NCBI RefSeq assembly: GCF_964355755.1
Contig: NC_092676.1
Coordinates: 22,462,871-22,526,870 of the forward strand
Source: Antedon mediterranea
Lineage: Eukaryota; Animalia; Echinodermata
DNA: 64,000 bases
Direction: 5' to 3'
In this document: positions 1 to 64,000 of the stretch, one piece after another
Layout: every line of letters begins with the position of its first letter
How positions within the stretch are numbered: position 1 is the first letter of the stretch
The notes under the pieces: model-generated
What the model was told of the DNA's origin: nothing
What the model saw: only the letters and a program-made list of their open reading frames with translations
Database searches by the model: none
Position numbers and translations under genes: made by a program

Positions 1-596
1 ATTACAGATACTAAAAATAAAACTCTCTGTCCATGGGCTTCCACACATATTTCTAAATTAGACAAACTCTTTAAACTCCAAAAACGGGCTATTCGCATTT
101 GTACCAATTCTCACTATATAGCCCACACAAAGTCCCTTTTCTTTAAACTTAATACCCTAAACATCTTCGATATTAACAAATTACAAATCGCCACATTCAT
201 GCACAGATATTCAAACAATCAACTTCCAAATATTTTCAAACATTTCTTCATCAAAAATAATGAATTTCACAACTACAATACAAGAAACACCAACAATTAC
301 GCCACAATAAATTTAACCCATAACACAATCCGGAATTCTATCAAATACCATGGTCCTCTAGTATGGAATAATTTAAGTCAATCCTTACTAAATACTAATA
401 ACTTAAATACATTCAAATCCAAATATAAACAATTCCTTTTATCACAATACAGATCGTATTAATAAAACTTTTTCATCAAACTTTTTTTTTTTATTTGTCT
501 CACCTCCTGCAAGTATATATGATAGTACATATACTATACCCTTTACGTTTGTCCTTTTGTTGTGTTTGTATTGTCCTGTAGCGTAATTGTGTATAA

Positions 597-649
<53 letters not shown>

Positions 650-853
650 TTTCTACTACTTTAATTAATATTTAATTATTGTCTATTGTAATTGATACAA
701 TAATTAGTGTATTTTGTACTGGTGAAACCAGGCTTAAAGCTCTATATTGAGCTTATTTGGTCTTTTCCAGGCTTTGCATTTTTTTATTTAATACTTATTA
801 TGTAAAAATATTAAGTTTGATGCATTGTGAAATAAAAACGAACGAACGAACGA
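1..853 (+). mobile_element. LINE retrotransposon 3' end (CR1/L2-like ORF2 C-terminus, 3'UTR and (AACG)n tail)
   Basis: ORF 199-462 has the HNYNTR...IKYHGPLVWNNL...FK pattern typical of LINE ORF2 C-termini. It is followed by a UTR ending in AATAAA and AACG repeats at ~831-853. Confidence 0.8.
605..642. repeat. (TA)n microsatellite
   Basis: Perfect AT dinucleotide run. Confidence 0.95.
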
Positions 854-928
854 ATATTAATATTAATACAGCTGTAATTTAATTAAGAAATTAAGACAAG
901 TTTGTAATAAACAAAGTAATACACTTAC

Positions 929-1000
929 AGTCCTTTCAATGCTGTCAAACCAGCAAATGCATTGGCTGGCAATGTACTTATTTGATTACCATCCAAGTAC
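929..1000 (-). CDS. 72-bp LRR exon
   Basis: LxxNxIxxLPxxAFxGLxxLxxL consensus, GTAAGT donor, ttgag acceptor. Confidence 0.8.
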
Positions 1001-4000
1001 CTCAAATAGAAAAAGAATGCACAGAATAAGCACATGGAGTAATCACAATATAAATTATGTTTGTCTTTATGTTTCCTAATGTTTAAATTAGTAATACTAC
1101 ATTATAGTTACACTGCATAGTATAGTGTCAACTCTTATACTTGAATGATGTCAAATATACTATTAGTACAGGCTATATATGGTTTGACCTTGAAAAAATT
1201 CTAATAAAAGGTCTTTTGGTATTTTATTGTAGCTTTAGGTGTGAATAATTACCAAAAAATTTTTGCAGCCTTCTACTCTAGTTGCTGCGTTAGTGAGATA
1301 TTGAGGGTCAAAGGTCAGTGACCTTTTTGTGGCATTTGATGGCTCATAACTCCTCAACTCCTGGGTTTAAAAAGACAAATGTGGTGTCTACATCTATGGT
1401 TTAGTGGTCAAACAACAAAATAAAGTTTTTTCAAATTTTTGGTCACTTGTGCCATTGGTCAGATAGTCGGGGTCAAAGGTCATTGACCTTTATTCATTAA
1501 TTGTTCATAACTCTTCAACTACTGCACCAAACAGGACAAAAGTAGTGTCTAAACCTAGGTTTCTGGGGTCAATAAATACAATTAACATATTATCAAAGCA
1601 GTCAGATGGCATCATTAATACTTTTTATACAGTACTCACAATACATTAAATATCAAATACGTCATTTAAATGATACGCGCAGAAGATTATCGTCATAAAC
1701 AATTTAACTTTCATTTGTACACATTGATGGACTACACGTAGCTACCGTCATCATCAACATCAAAAGAAGTATAGTCCACTGCTTTAATAACATTCTCGCA
1801 GCCATCAACCTGACAAGGGCCACAAGCATTTGTGCATGGCATATTGGCTTTTTTGCAAGAACATCTTAAGTTGCTGCATTCGGTTTTGCAATTGCACCTA
1901 AGGACCTTCAAAAGTTCGTCTGGTGCATGTTTGTCATTTGTCATAATAGGAAGAATGCAGTTTTCATCCTTTTGCCATCCCCATTTGCATGGGTTAAGGT
2001 AATCACCATGGGCCCACATGTTAACCTGATGGTAAACTCTCAGACTATGAAAAAACGTTGCCGACTTGGTTGGTGGCAACTGAGATGGTTTAACAACCTT
2101 TGTAGATGTAGATACTTTCCGTTTAAAAACTCGCTCTCTTAATTCAGAGAGAGTCCCATTCTTTTCACCACCAAAAAGCTCCAACATTGCCATTCGCCCA
2201 TGTTCATCTATTGTTGTCGGATCCTGGCCTGATTTCAAAAATGCTTTAGTACACATTTTCAATACATCAGACTTCTTGAACTTTCCTATAATTGTTTTCT
2301 TTCCAACATTTGCTATCCTGGAGACTGTATCACACCCTGTAAAAGCATGCAAAAATGGCAATGCTTGGCAAATTTCATTACCAACGGCTTTTTTGAGTGT
2401 TGTAATACATAATACTTTTTTTAGTCCATTTCTCTCGTTCAGGAAAAAAACAGGCTTGTGATGATCTTCGAGATGATACAGAAGAAGCACAATGAGGTCT
2501 GTATCTTCACCTACTAAAGTGACAGGTGAAGATTCTGCAACTGTTAAAGCTGCCTGAACTATGGTGGTGTCAGCATCGCCTATAGCTTGTCTAACTTTGC
2601 AATTGTGCTTCGTTAATTCGGCTGATAAAAATGAAATCAATCGCTTTTTATTGGCAACATTGCTTAGGAAGACTTCTCTGTCATACTTGCACTCGGTATT
2701 TAGGTTGAAGTTGACTTTATGGTTGCCACCCTTCCTTCTCTTTTCTTGTGCGTTGCCTTTCGTTGAAAATAATTGGTCATAACCATCGAATACAACATCA
2801 GCTTTGCCATACTTGTGGGTAGTATAGTCTATATAATTATTTACTATCCTTTCGAAAGATACTCCTTTAACCCAAACAAGCTTGTGTAAAAGATAGCCAC
2901 CATCAATTACAAATCGATCAGTCATTGGCACTTCATTGTTTTCATACATTAGGTTTGGTTCAGTGATGTCTTCATCATTCCTTGTGGTTTGTTCACCTAA
3001 TGTTGAGACTGCCTCAGCTATTAGTGCTTCTTTCAACTTTGGCTTATCAGCTGTCAGCATAACATATTTTCGTGAAAACAACGCTGGTGGATATGGAGCC
3101 AATTCATAATTGAACACATTCTTTGTATCAATTTCAACATTCTGTTGAATTATCAGTAACCGTTGAAAAAGCACAGTAGGGTCAATACTGATGTCCTTGT
3201 CGATCTTTAATTTATTTGTAGATCCCATTGTAACTGCTTTCTGGTTTCTTTTGAATTTATGCAAAAATGCACTCTTTCCATACATAGTTTTAATAATCTC
3301 ATTCCCAACAGACTGGTATGAGTCCACATTTACTTCTTGACTTGCGACTTCACCAGTAACAATATTTCTTAGTGATGGATCTGATGAAAATGGAGAGTAC
3401 TCTTTTAAAACTTTATACAGACGAGAAACATCATCACAATCTCTTTTCAGTCTTGCTGTTTGCAATGTTTCATGTTGTACACTTGTCACTAAGTCTACAT
3501 TGGTGCATTCTTGCATAGCTTGGTTAACTGCTGCTCTATGCGGCATCGATTGTGTCCACAGATTCCGCTGTGCTTCTGTCATTCGACTGCCTCTTGTCAG
3601 CCCGCCTGATGTTTTGAGCGATCTCATCAAAGTTTGTTCTATGGTCAGATCTGAACTGAGTCCTGCCCAGAACTTGTCAGTGCGTCTTACTACATGGAAA
3701 CCATTCTTGAATCTATGGTAAATTTGCGGGTGCTCTTCTGGAAGTTTCAGCATATGCTCTAAGAAGAAGTGTGATGATCTTAGGTAATTAAAATTACCAC
3801 TTGCAGCCAGAACTGGTAAACTATCCTGAATAGATTTCAGCATCAAGTTCCAATTTCCAGAACGGTCGGCAGTCACTAAATTTCTGGCTAGCTTTACCAT
3901 ACTCATGTATTTCATAAAAAGGCATGACGTTCTTGACTTTGAATCCAACAACATTTTCAACTCATTTAGAGGTAATTCAACATTATATCTTTCTGGAATA

Positions 4001-7000
4001 TCAATGATATTTGCTTCATTATTTTCAATCTTAGTATAGATATTTTCAAGTTTTGTGATTGATGCTGTAAGGTTGCTCTCTTCTTCTAACATATCTAACA
4101 ACAACAAATTCAAAGACTTTTCCATGAGTAAGTGACCCCGGAAAGCTTTGTTGACTGCTTTTCCAGTAAGCATATGGTGAACTACATTTTCACCATAAAT
4201 GGTAGCAAGAATTTCTTGCAAACCACTTCCTTCCATCAGCTTTCCTATTGCTCCAAGGAGATCCATGAGAAAGTGAAATCCACCCATCATGACAACTACG
4301 TTTTTCAGTTCTGGTGAGTTTATAATTATTTCAACAGCCTTCCAGTAGAGTGGTTGGTCAAAAGTAACTACCGCATCTTGGTCATGTTTCTTCGCAATAG
4401 TTGATACATAGTGTAAACCTGAAAGTAAACATGATCGATCACCTGAATACAAGTCAATCATTGGCAAGAAGTTGATTGTAGAAACTCCTGGATAATCTTG
4501 TTGACTGTGCACTCTTGTCATTATTCCTTGCCATAACGGCATTGGTCGTTTAAATTTAACACTGAATTCCCATAAAAGATCAACTTTCAATTCAACTGCA
4601 GGAAGCACTGGTAGCTCATGAAATATTTTATCTAGATGACTCTTTCCATAACCATATTGAAGAATCGGTATCTTTGGAGTTGAACTGGGAGGGTTGTCTT
4701 TTTGAGGTTTTCTACATATAGTGTGGTGAGTCATCTTCTTGGCTGGTGTAGTTGCCGCAATGATACCAAGACCATGAAAGCTTCCCTTTCCATCCAGTGT
4801 ATTAGTATTATGGTCTACATTGTCTTGTGCAAACAATAACTGAAAGACATTTCCATCGTCTTCAAAGTCTTCTAGAAAGTCATAAGTGTTAGCAGCATTG
4901 ATATAGTAACGTTGGACCTCTTCATACGACGCACAAAATCCTAGATTATGCAACTCATCTACTATGAATTTTGATCTTGTTAAATGGTGTAGTTGCACAG
5001 CCAAGCCATGTTGCAGTGGTGCCAAAACAGCTCTAGGTCGCACTGCCTGTATCATAGCCTGGCCAATGCTTGCTGACTTTATTGGCGTCTTCTCTTTGCT
5101 GAATAAAATGACAACAAAGGTGGCAGAAACTCTAAAGCTTTGTCTGCACTCAATTCTGATGTGTCTGGATATACTGTTAAATCTGAAGTTAAGGTCTTCA
5201 TTTCTGCTTTTAAAAGTCTGGCAGCAGCTCCGACTATCTCCGAAGTTTCATCATCCAGGCTACCAACATTTCTATCATAAAAAGACCTGTTAAAATATAA
5301 GTTATAGCATTTGAAATATACATTTTGTTGTATCTAAAATGAATAATAATAAAAACAACCTTGTTACTTTTAAAATAATTGTACATTACTGACCTTAAGA
5401 TTTCAGCAGCACTGATATTCAAAGTAACAATATCCTCTTTTCCTTGTTCTTCGATTATGTATATGTCATTCTTAAATCTTTCTATTAGTAGTTTCTTAAA
5501 ATACCTTCGAGCATATGGTTCTGAATATTCTCCCATTTTGTCTAGAAACAGAAATAAATAATATGATTGATTTATGTTCATTTTGTAACCTACACAAATA
5601 TTTGTTAATCTGATACTTGATATTATACATTACTTACCAACTAATACAGACATTGGAAACAGTTCTGTGTCATGGTCTTCAATAAACTCACAAACGTTAT
5701 CAAATGCAATCAATTGGTCCTTTGTTTTGATTCTACCACGGGAGTGTTGACCAGGTTCCTTTTTCATATATCCACTAGCTTGAGAGGTTTTACTTGGAAT
5801 TCCATAGCCATTACGAAAACTGGAATTACATATGGCATGGTATCTCGATTCAGATGCAGGCAAATCATTGTAAAACTCTAAGCGACAATTAACATCCGTT
5901 GCCCACTCGTCATTTCTTTTTGTAATTACGTTTTTCATAGAAGCTGCAAACCTCATAGTTTGGACATGATGATAGACTAATTTTGATCTTTCGTTGATCT
6001 TGTGTCCACATAAGATACAATCTATATCATTGTTAAAGTCACTTAAACTACGAGTCAGTTTTAGCTTTTTTTCTTGCGATGTTAGCTGTCTCTGAAAAAT
6101 AAAGGATACATTACATTTACATTACATTACATTATAATATAAAATAGCTTGATAATAATAATAAATAATAAATGTTATGTTATTACATTATAAAATAGCC
6201 CTTTGTTCTAGTTTTCAATTAACAGGAATTACCTTTGTGCCTTTAATGTATGGCCAGCGGCATTCATTATGAACATACTGCCCTATAGCAGTAACAATGT
6301 TGACTCCTTGTTCCAAAAGTGCCCTATTCAAGGTTAGTACTCCTTTCTGATACAGTTTATTTACACCACTGTCAGTTGTGTTCACAGTTTTCAAACACAA
6401 TGCACAGCTAGGTAATTCTTCTGACAGCTCTTGTGAAAGTGTTACCTGTAAATTTTAGACATACACTATTGTATATTATATAAAAATATTTAAATAGGCT
6501 TACACTGATTGATATTAAGTTATATTAGCATATATTGTTTAAAAAATGCCAAAAGTTATTCAAATAAAAGTATTTGCCGCTATATATATAACATATAATT
6601 ATAAGATATCCTTCATTTTAATGTCCACAAAATAATTGACATACCAACTGATCGCTAGAGTCCAGTGTATCCATTGTAAATCAAGACATTTATTTTGGTG
6701 GTAAAAATAACCATACACTCTATAGTGGTAAAACGGAAATACATAATTAGAGTATGACTACAGCCTAGCTACAGGCTGGGCCTAGTCTATGCATATTATA
6801 TTATAGTAGTCCAAATTTTGAAGTAAATTAGTAAAAAAAATAAATATGATTATAATGTTTATCATTAAAAATTATATAAAAAAATTTAAATTAGCAAACA
6901 TTCCACTACTACTAATAATAATAGGTGTTACAAGCTAGGCCTAGTAGCCTAGTAATGTATATAAATTTGTCTTCAATTGGTCTAATCTGAGCCCATTGTT

Positions 7001-10000
7001 GCCTTGACCTAGCTAGGCCTAGGTCTATATTTAGGCCTATATTTCTTAGAAGGCTTATACATTATAATATATATTTTTTAATTGCTAATTACATGTTTAT
7101 AGTAATTGGAAATAAACTTACCAGAGGTTGTATTGATATTTATATAACACTAGACAACAAATAGTTGCTGGAAAATATGTAGTCAGTCAGTTAAAATACA
7201 AATTTGCTTTGCTGGTCCCTGATTGGTTGAAAGTTAAAACAGCTGCTTTGATTGGTTAATTTACATTTAATACTTTAGACAGTTCATTTTGATACTACCA
7301 GGTGAACATGTAGGCATACAGAGTAATTTACTTTATACATTTAAATATTTTTCCTTTAATTTTATAAAATTCTAAATGATGTGCCATTGCTCATTGTTGG
7401 CATTGATATCGCTATGTGTATCATTTAAATGACGTATTGGACATTTAATGTATTGTGAGTACTGTATAAAAAGTATTAATGATGCCATCTGACTGCTTTG
7501 ATAATATGTTAATTGTATTTATTGACCCCAGAAACCTAGGTTTAGACACTACTTTTGTCCTGTTTGGTGCAGTAGTTGAAGAGTTATGAACAATTAATGA
7601 ATAAAGGTCAATGACCTTTGACCCCGACTATCTGACCAATCGCACAAGTGACCAAAAATTTGAAAAAACTTTATTTTGTTGTTTGACCACTAAACCATAG
7701 ATGTAGACACCACATTTGTCTTTTTAAACCCAGGAGTTGAGGAGTTATGAGCCATCAAATGCCACAAAAAGGTCACTGACCTTTGACCCTCAATATTTCA
7801 CTAACGCAGCAACTAGAACGCTGCAAAAATTTTTTGGTAATTATTCACACCTAAAGCTACAAGAAAATACCAAAAGACCTTTTATTAGAATTTTTTCAAG
7901 GTTACATAGGATAAATGTCACATATAGCCTGTACTATATGTTAAAATAGAATATTGTTTTTAATTTGCAACTCAGACAAAATCACTACATGAAATGTTAT
8001 TTCTAGACAAACTCACTCCAACAAATTTTAATTAATTGATTACAATTATGAAAGAGAAAATAGTTTTAAATATTATTATTAACAAATTATTATTTCAAAC
8101 ATATACAGATTAAGATTTTTTTATAAATTTGTAATACTGTACTGACAAAAAGGATCTATGGTAGTTATTATAGCATTGTTCTCTAAATTGCAGTTGAAAT
8201 ATAAATGTATATACCACATTTGATTTAAAAAATACATAATTTTCATTATTGTAAGTAGAAAAAAAAATTGTATTGTTTAGTTAAATCAAATAAAAATTAA
8301 ATTTCATGACATTATTTTAATATTTCACTCTGTTGCCTAAAATGTTTACATTATTAGACTGCATGAGTATAGTTTCAACTCTTATACTTGGATCATGTCA
8401 AAATAATATACTAATACAATAATAATACTATAGTATACAAATAATGAATGTTTATGAGTGCAATGGTACAAATAATGGCACGAGGTGAATGATGAAAGGT
8501 TATATCAACAAGGCAAAGCCGAGTTGATATAACCTTTCATCATTCACCAAGTGCCATTATTTGTACCATTACACGAATACAAAACATTCATTATTTGTTT
8601 TATATAACATCTAAATAAATTCTAGTTATTTGAATCAAATAAAAGGTAGCCCTAGCCAAAGCTTACTACATTTCATTCACACACATTTGATTAAAAACAG
8701 TAACATTTGGTTTTTAATAATGTTATATTAAATGTTATATTTATATGGATTTCGTAAACACACCTACTTTTGTGTTAATTATGTCAACAAACGACCAAAC
8801 AATCCTAGGCCTAGCAAGGCTAAAACGCCTAGGCTAGGCCTAGCCTAATACTAGCATGGCCTAGGCTAGACCTAGTAGCCTAGTGTACTAGCTTGGCTGA
8901 AAGGCAAAACTTCGACAGACAATTGGAACTTATCTAAGCTAATTATGGTTTTTCCAACAATTCCACGTCTTGTAGGGATGTCCCCATTAATTAATCAAAA
9001 TCCTAAAAACGATCTAAAGCTAATTTAAATGCCTTTTTGAATGAAATTAGTACATAATGTCCAAATCGTACACAAATATCTGCTGCTGTTGCATATCTCG
9101 CGGTGGTGTTTACAAATGAAACTGAGACCAGACGACAGGTGGCGCTGTTGTATTTCACAGTACATAGCCATATCATAGGATAATTTGTGTACTAGATTTT
9201 TTTTCATCCGCGAGACGTTTTTTTTTTCGTACACAAAAATTTTTCAAAAAGTACTATTTAACGATCGTTGAATAGTGCGTACTATTGCACGCCATGTGAC
9301 CCACATTCGTCCAATCAAATGACAGGAATTTATATAGGTGTTATATAATACATGTTATGAAAGGATTTGTTTCTCAGATAAATTACTGCAAACAAATTTA
9401 AATTAATTGATTGAGAGAGATTATAATTTGCAACATTTTTAATAAAATATTATTTCAAACAGTTGTTGAAATCTGACAACAAAATAAATAACTCATTCAT
9501 TCATGTAATTGTATTGATATATGATGAAATATGACCTGAAATATATGAGTACCAAATTTGGTTTAATTATGATTCATGCTTGTCAAAATATGATTACAAA
9601 CATGATTTTGTTAAAATAGACCACGTAATTTTTGATTGCGCACCATGAAAACATAATCACATCGATTCCTGGATGAATTAACACTTGTTTTAAAGTTCTT
9701 GTTATAAAATGATGTTACTATGTTAAACCTACAATGTAGATATTAATACAGCTGTAATTTAATTAAGAAATTAAGACAAATTTGTAATAAATAAATAAAC
9801 AAAGCAAATGGTATTCCAATGCTGTCAAACCATCAAATGCATTGGCTGGCAATGTACTTATTTGATTACAATACAAGCCCGGCCCTCCAATATAAATGCA
9901 CAGAATGAATAAGCATATGGAGTAAATACGTACAATATCAATTATTTTTGGTTTTTTTGTTTCCTCAAATAATGTTTAAATTATCTATATTAGTAATACT

Positions 10001-12133
10001 ACATTATTAGTATAAATATCAATATTTTAAATAAAAAAGCACTGCAAGAAATTTCAATAAATTGATTGCAATTATGAAAGAGATAATAGTTTTTAATATT
10101 AATATTAATAACATATTATTTCAAACAATTTTGGCACAAAAAAAGTACAGGGTACAACAATTTGCATTTTGTACAACACGGTGACTGAAAAAAAAACTTT
10201 AGCAAGATATAAAAACAGTGGCTGTGCACAACATTTTGCCTTGTACAAAAACAGTTGTTGATTGGTACAAAAACAGTTGATAGGAACATAGCGGTGGCAG
10301 GGTACAACTTGCGTTATACAACACGGTGACTGGAAACAAACTTAAACGGTAGCAGGATATAGAAACGGTGGCAGGATACAAAAGCAGTAGGGTATAAAAT
10401 CTGCATTGTACAAAAACGGTGGCAAGGGTACATAAACTTGGGTTGTACAACAGTGGCTGAGAACAAAAACAGTGGCAGGATATAAAAACTTGGGTTGTAC
10501 AACAGTGGCTGAGAACAAAAACAGTGGCAGGATATAAAAACTTGGGTTGTACAACAGTGGCTGAGAACAAAACCGTGGCAAGATACACACTTGTAGTATT
10601 TTACAAAAACAAAATGGTAGTGTACAAAAACTGAAACAGTAGCATGGTAACTAACCATAGCAGGGCTAAAAAAATGGAGGTAACCCCCTGTTAGTTCTTC
10701 AAAATGCAAGGATGGGAAAGGGATTGGTGGTTGCCTCAAGCAAGGCACAATTCATTTATTAAGCCTACTTACAATTTTGTTACTGGATTATGATTACTGT
10801 ACTGAGCAAGTTGTGTCTGTATGATAGTATTCCATGTATCACAATAAGCATTATTGTAAAAATTGCTGTGACAATAACAAAGTCTTGGGCATACACTTTT
10901 TTCTGTTAAAAATATAAAAATATTTTAAAATGAGTAAATAATAAAAAGTAACATATTTTATTTAGTTATCACAGTATAAAACATACTAAATCAGCAGTCA
11001 GAAAACGTTGTGGAGAAAAATATATTAAAAACAAATACAAATTAAAATGTATAAAAGTTGCATATATAATACTTGCTACTACATTTACTTGTCTATCAAT
11101 ATAGAATATGTGTGATTTTAATATAGATGAAAAGGGAAATTGCTACCAAAAATGGTAATGGCTGCATACAACAACAAAAATAAGCAAAAAGCTAAATCAA
11201 AACGGTTTTGTAAAAATAGCCAGAAAGAAATTACAGAGCTTACAGGTAACATTACACCTTCCTTAGTAGTGTAGGGGTACATAGAGATAAGTAAGAATAC
11301 AAGGTAGACAAGAGCTGCTGATTATACTAAACTAAAACATATAGCCATTTCCTTCTCAAGTTGAATAAAGCAATTTGCACTAGAAAAAAGTGACATTTAA
11401 GTACAAGCACGTGCCAGGATTTGTGCTTCCTTTTTCACCACAAATAGGGGGAAAGGGTGTAAGTGTAACAACTGAAAAACATCAACATAATTTGCCTGCT
11501 GGATAGCAGAGAACTTTCACTGCTGTTTCTTGTTTGAAAAAGACACTATTCAGGGGGAAAGGGTTTAACCCTACAAATCTTCCACCTACAGGGTTGAAGT
11601 AGTCCTCATTGATGAAACATGGCGTATCATGAAAAATGTAATAATAGGTATAGGATCCAAGTGAAATAAATAATATAAAATGGTAAATCAGTAAAACAAA
11701 ACCAAAAATATTGTTACTGAAGTGATGGTTTGTTGTGTGAAAAAGAAGCTGATAACATTGAAATTCAAATTTAAATAAAAAAAACTGAAAATGCAAAGTT
11801 TGGCCAAACAATACTTTAGGTTATTTTTTTTTAAAGTGAAGATTTAGTAAAATAAATGTTGAAACAGGTTTCTTTTGGAGAATGAACAACAATATGAATA
11901 TTTTAAAAATGGATGATACCCCCATTTATAATCACTCATTCACTCACTCACTTATTCGTACATAATTAGTATATAAAAATGAAGATTACTCAAAATTAAT
12001 TTTCATTTCAAAAATACAATTTTTTGAATGTTTGAAAATAAGATGGTAAATTAATCTTACCATTCACATCGGAACTATAACAGCTAGAAAACAGCAATGG
12101 TACCAACAGCACGAGGGTGTTAAAGATAGACAT
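929..12133 (-). CDS. 5' part of a secreted/membrane leucine-rich-repeat protein gene (partial, possibly decaying)
   Basis: Signal-peptide exon 12133-12061 (MSIFNTLVLLVPLLFSSCYSSDVN, phase-1 GTAAG donor). Probable phase 2-2 exon ~10865-10773 (NFYNNAYCDTWNTIIQTQLAQYSNHNPVTKL). 72-bp phase 2-2 LRR exon 1000-929 (YLDGNQISTLPANAFAGLTALKGL). No intact linking phase 1-to-2 exon was found. The gene continues left of the window. Confidence 0.6.
1164..1676 (+). repeat. Left TIR of Academ element
   Basis: Reverse complement of 7418-7936 with few differences. Contains an internal ~165-bp imperfect duplication. Confidence 0.95.
1732..6674 (-). CDS. Academ transposase (DDE-like core, XPG/PIN-like nuclease, C-terminal Cys-rich zinc finger); spliced, with one apparent frameshift
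   Basis: Exons 6674-6645 (MDTLDSSDQL), 6445-6233, 6091-5638, 5541-5394 and 5286-1732, all GT-AG and phase-consistent. Motifs DNVDH, TFDQPLY, GGFH, DLTIEQ, IDGG, VVFDGY, GEDTD, HAFTGCD, CxC...CSC...C. Frame break near 5112. Confidence 0.85.
7418..7936 (-). repeat. Right TIR of Academ element
   Basis: Inverted copy of 1164-1676. Confidence 0.95.
8437..9350. mobile_element. Non-autonomous element with a terminal ~160-bp hairpin and asymmetric inverted repeat (Crypton-like; class uncertain)
   Basis: Hairpin 8437-8598 centred on aggcaaagccg. ttatataacatctaaataaattc (8600-8622) is inverted to gaatttatataggtgttatataa (9326-9348). Confidence 0.6.
9811..9880 (-). pseudogene. Decayed duplicate LRR exon
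   Basis: Encodes LYCNQISTLPANAFDGLTALEY, paralogous to 929-1000 together with its flanking intron, but the GT donor is lost. Confidence 0.7.
10140..10650. repeat. Degenerate minisatellite, ~53-bp core
   Basis: aaacttgggttgtacaacagtggctgagaacaaaaacagtggcaggatata occurs ~3 times near-perfectly at 10435-10585, with decayed flanking copies. Confidence 0.8.
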
Positions 12134-13133
12134 CTTTGTACACAAATTTACCGATATCGGAGTGTTACTAGTTAACTTTACTTCTGCGAGTCAGCTCAAT
12201 TTGTGAGAATTAAATGTTTTGTTTAAAGAATTTTGTTTAGCACTTCTAGTGAGTTTTAATAATTTAGACAAATAATTTCACCAGATGTATTCAGGTTTTG
12301 CTGATAGGAGTCCTAATGGTTCATCTTAATGTATGCTACAGTATATTTAAGATGTTTTCATCATGCTTTTCGGTATGTTTTATATGTTTAGGACCCCTTT
12401 TATTTTTTCACCAGACAACAAAGTTTTAAAGATAAACATGTTCTTACCTAACTTTGTACCAATATCTGACAGTTGAATTGTTTAAAGATTACCTACCATA
12501 GCGTTTCTAGTAAGTGTTAATAATTTAGATAAATCACTTCACAAGATGCATCCAATGAAGAGTTTCACTGATGGAGTAGTAGGCGTAATGGTTCATGTTA
12601 ATATTTAATTAGAATGAAAATTCATCTGTTTTGCTAATTTAATAGAAAACTTTGACTCAAAGGTTAACATCCTTATTTCTTAACATATAACTGTTTATAT
12701 TCAAAGTAATATTAAACGTATAAAGTTTGTTAGCTGTTTCCGTCTATTATTGATTTCATCGTTTTTATTTTTTCTTAGGTTTTTTTTTTTTATAAATACT
12801 AGATTCGTATGAAGAATAATATGCTTTTAAATAGGATCCCTCCCGGTCACCTCATTGAAACTGGCAGCGGGCATTGGCAAGATTTTTAAAAAGGAGAGAG
12901 AGGATTTGAGAGGAGTGGAGCACATAATCGGCTGAGTACAGGCTATAGTGGCAGTATACCAATCGTACATGTGTGTTATTTCTCTTAAAAATATGAAGAA
13001 TTTCACATTTAAGAAACTTGTGATTATGAGGAAAGAGTGATGATAAGTGTAGTGAACGGTCACAGGACCGACAAAATTAGCTTCATAGTATTTAAACATT
13101 GCATATTGCATAATTTGGAGGAACATAATACCT

Positions 13134-13375
13134 CAGTAGACGCAGAAGAAAACAATTAATTATTCAGTAACTTTATTCCTCTAACTTATTGAATACACGG
13201 AAGAAAGCAAAGAATTATTCAATATCTTTATTCCTCGCTTAATGAATATTTATGAGGCGTGACGCAAGTGTGGGCATCATATGATCATACATCAGTAGAT
13301 GCGGAAGAAAGCAATGAATTATTCAATATCTTTATTCCTCATTTAATGAATATGTATGATGCATGACGCAAGGGT
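13134..13375. repeat. Imperfect tandem repeat (gaagaaagcaa...attattcaatatctttattcctc...gaata)
   Basis: About three copies visible. Confidence 0.6.
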
Positions 13376-14474
13376 GGACAGTCATATCATCGTACTCAGT
13401 ATTTTCCTACAGTAGGTAGGTTTTAGGTAGGAAGAAGAAAACATAATTATGCAGTTTCCTACTCTAACGAAAATAACTTTTCACAATTTTTTTGTTGAAT
13501 TTTAATGTCACATAATAATTATTCAATTTGACCAAAAATGGGATCGAAAAAAAAAAAACTTATTAAAAAAACTATAATTTAAAGCAAAAAATTGTCAGAC
13601 AATTGGATTTTGGCTGAATTAACCATTTAGTTTGTCTTTTTATAAGTGAAAACATTATTATTTTTTTGTTTCTTTTTCTACAGAAGTGATTACCTTTATT
13701 AAAACTACGAAATGGCCTATTCACAGAAGCTGATTTATTAATCTTCATTTTTCATGTTTTTGAGGGACAGTACATCTTTAACAATATTGAATGTTTATTA
13801 CGCCTGATGTAAATATTTTCCTTCATACCAGTAAATAGCCTAAAACAAGCATTATTAAACTAGGAATTGTCAATCTTCTCGGATTCCAATTAATTGTTTT
13901 CCATCATTATCAGATAAAAATATCCAAATAAAAATGAACATACTACACATTTGGAACATTTGAGAACAACAGACCTCAGAAAAATAAATATCGGAAAGTT
14001 TATGAAAGCCTGTCAAAATTATAGAGGGCATTATAACAATTTTTTTTGTTAAGATAGTGGCAACTGCAGTATAATAGTAAACATGGGTATGTCAGGTGTG
14101 CCAAAAGGCTGATAATGCGGTGCCAACTGAATTCAAGGTATTAAACAGCAGATGAATTTATTTAGTTAGTATCTAGATAATTATATACTTATATTATAAA
14201 ATTAAAAATAATAAAATTGTATACAAAATCAGGATATTTATTTTGATTATCCACAAAATTAGGAAACTCACATTAGCGGAAGAGGACACAAAATATCCAG
14301 CGACATCGGGAGACTCACACGATTATCGGGAGAGTTTGGGTATCTGAGTCATTCATTCCAAGTGCATCCATGTTTTACTAGAATTAGGGAATACCTATTT
14401 GATACAAAGAAATACAAATACTAGGTAACTTTGGTTTACTGATGAACAATGTCAATCCAGATTGAACTGGTTTG

Positions 14475-14508
<34 letters not shown>

Positions 14509-14519
14509 AGTTACAATAA

Positions 14520-15270
14520 CTTACTGACCAAATTTTTTGTATCTGGATCAGACTGGTTTTATCTGGAACTTGCAATCATTCATTATAAATAATTTTGACA
14601 AAAATTCAGAGTGATTTGAACTATCCTTGATTGTAGTATCTTGAAAGATCTACACTAGCTGTAATACAATACACTCGGATCATTTGTATGATTTGATCTG
14701 GAATTGTGGTTCCTACTAGCTTCTGATCTACAGTACTATCTGTCTGTTTATAATTCACTAAGTAGATCATATGTATCCGGATCAAACTGGTTTGATCTGG
14801 AACTGTGATTACTTTTTGTTTGTGGTATCTTGTAATATCCAGCTGCCTGTTTATAATACACTAAGTAGATCATATATATCCGGATCAAACTGGTTTGATC
14901 TGGAACTGTGACTACTTCTTGTTTGTGGTATCTTGTATGATCTAACTGTCTATTTATAATTCACTAAGTAGATCTAGCTGTCTGTTTATAATTCATTAAG
15001 GAAATTATCTGTATCCGGATCAGTTTGACCTGGAACTGTGGTTACTTCTTGTTTGTGGTATCCTGTAAGATCTACTACCTGTCTAATTATTATTCACCAA
15101 GTAGATCATCTGTATTTGGATCAGACTGGTTTGATCTGGAACTGTGGTTTCTTTACGTATGTGGTATCTTATAAAATCTAGCTGTCTGTTTATAGTTCAC
15201 TAAGTAGATCATCTGTATCCGGATCAGACTGGTTTGATCTGGAACTGTGGTTCCTTCTTGTTTGTGGTGT
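14520..15270 (-). repeat. ~105-bp tandem repeat derived from XRCC4 terminal codons and stop
   Basis: Unit agtagatcatctgtatccggatcagactggtttgatctggaactgtg occurs ~6 times and decays leftward. Confidence 0.85.
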
Positions 15271-18200
15271 TTTTGCTTTACTAGATGGAGTCCTGTTGTC
15301 AAAAAAACATACAAATATATGTTTTACTAATCTAAATAAATTTCATGTGTGAACATACTGTTATATATTAATGGTAAAGTTTTGATGAATGAAATAAATC
15401 ACATGTAAAACAAACCTTGTTGTTGTTTGCTTTGTTTTTGTTGGTAATATTACAGATGTTCCAGAATCTGGAACCTTCTTTGTAGCTGTTTTACGTATCC
15501 TCCTGCAAAAACAGTATTTGTACACATTAAAGCTAATGTCACAAAAACGAAATGTGGTGAGGTTATAAACATACTATTATAGGGAGTTTTAGATTTGCAA
15601 TGACTATTGTATCTCATGTTAATTCATTGTGCACATGTTGGGATATTGGGACGTGTTTCCTCGCACTCCACCTCGACACAGTTTTGATGGTTTCAGGGTC
15701 CAAGCGATGACCGACTGTCCAAGTTGCCAGTCGTCTCAAATCAAAAGGTTGATGTTCTAATTTCTCTAGAGGGCCTTCTCCTATATTTATGTACATGCGC
15801 ATACAAGTTTTTGTATATTATGTGATGACTCTAGCTTTGAACAAACCGACAAGATAGTCACCTTCTCGATGAACTTTGGATAGTAGTGAGTTCATCGTCA
15901 TCATCGTCCAACAAGAGAGAATCATTCTCCACCATATCAACTTTTAGCTTTTTTGTCTTCTGTTTTAATTCCACATCCTGAAAAAAGAAGAATAAAATAT
16001 GGAAGAACAGAAATAATTATAAGAGCCATCCCATGCATACACATTTGATAGACAATGCAGTGCAAAACAGGAAACAAATATAATGCTTTAAGAGTACTGT
16101 ATCTGTTACTAGTAAAGCTTGAGATGCAATGCACTAGGATGCAATGCAAGGACGCAAGTGACGTGATGGATCATCCAAACTGCCGCTTGAATGTGATGGT
16201 TCAACTCACTTACATTGTGCCTGTCGTGTTGCATTCTGGTGCGACCAAGCTTAAAGATACCTGCCTCAGGGAGGTTTTCAAATGTAGTTTTAAACCTTCT
16301 CAGGACCATTCAGTCAGTTTGATACACCATTGCGATGTGGCCAAATATGGTAGTGATAACATCATTGTGTCCATACTGTATACGGGCACATCCCATTTGA
16401 TCAAGTTTGATAGTGTAGACAGAGCTTAATAGCTGAATTTTGTACAACAAACTCTTTGTCTCTTATATTAACGATATACATATACTGTATATACTTATTT
16501 CAATTTGTAACTACAAATGCAGCATAAAATATTTTAAATGAGTCGTTTAATTTTTTACAGGCTCAAAATTTAAGTGCAAATTAGGATTTGTTTGTTAAAA
16601 CATACCCTTAATCTAAATTCATCGTCTGTGCTAATTTCTTCTTTGTCTTCATGATCACTAATATCTACCTCCATTGTGGTTTGATCCGTCTTCTGTTGTT
16701 GATTTCTCTCTCTTTTATTTTCAGAGTCCTTCACTTTAATAAAATATCTTAATATGAACCTCCATGTTTGTTTGTAATCAACAAATTAATTTTGTTGTTA
16801 TGGTATAACGGATATTTATTATAAAATTTGGGAAATTTGAATATTTAAATGCTAATTTGTTTTTGAGTCTTCTTTAAAGAACTTAGTACATCTTTCGAGA
16901 CGAGTAGGGGGGGGGGGGGGTTACCCACACACACAGCCACTGATCATAGCTGGGCCCCCTGGGAGAACAGTCTTTGACTGAAGAGCCTAATAATAATAAT
17001 TGATGTGATTTTCCATTGAAAAAAAACCCCCAATATATTGAACTTTAAAACCAAAGAGGTCATTAGTATGAAATATTTTAGAAATTACATTTAATACAAT
17101 TATATTACAGAAAATATTTTAATTATGCTTATTTTTAAGGCCTGGTTGTTGCTCCTAATAAAATTCATTGCAAACCATGAAAACCCAAAAAACAATGAAA
17201 ATGGTCGTGGAAAAGAGATCCAGATGACCAATCATAACCTAGTCTCATTTTAAACTTGTATTTATGCAAGGTCACATGGAAAACATTTGTGTCACGCTGT
17301 TCTATGAAACAGAACAGAGATGCGAATGCTTTCAGGACTATCCGCCTATAAAATACAATGAAACAACGGCGATCAGTGACTTACAGTTTTCTCGCAGCTG
17401 TCTTATTTTAGCTTTCTTGTCATTCACGATAACTTGAAACTTAAAAGAAAACAAAAAATGTTTTAGAAAAATTGAAGAACTTATAATTTGTATTGAATTT
17501 CATGAATAGAAATTTTAATATATATTTAATATGATAAATGTCTTCTTTCTTGTCTATTAAGTGTTGATAGATATGTTACATTAACAACCCTTTGTCTGCT
17601 CCAATTTCTGAAATCAAAAGCTCCAGGCCCTTATCAAAATATTTTAAAGATGTATTGTCCCCTAAATCATGAAAAATAAAGATTTATAAATCAGACTTTG
17701 GATAGGCCATTTTGCAGTTTTAATGAAGTTTTTTTATACTAAAGAAAAAAGAAATGATTTCACTTACGAAAAGACAGAATAAACAGTAAAATTTAACTAA
17801 AAACAATTTTCTAACTATTTTAACTATTTTTGGCTTTAATTACACTTTATAATTTCTTTTAGCGATCCAATTATTCGGCAACGTGAATAACAATATTTGA
17901 CATTAAAATGGCATAGTCAACAACAAATAATTGAAAAAAATATAATTTTTTCAGGGTGACAATATTTATTTTATTATAAAAGGTAAAGTAAATATACTGG
18001 CCATCATTTTACTTCTTTTATTTATTTATTTGTTCTTTACACTGGGTGACCGCTTCAGTAAAAAAAAACTGTTTAACCAGAGGGGTACACAAATCACAAT
18101 AAAAGTATTACAAAACAAATTTAAACTTACTTTAGAGTACAGGTCATTTTCTAAATCTATCTTAGCTGTTGAACACTGTTCAAGTAACTGCACTGCTTTT

Positions 18201-21200
18201 CTCCTTTCTCTCGACAAACGATCGTTTTCTTTTTCTAACGTACGTATACTGTCTTGCAGAATTTTCATTTGACTAATTGCAAAAGTGTACAACTCCTGAG
18301 TGGCTGTGCATGTATCATCAACAGCTGTAAGTTTGATTGAACCAAGTTGGTACTAAAAATAATATAATCATTTTCGTCGTCAGTAAACTACAGTAAAGTT
18401 GATTTAAAAAGTATATGGGAGGTTTTTCCTTCATTGAATTGCTACAATAGAGAGGACTGATAAATACAAGGAGAGAGATAAATAATAGTCTAGGGTTTTG
18501 TTGCTATTGTAAACACAATTAATACATGTGTCATGTGTAATCAGATTAGATTGCAATTTACACATGTAAATGAAAACAAATTTACCCAGCAACTTAAGGT
18601 TGTATTTCAATTTTCATGCATCTTTTCTGTATGGTCAAACTGCTCCTTATCTTGTGAATATTCAGCTATTGAGGTAGGTTTTAAACAGCAGTTTCATCTC
18701 AAATTTTAAAATCAGGGGAAGCCACACATGACCATTAAATGTGTAATTATAAAGTGCGAACATAATACCTTTATTCCACCTGCCATCACTTTTTTCCAAG
18801 AAAATACTTTATCCAAAACACTATCTTTAACCTAAATAGAAGAAAAGCTATTGAGTGCAATTATAACATTATACAGCACATGCATTATCACACCACATAG
18901 GCAGACGTACAGATAGTTATGAAAATTGTTAATTAAATTGCATCTGAAAAAGGCTTACATGAAGTTGGTGCAGTGATTTATAACTTTCAATGATAAAATA
19001 TTTTTAAATGCCTGATAATTCAGTATTGGTCGGGACATAACATCAAAAAGCAGGACAATCTAGCCAAAATCAAGATAAAAATAGTTGGAATCTATGCTTA
19101 ACTTCAATGACAACATTTGTTCCTTACGATAACAAAGACTGGTCTGGTAAAAAAGCTAAGTTTAAGTTTTTTAAGTATTGCTTAACTATCTTGATATTAT
19201 AAGATTGATAAATGCCATCCCATAGGAGAATTGACAGATATTAAATACATACATCATACTGAAATGCTATATGTTTGGTTTCCCTTTGAAACAAAGCACT
19301 CTGTGTTTGTGCTGTAAAATCAGCCAAATCCATCTTAACTTCTTCAGACAGGGTCTTTATGTCATTTTGAGACACTGTAAAAAAACACAATCAGAAATGT
19401 ATCAATTGCTTTAGAAATTGATTTCATATTTTGTTGTACTTCAATATTTCAATGGTACAGAATTTAATCCCATATTCTACAACTTTGACCCCTGTCTCTA
19501 GAATCTTAATCTGCAATGCAATACCTACTGTAGCCATAATAGTGACAGCTTCAAAGCACTCCTCAGGCCATAGTTCAGTCTTTTCGGATAAAGGACTTTT
19601 ACACTTTGCTTGTAGGGTGTAGTAGTGTGCGTCTAATAGTGTGTGTATACCCTTGTTGAACCCACAAATGTAAAAACGCCCACAAATGTGAAAACAACCA
19701 CAAATGTGAAAACGCATCACCCACAAATGTGAAAACAACCACAAATGTGAAAACGCATCACCCACAAATGTGAAAACAACCACAAATGTGAAAACGCATC
19801 AACCACAAATGTAATAAACAGCGCCCACAAATGTGAAAACGATCATCGCCCACAAATGTGATAACGCCCACAAATGTAAAAAAAAATGAGAATTTTTCGG
19901 CCACAAATGTAAAAAAAAAAAATCAGATGAAATTTAATGCTAGACTCAAACAATTTTGTAGTATCGTGTACGCGCCCAAAACATCGAATCGAGCATCGAC
20001 TTTGAACTATACGTACATAACAGTAAGCCAACGAGTTAATAACCACACACTACATACAAGTAGCAATTTAACCTTGACCTTGTTGTATCGTGTGCGCGAA
20101 AAAAAAATATCGAACATCGACTTATAACTATACGTACATAATAGTAAGCCAACAACCACACAGTAGAAGCAACAATGATATAACATGGCCTTGACCTTGA
20201 AGTATCGTGCACGCGCGCAGCAAATAACAAATATCGTCTTGAACTATTACGTTCATTAAACAAACGAGTTAACGCGCAAATATCGCGCGCACGAGCAGCA
20301 AATGATAATAATCCAACGTGTTAACGACGACCCTAACAGACGTATCGTGAACAAACAACTCAATACAATCATGATATAATGTTTGTCTGAATCTAGCATT
20401 AAATTTGATCTGATTTTTTTACATTTGTGGGCGAAAAAGTCACTCTTGTTTTTACATTTGTGGGCGTTATCACATTTGTGGGCGATGATCGTTTTCACAT
20501 TTGTGGGCGCTGTTTTCACATTTGTGGTTGATGCGTTTTCACATTTGTGGTTGTTTTCACATTTGTGGGTGATGCGTTTTCACATTTGTGGTTGTTTTCA
20601 CATTTGTGGGTGATGCGTTTTCACATTTGTGGTTGTTTTCACATTTGTGGGCGTTTTCACATTTGTGGGCGTTTTCACATTTGTGGGTTCAACAACCCTC
20701 CTCTACACTAATCTTAATTACAACAACAAAAAATGTCTTACAATGTCCTTTCCAGGCACTGTTCCCATCAGTCAAGGTCAGTGAAATTCTATTCTCATTT
20801 TCACTCTTGCCATCTTGTCCTGCTAAAAGGTAGTATTGTTGATTACCAACATCAAAATTCCTGATCACATTCTCCTCAAATTTGAAAAAAAAAAATAAAA
20901 AAAATTCTTATTTAGGCCTAATAAAAATTACTGTAAAATGTTCTTAAAAGATTGGCCTACATAACTATGAAAGACTGCACCGCGGAAAAACGGTGGTGAC
21001 AAACATTTTTTCTCCATGGATTTTAAGCAGTGAAAACAATCTTTTTCAATCACACAGTTATATAGGCCAATCTTTTTAAAGCAAATTTTACAGAAATTGT
21101 TTTTCTCATACGGCCCTCCATTCAGAAGGTATGATTATTTAATTAGCAAGTCGTCCTGAAATTCCTTGAAAACGATTAGGCTTAGTTACTGTATGTAGCC

Positions 21201-22576
21201 TAGCTAGGCCAGGACGAATATGTTCTTTTTTTTGCGACTGTTTGTCATCTGCAAGGTCACAGTGCATTTCGGCCGCCAATCATTTCGGCCGCCGGTTATG
21301 GAACGCCCAAATTCATGAAACTCCAAAAAGGACAAAATATGGCATGATCATTTCGGCCGCCAGGTATGGCGCGCCAAATTGAAATAGCCAGAAATAACTC
21401 ATTAACTGTACAGTATTACAGTGAAAAAAAATAACTTTATCAAATCTATGGAACGCCACAGAGAACTATGGTCATTTAAACTAGAGATCAGTTGTGCAAT
21501 GGGCTAAATACATTTTGTTTTTGCCGTAGGCATAGATTTAAAGTTATATTAGTTACGGTATTTTACCGTTTGAATATTTTGGTCCAAATGAATATTGATT
21601 TAATGTTTATTTTTTTATTTATTTTACAAGTCCCGAAGATGTGTGTGCTTTGGAAAAATGTGTTTTTTTTAATATGAATCAAGTTAAGTGTTTTTGACTG
21701 GCACATAAAAAAAACTTCAGCATCACCTCCTTCTTATTAAAAAAATATCATTAATATTCACTGTAGTGATGGCAATGTGCACACTATAAAATCGCTGCTG
21801 TTTCTGGAATTGAAGACCGCCGATTCGGCTTAATAATACAGTATTTAGGCCTAGTAAAATATTAACATTTTAACACACATGGCGTGTCATACATATTCAA
21901 GAATAATTACAATTCTGGTGGCCGAAATTAACAATACATATTTTGTCCTTTTTGGCGTTTCATGAATTTGGCAATTCCATAACCGGCGGCCGAAATGACT
22001 GGCGGCCAAAATGATCAGACACCATCTGCAAGATGGTTTCCGTAAAACAAAAATCGTCTATCTATTAATTACTAGATTAGGCCAGGGATTTTTTCTCTCA
22101 GCGCTTTAGGACAATCTTTTGATTGTAACTAAAGCGCTATATAAATCGAACAACATCACATTATTATAAGCTACAGTATACAGTTTATAGCCTCTAGGCA
22201 GGGAGTTGTTATTAATATTAGTCTAATAACAACTCCCTGCTCTAGGCCTACAATTACATATATAATAATATTATAGGGCGCCGTTTATAAGCATCGCATA
22301 GACTAGTACTACAAGGGCCTAGGCCTAGTTAGGCTAGAGTAGGCTAGGCCTAGTACTAGCCTAGGCCTAGTAGTAGTAGGCATACTAATCGGTGAACCCA
22401 CCACACTAGCCTCTAGGGCTAGGCTAGGTAGGCCGGACCTACTACTAGTACTAGCTAGGCTAAAGTAGTAGGCGGTCTGGAGCCGATTTGACCCTATTTA
22501 TTAGTACTGTCTCTTTACAGGAAATTCAGTAATCTCTACCAAATAAACATTTTCATCGTTTTTTTAAACATACCAT
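15190..22576 (-). CDS. XRCC4: DNA repair protein XRCC4 (~343 aa)
   Basis: Exons 22576-22574 (ATG only), 20874-20742, 19374-19253, 18831-18769, 18352-18131, 17439-17385, 16733-16606, 15977-15862, 15502-15416, 15292-15190. Total 1032 nt, phases consistent. Motifs LTLTDGNSAWKG, YQLGSIKL, EKENDRL, LENDLYSKFQVIVNDKKAKIRQL (Ligase IV-binding coil) and C-terminal DDLLSEL. Confidence 0.92.
16874..17000 (+). mobile_element. SINE-like 3' fragment with (TAA)n tail
   Basis: tacatctttcgagac...ggggttac also occurs at ~46880-46910. Ends in taataataat. Confidence 0.45.
19654..20694. mobile_element. Non-autonomous foldback-type DNA transposon with TGT...ACA ends (Ginger-like)
   Basis: 5-bp TSD ACCCT (19649-19653 and 20695-20699). 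~300-bp TIRs built of cacaaatgtgaaaac tandem subunits. Lies in an XRCC4 intron. Confidence 0.85.
20931..21093. mobile_element. Small decayed inverted-repeat element (MITE-like)
   Basis: ctgtaaaat...aaaagattggcctacataact is inverted to agttatataggccaatctttt...attttacag. Confidence 0.55.
21255..22023. mobile_element. Non-autonomous TIR element (MULE-like)
   Basis: ~85-bp TIRs with catttcggccgcc subrepeats. Direct repeat atctgcaa (8 bp; up to 10 bp depending on end assignment) on both sides. Confidence 0.8.
22198..22240. repeat. Short palindrome, gcagggagttgttatta...taataacaactccctgc
   Basis: 17-bp perfect arms. Confidence 0.75.
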
Positions 22577-22782
22577 TCTTTCGACTGGGTAGTTTTGCCG
22601 TTTTCTAAACTTTCTCACCTAAACCTCGATCGTAGCTTGTGTCAAGCTAGCCAACAATAAGCCAGCCAACAATAAGCCAGCCCACTTTTATTTTTTCCAG
22701 CCAACAATAACTATGAAACGCCGTTTGTGCATTCTTTACATTTTCATTGTTACTTATGGCTTTTATGGTATTAGGAATTAAA

Positions 22783-25700
22783 TATTTGTGAGAAAAACGG
22801 CAGATTGTTCCTGGGATTCACTTGGTGGGATTATACTAGGGTACCCCCTTAGTCGTCCAGTATAAGTTAGAGTGGGACCACTGGTCCCGTTTACTCAGCC
22901 CTCATCTTTAAAATTTGAGTGTAACTCAATTATGATTTTTAAAATATAGTTAAATTTGAAACTGTATTTGTGAGAAAATGGCGGATTGTTCCTGGGAGTC
23001 ACTTGGTGGGATTATACTAGGGTACCCCCTTAGTCGTCCAGTATAAGTTAGAGTGCGACCACTGGTCCCGTTTACTCAGCCCTCATCTTTAAAATTTGAG
23101 TGTAACTCAATTACAATTTTTAAAATATAGTTAAATTTGAAACTGTATTGGTGAGAAAATGGCGGATTGTTCCTGAGAGTCACTTGGTGGGATTATACTA
23201 GGGTGCCTCCTAAGTCGTACAGGATAAGTTAGAGTGGGACCACTGGTACAGTTTACTCAGCCCTCATCTTTTAAATTTGAGTGTAACTCATTTACGATTT
23301 AAAAAATATAGTGAAATTTGATACTGTATTTGTGAAAAAATGGCGGATTGTTCCTGGGAGTCACTTGGTGGGATTATACTAGGGTACCTCCTTAGTTGTC
23401 CAGTATAAGTTAGAGTGGGACCACTGGTCCCGTTTACTCAGCCCTCATCTTTAAAATTTGAGTGTAACTCATTTACGATTTTAAAAATATAGTGAAATTT
23501 GATACTGTATTTGTGAGAAAACGGCGGATTGTTCCTGAGAGTCATTTGGTGGGATTATACTAGGGTACCCCCTTAGTCGTCCAGTATAAGTTAAAGTGGG
23601 ACCACTGGTCCCGTTTACTCTAAGCCCTCATCTTTTAAATTTGAGTGTAACTCATTTACGATTTTTAAAATATAGTGAAATTTGATACTGTATTTGTGAG
23701 AAAACGGCGGATTGTTTCTGGGAGTCACATGGTGGGATTATACTAGGGTACGTCATTAGTCGTCCAGTATAAGTTAGAGTGCGACCACTGGTCCCGTTTA
23801 CTCAGCCCTCATCTTTTAAATTTGAGTGTAACTCAATTACGATAAAAATTTTAAAATATAGTGAAATTTGATACTGTATTTGTGAGAAAACGGCGGATTG
23901 TTCCTGAAAGTCATTTGGTGGGATTATACTAGGGTATCCCCTTAGTCGTCCAGTATAAGTTAAAGTGGGACCACTGGTCCCGTTTACTCTAAGCCCTCAT
24001 CTTTTAAATTTGAGTGTAACTCATTTACGATTTTAAAAATATAGTGAAATTTGATACTGTATTTGTGAGAAAACGGCGGATTGTTTCTGGGAGTCACATG
24101 GTGGGATTATACTAGGGTACGTCATTAGTCGTCCAGTATAAGTTAGAGTGCGACCACTGGTCCCGTTTACTCAGCCCTCATCTTTTAAATTTGAGTGTAA
24201 CTCAATTACGATAAAAATTTTAAAATATAGTGAAAATTGATACTGTATTTGTGAGAAAATGGCGGATTGTTCCTGGGAGTCACTTGGTGGGATTGTACTA
24301 GGGTACCTCCTTAGTCGTCCAGTATAAGTTAGAGTGGGACCACTGGCCTCGTTTACTAAACCGTCATCTCTTAAATTTGAGTGTAACTCAATTACGATTA
24401 ATATTTTAAAATATAGTGAAATTTGATACTGTATTTGTGAGAAAATGGCGGATTGTTCCTGGGAGTCACTTGGTGGGATTGTACTAGGGTACCTCCTTAG
24501 TCGTCCAGTATAAGTTAGAGTGGGACCACTGGCCTCGTTTACTAAACCGTCATCTCTTAAATTTGAGTGTAACTCAATTACGATTAATATTTTAAAATAT
24601 AGTGAAATTTGATACTGTATTTGTAAGAAAATGGCGGATTGTTCCTGGGAGTCACTTGGTGGGATTATACTAGGGAACCTCCATATCCGTCCACTATAAG
24701 TTAGAGTGGGACCACTGGTCCCGTTTACTCAGCCCTCATCTTTTAAATTTGAGTGTAACTCAATTACGATAACATTTTTAAAATATAGTGAAAATTGATA
24801 CTGTATTTGTGAGAAAATGGCGGATTGTTCCTGGGAGTCACTTGGTGGGATTATACTAGGGTACGTCCTTAGTCGTCCAGTATAAGTTAGAGTGCGACCA
24901 CTGGTTCCGTTTACTCAGCCCTCATCTTTAAAGTTTTTTAGTGTAACTCAATTACGATTAATATTTTAAAATATAGTGAAATTTGATACTGTATTTGTGA
25001 GAAAACGGCGGATTGTTCCTGGGAGTCAGTTGGTGGGATTATACTAGGGTACCTCCTTAGTCGTCCAGTATTAGTTAGAGTGGGACCACTGGTCCGGTTT
25101 ACTCAGCCCTCATCTTTAAAATTTGAGTGTAACTCATTTACGATTTTTAAAATATAGTGAAATTTGATACTGTATTTGTGAGAAAATGGCGGATTGTTCC
25201 TTGGAGTCACTTGGTGGGATTATACTAGGGTACCCCCTTAGTCGTCCAGTATAAGTTATAGTGGGACCACTGGTCCCGTTTACTAAGCCCTCATCTTTAA
25301 AATTTGAATGTAACTCATTTACGATTTTTAAAATATAGTGAAATTTGAAACTGTATTTGTGAGAAAACGGCGGATTGTTCCTGAGAGTCACTTGGTGGGA
25401 TTATACTAGGGTACACCGTACCCTTAGTCGTCCAGTATAAGTTATAGTGGGACCACTGGTCCCGTTTACTAAGCCCTCATCTTTAAAATTTGAGTGTAAC
25501 TCATTTACGATTTTTAAAAATATAGTGAAATTTGATACTGTATTTGTGAGAAAATGGCGGATTGTTCCTGGGAGTCACTTTGTGGGATTATACTAGGGTA
25601 CCTTCTTAGTTGTCCAGTATAAGTTAGAGTGGGACCACTGGTCCCGTTTACTCAGCCCTCATCTTTAAAATTTGAGTGTAACTCATTTACGATTTTTAAA

Positions 25701-28700
25701 ATATAGTGAAATTTGATACTGTATTTGTGAGAAAACGGCGGATTGTTCCTTAGAGTCACTTGGTGGGATTATACTAGGGTACCCCCTTAGTCGTCCAGTA
25801 TAAGTTAGAGTGGGACCACTGGTCCCGTTTACTCAGCCCTCATCTTTTAAATTTGAGTGTAACTCATTTACGATTTTTAAAATATAGTAAAATTTGATAC
25901 TGTATTTGTGAGAAAACGGCGGATTGTTCCTGAGAGTCACTTGGTGGCATTATACTAGGGTGCCTCCTTAGTCGTCCAGTATAAGTTAGAGTGGGACCAC
26001 TGTCCCGTTTACTCAGCCCTCATCTTTTAAATTTGAGTGTAACTCATTTACGATTTTAAAAATATAGAGAAATTAGATACTGTATTTGTGAGAAAACGGC
26101 GGATTTTTCCTGGGAGTCACATGGTGGGATTATACTAAGGTACGTCCTTAGTCGTCCAGTATAAGTTAGAGTGCGACCACTGGTTCCGTTTACTCAGCCC
26201 TCATCTTTTAAATTTGAGTGTAACTCAATTACGATAAAAAAAATTAAAATATAGTGAAAATTGATACTGTATTTGTGAGAAAATGGCGGATTGTTCCTGG
26301 GAGTCACTTTGTGGGATTATACTAGGGTACCTCCTTAGTCGTCCAGTATTAGTTAGAGTGGGACCACTGGTCCGGTTTACTCAGCCCTCATCTTTAAAAT
26401 TTGAGTGTAACTCATTTACGATTTTTAAAATATAGTGAAATTTGATACTGTATTTGTGAGAAAATGGCGGATTGTTCCTTGGAGTCACTTGGTGGTATTA
26501 TACTAGGGTACCCCCTTAGTTGTCCAGTATAAGTTAGAGTGGGACCACTTGTCCCGTTTACTCAGCCCTCATCTTTAAAATTTGAGTGTAACTCATTTAC
26601 GATTTTTAAATTATAGTGAAATTTGAAACTGTATTTGTGAGAAAACGGCGGATTGTTCCTGAGAGTCACTTGGTGGGATTATACTAGGGTACACCGTACC
26701 CTTAGTCGTCCAGTATAAGTTATAGTGGGACCACTGGTCCCGTTTACTAAGCCCTCATCTTTAAAATTTGAGTGTAACTCATTTACGATTTTTAAAAATA
26801 TAGTGAAATTTGATACTGTATTTGTGAGAAAATGGCGGATTGTTCCTGGGAGTCACTTTGTGGGATTATACTAGGGTACCTTCTTAGTTGTCCAGTATAA
26901 GTTAGAGTGGGACCACTGGTCCCGTTTACTCAGCCCTCATCTTTAAAATTTGAGTGTAACTCATTTACGATTTTTAAAATATAGTGAAATTTGATACTGT
27001 ATTTGTGAGAAAACGGCGTATTGTTCCTTAGAGTCACTTGGTGGGATTATACTAGGGTACCCCCTTAGTCGTCCAGTGTAAGTTAGAGTGGGACCACTGG
27101 TCCCGTTTACTCAGCCCTCATCTTTTAAATTTGAGTGTAACTCATTTACGATTTTTAAAATATAGTAAAATTTGATACTGTATTTGTGAGAAAACGGCGG
27201 ATTGTTCCTGAGAGTCACTTGGTGGGATTATACTAGGGTGCCTCCTTAGTCGTCCAGTAGAAGTTAGAGTGGGACCACTGGTCCCGTTTACTCAGCCCTC
27301 ATCTTTTAAATTTGAGTGTAACTCATTTACGATTTTAAAAATATAGAGAAATTAGATACTGTATTTGTGAGAAAACGGCGGATTTTTCCTGGGAGTCACA
27401 TGGTGGGATTATACTAAGGTACGTCCTTAGTCGTCCAGTATAAGTTAGAGTGCGACCACTGGTTCCGTTTACTCAGCCCTCATCTTTTAAATTTGAGTGT
27501 AACTCAATTACGATAAAAAAATTTAAAATATAGTGAAAATTGATACTGTATTTGTGAGAAAATGGCGGATTGTTCCTGGGAGTCACTTGGTGGGATTATA
27601 CTAGGGTACCTCCTTAGTTGTCCAGTAGAAGTTAGAGTGGGACCACTGGTCCCGTTTACTCAGCCCTCATCTTTAACGTTTGAGTGTAACTCAATTACGA
27701 TTAATATTTTAAAATATAGTGAAATTTGATACTGTATTTGTGAGAAAATGGCGGATTGTTCCCGGGAGTCACTTGGTGTGATTATACTAGGGTAACTTCT
27801 TAGTTGTCCAGTTTAAGTTAGAGTGGGACCACTGGTCCCGTTTACTCAGCCCTTATCTTTAAAATTTGAGTGTAACTCAATTACGATTAATATTTTAAAA
27901 TATAGTGAAATTTGATACTGTATTTGTGAGAAAATGGTGGATTGTTCCTGGCAGTCACTTGGTGGGATTATACTAGGGTACCCCCTTAGTCGTCCAGTAT
28001 AAGTTAGAGTGGGACCACTGGTCCGGTTTACTCAGCCCTCATCTTTAAAATTTGAGTGTAACTCATTTACGATTTTAAAAATATAGTGAAATTTGATACT
28101 GTATTTGTGAGAAAATGGCGGATTGTTCCTGGGAGTCACTTGGTGGGATTATACTTGGGTACCCACTTAGTCGTCCAGTATAAGTTAGAGTGGGACCACT
28201 GGACCCGTTTACTCAGCCCTCATCTTTTAAATTTGAGTGTAACTCAATTACGATAAAAAAATTTAAAATATAGTGAAAATTGATACTGTATTTGTGAGAA
28301 AATGGCGGATTGTTCCTGGGAGTCACTTGGTGGGATTATACTAGGGTACCTCCTTAGTTGTCCAGTAGAAGTTAGAGTGGGACCACTGGTCCCGTTTACT
28401 CAGCCCTCATCTTTAACGTTTGAGTGTAACTCAATTACGATTAATATTTTAAAATATAGTGAAATTTGATACTGTATTTGTGAGAAAATGGCGGATTGTT
28501 CCCGGGAGTCACTTGGTGTGATTATACTAGGGTACCTTCTTAGTTGTCCAGTTTAAGTTAGAGTGGGACCACTGGTCCCGTTTACTCAGCCCTTATCTTT
28601 AAAATTTGAGTGTAACTCAATTACGATTAATATTTTAAAATATAGTGAAATTTGATACTGTATTTGTGAGAAAATGGCGGATTGTTCCTGGCAGTCACTT

Positions 28701-29378
28701 GGTGGGATTATACTAGGGTACCCCCTTAGTCGTCCAGTATAAGTTAGAGTGGGACCACTGGTCCGGTTTACTCAGCCCTCATCTTTAAAATTTGAGTGTA
28801 ACTCATTTACGATTTTAAAAATATAGTGAAATTTGATACTGTATTTGTGAGAAAATGGCGGATTGTTCCTGGGAGTCACTTGGTGGGATTATACTTGGGT
28901 ACCCACTTAGTCGTCCAGTATAAGTTAGAGTGGGACCACTGGTCCCGTTTACTCAGCCCTCATTTTTAAAATTTGAGTGTAACTCATTTACGATTTTTAA
29001 ATTATAGTGAAATTTGATACTGTATTTGTGAGAAAACGGCGGATTGTTTCTGGGAGTCACATGGTGGGATTATACTAGGGTACGTCATTAGTCGTCCAGT
29101 ATAAGTTAGAGTGCGACCACTGGTCCCGTTTACTCAGCCCTCATCTTTAAAATTTGAGTGTAACTCAATTATGATTTTTAAAATATAGTGAAATTTGAAA
29201 CTGTATTTGTGAAAAAACGGCGGATTGTTCCTGAGAGTCACTTGGTGGGATTGTACTAGGGTACCTCCTTGGTCGTCCAGTAAAAGTTAGAGTGGTACCA
29301 CTGGTTCCGTTTACTCAGCCCTCATCTTTTAAATTTGAGTGTAACTCATTTACGATTTTTAAAATATAGTGAAATTTG
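22783..29378 (+). repeat. ~181-bp satellite array, ~36 units, forward
   Basis: Unit starts tatttgtgagaaaatggcggattgttcc; first starts at 22783, 22965, 23146. Confidence 0.97.
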
Positions 29379-32300
29379 TACCAGTGGTCCCACTCTAAAC
29401 TATATTTTAAAAATCGTAAATGAGTTACACTCAAATTTTAAAGATGAGGGCTGAGTAAACGGAACCAGTGGTCCCACTCTAACTTCTACTGGACAACTAA
29501 GGAGGTACCCTAGTATAATTCCACCAAGTGACTCCAAGGAACAATCCGCCATTTTCTCACAAATACAGTATCAATTTTCACTATATTTTAAATTTTTTTA
29601 CCGTAATTGAGTTACACTCAAATTTAAAAGATGAGGGCTGAGTAAACGGAACCAGTGGTCGCACTCTAACTTATACTGGACGACTAAGGACGTACCTTAG
29701 TATAATGCCACCATTTGACTCCCAGGAACAATCCGCCGTTTTCTCACAAATACAGTATCAAAATTCACTATATTTTTAAAATCGTAAATGAGTTACACTC
29801 AAATTTTAAAGATGAGGGCTGAGTAAACGGGACCAGTGGTCCCACTCTAACTTATACTGGACAACTAAGGAGGTACCCTAGTATAATCCCACCAAGTGAC
29901 TCTCTGGAACAATCCGCCGTTTTCTCACAAATACAGTTTCAAATTTTACTATATTTTAAAAATCGTAAATGAGTTACACTCAAATTTTAAAGATGAGGGC
30001 TGAGTAAACGGGACCAGTGGTCCCACTCTAACTTATACTGCACAACTAAGGGGGTACCCTAGTATAATCCCACCAAGTGGCTCCCAGGAACAATCCGCCA
30101 TTTTCCCACAAATACAGTATCAAATTTCACTATATTTTAAAATATTAATCGTAAATGAGTTACACTCAAATTTTAAAGATAAGGGCTGAGTAAACGGGAC
30201 CAGTGGTCCCACTCTAACTTAAACTGGACCACTAAGGAGGTACCCTAGTATAATCCCACCAAGTGACTCTCGGGAACAATCCGCCATTTTCTCACAAATA
30301 CAGTATCAAATTTCACTATATTTTACAATATTAATCGTAATTGAGTTACACTCAAACGTTAAAGATGAGGGCTGAATAAACGGGACCAGTGGTCCCACTC
30401 TAACTTCTACTGGACAACTAAGGAGGTACCCTAGTATAATCCCACCAAGTGACTCCAAGGAACAATCCGCCATTTTCTCACAAATACAGTATCAATTTTC
30501 ACTATATTTTAAAATGTTTTACCGTAATTGAGTTACACTCAAATTTTAAAGATAAGGGCTGAGTAAACGGGACCAGTGGTCCCACTCTAACTTAAACTGG
30601 ACAACTAAGGAGGTACCCTAATATAATCCCACCGAGTGACTCTCGGGAACAATCCGCCATTTTCTCACAAATACAGTATCAAATTTCACTATATTTTAAA
30701 ATATTATTCGTAATTGAGTTACACTCAAACGTTAAAGATGATGGCTGAGAAAACGGGACCAGTGGTCCCACTCTAACTTCTACTGGACGACTAAGGACGT
30801 ACCTTAGTATAATGCCACCATGTGACTCCCAGGAACAATCCGCCGTTTTCTCACAAATACAGTATCAAATTTCACTATATTTTTAAAATCGTAAATGAGT
30901 TACACTCAAATTTTAAAGATGAGGGCTGAGTAAACGGGACCAGTGGTCCCACTCTAACTTATATTGGACGACTAAGGGGGTACCCTAGTATAATCCCACC
31001 AAGTGACTTTCAGGAACAATCCGCTGTTTTCTCACAAATACAGTATCAAATTTCACTATTTTTTAAAAATCGTAAATGAGTTACACTCAAATTTTAAAGA
31101 TGAGGGCTGAGTAAACGAGACCAGTGGTCCCACTCTAACTTATACTGGACAACTAAGGAGGTACCCTACTATAATCCCACCAAGTGACTCTCAGGAACAA
31201 TCCGCCGTTTTCTCACAAATACAGTTTCAAATTTTACTATATTTTAAAAATCGTAAATGAGTTACACTCAAATTTTAAAGATGAGGGCTGAGTAAACGGG
31301 ACCAGTGGTCCCACTCTAACTTATACTGCACAACTAAGGGCGTACCCTAGTATAATCCCACCAAGTGGCTCCCAGGAACAATCCGCCTTTTTCTCACAAA
31401 TACAGTATCAAATTTCACTATATTTTAAAATATTAATCGTAAATGAGTTACACTCAAATTTTAAAGATAAGGGCTGAGTAAACAGGACCAGTGGTCCCAC
31501 TCTAACTTAAACTGGACAACTAAGGAGGTACCCTAGTATAATCCCACCAAGTGACTCTCGGGAAAAATCCGCCATTTTCTCACAAATACAGTATCAAATT
31601 TCACTATATTTTAAAATATTAATCGTAATTGAGTTACACTCAAACGTTAAAGATGAGGGCTGAGTAAACGGAACCAGTGGTCGCATTCTAACTTATACTG
31701 GACGACTAAGGACGTACCTTAGTATAATGCCACCATGTGACTCCCAGGAACAATCCGCCGTTTTCTCACAAATACAGTATCAAATTTCACTATATTTTTA
31801 AAATCGTAAATGAGTTACACTCAAATTTTAAAGATGAGGGCTGAGTAAACGGGACCAGTGGTCCCACTCTAACTTATAATGCACAACTAAGGGGGTACCC
31901 TAGTATAATTTCACCAAGTGGCTCCCAGGAACAATCCGCCATTTTCTCACAAATACAGTATCAAATTTCACTATATTTTAAAATATTAATCGTAAATGAG
32001 TTACACTCAAATTTTAAAGATAAGGGCTGAGTAAACGGGACCAGTGGTCCCACTCTAACTTAAACTGGACAACTAAGGAGGTACCTTAGTATAATCCCAC
32101 CAAGTGACTCTCGGGAACAATCCGCCATTTTCTCACAAATACAGTATCAAATTTCACTTATTTTACAATATTAATCGTAATTGAGTTACACTCAAACGTT
32201 AAAGATGAGGGCTGAGTAAACGGGACCAGTGGTCCTACTCTAACTTCTACTGGACAACTAAGGAGGTACCCTAGTATAATCCCACCAAGTGACTCCAAGG

Positions 32301-35300
32301 AAAAATCCGCCATTTTCTCACAAATACAGTATCAATTTTCACTATATTTTAAAATGTTTTACCGTAATTGAGTTACACTCAAATTTTAAAGATAAGGGCT
32401 GAGTAAACGGGACCAGTGGTCCCACTCTAACTTAAACTGGACAACTAAGGAGGTACCCTAGTATAATCCCACCAAGTGACTCTCGGGAACAATCCGCCAT
32501 TTTCTCACAAATACAGTATCAAATTTCACTATATTTTAAAATATTAATCGTAATTGAGTTACACTCAAACGTTAAAGATGAGGGCTGAGTAAACGGGACC
32601 AGTGGTCCCACTCTAACTTCTACTGGACGACTAAGGACGTACCTTAGTATAATGCCACCATGTGACTCCCAGGAACAATCCGCCGTTTTCTCACAAATAC
32701 AGTATCAAATTTCACTATATTTTTAAAATCGTAAATGAGTTACACTCAAATTTTAAGGATGAGGGCTGAGTAAACGGGACCAGTGGTCCCACTCTAACTT
32801 ATACTGGACAACTAAGGAGGTACCCTAGTATAATCCCACCAAGTGACTCTCGGGAACAATCCGCCGTTTTCTCACAAATACAGTTTCAAATTTTACTATA
32901 TTTTAAAAATCGTAAATGAGTTACACTCAAATTTTAAAGATGGGGGCTGAGTAAACGGAACCAGTGGTCCCACTCTAACTTATACTGCACAACTAAGCGG
33001 GTACCCTAGTATAATCCCACCAAGTGGCTCCCAGGAACAATCTGCCATTTTCTCACAAATACAGTATCAAATTTCACTATATTTTAAAATATTAATCGTA
33101 AATGAGTTACACTCAAATTTAAAAGATGAGGGCTGAATAAACGGGACCAGTGGTCCCACTCTAACTTATACTGGACTACTAAGGAGTCACCCTAGTATAA
33201 TCCCACCAAGTGACTCTCAGGAACAATCCGCCGTTTTCTCACAAATACAGTATCAAATTTCACTATATTTTAAAAATCGTAAATGAGTTACACTCAAATG
33301 TTAAAGATGAGGGCTGAGTAAACGGGACTAGTGGTCCCACTCTAACTTATACTGGACAACTAAGGAGGTACCCTAGTATAATCCCACCAAGTGACTCCCA
33401 GGAACAATCCGCCATTTTCTCACAAATACAGTATCAAATTTCACTATATTTTAAAATATTAATCGTAATTGAGTTACACTCAAACGTTAAAGATGAGGGC
33501 TGAGTAAACGGGACCAGTGGTCCCACTCTAACTTCTACTGAACAACTAAGGAGGTACCTTAGTATAATCCCACCAAGTGAATCCAAGGAACAATCCGCCA
33601 TTTTCTCACAAATACAGTATCAATTTTCACTATATTTTAAAATTTTTTACAGTAATTGAGTTACACTCAAATTTAAAACATGAGGGCTGAGTAAACGGAA
33701 CCAGTGGTCGCACTCTAACTTATACTGGACGACTAAGGACGTACCTTAGTATAATGCCACCATGTGACTCCCAGGAACAATCCGCCGTTTTCTCACAAAT
33801 ACAGTATCAAATTTCACTATATTTTTAAAATCGTAAATGAGTTACACTCAAATTTTAAAGATGAGGGCTGAGTAAACGGGACCAGTGGTCCCACTCTAAC
33901 TTATACTGGACAACTAAGGAGGTACCCTAGTATAATCCCACCAAGTGACTCTCAGGAACAATCCACCGTTTTCTCACAAATACAGTTTCAAATTTTACTA
34001 TATTTTAAAAATCGTAAATGAGTTACACTCAAATTTTAAAGATGAGGGCTGAGTAAACGGGACCCGTGGTCCCACTCTAACTTATACTGCACAACTAAGG
34101 GGGTACCCTAGTATAATCTCACCAAGTGGCTCCCAGGAACAATCCGCCATTTTCTCACAAATACAGTATCAAATTTCACTATATTTTAAAATATTAATCG
34201 TAAATGAGTTACACTCAAATTTTAAAGATAAGGGCTGAGTAAACGGGACCAGTGGTCCCACTCTAACTTAAACTGGACAACTAAGGAGGTACCCTAGTAT
34301 AATCCCACCAAGTGACTCTCGGGAACAATCCGCCATTTTCTCACAAATACAGTATCAAATTTCACTATATTTTACAATATTAATCGTAATTGAGTTACAC
34401 TCAAACGTTAAAGATGAGGGCTGAGTAAACGGGACCAGTGGTCCTACTCTAACTTCTACTGGACAACTAAGGAGGTACCCTAGTATAATCCCACCAAGTG
34501 ACTCCAAGGAAAAATCCGCCATTTTCTCACAAATACAGTATCAATTTTCACTATATTTTAAAATGTTTTACCGTAATTGAGTTACACTCAAATTTTAAAG
34601 ATAAGGGCTGAGTAAACGGGACCAGTGGTCCCACTCTAACTTAAACTGGACAACTAAGGAGGTACCCTAGTATAATCCCACCAAGTGACTCTTGGGAACA
34701 ATCCGCCATTTTCTCACAAATACAGTATCAAATTTCACTATATTTTAAAATATTAATCGTAATTGAGTTACACTCAAATGTTAAAGATGAGGGCTGAGTA
34801 AACGGGACCAGTGGTCCCACTCTAACTTCTACTGTACGACTAAGGACGTACCTTAGTATAATGCCACCATGTGACTCCCAGGAACAATCCGCCGTTTTCT
34901 CACAAATACAGTATCAAATTTCACTATATTTTTAAAATCGTAAATGAGTTACACTCAAATTTTAAAGATGAGGGCTGAGTAAACGGGACCAGTGGTCCCA
35001 CTCTAACTTATACTGGACAACTAAGGAGGTACCCTAGTATAATCCCACCAAGTGACTCTCGGGAACAATCTGCCATTTTCTCACAAATACAGTATCAAAT
35101 TTCACTATATTTTAAAATATTAATCGTAATTGAGTTACCCTCAAACGTTAAAGATGAGGGCTGAGTAAACGGGACCAGTGGTCCCACTCTAACTTCTACT
35201 GGACAACTAAGGAGGTACCCTAGTATAATCCCACCAAGTGACTCCAAGGAAAAATCCGCCATTTTCTCACAAATAGGCCTACAGTATCAATTTTCACTAT

Positions 35301-36374
35301 ATTTTAAAATGTTTTACCGTAATTGAGTTACACTCAAATTTAAAAGATGAGGGCTGAGTAAACGGAACCAGTGGTCGCACTCTAACTTATACTGGACGAC
35401 TAAGGGCGTACCTTAGTATAATGCCACCATGTGACTCCCAGGAACAATCCGCCGTTTTCTCACAAATACAGTATCTATTTTCACTATATTTTTTAAATCG
35501 TAAATGAGTTACACTCAAATTTAAAAGATGAGGGCTGAGTAAACGGGACCAGTGGTCCCACTCTAACTTATACTGGACTACTAAGGAGGCACCCTAGTAT
35601 AATCCCACCAAGTGACTCTCAGGAACAATCCGCCGTTTTCTCACAAATACAATATCAAATTTCACTATATTTTAAAAATCGTAAATGAGTTACACTCAAA
35701 TGTTAAAGATGAGGGCTGAGTAAATGGGACCAGTGGTCCCACTCTAACTTATACTGGACAACTAAGGAGGTACCCTAGTATAATCCCACCAAGTGACTCC
35801 CAGGAACAATCCGCCATTTTCTCACAAATACAGTATCAAATTTCACTATATTTTTTAAATCGCAAATGAGTTACACTCAAATTTAAAAGATGAGGGCTGA
35901 GTAAATGGTACCAGTGGTCTCACTCTAACTTATAGTGTACGACTAAGGAGGTATCCTAGTATAATCCCACCAAGTGACTCCCAGGAACAATCCGCCATTT
36001 TCTCACCAATACAGTTTCAAATTTAACTATATTTTAAAAATTGTAATTGAGTTACACTCAAATTTTAAAGATGAGGGCTGAGTAAACGGGACCAGTGGTC
36101 GCACTCTAACTTATACTGGACGACTAAGGGGGTACCCTAGTATAATCCCACCAAGTGACTCCCAGGAACAATCCGCCATTTTCTCACAAATACAGTTTCA
36201 AATTTAACTATATTTTAAAAATTGTAATTGAGTTACACTCAAATTTTAAAGATGAGGGCTGAGTAAACGGGACCATTGGTCCCACTCTAACTTATACTGG
36301 ACGACTAAGGGGGTACCCTAGTATAATCCCACCTAGTGAATCCCAGGAACAATCCGCCGTTTTTCTCACAAATA
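29379..36374 (-). repeat. ~181-bp satellite array, ~38 units, reverse
   Basis: Reverse complement of the same unit. Confidence 0.97.
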
Positions 36375-37237
36375 TTTAATTCCTAATACCATAAAAGCCA
36401 TAAGTAACAATGAAAATGTAAAGAATGCACAAACGGCGTTTCATAGTTATTGTTGGCTGGAAAAAATAAAAGTGGGCTGGCTTATTGTTGGCTGGCTTAT
36501 TGTTGGCTAGCTTGACACAAGCTCGATCGTAGACGTGACACAACAACATACACACCGCCCCCGCCGAAAGGTTTTGAGAGGCAAGTACTTCTCTATAGAG
36601 CGCCATTTATGCCTTTAGAAATAGAAAGAAAGAAGGAATTGTAATATCTGTTCATATGTTATAAACAATGTGCTTCAGGTAGACTTAATTTGGAGCACAG
36701 TGAAATAAACAAATACAAAAACATTCAGAACTAATGTTTCTAGAATTAAAAAATATTTTTTATACTTGGTATAGGCCTATGTTCAATATTGGTTACTTCA
36801 TCCGTAATGCAACAGAAAAATAAGTCTTGATTTTAGTAATTTTGCGTTCGTTTAAAATGTATATTTATGATAGAACATACAATTCCAACACATTTTTTAA
36901 ACTTAATTTTTTATCATCATAAAATAATTTTCCTACACATTTGAAATGTGGTAGTATACGTTCAATAGGCCTAGGTTACTACACGTTCAATATGTTACTG
37001 ACATCATTCACATCGTTAACAGATGTTTTTTTATGATCGCTAAAGTTGTAAAAAAAATGTGTTGGAATTGTAAGTTAATTGTTCTTTTATAAGTCTTAGA
37101 CAAACGCAGGTTATTAAAATCACTATTTTTTCTTTTGCATTACGGATGGAGTAACCGATATTGAATTCATGTACTAAGTTTGAAATATTTTTGAATTCGA
37201 AGTATTTTTTCTCGAAGTTTTTATATGTTACTATTTC

Positions 37238-37662
37238 GTTGTGCTCCACTGGTGGCGCCAAATTGGATCCACTGGAGCACAGTGTGTTAACAAACCAAAA
37301 GATATTTTAATTAGCGACTTTATTTCAATTTTCACTGTGCTCGTGCCAACTTGGGTCCATTGTGAGCATATAAATATAAGCATACGAAAAAATATTGCAA
37401 TTTAGTGACTTATTCCTATTTTGTATCACTGTACTCCACTGGTGCTAAATTGGGTCCGCTGGAGCACAGTGTATTAACATACGAAAAATATATTAAAATT
37501 TAGTTACTTTATTTCTATGTTATTATCACTGTGCTCCACTAGCGCCAAATTGGATTCACTTGAGCATTGTGTATAACATACGAAAAGATATTAACATTTA
37601 GTGACTTTATTTCTATTTTTTATCACTGTGCTCCACACCGGTGCCAAATTGGGTCCACTGAA
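37238..37662. repeat. ~95-bp tandem repeat, ~5 copies, each with an internal hairpin
   Basis: cactgtgctccact...aaattgggtccactggagcacagtg recurs. Confidence 0.8.
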
Positions 37663-38045
37663 CCAGTTACCGTAGTAGGCTACTATTTCTATTTCAGAAG
37701 TTAATAAAGGCATAAATGGATGAATGACGTTCTGAATATACCTCACACAACACCTTGTTACTCAACCATAAAGATAGTATTAGTGATCTTTGATCTTTCG
37801 TCGTTGCTTTACAATTATTCTAGTAGGCCTATCGCCGGAGAGTGCAGCCCTTTGTCAATCAAATGACGTCACAATTTAGTATAGCGCGATTCGTGGACGT
37901 GACCGGTAATAAAAGTTTGTAGCCGGCCCGCACTACTTATTTCTGTTAGAACGGGGGTTAGAACAAACGTCAGTTCTGAGTTAGTTTGTTGTATCTTCTG
38001 TAAAGTTTTTGGATACTCTAAAAGTTGTCGGCAGAAACTTTACCA

Positions 38046-41000
38046 ATGGATTTCACATTAAACACGCAGGTATTAAGACTTTTACCAGCTGATATGTGCG
38101 ATGTTGATGTACTTGTAGTTGCTAGTAATCCACTGAGATGGAGGTTAGTATTGTCGGCCGAGTAGATTAAACAAATATTTCTTCTGCCTAAACCCAGCGG
38201 TGTTCTCTTCGTGAAGCATTTCTTAAAATTTAGTATAGTATAACAAGCTATTTATATCTCATTAAGTTTTTAGCAACGGCAATGTTTTGTAATTTGAATT
38301 GTAATTATAAAATTTAAATTTAGATAATATCGAGTCATAGTCATGCAATGGGTCATGACGGGTTAGCTACAGACCGTTAAACGCATTGTTGATGATTCAA
38401 TTGGCATGTGGGCCTACCTTCCTATCATCGGATATGATTTGTTAATGCCGGCGCCATCCATTTTTTAACATGTCACAACTTTATTTAAATTTAAATTTAT
38501 TTTTTAAATATAAATGGAACACTACAAAAAGACTTTGGCGTCATCCGACTAGAACGTATGTTATTATGAATTCATTTTGATCAGGCAATCCACTTTACAA
38601 CAATAGTTGAATAGTGGGGGATATTATAGTTATAGTTATAAATTTTGATAAGCGATTGTGAGCAAATTCGGTTTTATGATCGCATTCATTCACTTGACTC
38701 AATTACCACACAAAAAGTGTACAGTATCATTCCCAAATCGACTATTGTATGCCTACCATGTGTTTATTTGCAAAACCGATTTTTACAGAACTATATTTAC
38801 CGATTTAAACGAACTAATTTGCTCTGTATAAGCCAAAACTTAGACTGGAGGCCTTTGACAGTCCCGTACCGGAGTTCCTCCATCGGTTCGTTTCGGACTC
38901 GATCGACTCTCACGCAGCAACGCGAGTTTATCAAAATTATGGTGCGACGACAGTCAAAATGAATCGCACCCGCATCTGATACGCCAGTACTACAGTATTA
39001 CATTGTGTGATCGATTGATTACGTGACTGTTGCGTTATTACTTGGCAAAATTTGGCAAAAAGAATTTTGCCAAGTATAGTATTTACTTTGTTTGTATGTA
39101 CTAGAGGGTGAGCTCGCTTCGCTCGCTCCCCCTCTAGGAAGTGTAGACGATGGTTTTCGGAATGATAATGTTCTCCTTTTTATACGTTTTCTGTCGGTTA
39201 CCATTATTGAAAATGCTTGACATTCGTAAAACTAAACTACTTTGTTTCACAGTGTTTTAGATGATTAATAACATTTTAAAGTACAGTTTTTATTGTTTGG
39301 TAGGGCCCTTTGGGGAGGCGGAGGTCATTTGAGGGAGGTGCTTATTCGAGGGATATATGTTAAATTTTGTAGTTTTAATAATATGGTAACATTTATAATC
39401 AAATGAAATCCTCTAATAGATATGAAAAGTGCTAAAAAAGAATAACAAATGCTTGGTAAATAGTAGATAACAGTGCGGTGAATTCTACTACAAATAGTAC
39501 CGTATAATTGTGTTGTTATAAATATGTGGATGGACGTTTATTAGATAGTTGGGTTGGGGGGGGGGGGATTTATTATTCAAAGTGATGTTTTTAGAGAGGC
39601 GTTTATTCAAATGAATACCATCCTAATAATTATTAATACATTATTTAATTTAATCATCTTTTGAAACTAACTGCCGTGACAGAGTGGGCCCAAGAAAGAA
39701 GACATTATGGTACGGCTTGCAACATGGGCAGACATCTCGGTCCTAACGGGACACAGGAAGATAGCCTACAGTTATTCCTGCAAGCTTACTCAAAATAAAA
39801 CTCAGCTATCGGGATTTCACGCGAAAAATGTCTTATCATCAAATCTCCCTATGTAATTTTATAATACTATTCCCCACAATATATTCTGATTCTTTATGGC
39901 GTATATTTAATTTGATCTTTATTAATTTGCAGTATAATTCCTATTATTTAACTACTGTACACACGCGCCGCGGTATGTTTTAAAATAAACAAAAAACTGA
40001 AATGGCTATGATTAATGGCCTATATCTGATTTTTTTTTCGTCTTCCAAAGGGACACTGTATTGATTGATGGAAAGTGCCTGTTTCCAGTCACCTTTAGGG
40101 TCAAATCTATTATTTTAACTGCTCCCTTGTGTATAAAAGAGAGAAAATATTTGAAACCAGGTTTTTGCAAGGTGAACTTATCTTAAACCCGGAAATTACT
40201 TTGACCGGGAAGAATTGAAATTGAGATGAAAATCTAATGTTGAAATCATAAATTGTGTTAAAAAACTCTTTATAATATCTTCCTAAGATAGAAATATGGA
40301 ACAATAGCGTCGCCGTGAACACTAATGTTATCAAATCTACGTTTCGCGGTACATCTCAGATAGATAAGGTAGGTATCCAAGGCGGAGATTTGTACCGAAG
40401 TTTTTGCATTGTGCTCGCCTATGTCAGAATTAACCATAATTTATATATAGATGTATGTATGTTTGTATGTATGTTTCTTTCTTAGCACGATAGCGCCTAC
40501 AGTTTTCAAGTTATCGTTCTGAATTTTTGGGTGTAGATAGGTATATACTTTCAGACCATGCCTATTGAAAATCAACAAAATTGGTTTATTAATAACTTCA
40601 CAAATAACAAAAATGATATTATTTTCAGACCGGCTAGTGTTAAAAGATAGGAGACAATTTTCAAAAGCCGGTGAGCAGTTTTAAAGTAACACGTAAACTG
40701 AAATTACATTTTCTCGAGAACTACTTGTCCAAAAACCTCATTTTTGGACAAGAGGCAAGGGTTATAATTTGTGATTTGTAATTTGAAAACAAAATTTTAT
40801 TCAATGTACCGGCTTTTTCATACAAATAGTTAAAAAAAATCTATTTATCTATTAAATAGCACGCATTCTGTCTTCTTTTAACATGGACATATTCTTTGAT
40901 ATGGACCAAAACATTAGTCGACTGGTCAAGCGGTTAAGCTTACGACATGGGTTAAGGCAGAGGCGCCGCAAATCGGCACAGCTTCAAGACACTCCTCGAT

Positions 41001-44000
41001 CATTATTCTGGTCAATCTTGATTTTAGAAAGGTCATTGTTGCAATGCCGGAGTTGTTTGTATCCAACAATTATTTAAACAAATTATTACCCCCAGCAGGA
41101 TGGTAACAATGTAAAGCTAATACCTAAGACAAAAAAATGTATCTTTCAACATGCTCCGAGTCAGTGGATATATTTTGCCAAGTACTTCACTCAGTTTCTG
41201 AGTGCTTTCATTGATTGATTGTTTATTTATCGATTGCATGACGTGATTGATTAATTACGTGATTGATTAGTTAATAGCGTGAATGATTGGTTGCCTCGAT
41301 TTTTGCCATGACCTTATTTCTTTTATATAATTATATAAAAATGTATTTTTTTCTTTTTGTTTATGGGTCTTGCATGACAAGAACTCTCTTCTTGCAAGAT
41401 AATCTATTAATAGTATTGTTGTATTGTTATAATATTATTACCATTTTTTTTTTATTGTTTTACCATTGATAGAACTAATAAATGTTGCATGAATTGCATC
41501 ACAGCATGACTGATTGAGGAGTGCGTGCGCTATTGACAATTGTATTGATAAATAAATCTTTTTTTTTAAACTTTCTATGTTATTTCGTCAAAGAAATTTG
41601 CTTGGTACATTAAATAAAGAGAAAGGTTGTAGAATAACGGTTTATTTCACCAAAAGCTGCAATGACATGCAACTACAACGCTTAGTACCTGCCAACGACC
41701 TTACAGAAGAACAATATAAAAGAAGGTAAACATACAAAGACATTGTGAATATCAACATTAGTTGTTGTTGTTGTTGCTAACGTTTTCCGTCTTCCGACAT
41801 ACGCTTTCCACAATTTGTTTCCATTTTTTTCTGTTTATGGCAGGATGGTTTGTTATTGTGTTAGTGTCTACTAGTCCTTGTAAGTCTTTCTTTATTTGAT
41901 TCATCCAGTTATTTCTTGGTCTTCCTACGGGTCGTTTTACTTTCCTGTTAGTTTCCTTCATTGTTTGTTTGATTGGGGTATCATCCGGTAATCTAATTAT
42001 GTGTCCATACCATTTTAGTCTCCTTCGTTTAATTCTTTTACTCCATTCTTCTTGTTTTGTTATCTCGTATATTTTCGTGTTACACACTCTATCTGTTAAT
42101 TTAATATCTATCATCTTTCGCAACATTTTCCTGTGATATATATCTATACTCTCTTGTAATTTTTTTTTTTTTTCAACATTAGTAAACTGTAAAAATAGTG
42201 TTTAGATCGTAAACATATTTTGTAATCATTTTTTCAACACATTTAGCCTTAAACATGTTCTAAATACATTCTAAACATGTAGTCTGTATCCAACTCAACA
42301 AACCAGTGACGTGTTGATTGTTAAACATGTGGAGCAATAAAGACACGTTTAGGTTTTAACACGCTAAACATGTAACTACGTGTTTAAAAGCTAAATGTTT
42401 GGAAAAAATAGGTACAAAATAGATGTTTAAGATCTAAACACTATTTTTACATGTGTAGTACCTATCCCATCACTACTGTCAGTGCAGTATGATTTTGTTA
42501 ATTAACTATCACGTATCAATAATGATTATATGGTACTTTTTGTGAAATGATAATTACAATGGTAGGCCTATTTCTTTTCATAATAATTAATGGATTAATG
42601 AATATCGATTATTAATGAATATCGATTATTAATGAATATCGATTATTAATGAATATCGATTATTAATGAATATCGATTATTTGTCTCCACCAAGAAATGG
42701 TTGACCACTGTTCAGATGATAGACGTTGTTTGCACAAAAAAATCATGGAACTATAAATAATTACCTAGTTGATAGGTCCCACAATAAAACATATTATGTA
42801 TTGATTTCATTTCAATTCATTTATTTATTCGACCAATAAACAGATACAGAACAGAAACAAAGAACAATGGTCAGGTGCAACTAAAGCAAAACAATTAATA
42901 TAACTCAACGAGTCAGTTGCCCCTTAAAAAACAATGAAATACAAAAAATATTGCGTCAACAAGACGATAAACAAAATGTCCTACGATCTAGTGTGTATTA
43001 TTCAATAGAATTCTTCTGACACCGACATAACTCGAAAACAAGCCCATCTCGATATAGCTATAATGGTCTGTGCTTTTTTTCCTAATCAATATTACAAAGG
43101 TCATACATACGTTATATTTTCCGGATTTTCAGTAAAAAGTAATGTCTAGGTGGCACAAATGAATCTTCCACCATTCTATTCCACTAAAACACATTGATTT
43201 AAAATAGAATTTATTGTTTTATTAGTGCACGGCCTACTTAATATTTCGGCCCATATTGACAGATCTCGAGATTGTATAAGCAAACCAAATATTACGTATT
43301 TGATGAATAAAAAAATAGGTCATGGTCAGACTGATTTGATTTGATTTGAATTTATTTGGAAAATCATCATAAAAAATACATACAAAGTGATAACATAAAT
43401 TACAGACATTACAAATAATACATTTATAAAAGACTTTCCAGGATAGCCCAAAAAGCTTATCAGCTTATTTCCATTGGGATCCTTTTACAATCTAAAATAA
43501 AAAATATAAACATTACAAAGTATTGCATTAAACACGTAAATATTACAAAAACAATAATATAAAAAACAAGTTAAATTAAAGATTATGATTGACTTATAAA
43601 ATTATTTGGTAGAACAGAAATGTGATTTAACATTTTTCTTAAAATTAAATTTGTTTTCTATTTGTTGAATGGAATGAGATAGGTTATTCCATGCCTTTAT
43701 GCCTGTATAATAAAACGTTTTAGATATCTGACTATCAGATTTAGGAACTGAAAAACCATTGACACTACTTCTAGTCATATAATGGTGGTTAGATGAAACT
43801 CTTTGAAACTTTTCAGTCAAATAAGGTACTGATTTTCCATAAAAAATCTTATGAACATGATTAAGTTTGAGTTGGCAAATTCTATCCTCTAGACATAATT
43901 GACCGATTTGGTTCAGTTCGTCTTTAGACTGTAGTTGCCTAGTAGGCCTACTATTTGTAGATAGACCGGTTATTGTAAAACAATAAACGCATTAAATATA

Positions 44001-47000
44001 TCTAATTATCACTAATTATTGTTACCGTATGTATTAATTTTTTAACAGATTTTATGCTGTTGTTGTTTTTGATCCGATATCAGATAAAGTAGTGCTAAAT
44101 ATTCTTAAGAACTTATCCCTGACGCTTTTATCTGATGGAGGCTATTTGGTGTGTATACAAAGTTGTAGTGAACGGGATACTTATGGTATGGATATTTTTG
44201 AACAAGTTATAAACAATTGATAATAAATATAGTAACCAGCTTGAAATGATAACCCGAAGAAGACCATTGAGTGTTTGGTGCTGCGCCCCACCTATCCGTG
44301 TTAATTTGTTTGAACCGCATGCTTCAATTGATTAAAATATATGTCTTTTATATATTATTGTAGACCAAGCTAGCTTAACCGATGTTGAGAAATGTCTTAA
44401 GGACATTCGTTTGGATGGCAGTGATCTTTGTCTGCGTTTTGTGTCTGGAAAACTGCTGCAGTCTAGTGACGTCACACAAAAGGTTATGTTGCGTTAAAAT
44501 CGTTTGTCGTTACCATTTTTCTTGCGTTGCGTCGATTTTATAAATTTTCGATCGTAATCGGTTTCCTGTAAAATCCGCATTTCCTACGACAAATCGACGT
44601 AGTCGCAACAAAAGTGATGTTCTTACGTTTACAGGAAACCAGGCTTTAGCTAAATTTATGACATTCAGATTAATCGTCGTCGCATGGAGGAATTTTTGTT
44701 TAAAACCAAAACTACAATTCCTCCATGGACGTCTTATCGTGGCACTGTATATAACTACTGTGTTTTTCTGCGGCGTCCTCAAATATTATAGTATAAGGTT
44801 TCGTGTGTTGAACCACGGAGTAACTCCATGGTTGAACAAGGCCATAGACATGGCTACAGTCGCGTGATCAAATTTGAGTTAGTGTTTACCGACCGACCGA
44901 CCGACCGACATAGTGAGCTGTAAAAATACACTCGGTGGTTTTCGCTTTTACATGGAGGAATAGTTGATAGAATCCTAGCCACCGTTATATTATAGTATTT
45001 TTTTCATTTTGGACGACTCCACTAATAATTCAACTTAAACAAGTTTCGGTTACCTTGCACTAGGCACTATCAACACTTTTACTTACGGAGGGATAGTTAA
45101 TAGAATTCTAGCCTAACGGTTACATTTTATTTTGCTCATTTTGGATGACCACTCACATATGACCTTAATAAGTTTCCATAAGTCCGAGTTAGACCACTGT
45201 TGCACTAATTACAACCTATATACCATCACTTTACTTACAGACAGCGTATTGTGCCGTTCACAAGTTGTCCACTCTCGAATCAAGAAACTTCTTAGATAGT
45301 AATAGTTTCCAAGATGTTCTAAATGATCAAGTTTATTCAACGGATGTTCCTCAGATGTATGAGATTCTTTACGGAAAGACGAATTTTATGAGTACTGGTG
45401 GGGCAACGGCAAATCTAGAGGTTTTTATTTTTCCGTTTGTTATTTTGACAGAGTTAGTACCTCTAGTTTGTTCAACTCATTTACAGCTGACTGGAATGGG
45501 AGTTATGTTCTTATCGGGAAAGTGTACCCGATTCTTTCTGTATGATAGTCAAGTGTCGACCCCCTCGGCAACTCCTCTGTCTTTCCTACTATTATTCAAC
45601 CATTATAATACCTAAATTGTAGTTTAACCATTGTGTATCGGTATCACTGTTTAGGTAGCATTAAAAAATCTAAAACTGGAGCCTGGTATGACAATTCTTG
45701 ACGTGGGGTCTGGTATAGGTGGATTTTTGTTTAAATTTGCTAAGGTAAGTCATTTTGGTTCTGTTGCCTTCTGAGCTATTTTTTCCCTTAAATTTATTTA
45801 TAAAAATACACCCACAGATGGGGACGAGATACAAACAAATAGAAAACAATAATAACAATAGTTTTCAATTAATTTTGGAAAGATTCCGAAAATAAAAGGT
45901 GGGTGCGGTGGGATGTGCTCTTTTTCTCTCTTTTTTATATATGAAAATAATAATTATAATAAAAACAAACCAACAAATGTCCAAATACACTCAGAACGAC
46001 CAAAGCTAAGTTAGTAAAAAGAGTATTTTACTATGACTATATAATTTCGATATAAATAAACTAAACAGTTGCTATGGCTTAAATTCACTGAAACAGAACG
46101 TTTAGTTGTTTCAGTTGAAATTTGTAAATATTTAAAAAAAGGAGAAGATAAATGGTTCCAAAACCAGTGTTTATAGTCTGCTGAAATAGATTACAAAAAG
46201 GGGCTAGGTTTTTTTGCAACAACTTATACGTTATTGATGATTTTTATGTGATTCTTTTTAAACTTCAGGAACATGGCCTTGAAGTTTATGGACTGGATCT
46301 TTGTAGGAATTTGGTCGATAGAGCGACACAGACATCAAGAGGATTACCACAACTAAAGGTCGAGTTTGACTCCAATACCGATAACGTTTTCGCTTTATTA
46401 GGCCTATATTATCAACTATTGAAAATAGTATTTTCTGTTTATCAAATTCTCTATCTACACTTATTACGCATAACAAGTTAAGGTCACATTCAATAAAATA
46501 GGTAGATGGAGTTTATAGTTAGTTTTATTGAACTTTTGAGTTGTTGATAAAATAACTTAGTTTATTACTATAGGTGGAGTTTGAAGTTTGCGATGTATCA
46601 CTTCGACATTTTCCAGAAGCATCGTTTGATGCTATATTTAGTAAAGATGTTCTGTATCATGTAAAAGACAAAGACTCTCTCTACAAGCGGTTCTTGGTAA
46701 GTCTTAGCATATCTCTTGCCTAGACCTACTTATAGACCTACATCATACATATTATTGAATGGTTAACTGAATCTCAAGGTTTAATATTTCAATTTAGAGC
46801 ATGAAGCTATTACATATTTTAGCTCCATGTTTAGAGGACCTCAGATTTGGAATGCACTTTAAAGAAGAACTAATCTAATACATCTTTCGAGACATGTAGG
46901 GGGTTACTCCGGCGTACTCCAGGACAGACAGAGCCTGAATATGTGTTGAAAACAAAATCTATCGACATTTTTTTAGATATGTTTTGTTTTTTCTGATTAG

Positions 47001-48534
47001 CCTAATCACAGGTTTTCTTGGTGTGGGGTCTTCACATATCTTATATCTTATATTTGTATATTTTGAACATTTATTGTAGTTGAATTGCGAGTTATGTCAT
47101 TAAAGTAGACCTCGTTGTATTGAATAAATCATTCGTTATGCCGAATTAAACAAAACAAAAATAAATTACATTGTTTCGTATAGCGTTCAATTCTTACTTA
47201 GAAACAGATGAAAATAATCATATTTATAAAAAAAACTGACGCGATTTTATTGCTGCTGAATGGAAGAACTTCGACCATTTCTTTCCAAAGGACATAATTG
47301 TTGATTTTATTTCCCGTTTTCTGTTTCAAGACGTGGTTAAAACCTGGTGGTAAGCTATTGGTTGTCGATTTTAATCGATGTGACGAAGACCTCAGTGACG
47401 CTTTCAAATCTTACTTGGAGTTCAGGAAAAACACATGGTATCTTTTGACACTAAACGAATATGAAAAGGTTTGAATGTAATGTTAAAACAAACGTTAAGG
47501 TCCATACTCTAACTCATAGAAAATATTTGTCCTTAACTCACCTCTTTAATAGTCTATTTCGTAGGAAAACTTAAATCTACAGTTACAATATATTTCAGGA
47601 AAAAACCCTTTTTATTAGTAGATTTTTGGTTCGTATTGGAACTACTCATTTACTGAAATGGATGTCCGTGACCGCCATGCATGCTGTGGAAGAAGTTCCT
47701 AAGCGCTTCCAACCCGTCAAAAAATCCCGCGTTCAAATGTCAAATATTAGTTATAGAGTTTCTCTAAAGCCTGTTTCCCATTATGCAAATTTGTTCGCGC
47801 GAATCCAACCTTTCACAGAGAAAAATTTTTTCATTTCATTATATAGTTGAAGGTAAAATTACACATCTTTGTTTTCACAGTGTATACAAAACGCAGGTTT
47901 CATCAACATTACTGCCGAAGATATATCTCTGTTGCAGACAAATACAATAGTAAACGAATGTGAAATGATGAAGAATAAACGAGAAGAAATAATTCAGGTG
48001 CAGTACAAAATTAGGTTAGAATAGATGCAGTAGTAGTATCATGATGACAACATTTCTTTTTCAGGCTTTAACTGTTTGCTGGTGCCAAGAAGACTGTAAG
48101 AAATATACATGCACGCAAGCGCGTATTTCAATGAAGCATACATTGTCACAAATAAAATGTACTACTGTACCTACAATCCACCAATTCAGTGGAAAAGCGC
48201 ACCGAATGTCCCGCATGCACAATGGGTTTACGTGAAGTTGAAGTATCAGTTCCTGGTCGTCGAAAATTTTCCTATTCATTATATTACAACTTAATCCGCA
48301 TGAATACAGTACATTTATATGTCAATTTGTTTACATTTTACAAATAGGCCTAGAGATTTAAAAAAAAATATTGAATTATTGTTCTATTTTCAGAAATTTG
48401 ATGAAAAATCTTACAATCGGTGGATTTCAAAGTTGGAAATAAAACACAAAGTTACTGAAAGCGGCAACCATTTATGGGGACTATTTTACGGAGAGAAAGC
48501 GAAGAATAATTTGAAAACTGACAAGGGTTATTAA
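38046..48534 (+). CDS. Phosphoethanolamine N-methyltransferase-like SAM methyltransferase (~454 aa); degenerate N-terminal domain, intact C-terminal domain
   Basis: Exons 38046-38143, 41594-41725, 44049-44185, 44364-44482, 45241-45420, 45655-45744, 46269-46358, 46574-46696, 47331-47468, 47881-47997, 48394-48534 (1365 nt). Motifs YEILYG..FMSTGG, ILDVGSGIGG, GLDL, FDAIFSKDVLYH, WLKPGGKLL, WGLF. The first four exons are less certain. Confidence 0.82.
39101..39137. repeat. GC-rich hairpin bounded by CTAG (Helitron/Helentron-type end)
   Basis: ctagagggtgagctcgcttcgctcgctccccctctag. Confidence 0.45.
40408..40900 (+). mobile_element. DINE-1/Helentron-associated-like element fragment
   Basis: (GTAT)n microsatellite followed by a tagcacgatagc...aatttttggg core. 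Boundaries approximate. Confidence 0.4.
41758..42160 (-). mobile_element. RTE-like LINE 3' fragment with (AAC)n tail
   Basis: RRLKWYGHIIR...RPVGRPRNNW motif; aac repeats at the end. Confidence 0.85.
42185..42455. mobile_element. MITE with CACTG-like TIRs
   Basis: tgtaaaaatagtgtttagatc is inverted to gatctaaacactatttttaca. Confidence 0.7.
42594..42681. repeat. 17-bp minisatellite, 5 copies (attaatgaatatcgatt)
   Basis: Perfect tandem copies. Confidence 0.92.
43332..43895 (-). mobile_element. CR1/L2-like LINE 3' fragment with (AAATC)n tail
   Basis: HHYMTRSS...TFYYTGIKAWNNL...FKK motif; UTR ending in AATAAA and aaatc repeats. Confidence 0.8.
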
Positions 48535-50289
48535 TGCCAAATGTAGGCTACTCCATGTAGACCTATAGTTAGAGATGGCACTTTAATCTACATTCACCGT
48601 TTTTGACGGAACAGAAGACGGGTGTCATTTTGTTAAATTATGGTCAATCAAGTACGTTGCCATTCCGTAAAATAACAGAACAAATGTGAATGGATGTAGC
48701 GTTAGTATCCTGCAGAATTATAATATTCTATGCCTAGGTCTATGATGCTGATTTCATTATTATAATAAGGGGACACGAAAATGAAACCAAAATAAATACA
48801 TAATACATACATTAATTAAGGAAAAAAAATCAGGAGGAAAAAAAAGTTAGTTTAATTTCAGTAGTATTAGTTAGCAAACACAAAAACTGTAATTTCGTTT
48901 GGAATTGTATAATAATTATTATTATAATCCTTAATTTATTAAACTATTAATATAATTATTGTGTCGTTTGTTTTCTTGATGATATTATTAATTGGGCCGC
49001 ATAGGCTATAGGCATACTTCAAAAATAAATGAGAGATTGATCGAGTGATGGCTACTGTGATCCAGTCTGATATGTTGTGAATTAGAAAGAAACACCGGAA
49101 AATTCCGTAGGCCAACATGCACACTAACAACAAAACATCACATCACAGGAGGCCCTGAGGGTAGCCTTCAGTTTCAGAAGAAACATAATCAGTATATTTA
49201 ATTTGTATCATTAGTATTATTTTGTTTCAGGACCCCAAACTATCCTGGTCAAAATAATTTTAAGACTTTTACATTTTTATGACGACTGACGCTAACGCTT
49301 TTTTCAAAATTATTTACCATACCTTTAGGTCTGTCACTTTTAATAAATGTAATTTTTGCAATTTGTTTTACAGATTTTACTTTTTTTACTCTGATTTAGC
49401 ATTTTTATACTACTAATTTTAAATTGTATATACTGTATATATGTATTTGTATTGAAATGTGTGGTTTTGACCAAATGAATGAATGAATCATAAAACCCTA
49501 CCGGTACGGGTCCTACACCGGGCGAAGATTAGCATTGATCTCGATCGATTGTCGTCGTCGGCGTTTCATATTTCATTTTTATAATCTATAGAGGGCGAGT
49601 GATGGCACGCCGAATCGGCGATCAAAAACACAAGCTCGGCGGCTTAAATTTCCCCGATGGTGGTTTACGAATTTATCGGTTAATTTTTGTCTGTTTAAAA
49701 TAACATTGCAGAGGTCTAGCAAAAGTAATTTATCACTATTGTAAGCATATGGATCAGCAATATTACCTTATGTACTTATTGTAATTTGTAAGAGATTAAT
49801 AATTCATTATTATGTTTATTTTTGGTAGAACTAAACTTAACCTGGTCCTAGCTAGGAGGCCTAGCTAGCTAACCTTCCAACAGTGAGCGAGAACCTCTCC
49901 AGCAGATAGTGTGTTCGCGGCAGGCTTGGCCTAGCCTAGATCTTTAAAAAGCTTAGGCCTAGTCCTAAGTATCCCAACGTTAGTAGGCCTAGCTAGGCTA
50001 TCTAGGCCTATAGAATAATAATCGTTTCATTTATTTACATTTAACATTAAATGTATCAGGTGATCAGTAATAATGCAAACATACATATAATTACGTCAAT
50101 GAATCCGTTACCATTTTGTTTCTATATCTAGGCCTACATTCGTTTCTTGGAATCAAATCCATGTTGTTGGGATTTATCCCTTGCAAATAAAAAATATTAT
50201 TTATCTACCGATAGGATTGGGCCGATTAGAATGCATTTGCCAACATTCTTTTACATATTTCACAACATTATACAGTGTAGGTATAATTT

Positions 50290-50760
50290 AACCGATTGTA
50301 ATGTAGTATTTAGGATATTTTAATATCGATTGTAGGCTACTGTAGCTAGTATTTAAATTGTTTTTATTCCGATTGTGATGTTTAGTTGTTTTGTAGTTTA
50401 ACATGTTTTAATTCCGATTGTATTGTAGTATTTAGGATGTTATATTCCGATTGTACTTTAGTATTTAGTTTAGTTGTATTGTAGTTTAACATGTTTTAAT
50501 TCCGATTGTATTGTAGTAAGGATGTTTTAATTCTGATTGTACCTGTAGTCTTTAATATATGTTTTGATTCCATACTATAGTATTTAGTTTAGTTGTAAGT
50601 TTAAAATGTTTTAATTCCGATTGTACTGTATTGTAGTATTTAACATTTTCTAATTTCGAATCCAATTGTACTAACATTTAATGTGTTTAAATCCAGATAG
50701 GCATAACATAGTATTTAATATATTTAATTTTGATTATACTGTAGTGTTTAGTTTAGTTTT
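50290..50760. repeat. Degenerate ~30-bp tandem repeat (attccgattgtattgtagtatttag...)
   Basis: Roughly ten decayed copies. Confidence 0.7.
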
Positions 50761-50816
50761 TATATATACGGTAGTAGGTCTAAGTACAGAAGTATACCTA
50801 GCCTACTTATAGTTAA

Positions 50817-51428
50817 AGCCCCCTTCCCTACGTTTTTTAGATCTAATTTAAGATCACAAACTATATTTAATGTAAAAATAATACTATATGGTCCTATTGC
50901 GATAACTTTTTTCGTCTTTAAACGGTTAAAAATGTGAAAAATAAGTCGATTCTAATAATTATAGCGGCCCGCTATAAATCCCAAAATGCATTGCGCGCGG
51001 ATTGATATTTTTGTTTTTCACCTGTAATTCGCCCACTTTTCGATCGATCGTGAGGACAAAACAAATGGAAGACTCCTAACTTTTCAGCGAAAATACTGGG
51101 TTTTCCCCAATTTGTATCAACGGAGTCTGGCAAAAATAGAAAGACAATTAATGCAGCAACTATACAACGTCAGGCTAGGTATATAGCTAGCGTATGATGT
51201 TCGTACGTTACCGATGTTTACCAGCTAGTCCTACAAAACTAAGCCTAGCCTCCGTCCACGAGAGGTCGATCGCCGCGAGCTACTTAGTTAGTGCATTGTT
51301 TCTCACTTTTTATCATAATTTACCATAAAACGTACATTTAAGACAAGGAATGACATGGTTTAATGTTTTTAAAGTGATATATATGTATTATTTTCCAAAA
51401 AACGTCTAAAATTGCAGGGAAGGGGTCT
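50817..51428. mobile_element. Kolobok-like non-autonomous element
   Basis: TTAA on both sides; AG...CT ends; TIRs agcccccttccctac and gcagggaaggggtct. Confidence 0.7.
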
Positions 51429-52177
51429 TTAATATATAGTACTGTAATATTGTTAAAAAATCTTGGCACTCCGTAACACAGTACAAAAAAAAGTACATGC
51501 TTGCTAGTTTTTTTTCTGTATTGTTCCTTGTAGTTTGTACTGCAGGTTACATAACAGAACAATTGTATTGTCTTCCTATTCAATAGACACCCTTCTCTAC
51601 ATAAAACATCACACCCCTATCATAATAATGGTATAGTCCATATAAGTCAAGGTGGCCGAAAACGGCACCTGATCCATTGTGTTTTTTAGGAGTATTGTAA
51701 ACTTTCAACAACAAAATGTTTATCTTCTAAACTAGGCTAGGTAGGCTTACAGTATGCCTGGCTAATAAGTAACAATAGTTGGCCTAGCTAGGCCTACCTA
51801 GTTTTGCACTAATTCTCTAGACTAGGGGGCCTGCTAGCCCTGCATCAGCCTACACTCATAGGCCTAGTAGTACCTAGTCTCCTCTACTCTACCATAGAGT
51901 TTTGGTAGCACTTAGACCTAACTTCAGTCATGATATACTGTAAATAAATGTGTGAAAACATTTCGGTCATCACCACACCGTTGTTTGGCTTAACTACCAA
52001 TTGCTGTACACATTCACGTTAAATCTAACTGTCAACAGTGTTGTGTCTTCCTTGTTGCACTTTTTTTATGTACATAATTTTTCTTTACTCAGGAATGTAG
52101 AAGTTATTCAACGACGTGACCCATTAGGAGCAATTTTTATATTTCTTTTGATTCACCAAAATTTTGAAACACCAAAA

Positions 52178-55100
52178 ATGTCGAATACCACCCAGAAAAT
52201 GTCTCTTATTCAGTCAACAGCAGGAGCTGTGCCTGTAAAAAATGAAAAAGGTAATTTTTTTTGTTTATTAAATATGTGGATAATGTGAACATACTCATAT
52301 GGCCTGTATGGTTTTGATATACAGTAGAACCCCTCCTTTGGAAAATCCCTTTCTATGGGACAATTTTCAATGAAACAAATAAGGTAACTACAATATTTTT
52401 TTTAACAGTACAGCCATTAGAGGACATCCTATTGAGGGGACACTTAGGTCCCTTAATTAGGGTTCTACTGTATTTGTATTCTACTCATTTGTAACACTAT
52501 TTTACAGGTCAAGTTAGTATGCAGAAAGTGAAGGTCAAACGATATGTATCCGGAAAAAGGTAAACTCATTTCAATTATCAATCGCCAGTCAAATCATTAA
52601 GAAATAATTCTACTACAGTTAGTGTAGTCTACATTTTGTTTAGTAACCTGTTTATGCAAGTTTTTATTTTATAAAGCTTTTTTTGTAATCATACACACTG
52701 TTATTACAGTGATGTCATTAACATATTAAAAACCTTTTTTTAATCATACAGTGCACAAACATCACACTATTCTTATACAGAAGAACTAGCAAGCACCTTA
52801 ATAGGGGTGTCCCCTGAATAAGGATTGGCTATAGTGTTAAAACATATACTTCCCATAATTTGTTTCCTGTTAAGTGTCTTCTGAATAGGGATTGGTGGTG
52901 TAGTATTAAAACATAAATTTCCCCTCAATTTTGACTTGATAGCCTACTGTTGATTGTGATATATAATCTGTTTAACTTGTTGCAGACCTGACTATGCGCC
53001 AGACTCTAGTGATGAGGAAGATGAAGATATGGAAGTGCCATTCAGTCGGCAACAGCGTAAAGCACCTGTGCACGTCAACAGATCGATGGCAGATGAGGAC
53101 GATCCACGTTTACGGAGATTAAAAGAACACAGACAGGAAATGGAAGATGATGATGAAGACGACCGGTACATATGTTCAATTAATAATGTTTCTTTAATCA
53201 AAGATGAGAATGACCAGTCCGTGATAGGTACCGCATATGATATAGGTTATAGTTATTATGGCAATGGCAAATTATGCTGGTAACGCAAGGTTGAATTTTT
53301 ATGTTTATTCAGTGACATTTTTTAATCATAACAATAACATGTACCTCAGAGTATGTTGTTAGAATAATCATTAATAAAATGCTAAATTGATTTAGGAAAT
53401 AATGGTTTGTTTTTGGATTTTATAAATTTTAAGAAATGTTATTTGGTTAAACAGAGTTGTGTAGTTTAATTTCTGCATTTCTCATGATTTATTATAGAAT
53501 GGCAAGGCATAGACACATAATGGAACCAGAAGTTGTAGATGAAGAAAGTGATGAAGAAATGGACAGAGGCCAAGACAGCGATGATGATGTTGGACGTCGA
53601 GTTCGAATCAGACCGGACGAAGAGAGCAGTTCTGATGACGAAGAGCTGGAAGAAGATGAAATTGAAAGGCGAAGGGCTTTGATGAGGGAGCGTGCTCAGC
53701 TTAGAGCACGAGAACAGCAGCAGGAAGAGCTGCTAGAGGTTGAAGACGAAGGGTCAGAGAAAGAGGAAATGATGTCAGAATCTTCAGAATATGAATCTTA
53801 TTCTGATTCTGAAGATGAGACAGGACCGAGGTTGAAGCCTGTCTTTGTTGCAAAGTAAGTAAGCTTCATGACTGCCTACAGTAAAACAAAGATGTATTAT
53901 CTTCTAATTAAGGACTGCTTACAAGATAGTCCAGTTAGTACAAATTGCTTGAAACTTGTTTTTGTTGCGAAGAATTCTTACAAAGAAATTCCAGTCTGTA
54001 CTGAAGTAGTCCAATGGGTCAGTAGACCTAATCAAGTTCACTGTTCATAAGAAGAACTTTAGTGAATGTGGTAATTGATAGTTTAAAGACCAATACTTTC
54101 AGATAACTAATAATAATAAATATTGGAATTGATTTATTATATTTACTTTAAGTTTTCTCCAATAAGAGATTTTATCCACAATACAAATTGCCATGAACAT
54201 TAGATAGGTACAATTGATGTGGTCTATATGCATTTATTAAATTAAGTAAAAAATAATGATGTTCAATAAGCATTAGACATAAGATAGCATGCAAAGACCA
54301 AACAAAATTAAGCAATGTTGTGTATGAAAGATTCATGATTAATTCATATTGTCTTCCTGTAGAAAAGATCGTGTAACAGTGCAAGAACGTGAAGCTGAAG
54401 CACTGAAAGTGAAGGAATTAGAAATAAAAGCAAAGAAACTAGCAGAAGAAAGAAAGCTAGAATCATTAAGGGTAAGTTTTATACCACAAATGTGATGTGA
54501 AGACTACTATATCATATGACACCATGTTAAAAGATATATATATATAAGCACAAACTTTTATGCAGATATTAGATGTACCAATCAAGGTATGAGGGATTTA
54601 AGGCTTGTAGTTAAAGCTACAAACAAGTGTTTAGACATCAATAGTGATACAAAAAAATGAAGCATCTATTTATTCCAAAATACTATTTATAATATTTCAG
54701 ATAATTGAGAGTGATGCTCGGAGGGAACTAGAGGAATCGGTAAATGCCAACAAAGATGCATTAGACCTAATGGCAATTGTTACAGATGATGAGAACGACG
54801 AGGAAGAATATGAAGCATGGAAAGTGAGGGAATTAAAAAGGTTAAAACGAGAGAAGGAAGAGAAAGACCAGTAAGTGATAGATAACAACCTGAAATTTCA
54901 TTTCTCTTGTATTAAAAAGAATGTTTAAGGATATTCCACTAAGTATTCATTGACAGCTAACTTGAGAAACAGTACTAATACCGCCCTGTGATCTATACTC
55001 AATTTGCTAAAGTACTATATTGGGAATCATTACCATTAAAGTCATTTGAAAGATCCATGTTAACTGGTACTGTTGTAGTTTTGGAAAGGTTGACCAGGGT

Positions 55101-57707
55101 TTATGGTTTTTCTAGAGAGTAGTTTCTGCATATACTTTACCTAAGTGCCGGTCATATTCAGATCATCCAATCCATGATAAATTTCTTGTGATTTACAGTT
55201 AGTATATTATTGATATTAGTTAATAGTAAGGCATTTCTAGACTAGTTGAATCGAACAGGCAGTAACAGATATACTACAGTACGTGCCAGCATGCAGACCT
55301 CATTCTATAAGCATTCTATTTAACTCGCACCATTACGTTTTTTCTAACTTTTGACTTTTTTACCTTGTTTATTAGGAGAGAAAAGGAGCAACTAGAAATT
55401 GAAAGGTTAAGAAACATGACAGAAGAAGAAAGGAGGAAAGAGCTGCATAATAATCCTAAAACTATTACAAATAAATCCGAGAAAGGTCGATACAAGTTTC
55501 TACAGAAGTACTATCACCGTGGTGCTTTCTTTATGGTATGTTGTTATTAAAACTACAGCTGTTTATAATATTCAATAAATATACAGTATTTCACCCAGGT
55601 TCTTAATACAGTTTATTTAATATGATGTGAATCAAAAATCAAAAGATAATTTTGTTTATTAACATACAAAATGCCATTGAATTGATTTTTCTGATGATTT
55701 TATATCACATGCTGTGGATAATTTGGATCCATCCTTACAATTAGAGGTGGTACAGTGGACACAGTGAATGTTAATGTGCAGCCCTACTCTGAGGCCAAAT
55801 TCCATTATATATTTGTTTTTGGTCACAATTTTGATGTTTTGTTTTCGGGGAATGGAAGATGGTCTATTGAACTGGAAACTTGTTTGTTGTCCATCTCGTG
55901 AAAATATTCTGTCAATTTCAATCGTAAACATTATTATTGTAACTATGCGACAAATTAACAGGTTATCTTATTAAAGTTTTGTGGCTAGTTTTAGGAATGT
56001 TTGACACCAGATTACATTCAGTACCCATAATTATTCACCTTGGTGTATATGGTCAGATGCCATTGGAAATTAATTATGTATGTAAAGTATTTTAAACTGT
56101 GTTTTTGTTTTTTAGGATGAAGAGGAGAATATGTTCAAGAGGGACTTTTCAAAGGCAACATTAGATGACCACTTTGACAAGACTGTTTTACCAAAGGTTA
56201 TGCAGGTAAATAGACATTCTCCCCTGATTTCTATGGTTATATTTTTTCAACGTTTATACTACTTAGTACTTTACTCAACTTATTACTCTAAAGCCCCTTT
56301 CTCACAGAGTTGTGTGCCAGGAATATTGCGGGAATATACCATTACCATGCCGGTATGGTTTTCTGTGAGAACGGGTCAACTTGGCATCATGCCGGCACCA
56401 TGCCGGCATCGACATGACCTGCTTTAGACCTAGTAATATTCTAGGGATATTCCCCGCAATGCCAGACGGGCATTCTGTGAGAACGTATCGCCGTTATATT
56501 CCGGGGTTCCCCGTCGAGGCTTTGACGCCTTGCGCGGTCAAGTGTATCACTTTGGCGCCTATTCAATTCAATTAACAATAATAATGTCGAACTGGAGGGA
56601 TAATGAGATAAGAGAGCTGCTTAAAATAAGGGGACAAGAAGAAATTTGTAGCATAATCTATAGGCCGCTAGGCTAGGCCATAACATAGCTCTTTGTTTGT
56701 TGGTGCCTGACCTTTCGTCGCCTTGTAAATTGTAGGCCTACAGCCTTCTAATAAGGTGTTTTACAGATTGCCGATGACGGCAAATTAATTGCTATACCTG
56801 TATAATATATGCACAATATACTGTACATAGCATGTATTGCATAAATATGCTATAAAGGAAGATAATAATCTGTAACTTAACATTCGCCGCCATATCATCG
56901 CTAGACAAAAATAATAACAATAAAGGACGCCCTCAATAATTATTTGTCAGACTTTTTATTGGCCGAATATGCCCGACTCCTTTCTCACAGAAAGCCGGTA
57001 TATACCGGTTATATTTCCGGCACGATAGTCCGGTGAGAATGGGTATATGCCGGTAACGATACCGGCACGACGCCAGCACTGTACCGGTATATTGCAGGCA
57101 CATCTGTGAGAAAGGGGCTTAAAATGCAAATTGCAGATCTGCTTGACTACAAAGCTCATCACCTGGCCGACATTCCGGTGCCACCAACAAATCATGCCAG
57201 GCATGTAGAATTTCACTGCCAGTATCCCAACTAAAGGCAAACAAACTCAAATACCAATTATCATACTATACTATCAATGTAGGCCTAGCTCAGGGATCAA
57301 AAGGAAAATTGAAATTATTTTTTCACACAAAAAAAATGATAAAAAGATGGGCAGGTAAAACTTGTTTAGGGCAATCAAATTGTGACATCTCAATTTTAAA
57401 AATTCAGTGAGCCCAGACCCTGGTATAGTTGGCGACTCTGCAAGGTTTTGAGAATTTCCATATGCAGGAGCATATTTGTGACTCCATACGTTTGCTAACA
57501 GTCATTTTTCAATCTTGTTTCTAGGTTAAAAACTTTGGTCGATCTGGAAGGACAAAGTATACACATTTACTAGACCAAGATACAACACAGTTTGATTCTC
57601 CTTGGAACTCGGACAATGTCATCGGTAGGAAATTCCAGAATCTAGCAGGTGGAATGAAACAAGGATTTGAAAAACCAACTAGCAATAACAAATCCAGCAA
57701 ATCATGA
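52178..57707 (+). CDS. MFAP1: Microfibrillar-associated protein 1 (spliceosome B-complex factor, ~457 aa)
   Basis: Exons 52178-52250, 52508-52559, 52986-53165, 53498-53854, 54363-54471, 54701-54870, 55376-55535, 56116-56205, 57525-57707 (1374 nt). Motifs [83 protein letters not shown]. Confidence 0.96.
52322..52470. mobile_element. Tc1/mariner (pogo-type) MITE
   Basis: TA|CAGTAGAACCC...GGGTTCTACTG|TA. Confidence 0.8.
56292..57119. mobile_element. PIF/Harbinger-like non-autonomous element
   Basis: TAA TSD; TIR AGCCCCTTTCTCACAGA; subterminal ccgg-rich repeats; lies in an MFAP1 intron. Confidence 0.85.
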
Positions 57708-58721
57708 AGACCTTTTTTAGCTGTTCACTATCATTGACAATGTGAAGTCAATGCTGTTGACGAGTTACTGTGAAGATGTTGACTTTACAGTATAACAGCT
57801 GCCATGTTATATGGAATCCAGTCTATGGCCTTTTGTCTGAATATGCCTAAGCGGAACATTTGTGATCACATTTAAATAAGCTTAGATTATTCAGTTATGG
57901 TATGACACTGAATTTCTTAAATGAATGCCCAAGTTACACTAACAGAAGGCTATATTTGTAAATTGCTACATATATTCTGATAAACAAGAGGTTCTCATGT
58001 CAACAGTAATGTACAAATCAGAAGTTTGAGTAATTTATTATTATTGTGCGTCTAATGTACAGATTTTGTTTTGCATGATCTAGTTCTCTAGAAAACAAGG
58101 TACCAGACACATAGTTGACTGTGCTGATAGTTAATAATGATTTTGTTTAACCGTATTGATAGCCTTCATGACCTTGTCGATAGTCAATACTAAGTTACAT
58201 GCACGGTCGACCTTCAAAGTCAGTGTTTCAAAGTTGTTAATGCCATAATTATGGTGGTAATTTCACAGAAAGAAATGTTGCTACACTAAACTACCCCACA
58301 AAATAAAGTTATCTTAACTTTCTGAAGGTGGTGATTTTAGAGTTTTGTGTACTCGTAGTGAAATAAGTTTATCTTTATCAAATACTAATTAACTGTACTG
58401 ATAAAAGCATGGAAGAAAGAAATATTTTTTCCCTTCATATAATCAAGTTATGTACGGTAGGCCTACTAATAGTTTATGATACATGTGTTGTAAATACTAT
58501 TTTGAATAAATGAACCTAAAGAAGTGTTTGATATTGTTTACACTTTTTGTGTTCATTAGTTTGATTAAATAGTTTATGCAGATTGCATACCATATCAATG
58601 AAGAAATAGTAACAAATTCCCTAGATACAATATTTTTGTTTTTCTATTTTTACTTTCATTTTTTATAATTAATATTCAATAAATTCTTTCTAATCAAACC
58701 ATCATGATTGAGAATGTCCAT

Positions 58722-59029
58722 ACCAACTCTTCAGCAGGCAAGACCACTCAAGTCCTCTTCAGTAACCTAGATAGCTATGCTAAGCCCCACTGGCACTACC
58801 GATCCATTTGATAGGTACAGTAAGCTATCTAGAGCCTAACTAGGCTAGCTAGGAGTGGGCTAGCCTCTAGCTAGGCCTACTCTCTAGCCTAGGCCTACAG
58901 TCTTTATAAACTCACCTTATTCTTCCGGTTTGATATTATTGATAGACCTGTGGCTTTTTGGCTTCTATGTTTGTAGTCTGGTCACTTTATATTCCACAAG
59001 CAATGATTTTTGCCTCGAATAATGTCCAT
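58722..59029 (-). pseudogene. Decayed MADF/Myb-SANT-like coding fragment (possibly Harbinger-derived)
   Basis: MDIIRGKNHCLWNIK*PDYKHRSQK with a GTGAG donor at 58915; possible next exon VTEEDL; in-frame stops. Confidence 0.4.
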
Positions 59030-61159
59030 GTTTTGTGCACTTAAAATTTATTTTGTTTTATTGTCTGCTACTACGCATGCTGCACTTTGTATGCAAAAAC
59101 CAAATCTCTGTGATCTGATTGGTTGAATCTTCAGTACACTGTCGTCATAGATTGTCTGCTCAAAATTTATTTTGTGTCATTTTTATGACGTAAGTAATAC
59201 TTATTTAATGTTGTGTATGTTGTTTTAGCAACAAACAAGAAAATAAGGATAAGAAGCAATAGTTATTGATCATTGCAACAGAACAATTTATTGATGTTCC
59301 TTGAAAGGGCCTATAAGAGTAGATACAGATGATGCATTGTTATGCCAAAGTACACAGATCTAAAATAAAATCTACAACAGCAAGATTATTATAGTAAAAC
59401 ACACCAATTAATATAAGCAAATCTAAAAATTAAAGAAATCAACTCAAATTTACGTATTACAATAAAAAAAAAATTTTTGACGGTAGTAAATAAACTTTTT
59501 TTTATACTTAAGGTTTCTTAACTAAGTTAAATTTTATGGAATACAGTAATTTGCTTAAAAGGGAAAGAGGACCAGCACAATGGCCTTAGGGTCGCCCAAA
59601 AACGGGGAGCATGACAATCAGGCCATAGTTGGCAGCGATAATTTTATTTGTGCCTTGAATGTTGCAAACAAAAGCATTTTTACCCAAAAAAGGTGAATAA
59701 GTGAGATACAACGAATACTACCGAACAAAGGGTGGCCAAAATCTGTACTTAGTAGTACTGTGTATAATTCAGTACCAATTAGAATACATTAAGTGGTTTT
59801 TGTGTATCAAAACAGATGCGTTTAAATACTTGTTTATTAATAATATTCTATTCAATGACATAGTATATAAAAATTTCAAGATTTTCTCTAAAGTATCAAA
59901 TAATGTGGACTTAGTTCATTGTTATTTAAACTAATTGACACTTAAACTCCACATTAACTAACCCAATTTTATAACATCATATTACTAAATTTAGATAATT
60001 TTAAACTAAAACTACAAAAACCAACAGTAAATATTAAAACTATTACACAAATTTTACGAAATTGTGTACATGGCGAAAGACAACATAGGCATAGAGTAAA
60101 ATCAAATGCAAATGAAAAGAAAGAAGATAAAAATGCATATTTTGTTACATTTTGCACCAATATTAAAAAATGCACCAGTAATAACTATATATCATATATT
60201 CTCACGCATATAAGACAACCCACATGCCCGATGACAAATGACTTTGATTGGTTGTAAAAATGCTCAAAGTTTGTCATTCTAACAAGTTACAAATGAATAT
60301 TTTCATTCATATCCTAATAACTGGGAAGAGACATAACGCCCCCAGGGCTTGGTAATAATTCTTGCATCAGTTTGGCTGCCATATTTGATTCAAAATCTTC
60401 CAGTATGCAATAGCAAATTTATGCAAAGGTGTGGTACACCACGTGATTCCAAAGAGAAATAAAGTATGGTTGAGAATGTCCCGACATTTCGGTTGTTATA
60501 CAACAACCATCTTCTGGAGAATTTAGCACCACAAGCAAAACATTGAGATGCTCTCAACCTTACTCCATTTCCTTTTGGAAACACATGGTGTACCGCAAAC
60601 CTAACTCTACCAGTGCTTATTCGCCTTGCAACCCTTTATTGATTAAAAGATTTCCTTAAATATTTCAAGATTTTGGTATTTATTGTTGGAATATCAATAA
60701 CACGCATACCGTAAACATATCAATCTTATATGCGAAAAATATATGTAATAGTTCGACAGAAAGTGTACCTATAGAGGGTGCTATTCTCTTAATGTTCATC
60801 CAGAAACTATTATCAATTATTTAATTAATTATAATAAAAGAATTTGCAATGAATCTACTTCATTCATATTTATTTTAACACATTTATTCGGTAATACATC
60901 AGCTATTATATTTGCTAAAGTTCCAACCAAACATTTTGAGAATCAATCTCTAAAAACGTTGGTCGTATACACAAAATACATTTGAAAAGATTAATACAAT
61001 TTGAAACATATATATTAACACGATTTTTTCATTCTTATATGCGCAAATATTTTTATCAAGAAAAAGAAATATCAAATAAAAAATTAAAACAGATTTTTAA
61101 CTATATATATTATATTACAAATGACTATCTAGTTAAAAAGCATTTTGCACATGATGCAA

Positions 61160-61324
61160 AGCTCTATCTACACTATCAAACTAGTTTGACAAAAAAAAAG
61201 GTGTGATGTTCCCAAATATGGTAGTGATATACCCAAATATGTTAGTGATATGACATCATCATGTCCATATAAGGGCACATCACATTTTTTTTGTCACATA
61301 AAGTATGGTAGTGTAGACAGAGCT
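61160..61324. mobile_element. Harbinger-like MITE
   Basis: AGCTCTATCTACACTA...TAGTGTAGACAGAGCT. A partial copy of the same family lies at ~16340-16427. Confidence 0.75.
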
Positions 61325-62788
61325 TTAGTACCAAGCTGATTATGAAAAGCATAATATTACATATTTATATAATTTTATCAAACTTACAATTACCCCATGT
61401 TAAAACATTAATTCTTCTTGCCACACACTATATTATGTGTATCCTATGTCACGCTTCACTTACGAATACCAAATTGAAACCATGGTCATAAAATATTAGT
61501 CGTAAAGTAAACAAATAAAAGTTATATTTTACTCTTAGGGATGCCAAGATCATACTACTGCAGTTACTGCAGTATCTACATTCTTTTTTACTGCAATAAC
61601 GTATGATTTTAGTTTGTTTCGATGAAGGATTCACTGTAATAATAATGTGTATGATCATCAAAACAATATAATGCTAGCTAAATAATTGCATAAACTGGTT
61701 AAAGGTATTAACAAAGTGTAGTAACTGCAGTAACTGCAGTAGAAAAATGTTGACATCATTTTTTTCGTCAACACAATAAAAAATAATAAATGTAAAATTA
61801 GCTATAAATGATAGATGTTATCATAATAATTAGAAATTTTAAATTATTCATTTATTTAAAGAATTTTTAAAATCCTCTCCGTTCACTATCTATAGCACAA
61901 TATCATGGAGGAATAATTTTAAAAAAAAAACGCTAAAAAAGTCTTATTATTTCAACAATCATTCCAATATCACAATAAGTACATATTATATTAAACTGGT
62001 CAGTTGGTACTAACTTAAGTTTTATTTCATGGTAAGTTTGTTGGTCAAACATCTCTGAATACACAAAATCTAAATATAAAACTACACATTTAAGATATTA
62101 TAACATGTTTCTGATTCAAAAACAGTGAAAAATATCTCATATTTTATCATATCCATCAACTTTTTAATCGCTATATCATCATCACCATCATTTATCATAT
62201 ACATTTACAGTTTCATAAAATTTCTTACCATTGCAGTACACAAATATGTATACATATTTACATAGTATTACAGACAACCAAAACAATAAAATAATAATTA
62301 ATAATAGCATGAATATTTAAGCTATTACTGTAATCATCAAGATTTCTAAACTATTTTCTTCATTAATATTTATAATAACTTGTTTATCAAATAAACAAAC
62401 AAAAAACAACCCAAAAACAAACAAAAAAAACAAGCAACTGAGGTATAAAATATAGCAGTAATAGGCATACATATGGCAAACACCAAACATTTTTTTTATA
62501 TCAAAATCTGGATGTGCAGATATTTAATTTATGCAAAAAACTAAACCTAATTAATTAATCTTTTTATTTAATAAACCAATTCAACAAACTCAGAACAAAT
62601 TCATTTTGTTTTAATTGCTCAGGGAGTATACATATGATTTTATCTAATATGGAGTCATTAAAAAAATGTAATATAGTGTTTTATGTAGTTTAAGTACATG
62701 GTGTTTATATTGAAGAAATGGTATACACCAAATTCACACATCAAGGCACACAATCTACATAAAAAACAAAGGCATCTGTAGGTGCTGT

Positions 62789-63137
62789 TCACATGGTTAC
62801 TACCTCAGTCCTACGTATGTCTTCATTACCAGTGATATCATTGTTCGCTGAAGTATTCCTAATAGAGTGCTCGTCTCCCGACATCTCTTCAACATTTAAC
62901 TCTGAATCGTTGGTAGTATCACCATTCTCTGTCAACCGTGTGAGTGTTTCGTCCGGCACTACCGGATCAGGAAAGAACACAAGTGGTTCCGAAATGAGTA
63001 TTTCAAGAATTGGCGTCAGCCGTGGTATCTTCTGCATCTCGAGAACCGTTTTACAATTTGTGTGCATCAGCGTGATGAGCCAACATATTGCCAAGTTTTG
63101 GCTGTTCATCTTATTGCGCAAGAAATTCATCATTACT
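62789..63137 (-). CDS. Last coding exon of a RhoGAP-domain protein (p190/ARHGAP35-5-like)
   Basis: tacag acceptor; NKMNSQNLAICWLITLM...ILEILISEPLVFF matches the end of a RhoGAP domain. The rest of the gene lies right of the window. Confidence 0.75.
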
Positions 63138-63869
63138 CTGTAGATAAGAATATAAAAAATTAATGATTTAAAAATTGAACCAAGTCATAAAAAACACTCA
63201 TTCCTAATTAAAATATGTCTTAATATGTATTAAATGTTCCTAAATGACATTCAAATATAGTATTACAATAAAATATACCATACTTTGAGTTTTTAAGTTC
63301 AATGAAGCGCAATGTTATAATTATTAAGTATAGCTTTTGTTGTTATAAATTTAATATCATGCAACAACACACAGCATGCATGTAAATTTATTAATTTTAG
63401 AAACTATATTTATGAATTGAATTAATAATAATAACAGTAAATATATGATAAAAAAGTCACTATACAATTGGTTACCAACATAAATGTATAGTAAGGTGAA
63501 AATAATACTACACTAGAATTGGCTAAAACAAATTGAAAAATGAAGAAACTACTCTATAAAATGAACTGAAATAAATGATGAGATAGTAATCAATAATACA
63601 GTTATTGCATTTATTAAAGACTTTTTTTATTTATGAAATGTGCAAAACCTGTAACCGTGGGGGTGAAATATATTCTATACCCAATTTTTACACTCTTAAA
63701 AATAATTCCCTAATCAATTTATCTAGGATGATCTAGGATATTGTGGACCATGTTAGTAAACCGAATACTGATGATGTAAACAACTTTTCTAGGCATGCAT
63801 ATTTTATGCCAAATTACTGTTTAAGAGCACACTCACCCATAAACATGTTGGTATAAATGACCTTTACTT

Positions 63870-64000
63870 GATCAACCTGGTTATTTTTTATCATCCAGAT
63901 TATCACTTATTAACCTGATTATCTTTTATAACCTGGTAAATCTCTTATTAACTTGGTTATTTCTTATTAAACCTGGTAATTTCTTATTCGACCCAATTAT
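63870..64000. repeat. Degenerate ~20-bp tandem repeat (tattaacctggttatt...)
   Basis: About 6 copies, running off the window end. Confidence 0.65.

Follow-up and report, generated by a model that had tools for sequence, protein, structure and literature searches.

A large satellite-armed foldback element 58 bp upstream of the XRCC4 start codon in the crinoid Antedon mediterranea

What becomes of a repair gene when 14 kb of inverted satellite repeats comes to lie directly upstream of its start codon? This question is raised by a 64,000-nucleotide stretch of Antedon mediterranea DNA (hereafter the window), in which the original prediction had placed a foldback element about 60 bp upstream of the XRCC4 ATG, proposing that it had displaced the promoter. 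The gene lies on the minus strand and was identified by matches to Pfam XRCC4_CC (E 1e-8) and to the XRCC4 N-terminal domain (E 3e-4); both head and coiled coil are present, and the product is orthologous to named XRCC4 proteins. All three RefSeq models of A. mediterranea XRCC4 match exons in the window: model X1 (343 aa) starts with MENVIRNF and model X2 (342 aa) with MNVIRNF, whilst the third (284 aa) begins in exon 3. Coding exon 2 (20742-20874, minus strand) opens with a GAG-GAG tandem acceptor and can start at 20874 or 20871, and the two starts (M/ENV and M/NV) fit a preceding exon whose last letters are ATG, spliced to one or the other acceptor.

Three ATG/GT sites, at 22576, 22025 and 36392, lie in the interval from exon 2 to the partner gene. 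The ATG at 22576-22574, directly followed by GTATGT, has the best donor (5/6 match to GTAAGT) and no earlier in-frame Met, and alone among the three combines a strong donor with both of the RefSeq starts. The site at 22025 was rejected as an XRCC4 start because of its weak donor and its place on the margin of an intron repeat. The start codon and donor originally assigned to XRCC4 therefore hold, and the concern raised at the same time, that the true first exon might be elsewhere, does not apply to the coding start, since neither of the other two sites offers this combination. Hemichordate and amphioxus XRCC4 start at the same place. The ATG exon (22574-22625, minus strand) carries the start codon at its 3' end, preceded by a 49-bp leader reaching the target duplication described below. 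Because this leader lacks a good acceptor (6-12 pyrimidines out of 20 at its 11 AGs; four real acceptors have 15, 15, 15 and 11), the ATG exon is likely the first exon.

We compared four of ten matching public runs, on the two flanks of the element: X2 and X5 from organism A, X2 being the sample that best covers the window and possibly its source and X5 a separate sample and study, and X6 and X9 from organism B, a relative. None of the listed runs is recorded as RNA. For X5 an RNA origin is a guess, and for X9 the kind of run is unrecorded; both were treated as RNA-type since their XRCC4 contigs follow exon 2 without the intron beside it. XRCC4 RNA is spliced in the species, as seen in X5, a non-genotyped sample. 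The XRCC4 contigs of X5 (994 nt, depth 25.7) and X9 (997 nt, depth 33), from two organisms and two studies, both end at 20872, where the tandem acceptor is predicted to produce a branch if the preceding exon ends in TG; of 96 donor-like sites, 7 would lead to this position. The common stop is a weak hint that the TG-ending ATG exon is used. A short first exon may drop out at a branch during contig assembly, a loss on which a literature search returned no methods paper; among the contigs listed, those of X5 and X9 do not include the ATG exon or cover 22450-22589, an observation without evidential weight.

The foldback element itself spans 22635-36522, a length of 13,888 bp with G...C ends, has no strand assignment and is without coding capacity, the longest ATG-started frame inside it being 55 aa. 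It begins 58 bp upstream of the ATG; both the foldback call and the distance of the original prediction hold. The left target site duplication, TCGATCGTA at 22626-22634 (plus strand), recurs as an exact direct repeat at 36523-36531 (plus strand), and the chance of nine matching letters is ~1e-5. Inside these lie two identical outer arms of 167 bp, the left at 22635-22801 (plus strand), with a 15-bp unit repeated 2.6 times at 22644-22682, and the right at 36356-36522 (minus strand), which holds a weak ATG/GTATTA donor at 36392-36390 directed into the element. Tandem Repeats Finder delimits a left array of 36.0 copies of a 181-bp unit (22783-29378, plus strand) and an inverted right array of 37.8 copies (29412-36374, minus strand), around a strandless central spacer of 28 bp (29371-29398) that consists in part of an inverted scrap of the same unit. 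A 40-bp perfect stem closes this centre, extending to ~87 bp with two mismatches. The features of the foldback class are accordingly present: inverted arms built from domains, unequal repeat number, a non-coding centre, a target duplication and multicopy ends.

The exact boundary bears on the superfamily. Because the edge letters of the 9-bp duplication also read as an inverted repeat, a duplication of 7 or 11 bp is formally possible as well. The 7-bp reading, with AGCTTG...CAAGCT ends and the palindromic core CGATCG, would make this a P/Galileo-type foldback, with the same effect on XRCC4, and Galileo does combine foldback structure with 7-bp duplications (PMC2775673, in part). In organism B, four contigs that derive from other copies exit the window just left of 22635 rather than 22634, in one row among the best 24 of 558, which favours G...C ends and the 9-bp duplication, and the 7-bp target would be CGATCGT, unlike the GTAGTAC of Galileo (same source, in part). 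We give the P/Galileo assignment little credence. Foldback structure has arisen in several superfamilies (PMC4079207, PMC3169594, each in part), which leaves the 9-bp duplication as the one basis for Mutator membership; as a structural assignment from that duplication, the element is likely a Mutator-like Foldback.

The two arms are 94% identical, agreeing in 6,323 of 6,706 columns of an alignment that has 35 internal gaps. The mean number of changes is 12.1 between units at mirror positions and 13.4 for any left-right pair, and the nearest relative of a unit lies in the same arm in 56 of 72 cases, in the other arm in 10, with 6 ties. Blocks have been duplicated within arms, for example L15-17/L22-24 and R8-12/R20-24. 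Given the intra-arm relationships and these block duplications, each arm grew separately. Unequal exchange inside each arm would have enlarged the 181-bp arrays, at a time before the insertion at this site.

The junctions were traced in the public runs. Two X2 contigs, 22098-22663 and 36498-36870, cross the left and right junctions unbroken at depths of 308.7 and 278.2, where nearby single-copy contigs of the run have depths of 235-320; they enter the element by 29 and 25 letters only, below the 31-letter bridging threshold, and the loose ends listed for the flanks are the best 24 of 558 and 24 of 244. As an empty allele should split the junction contigs, the X2 animal likely carries the insertion on both chromosomes. 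The presence of both junctions in the contigs of a public run also speaks against an assembly artefact, in which fold-back chimeric long reads would have produced the size or the inverted centre. The centre is known from the assembly sequence alone, as such an artefact would allow, but neither the order nor the number of units is the same in the two arms, and the flanks are distinct while sharing one duplication. We regard an artefact as very improbable.

The ends are multicopy: summed depth on the element end, a rough guide, is ~490x single copy in X2 and ~440x in X6, so that the family probably comprises hundreds of ends in both organisms, the other copies having other flanks. At this site, an organism B contig of 305 nt (X6) aligns to 22469-22628 with 8 differences in 160 letters and then continues for 118 letters that do not match the element; it halts 6 letters before the end of the target duplication and matches none of the 8 listed right-flank pieces of X6. 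The target duplication is intact, and the outer 167 bp show 0 differences between arms (95% bound 1.8%), as against ~5% between the organisms. The insertion is for this reason likely recent, postdating the split of organisms A and B.

Several known elements share parts of this anatomy. Tetris of Drosophila virilis, tentatively assigned to Mutator, is likewise ORF-less, with an outer non-repeated domain followed by ~200-bp tandem units that can seed satellite DNA, and with 8-10-bp duplications (PMC4079207, in part). Compared by description, its arms reach at most 1,735 bp and enclose a middle domain, whereas those described here measure 6.7-7.1 kb, are nearly all satellite and surround a 28-bp centre (PMC4079207, in part). 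Tm1 of root-knot nematodes has 9-bp duplications, a 13-15-bp tandem motif near its ends, unequal repeat numbers between arms and ~93% arm identity, but differs in its asymmetric 7-bp ends, its much shorter length and a known transposase-bearing member (PMC3169594, in part), whereas no transposase was found for the element described here. Galileo and Kepler of Drosophila buzzatii resemble it in their long, internally repetitive arms; Galileo is a member of the P superfamily and uses 7-bp GTAGTAC targets, versus the 9 bp favoured here (PMC2775673, in part). The same source, in part, links these elements to inversions and cites a title on the silencing of a neighbouring gene by transposon-induced antisense RNA. 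By description, sea urchin TU and Drosophila FB have the same foldback anatomy, TU providing an echinoderm precedent. TU elements have 15-bp outer repeats, and we know of no TU or FB element whose inner arrays repeat a 181-bp unit 36-38 times. A 20-letter exact pattern of the end had 0 matches in metagenome contigs, and our literature search, outside of which lay most subscription journals, Repbase and Dfam, returned no crinoid foldback and no transposon at an XRCC4 promoter. The element is likely a very large Mutator-like Foldback, set apart by its scale, with ~7-kb satellite arms and almost no middle.

What the insertion separated depends on the right flank, beyond which the partner gene lies head-to-head with XRCC4 on the plus strand. 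It is phosphoethanolamine N-methyltransferase-like (best PDB match E 4e-10); exons matching methyltransferases lie at 45655-47468, of which three identified the gene, and one further exon had no match in homology searches. Its probable first coding exon is 38046-38069 (plus strand), and an RNA-type contig of organism B spans 37953-38069, the methyltransferase leader, ending at the exon donor. From this position and this one contig, rather than from a full-length model, the ATG at 38046 probably belongs to the methyltransferase gene. Deleting the foldback element and one copy of the duplication leaves 1,573 bp between the two ATGs, in agreement with the ~1.6 kb initially proposed.

Two motifs in this flank had been put forward as parts of a displaced promoter, and both are present: a GC-box-like motif at 36555-36565 (plus strand), within the 54-bp stretch that follows the target duplication, and ctatagagcgccat at 36593-36606. 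The second proves to lie inside the left end of an older, degenerate inverted-repeat element (36586-37719, no strand assigned) made of 99-bp units and containing a nested 384-bp inverted-repeat element (36782-37165), which leaves only the GC box outside that element. Here, 36619-36771 aligns inverted to 37172-37331 (score 107, where the maximum of 200 shuffles was 50), 36603-36617 is a perfect inverted match to 37705-37719, and the letters of other copies past 37719 match 36586-36602 at 15 of 17 positions; these inverted matches and this continuation identify 36586-37719 as an older decayed element, with ctatagagcgccat part of its end. Bins across 36550-36659 are multicopy in all four runs, with a summed depth of ~41-57x single copy in X2 and 190-280x in X6, the bins being too coarse to give the copy number of the GC box itself. 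Shuffled sequence produced the two motifs in 3/100 and 16/100 cases, counts that are post hoc because the patterns were taken from the window. A transposon end can still serve as a promoter, and the displaced-promoter case is weakened, not refuted.

Beyond the older element, single-copy sequence returns near 37760. The mostly single-copy segment 37720-38045 (no strand assigned) carries TGACGTCA, which we take to be a CRE, at 37864-37871, and is likely the promoter and leader of the methyltransferase gene; it may perhaps once have been common to XRCC4. The older element occupies 1.1 kb of the interval and had probably already moved the CRE segment ~1.1 kb away from XRCC4; with both elements deleted, the ATGs are 439 bp apart. 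This layout suggests a compact two-way promoter, split by the older element first and by the foldback second.

On this background, the displacement of the GC box, which would lie 82 bp from the ATG in an empty allele and is ~14 kb away now, is a plausible promoter displacement, and it is also what a real knockdown of XRCC4 would build on. Under such a knockdown, the core promoter or first exon has been cut from the GC box and other upstream signals, heterochromatin on the 14-kb inverted satellite spreads over the leader, and XRCC4 and hence end-joining are lowered in carriers. Both flanks of the element are CpG-rich, with observed/expected ratios, from small samples, of 1.72 in the 58-bp leader and 1.33 in the 63 bp to the right, versus 0.68 for the window. 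A presumed YY1 motif directed toward XRCC4 at 36601-36608 could put the old start upstream of the target and hence the insertion in the 5'UTR; GC box, YY1, CRE, TATA and Inr are labels that we assign by consensus pattern. YY1 motifs sit just downstream of human start sites (PMC8384218, in part). Strong knockdown by maize Mu followed 5 of 20 insertions in 5'UTRs and 0 of 4 in promoters (PMC7337890, in part). On the other side, the contigs suggest that the sampled animal has the insertion on both chromosomes, and spliced transcripts appear in the RefSeq models and in a second, non-genotyped sample. We consider a real knockdown unlikely, if the foremost of the alternatives.

Instead we favour, with modest confidence, a tolerated recent insertion of a likely non-autonomous Mutator-type element, with XRCC4 likely still transcribed from what remains of the leader or from the element's outer end. 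The ORF-less element would be mobilised by a transposase supplied in trans and would land in open chromatin at the XRCC4 start, by a targeting of start sites like that of maize Mu. Insertions of maize Mu and of the Drosophila P element are most frequent within 50 bp of start sites, and Mu landing within ~50 bp of the start region often has little effect on expression; maize is a plant with small elements, and the crinoid family is known from one site (PMC7337890, in part, for the Mu and P data). A site near a gene start would by this analogy be of the kind favoured by such elements. The analogy is with Mu elements of 1.4-5 kb, unlike 14 kb of satellite. Without a good acceptor in the ATG exon, the only places where full-length XRCC4 can start in a carrier are the 58-bp leader and the outer arm. 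A scan with consensus motifs found no TATA, CCAAT or GC box directed at XRCC4 in the outer arm, and we would guess at a weak, dispersed start. Depth on the element end in X5, as a ratio to DNA, is 280-376, versus 89-533 for other repeats, which gives no sign of abundant end-derived RNA, although a single locus among hundreds would stay hidden. The effect on XRCC4 expression would be at most quantitative.

Transcription might alternatively start to the right of the element, in the end of the old repeat or the CRE segment, and be spliced across it, from a donor in the right arm or from those at ~37742 and ~37754 into exon 2, giving an N-terminally extended XRCC4 that starts with MAFM or the 284-aa protein truncated at its head. 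Plant transposons are known to have donors near their ends through which transcripts are spliced out of them. The ATG/GTATTA at 36392 keeps the reading frame of exon 2 and also predicts the branch at 20872, and the 284-aa RefSeq model does begin in exon 3. However, the MAFM start is absent from all three RefSeq proteins, the donor at 36392 matches GTAAGT at 3/6 positions versus 5/6 for 22576, and the donors at ~37742 and ~37754 predict branches at 20874 and 20873, not 20872. Organism B has the same 20872 stop, with a leader contig that does not enter the element, and a similarly truncated XRCC4 model in Anneissia japonica means that the 284-aa form need not stem from the insertion. Splicing across the element is, in our judgement, distinctly unlikely.

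A further reading, which we think improbable, would make the satellite-armed 14-kb foldback the working upstream region of XRCC4: fixed on both chromosomes, it would have cut the gene from the promoter once common with the methyltransferase gene, and would set start and level through its outer end or the 39 YY1-like sites that it contains. A break-prone transposon would then control the repair gene needed for its own excision. Short of this, if the insertion is common and XRCC4 output changed, a transposon would be linked to control of the pathway that heals transposon-made breaks. The locus provides a natural test system, in which XRCC4 start and level are comparable between alleles at the site, and a clean crinoid case in which satellite arrays have expanded within the two arms of a mobile element.

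The palindrome had further been described as breakage-prone. Its inverted arms and short centre stand, but the arms are not mirror copies, and their 94% identity, with 35 gaps, together with the 28-bp loop tempers this description; the word palindrome itself says too much. In yeast, widening the spacer from 12 to 20 bp lowers palindrome recombination ~40-fold and divergence lowers it further, whilst single-stranded DNA abolishes the protection given by the spacer (PMC10164571, in part). In flies, rearrangements are reported as a consequence of foldbacks (PMC2775673, in part), and by analogy a breakage risk at the XRCC4 site is plausible. As a single strand, the centre of the element folds at -94.5 kcal/mol (z -27).

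A GAG-GAG tandem acceptor lies at the start of coding exon 2 of XRCC4 (20871-20876), yielding two forms that are one residue apart at position 2. Two records agree with this arrangement: the RefSeq X1/X2 pair, whose protein models start M|ENV and M|NV, and the end at 20872 shared by RNA-type XRCC4 contigs of two organisms. Multicopy inverted-repeat elements crowd intron 1 (20920-22250), with pieces at 21265-21363/21915-22013, 20920-21104 and 22194-22245, and intron 2 holds a small second foldback-like element (~19650-20700), whose inverted arms of 41-bp units are identical at 231 of 238 aligned letters. Downstream, tandem units of ~103 bp (14517-15292) repeat XRCC4 C-terminal coding sequence, producing several partial copies of its last residues.

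Within the 13,888-bp foldback upstream of XRCC4, the 181-bp unit of the arrays (22783-36374) carries AAAATGGCGG, which we take to be a YY1-like consensus, 19 times in the left arm and 20 times in the right, all inward-facing; a variant, AAAACGGCGG, accounts for a further 27 sites. No such YY1-like sites were found in the remainder of the window.

A 6.5-kb element at ~1276-7818, bounded by inverted ends of at least 400 bp, contains a minus-strand open frame of 1,171 aa (1732-5247). Comparison of its ends with those of the foldback gave no match, and the frame had no Pfam match; by its motifs, the element presumably resembles an Academ-type transposase.

Pfam searches also revealed a plus-strand MFAP1 gene (52960-57700; E 1e-19) and a minus-strand RhoGAP fragment (62792-63184; E 2e-4). 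PDB matches identified the head-to-head partner of XRCC4 (38046-47700) as a phosphoethanolamine N-methyltransferase-like gene, here in an echinoderm. The enzymes that it matches best are, going by their PDB names, of plant, nematode and Plasmodium type. Upstream of this gene, a contig from the public run X2 (organism A) differs from window positions 37736-37883 by a 6-bp insertion, a 3-bp deletion and two substitutions, and likely represents a second haplotype of the methyltransferase promoter.

Follow-up and report, generated by a model that had tools for sequence, protein, structure and literature searches.

The 64,000-nucleotide stretch of Antedon mediterranea DNA analysed here (the window) contains an element of 13.9 kb, nearly all of it two opposed satellite arrays, that is almost certainly the real insertion of a transposon with terminal inverted repeats (TIRs). 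Its features, collected in Table 1, are likely those of a young, non-autonomous and non-coding foldback of the Mutator type, whose arms have grown to 36 and 38 units and whose insertion point likely falls in XRCC4's 5' UTR or core promoter. An earlier note, made from the letters of the window, had proposed a mobile foldback with traits typical of Mutator/foldback elements, and this part of its reading is supported by the TIR ends, the other copies of the element, a likely empty site, and an array structure unlike that of an artefact.

Table 1. Coordinates, within the window, of the element and of the adjoining gene.
Feature	Position	Strand	Basis
XRCC4 coding exons, host gene adjoining the insertion	15193..20874	-	tblastn of P0119; Pfam for P0121
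Start codon (22576-22574) and splice donor (22573-22568) predicted for the XRCC4 first exon	22568..22576	-	predicted
TSD, left copy	22626..22634		boundary confirmed by other copies of the element
Left outer TIR, 148 bp	22635..22782	+	arm comparison; build as in the Muta1 TIR (PMC5499845, source available in part)
Left array of 36 satellite units (~181 bp each, the final one truncated)	22783..29378	+	TRF and unit cutting
Centre, 40-bp perfect stem (29331-29370 / 29399-29438) with 28-nt loop	29331..29438		sequence analysis
Right array of 38 satellite units, oppositely oriented	29399..36374	-	TRF and unit cutting
Right outer TIR, 148 bp, 148/148 identical to left	36375..36522	-	arm comparison
TSD, right copy	36523..36531		boundary comparison
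GC-box-like run, right flank, 24 bp past the TSD	36555..36565		read by eye; putative

The element is bounded on both sides by the exact nine letters TCGATCGTA: among direct-repeat lengths of 5 to 14 compared at the boundaries, only length 9 produced a match, and the chance expectation for a 9-mer match at a fixed site is 3e-6. The outer arms are inverted copies of each other, and the first mismatch between left and right falls at 22802. Because the first T and the last A in the target-site duplication (TSD) are complementary, a 7-bp TSD with a 149-bp TIR also fits the window alone; however, in public contigs the ends of other copies fall at 22635/36522, which fixes the TIR at 148 bp, where the earlier note had estimated about 150, and confirms the 9-bp TSD that it had read. 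The TIR begins with a 13-bp terminal palindrome (22635-22647; 5-bp arms, 3-bp spacer) and contains three exact 12-bp subterminal repeats (starting at 22649, 22664 and 22699), and it is likely to be the end that a transposase would bind. There is no third copy of this TIR within the 64-kb window (best other match, E 0.007), and a large TIR element at 1187-7902 was rejected as a partner because its ends do not match. The element is, as had been claimed, devoid of recognizable coding sequence: its longest ATG-started open reading frame has 55 amino acids, and a stop-to-stop frame of 185 amino acids had no match in a Pfam search. Rfam returned 0 matches at E 0.1 on 22400-23400, and exact-pattern scans matched neither the TIR in metagenome contigs nor the satellite unit in metagenome, viral and prokaryote-genome contigs.

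The comparison with public contigs took in runs X1, X5, X6, X7 and X8, leaving out X2-X4, X9 and X10; X2-X4 come from the same sample as X1, and X1 may be the source of the window and hence lends no independent support. The same end is joined to other flanks, at 22635/36522, in X1, X6 (1 contig), X7 (5) and X8 (5-6), under three organism labels and seen as single ends only, which bears out the expectation that other copies with this end exist; such dispersed copies at different sites are, like long inverted arms of tandem modules, a foldback trait. A contig of X1 (566 bp, 0 differences, depth 8.85) spans the left flank, the TSD and the left TIR, and X1 cover of the right junction stops at 36528, with most of the right flank uncovered. 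Because two X1 contigs equal or nearly equal to this TIR (64 bp, 0 differences; 110 bp, 1 difference) have depths of 480 and 444, far above the 8.85 of this junction, the family is likely to be young. One X1 contig, together with contigs of X7 and X8, has gaps of 11-16 letters in the short-repeat part of the TIR. Run X5, only guessed to be RNA, has no cover of the unique left flank.

A relative appears to carry the empty site. In X8, one contig of 305 bp, with a depth of 221.5, aligns to the left flank at 22469-22628 and runs on for 118 more letters; on the right flank, the X8 bin ending at 36579 shows a depth of 20.1 (221.5/11) with an extended loose end, and a 306-bp contig of X7 aligns at 36579-36615. 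That one contig of ~305 bp likely joins both flanks is read from agreement in depth, strand and length between two comparisons, with X7 used on the right flank, rather than from a single alignment, and the letters between the joined flanks number 81 against the 53 expected for an empty site. In X1, with most of the right flank uncovered, no empty allele was seen.

The earlier note placed the element between genes, which understates its position: the insertion is 58 bp away from the likely XRCC4 start codon, on its upstream side, probably in the 5' UTR or promoter, and the 5' end of this gene has probably been struck. Genes in the neighbourhood match those of a crinoid (Antedon). The identity of the gene is given by Pfam matches of P0121 to XRCC4 (E 9e-22) and XRCC4_CC (E 5e-15). 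Annotated XRCC4 isoforms begin with MENV or MNV, and the ATG should therefore stand on an upstream exon; the predicted first exon is the best ATG/GT donor among 17 listed, and a change at 22570 in relatives B and C renders its donor canonical. Another ATG/GT candidate, at 22025, was rejected, its GT falling in the end of a MITE. On the far side of the element is a run that we take to be GC-box-like, which in an allele lacking the insertion would sit ~80-90 bp upstream of the XRCC4 ATG. Transcription start sites (TSSs) and 5' UTRs are places of strong enrichment for Mu and P elements, according to the available part of PMC7337890.

TRF finds 36.0 copies at 22783-29378 and 37.8 copies at 29412-36374 with a period of 181, and the arms can be cut into 36 left and 38 right units of 180-193 bp (the final left unit truncated, at 175 bp), in agreement with the earlier count of ~36 forward and ~38 reverse units that meet centrally. 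The description as a palindrome, however, holds for orientation and not for sequence: aligned from the outer ends, the 35 full unit pairs are 0-20 substitutions apart and pair 2 alone is identical, and aligned from the centre, pairs differ by 3-19 substitutions, with a between-arm mean of 7.0%. Mean divergence among units is 6.5-7.0%, and 66 of the 72 full units are distinct by substitutions. Each arm has block duplications of its own (left, L5-6/L7-8, L9=L10, L15-19/L22-26 and L27-29/L31-33; right, R8-12/R20-24, R21-24/R31-34 and R10-14/R32-36). At the centre lies a stretch of 22 nt (29377-29398) that matches part of unit L3 exactly as a reverse copy, likely the scar of a repair in which the element's middle was lost. 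Derivation of the unit from the TIR was rejected, since their similarity (score 20) is no higher than that of shuffles (95th percentile 22).

The anatomy of the ends suggests that a transposase made elsewhere would bind the terminal palindrome and 12-bp repeats, and that the element would be cut out and then pasted with a 9-bp stagger. The arms would lengthen separately, presumably by unequal exchange or slippage, in the blocks of 1-22 units whose duplications are observed, and the middle, with the site of a would-be transposase gene, may have been lost in a repair event, of which the 22-nt templated filler would be the remnant. On balance the arms were probably several kb long when this copy landed, with later changes of length possible, and movement as a whole multi-kb cassette is favoured. 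Somewhat doubtful, by comparison, is a history in which a short foldback of 2-3 units per arm inserted and the arrays grew in situ, importing variants by recombination or gap repair, such that the 13.9-kb form never moved. Growth in place is consistent with the unit tree, in which only units 1-3 pair across arms, with a nearest neighbour in the same arm for 56 of 72 units, with the finding that, of 72 shared variants, 32 occur in one arm only (mean of 17 in shuffles, p 0.0008), with the young block duplications in both arms, and with unit-to-TIR ratios of only ~1-3 in organisms B and C (summed contig depths, rough). However, merging units within 3 substitutions leaves 22 lineages from 35 on the left and 21 from 37 on the right, and every inner unit stands more than 7 substitutions away from units 1-3 of its own arm; with TIR divergence below 2% (95% bound) against the unit mean given above, at least 21-22 lineages per arm predate that bound, in keeping with old arrays. 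Moreover, the unit-to-TIR ratio is ~38-80 in X1 and 24-40 in X5 (summed depths, again rough and no measure of copy number), by which long arrays look general in the host, and independent growth of both arms to 36 and 38 units would be a coincidence. Even if the cassette arrived with long arms, some growth after insertion is possible, because the most recent block duplications, at 0-3 substitutions per unit, match in age the ends, which have 5 differences in the outer 511 bp, and the 0/148 differences between TIRs are compatible with the singleton density (P 0.29).

We consider it quite likely that the element is of the Mutator type, a call that draws on the TSD and the end anatomy. In the portions of the sources available, TSDs measure 8-11 bp in MULEs, 9 bp in Rehavkus and mostly 8 bp in hAT elements, and the TSD found here is within the first range and equal to the second. 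Galileo has a TSD of 7 bp, which would here need the 149-bp TIR, and the other copies end one base short of it. The TIR exceeds 100 bp, as in MULEs, and its palindrome and 12-bp repeats agree with the terminal palindrome and 9-15-bp subterminal repeats that MULE ends often have. Of the same end build is Muta1, a type 2 foldback MULE of Aedes aegypti that, as far as its description is accessible (PMC5499845), likewise has a TIR of ~145 bp (given as 145 bp) with a palindromic terminal motif and 12-bp repeats, a TSD of 8-9 bp, and non-autonomous derivatives enriched near genes, but which differs in having 9 short repeats, encoding a transposase, and containing no 181-bp module. The foldback might instead belong to another superfamily (P/Galileo-like, Merlin or hAT) and work alike, since the foldback build is not bound to one transposase (Galileo is a foldback of the P superfamily in the available text of PMC3169594), P elements share the TSS preference (PMC7337890), and no transposase is seen in this copy; we judge this improbable given a 9-bp duplication fixed by the ends of other copies and a terminal structure that matches Muta1.

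As a kind, the element is not new, having counterparts already described in flies and beetles, and the contention that its arms are unusually large is not supported: in the accessible part of PMC12581902, Rehavkus-3_TC of T. castaneum has up to 50 repeats in its inverted termini (versus 6-8 in its sibling species), and TfSat06 of T. freemani forms inverted termini of sometimes >11 kb. These Rehavkus-type elements of Tribolium, as there described, also combine a TIR with a variable number of satellite-sized repeats, the 164-bp unit of Rehavkus-1_TC (with TCsat23) is comparable to the ~181 bp here, and the 9-bp TSD with tandem repeats inside the termini is shared, a likeness of build on which no membership is claimed. 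Rehavkus-3_TC, however, retains a central part in that account, whereas here the arms meet at the loop, and known Rehavkus hosts are arthropods and annelids, whereas Antedon is a crinoid. Tetris of Drosophila virilis (TIR-220) is also a non-autonomous foldback, tentatively of Mutator affinity, with TSDs of 8-10 bp and ~220-bp repeats inside its TIRs in arrays of up to 66 copies, and fibre-FISH places its long arrays between two flanking domains. In its three complete copies, however, the TIRs do not exceed 1,735 bp and are accompanied by inner and middle domains, whereas the present element has neither of these Tetris/DAIBAM domains, and its 181-bp unit has no similarity to its TIR, unlike TIR-220, which shares 37 bp with a Tetris flanking domain. 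Array growth in Tetris was placed in beta-heterochromatin, whereas here both long arms, exact ends and an intact TSD stand beside a gene. Tm1 of Meloidogyne, a Phantom/Mutator foldback, resembles the element in its composite TIRs with ~14-bp repeats and its mostly 9-bp TSDs, and differs in its length of ~1 kb, its asymmetric outer motifs, and the absence of satellite-sized arms. Among the literature matches listed, a scope that lies outside Repbase, Dfam and most subscription journals, none described a foldback or satellite from Antedon or any crinoid.

The authors of Tetris suggested that large arrays disrupt transposition. We tentatively raise the possibility that Antedon harbours recently active, spacer-less satellite palindromes of ~14 kb that transpose whole, number tens of copies per genome and land at gene starts, and that this copy, by parting the XRCC4 start codon from its promoter with 13.6 kb of satellite, alters expression. 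If true, this would amount to a clear-cut example of transposon-borne, ready-made satellite arrays reaching promoters, and would counter the view that long arrays halt foldback transposition. Tetris and Tribolium raise the question whether transposition carries satellite arrays or whether these only grow in place afterwards, and one assembly would allow a direct test, given a young family, intact ends, arms whose order of units can be read, relatives that seem short-armed and a likely empty orthologous site. With its landing at the 5' end of a gene central to end joining, the element would also offer a natural experiment on how 14 kb of opposed satellite affects a promoter.

An assembly or read artefact (a fold-back chimera or mis-joined satellite) is very improbable: the centre is known from assembled sequence and the right junction in X1 reaches only 36528, but the arms are no mirror copies and have arm-specific duplications, which disfavours a fold-back read, most units are distinct, and unique flanks with an exact TSD adjoin the element, its left junction being present in an X1 contig and its two flanks apparently joined in the relative. 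Scarcely credible is a functional chromosomal structure, whether centromere-like dyad or nucleosome-positioning array: opposed satellite blocks are known at Tribolium centromeres and, in the part of the source available, at putative cichlid centromeres, and the centre could extrude a 40-bp hairpin, but the element is small, gene-flanked, TSD-bounded and apparently missing in a close relative. The earlier description of the arrays as nucleosome-length fits in length only, as one unit has no 10-bp A/T periodicity (46% of 1000 shuffles were as strong) and folds no better than shuffles (z -1.0). Among the units, transitions occur at 7 of 8 CpG positions and 31 of 63 other C/G positions, but of 17 singletons of this type a single one falls at a CpG.

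The 13.9-kb element is a real foldback transposon with satellite arms, of a kind already known. The direct 9-mer TCGATCGTA occurs at both 22626-22634 and 36523-36531, and among direct repeats of lengths 5-14 at the element boundaries only length 9 matches (a specified 9-mer would stand at a set position with a chance of 3e-6). Directly inside this TSD lie inverted ends of 148 bp (identity 148/148), each with a palindrome of 13 bp and, after it, a 12-bp repeat in three exact copies, and inside these are 36.0 forward and then 37.8 reverse copies of the 181-bp unit, for a total element size of 13,888 bp. The TSD, inverted ends and opposed arrays that the earlier note had read from the sequence are thus all present, and its description of the element as devoid of coding sequence holds as well: the longest ATG-started ORF within it spans only 55 aa. 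The central segment contains a perfect stem of 40 bp around a loop of 28 nt, and 22 nt of it duplicate part of the third left-arm unit exactly in reverse orientation, which we infer to be a templated repair scar from the deletion of the element's middle.

The two arms are opposed in orientation, as the term palindrome implied, but they are not mirror images. The arrays were divided into units (left, 36; right, 38), and the two at the centre were excluded from the statistics, leaving 72 full units. On average, units of the left arm differ from one another by 6.5%, those of the right arm by 7.0%, and units of different arms likewise by 7.0%. The nearest neighbour of a unit lies in its own arm in 56/72 cases (other arm, 7; ties, 9), 32 of the 72 shared variants are restricted to one arm where 5000 shuffles give an expectation of 17 (p 0.0008), and in the unit tree only units 1-3, counted from the outer ends, pair across arms. 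Block duplications have lags of 1, 2, 4 and 7 units in the left arm and of 7, 10, 12 and 22 units in the right. A fold-back read artefact as the source of the opposed arrays is therefore disfavoured, because it would give a near-exact mirror, unlike these divergent arms with their own block duplications, bounded by a TSD on unique flanks. The sixth unit of the right arm carries a 6-bp TAGGCC insertion (35275).

Further copies were sought in public sequencing runs; of the 10 runs listed, from 5 studies, 5 were compared. A 566-bp contig from X1 (organism A, possibly the window's own sample) contains the left flank, the TSD and 29 TIR bases with 0 differences, and the same TIR end occurs on other flanks in X1, X6 (relative B; at least 1 contig), X7 (at least 5) and X8 (relative C; at least 5-6), so that the copies anticipated by the earlier note do exist. 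Matches of these contigs end at 22635 or 36522, except for one X1 contig that is two bases longer, and these end points, rather than the copies' own TSDs, form the boundary evidence; they exclude a 149-bp TIR with a 7-bp TSD, which the window alone would allow. X1 contigs equal to the TIR end have depths of 480 (64 bp, 0 differences) and 444 (110 bp, 1 difference), compared with 8.85 at this copy's left junction, which therefore suggests some tens of near-identical ends and hence a young family, although only roughly, since copy number cannot be read directly from the summed depth of contigs. The foldback transposon is itself likely young. X5 contigs (organism A) at 22697-22750 have loose ends resembling diverged TIR versions, suggesting that this organism has related subfamilies.

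In X8, a minus-strand contig of 305 bp at a depth of 221.5 aligns to 22469-22628 (8 differences) and continues for 118 letters beyond the match, towards the element. To the right of the element, the X8 bin whose end is 36579 shows a depth of 20.1 (221.5/11) and a long loose end, and the first 37 letters of a 306-bp X7 contig match 36579-36615. From the equal depth, strand and length, we infer that the site is likely empty in organism C. If the X8 pieces form one contig, the flanks are joined there across 81 letters, where a clean empty allele would have 53 and the window has 13.9 kb, and an indel seen in the loose end accounts for part of the 28 surplus letters.

The family seems common to organism A and its relatives, with long arrays apparently particular to organism A: in its two samples the ratio of unit to inner TIR summed depth is ~38-80 (X1) and 24-40 (X5), against 2.2-2.5 in X6 and 1.2-3.2 in X8, and relative to the outer TIR end the unit gives 71-211 (X1) and 8-28 (X8). 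A few giant free arrays could also lie behind the high ratio in organism A. As to this copy, we consider it more probable than not that its arms already measured several kb at insertion. Alternatively, a founder of 2-3 units may have inserted and the arrays then grown in place, in keeping with youngest block duplications of the same age as the element ends; TIR identity could, moreover, be kept by conversion between arms. Such growth, however, would require that variants were brought in on a large scale from other arrays, because many old lineages persist (22/35 left and 21/37 right after merging at 3 substitutions), and each inner unit differs from the first three units of its own arm by 8 or more substitutions, while TIR divergence is <2% (95% bound).

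The transposase that moves the element would most likely be of MULE type, supplied by an autonomous relative and acting on the outer 148 bp, and unequal exchange would alter arm lengths. Excerpts of PMC5499845 describe the MULE Muta1, whose 145-bp TIR has the same build (palindrome plus 12-bp repeats) and whose TIR repeats raise transposase binding and excision. The 181-bp arrays are probably passengers rather than extra transposase-binding sites, judging from the absence of the 12-bp repeat from the first three units and of any detected similarity between unit and TIR. Tetris, in passages of PMC4079207, is likewise a non-autonomous foldback with 8-10-bp TSDs and repeats in its TIRs, which at ~220 bp give rise to arrays with as many as 66 copies; some arrays lie between two flanking domains. 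The arms had been called unusually large, a view we abandon: in portions of PMC12581902, Tribolium Rehavkus-3_TC termini hold up to 50 repeats in one species but 6-8 in the sibling species, while inverted termini formed by TfSat06 sometimes exceed 11 kb, so both the size and lineage-specific growth have precedent. The comparison also drew on parts of PMC3169594, PMC5225508, PMC6446971, PMC10218199, PMC12628747 and PMC13652916. Particular here are the crinoid host, two long intact arms with exact ends and TSD, the missing middle and the gene-start site; among the papers listed by literature searches outside Repbase and Dfam, none described this family.

An MFAP1 exon and an exon of the DNA-repair gene XRCC4 each match an Antedon mediterranea-labelled protein at 100%, which identifies the host as a feather star. 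Because annotated XRCC4 isoforms start MENV and MNV, the ATG must end an upstream exon, and the best ATG-adjoining splice donor among the 17 ATG/GT sites listed up to 41,000 is at 22576 (5/6 consensus positions; canonical in organisms B and C through a change at 22570). The sole other candidate before the element, 22025, was rejected, its GT coming from a MITE end. Beginning only 58 bp upstream of this predicted ATG, the element likely lies within the XRCC4 5' UTR or core promoter rather than plainly between genes, as first supposed. Strong enrichment at TSSs and 5' UTRs is reported for Mu and P elements, and Mu insertions at such places mostly have little effect on expression (sections of PMC7337890), so an effect on XRCC4 would be possible but not the default. 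An empty allele would place the start of a possible divergent plus-strand gene ~1.6 kb from the XRCC4 ATG.

Features of the window around the foldback element
Feature	Position	Strand	Remarks
Large TIR element	1187-7902		arms ~490 bp, 98-99% complementary; uninterrupted 1171-aa frame on minus strand, no Pfam match
Tandem repeat of last XRCC4 coding exon end	14500-15280		period ~103 bp, copies decaying 3' of gene
XRCC4 coding exons	20871 down to 15193	minus	
Second small foldback-like element	19653-20695		XRCC4 intron; arms of 18/41-bp repeats; sequence unrelated to the 13.9-kb element
MITE-like element	21246-22032		likely first XRCC4 intron; 99-bp inner arms 88% complementary; 9-10-bp direct repeat at ends
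CTAG/TAGGCC-rich low-complexity stretch	22300-22470		abundant in all four runs compared there
Short repeat, right flank	36580-36623		summed depth very high in each of the four runs compared there
Possible first exon of divergent gene	38046-38069	plus	read by eye
Methyltransferase-like exon	46574-46720		Pfam Methyltransf_11, E 3e-5
MFAP1 gene	52178-57704	plus	
RhoGAP-like exon	62789-63184	minus	

The MITE-like element is possibly another Mutator-type insertion near the XRCC4 start. In the large TIR element, the GCD motif and Cys-rich end of the long frame are reminiscent of Academ transposases, to which it may be related.
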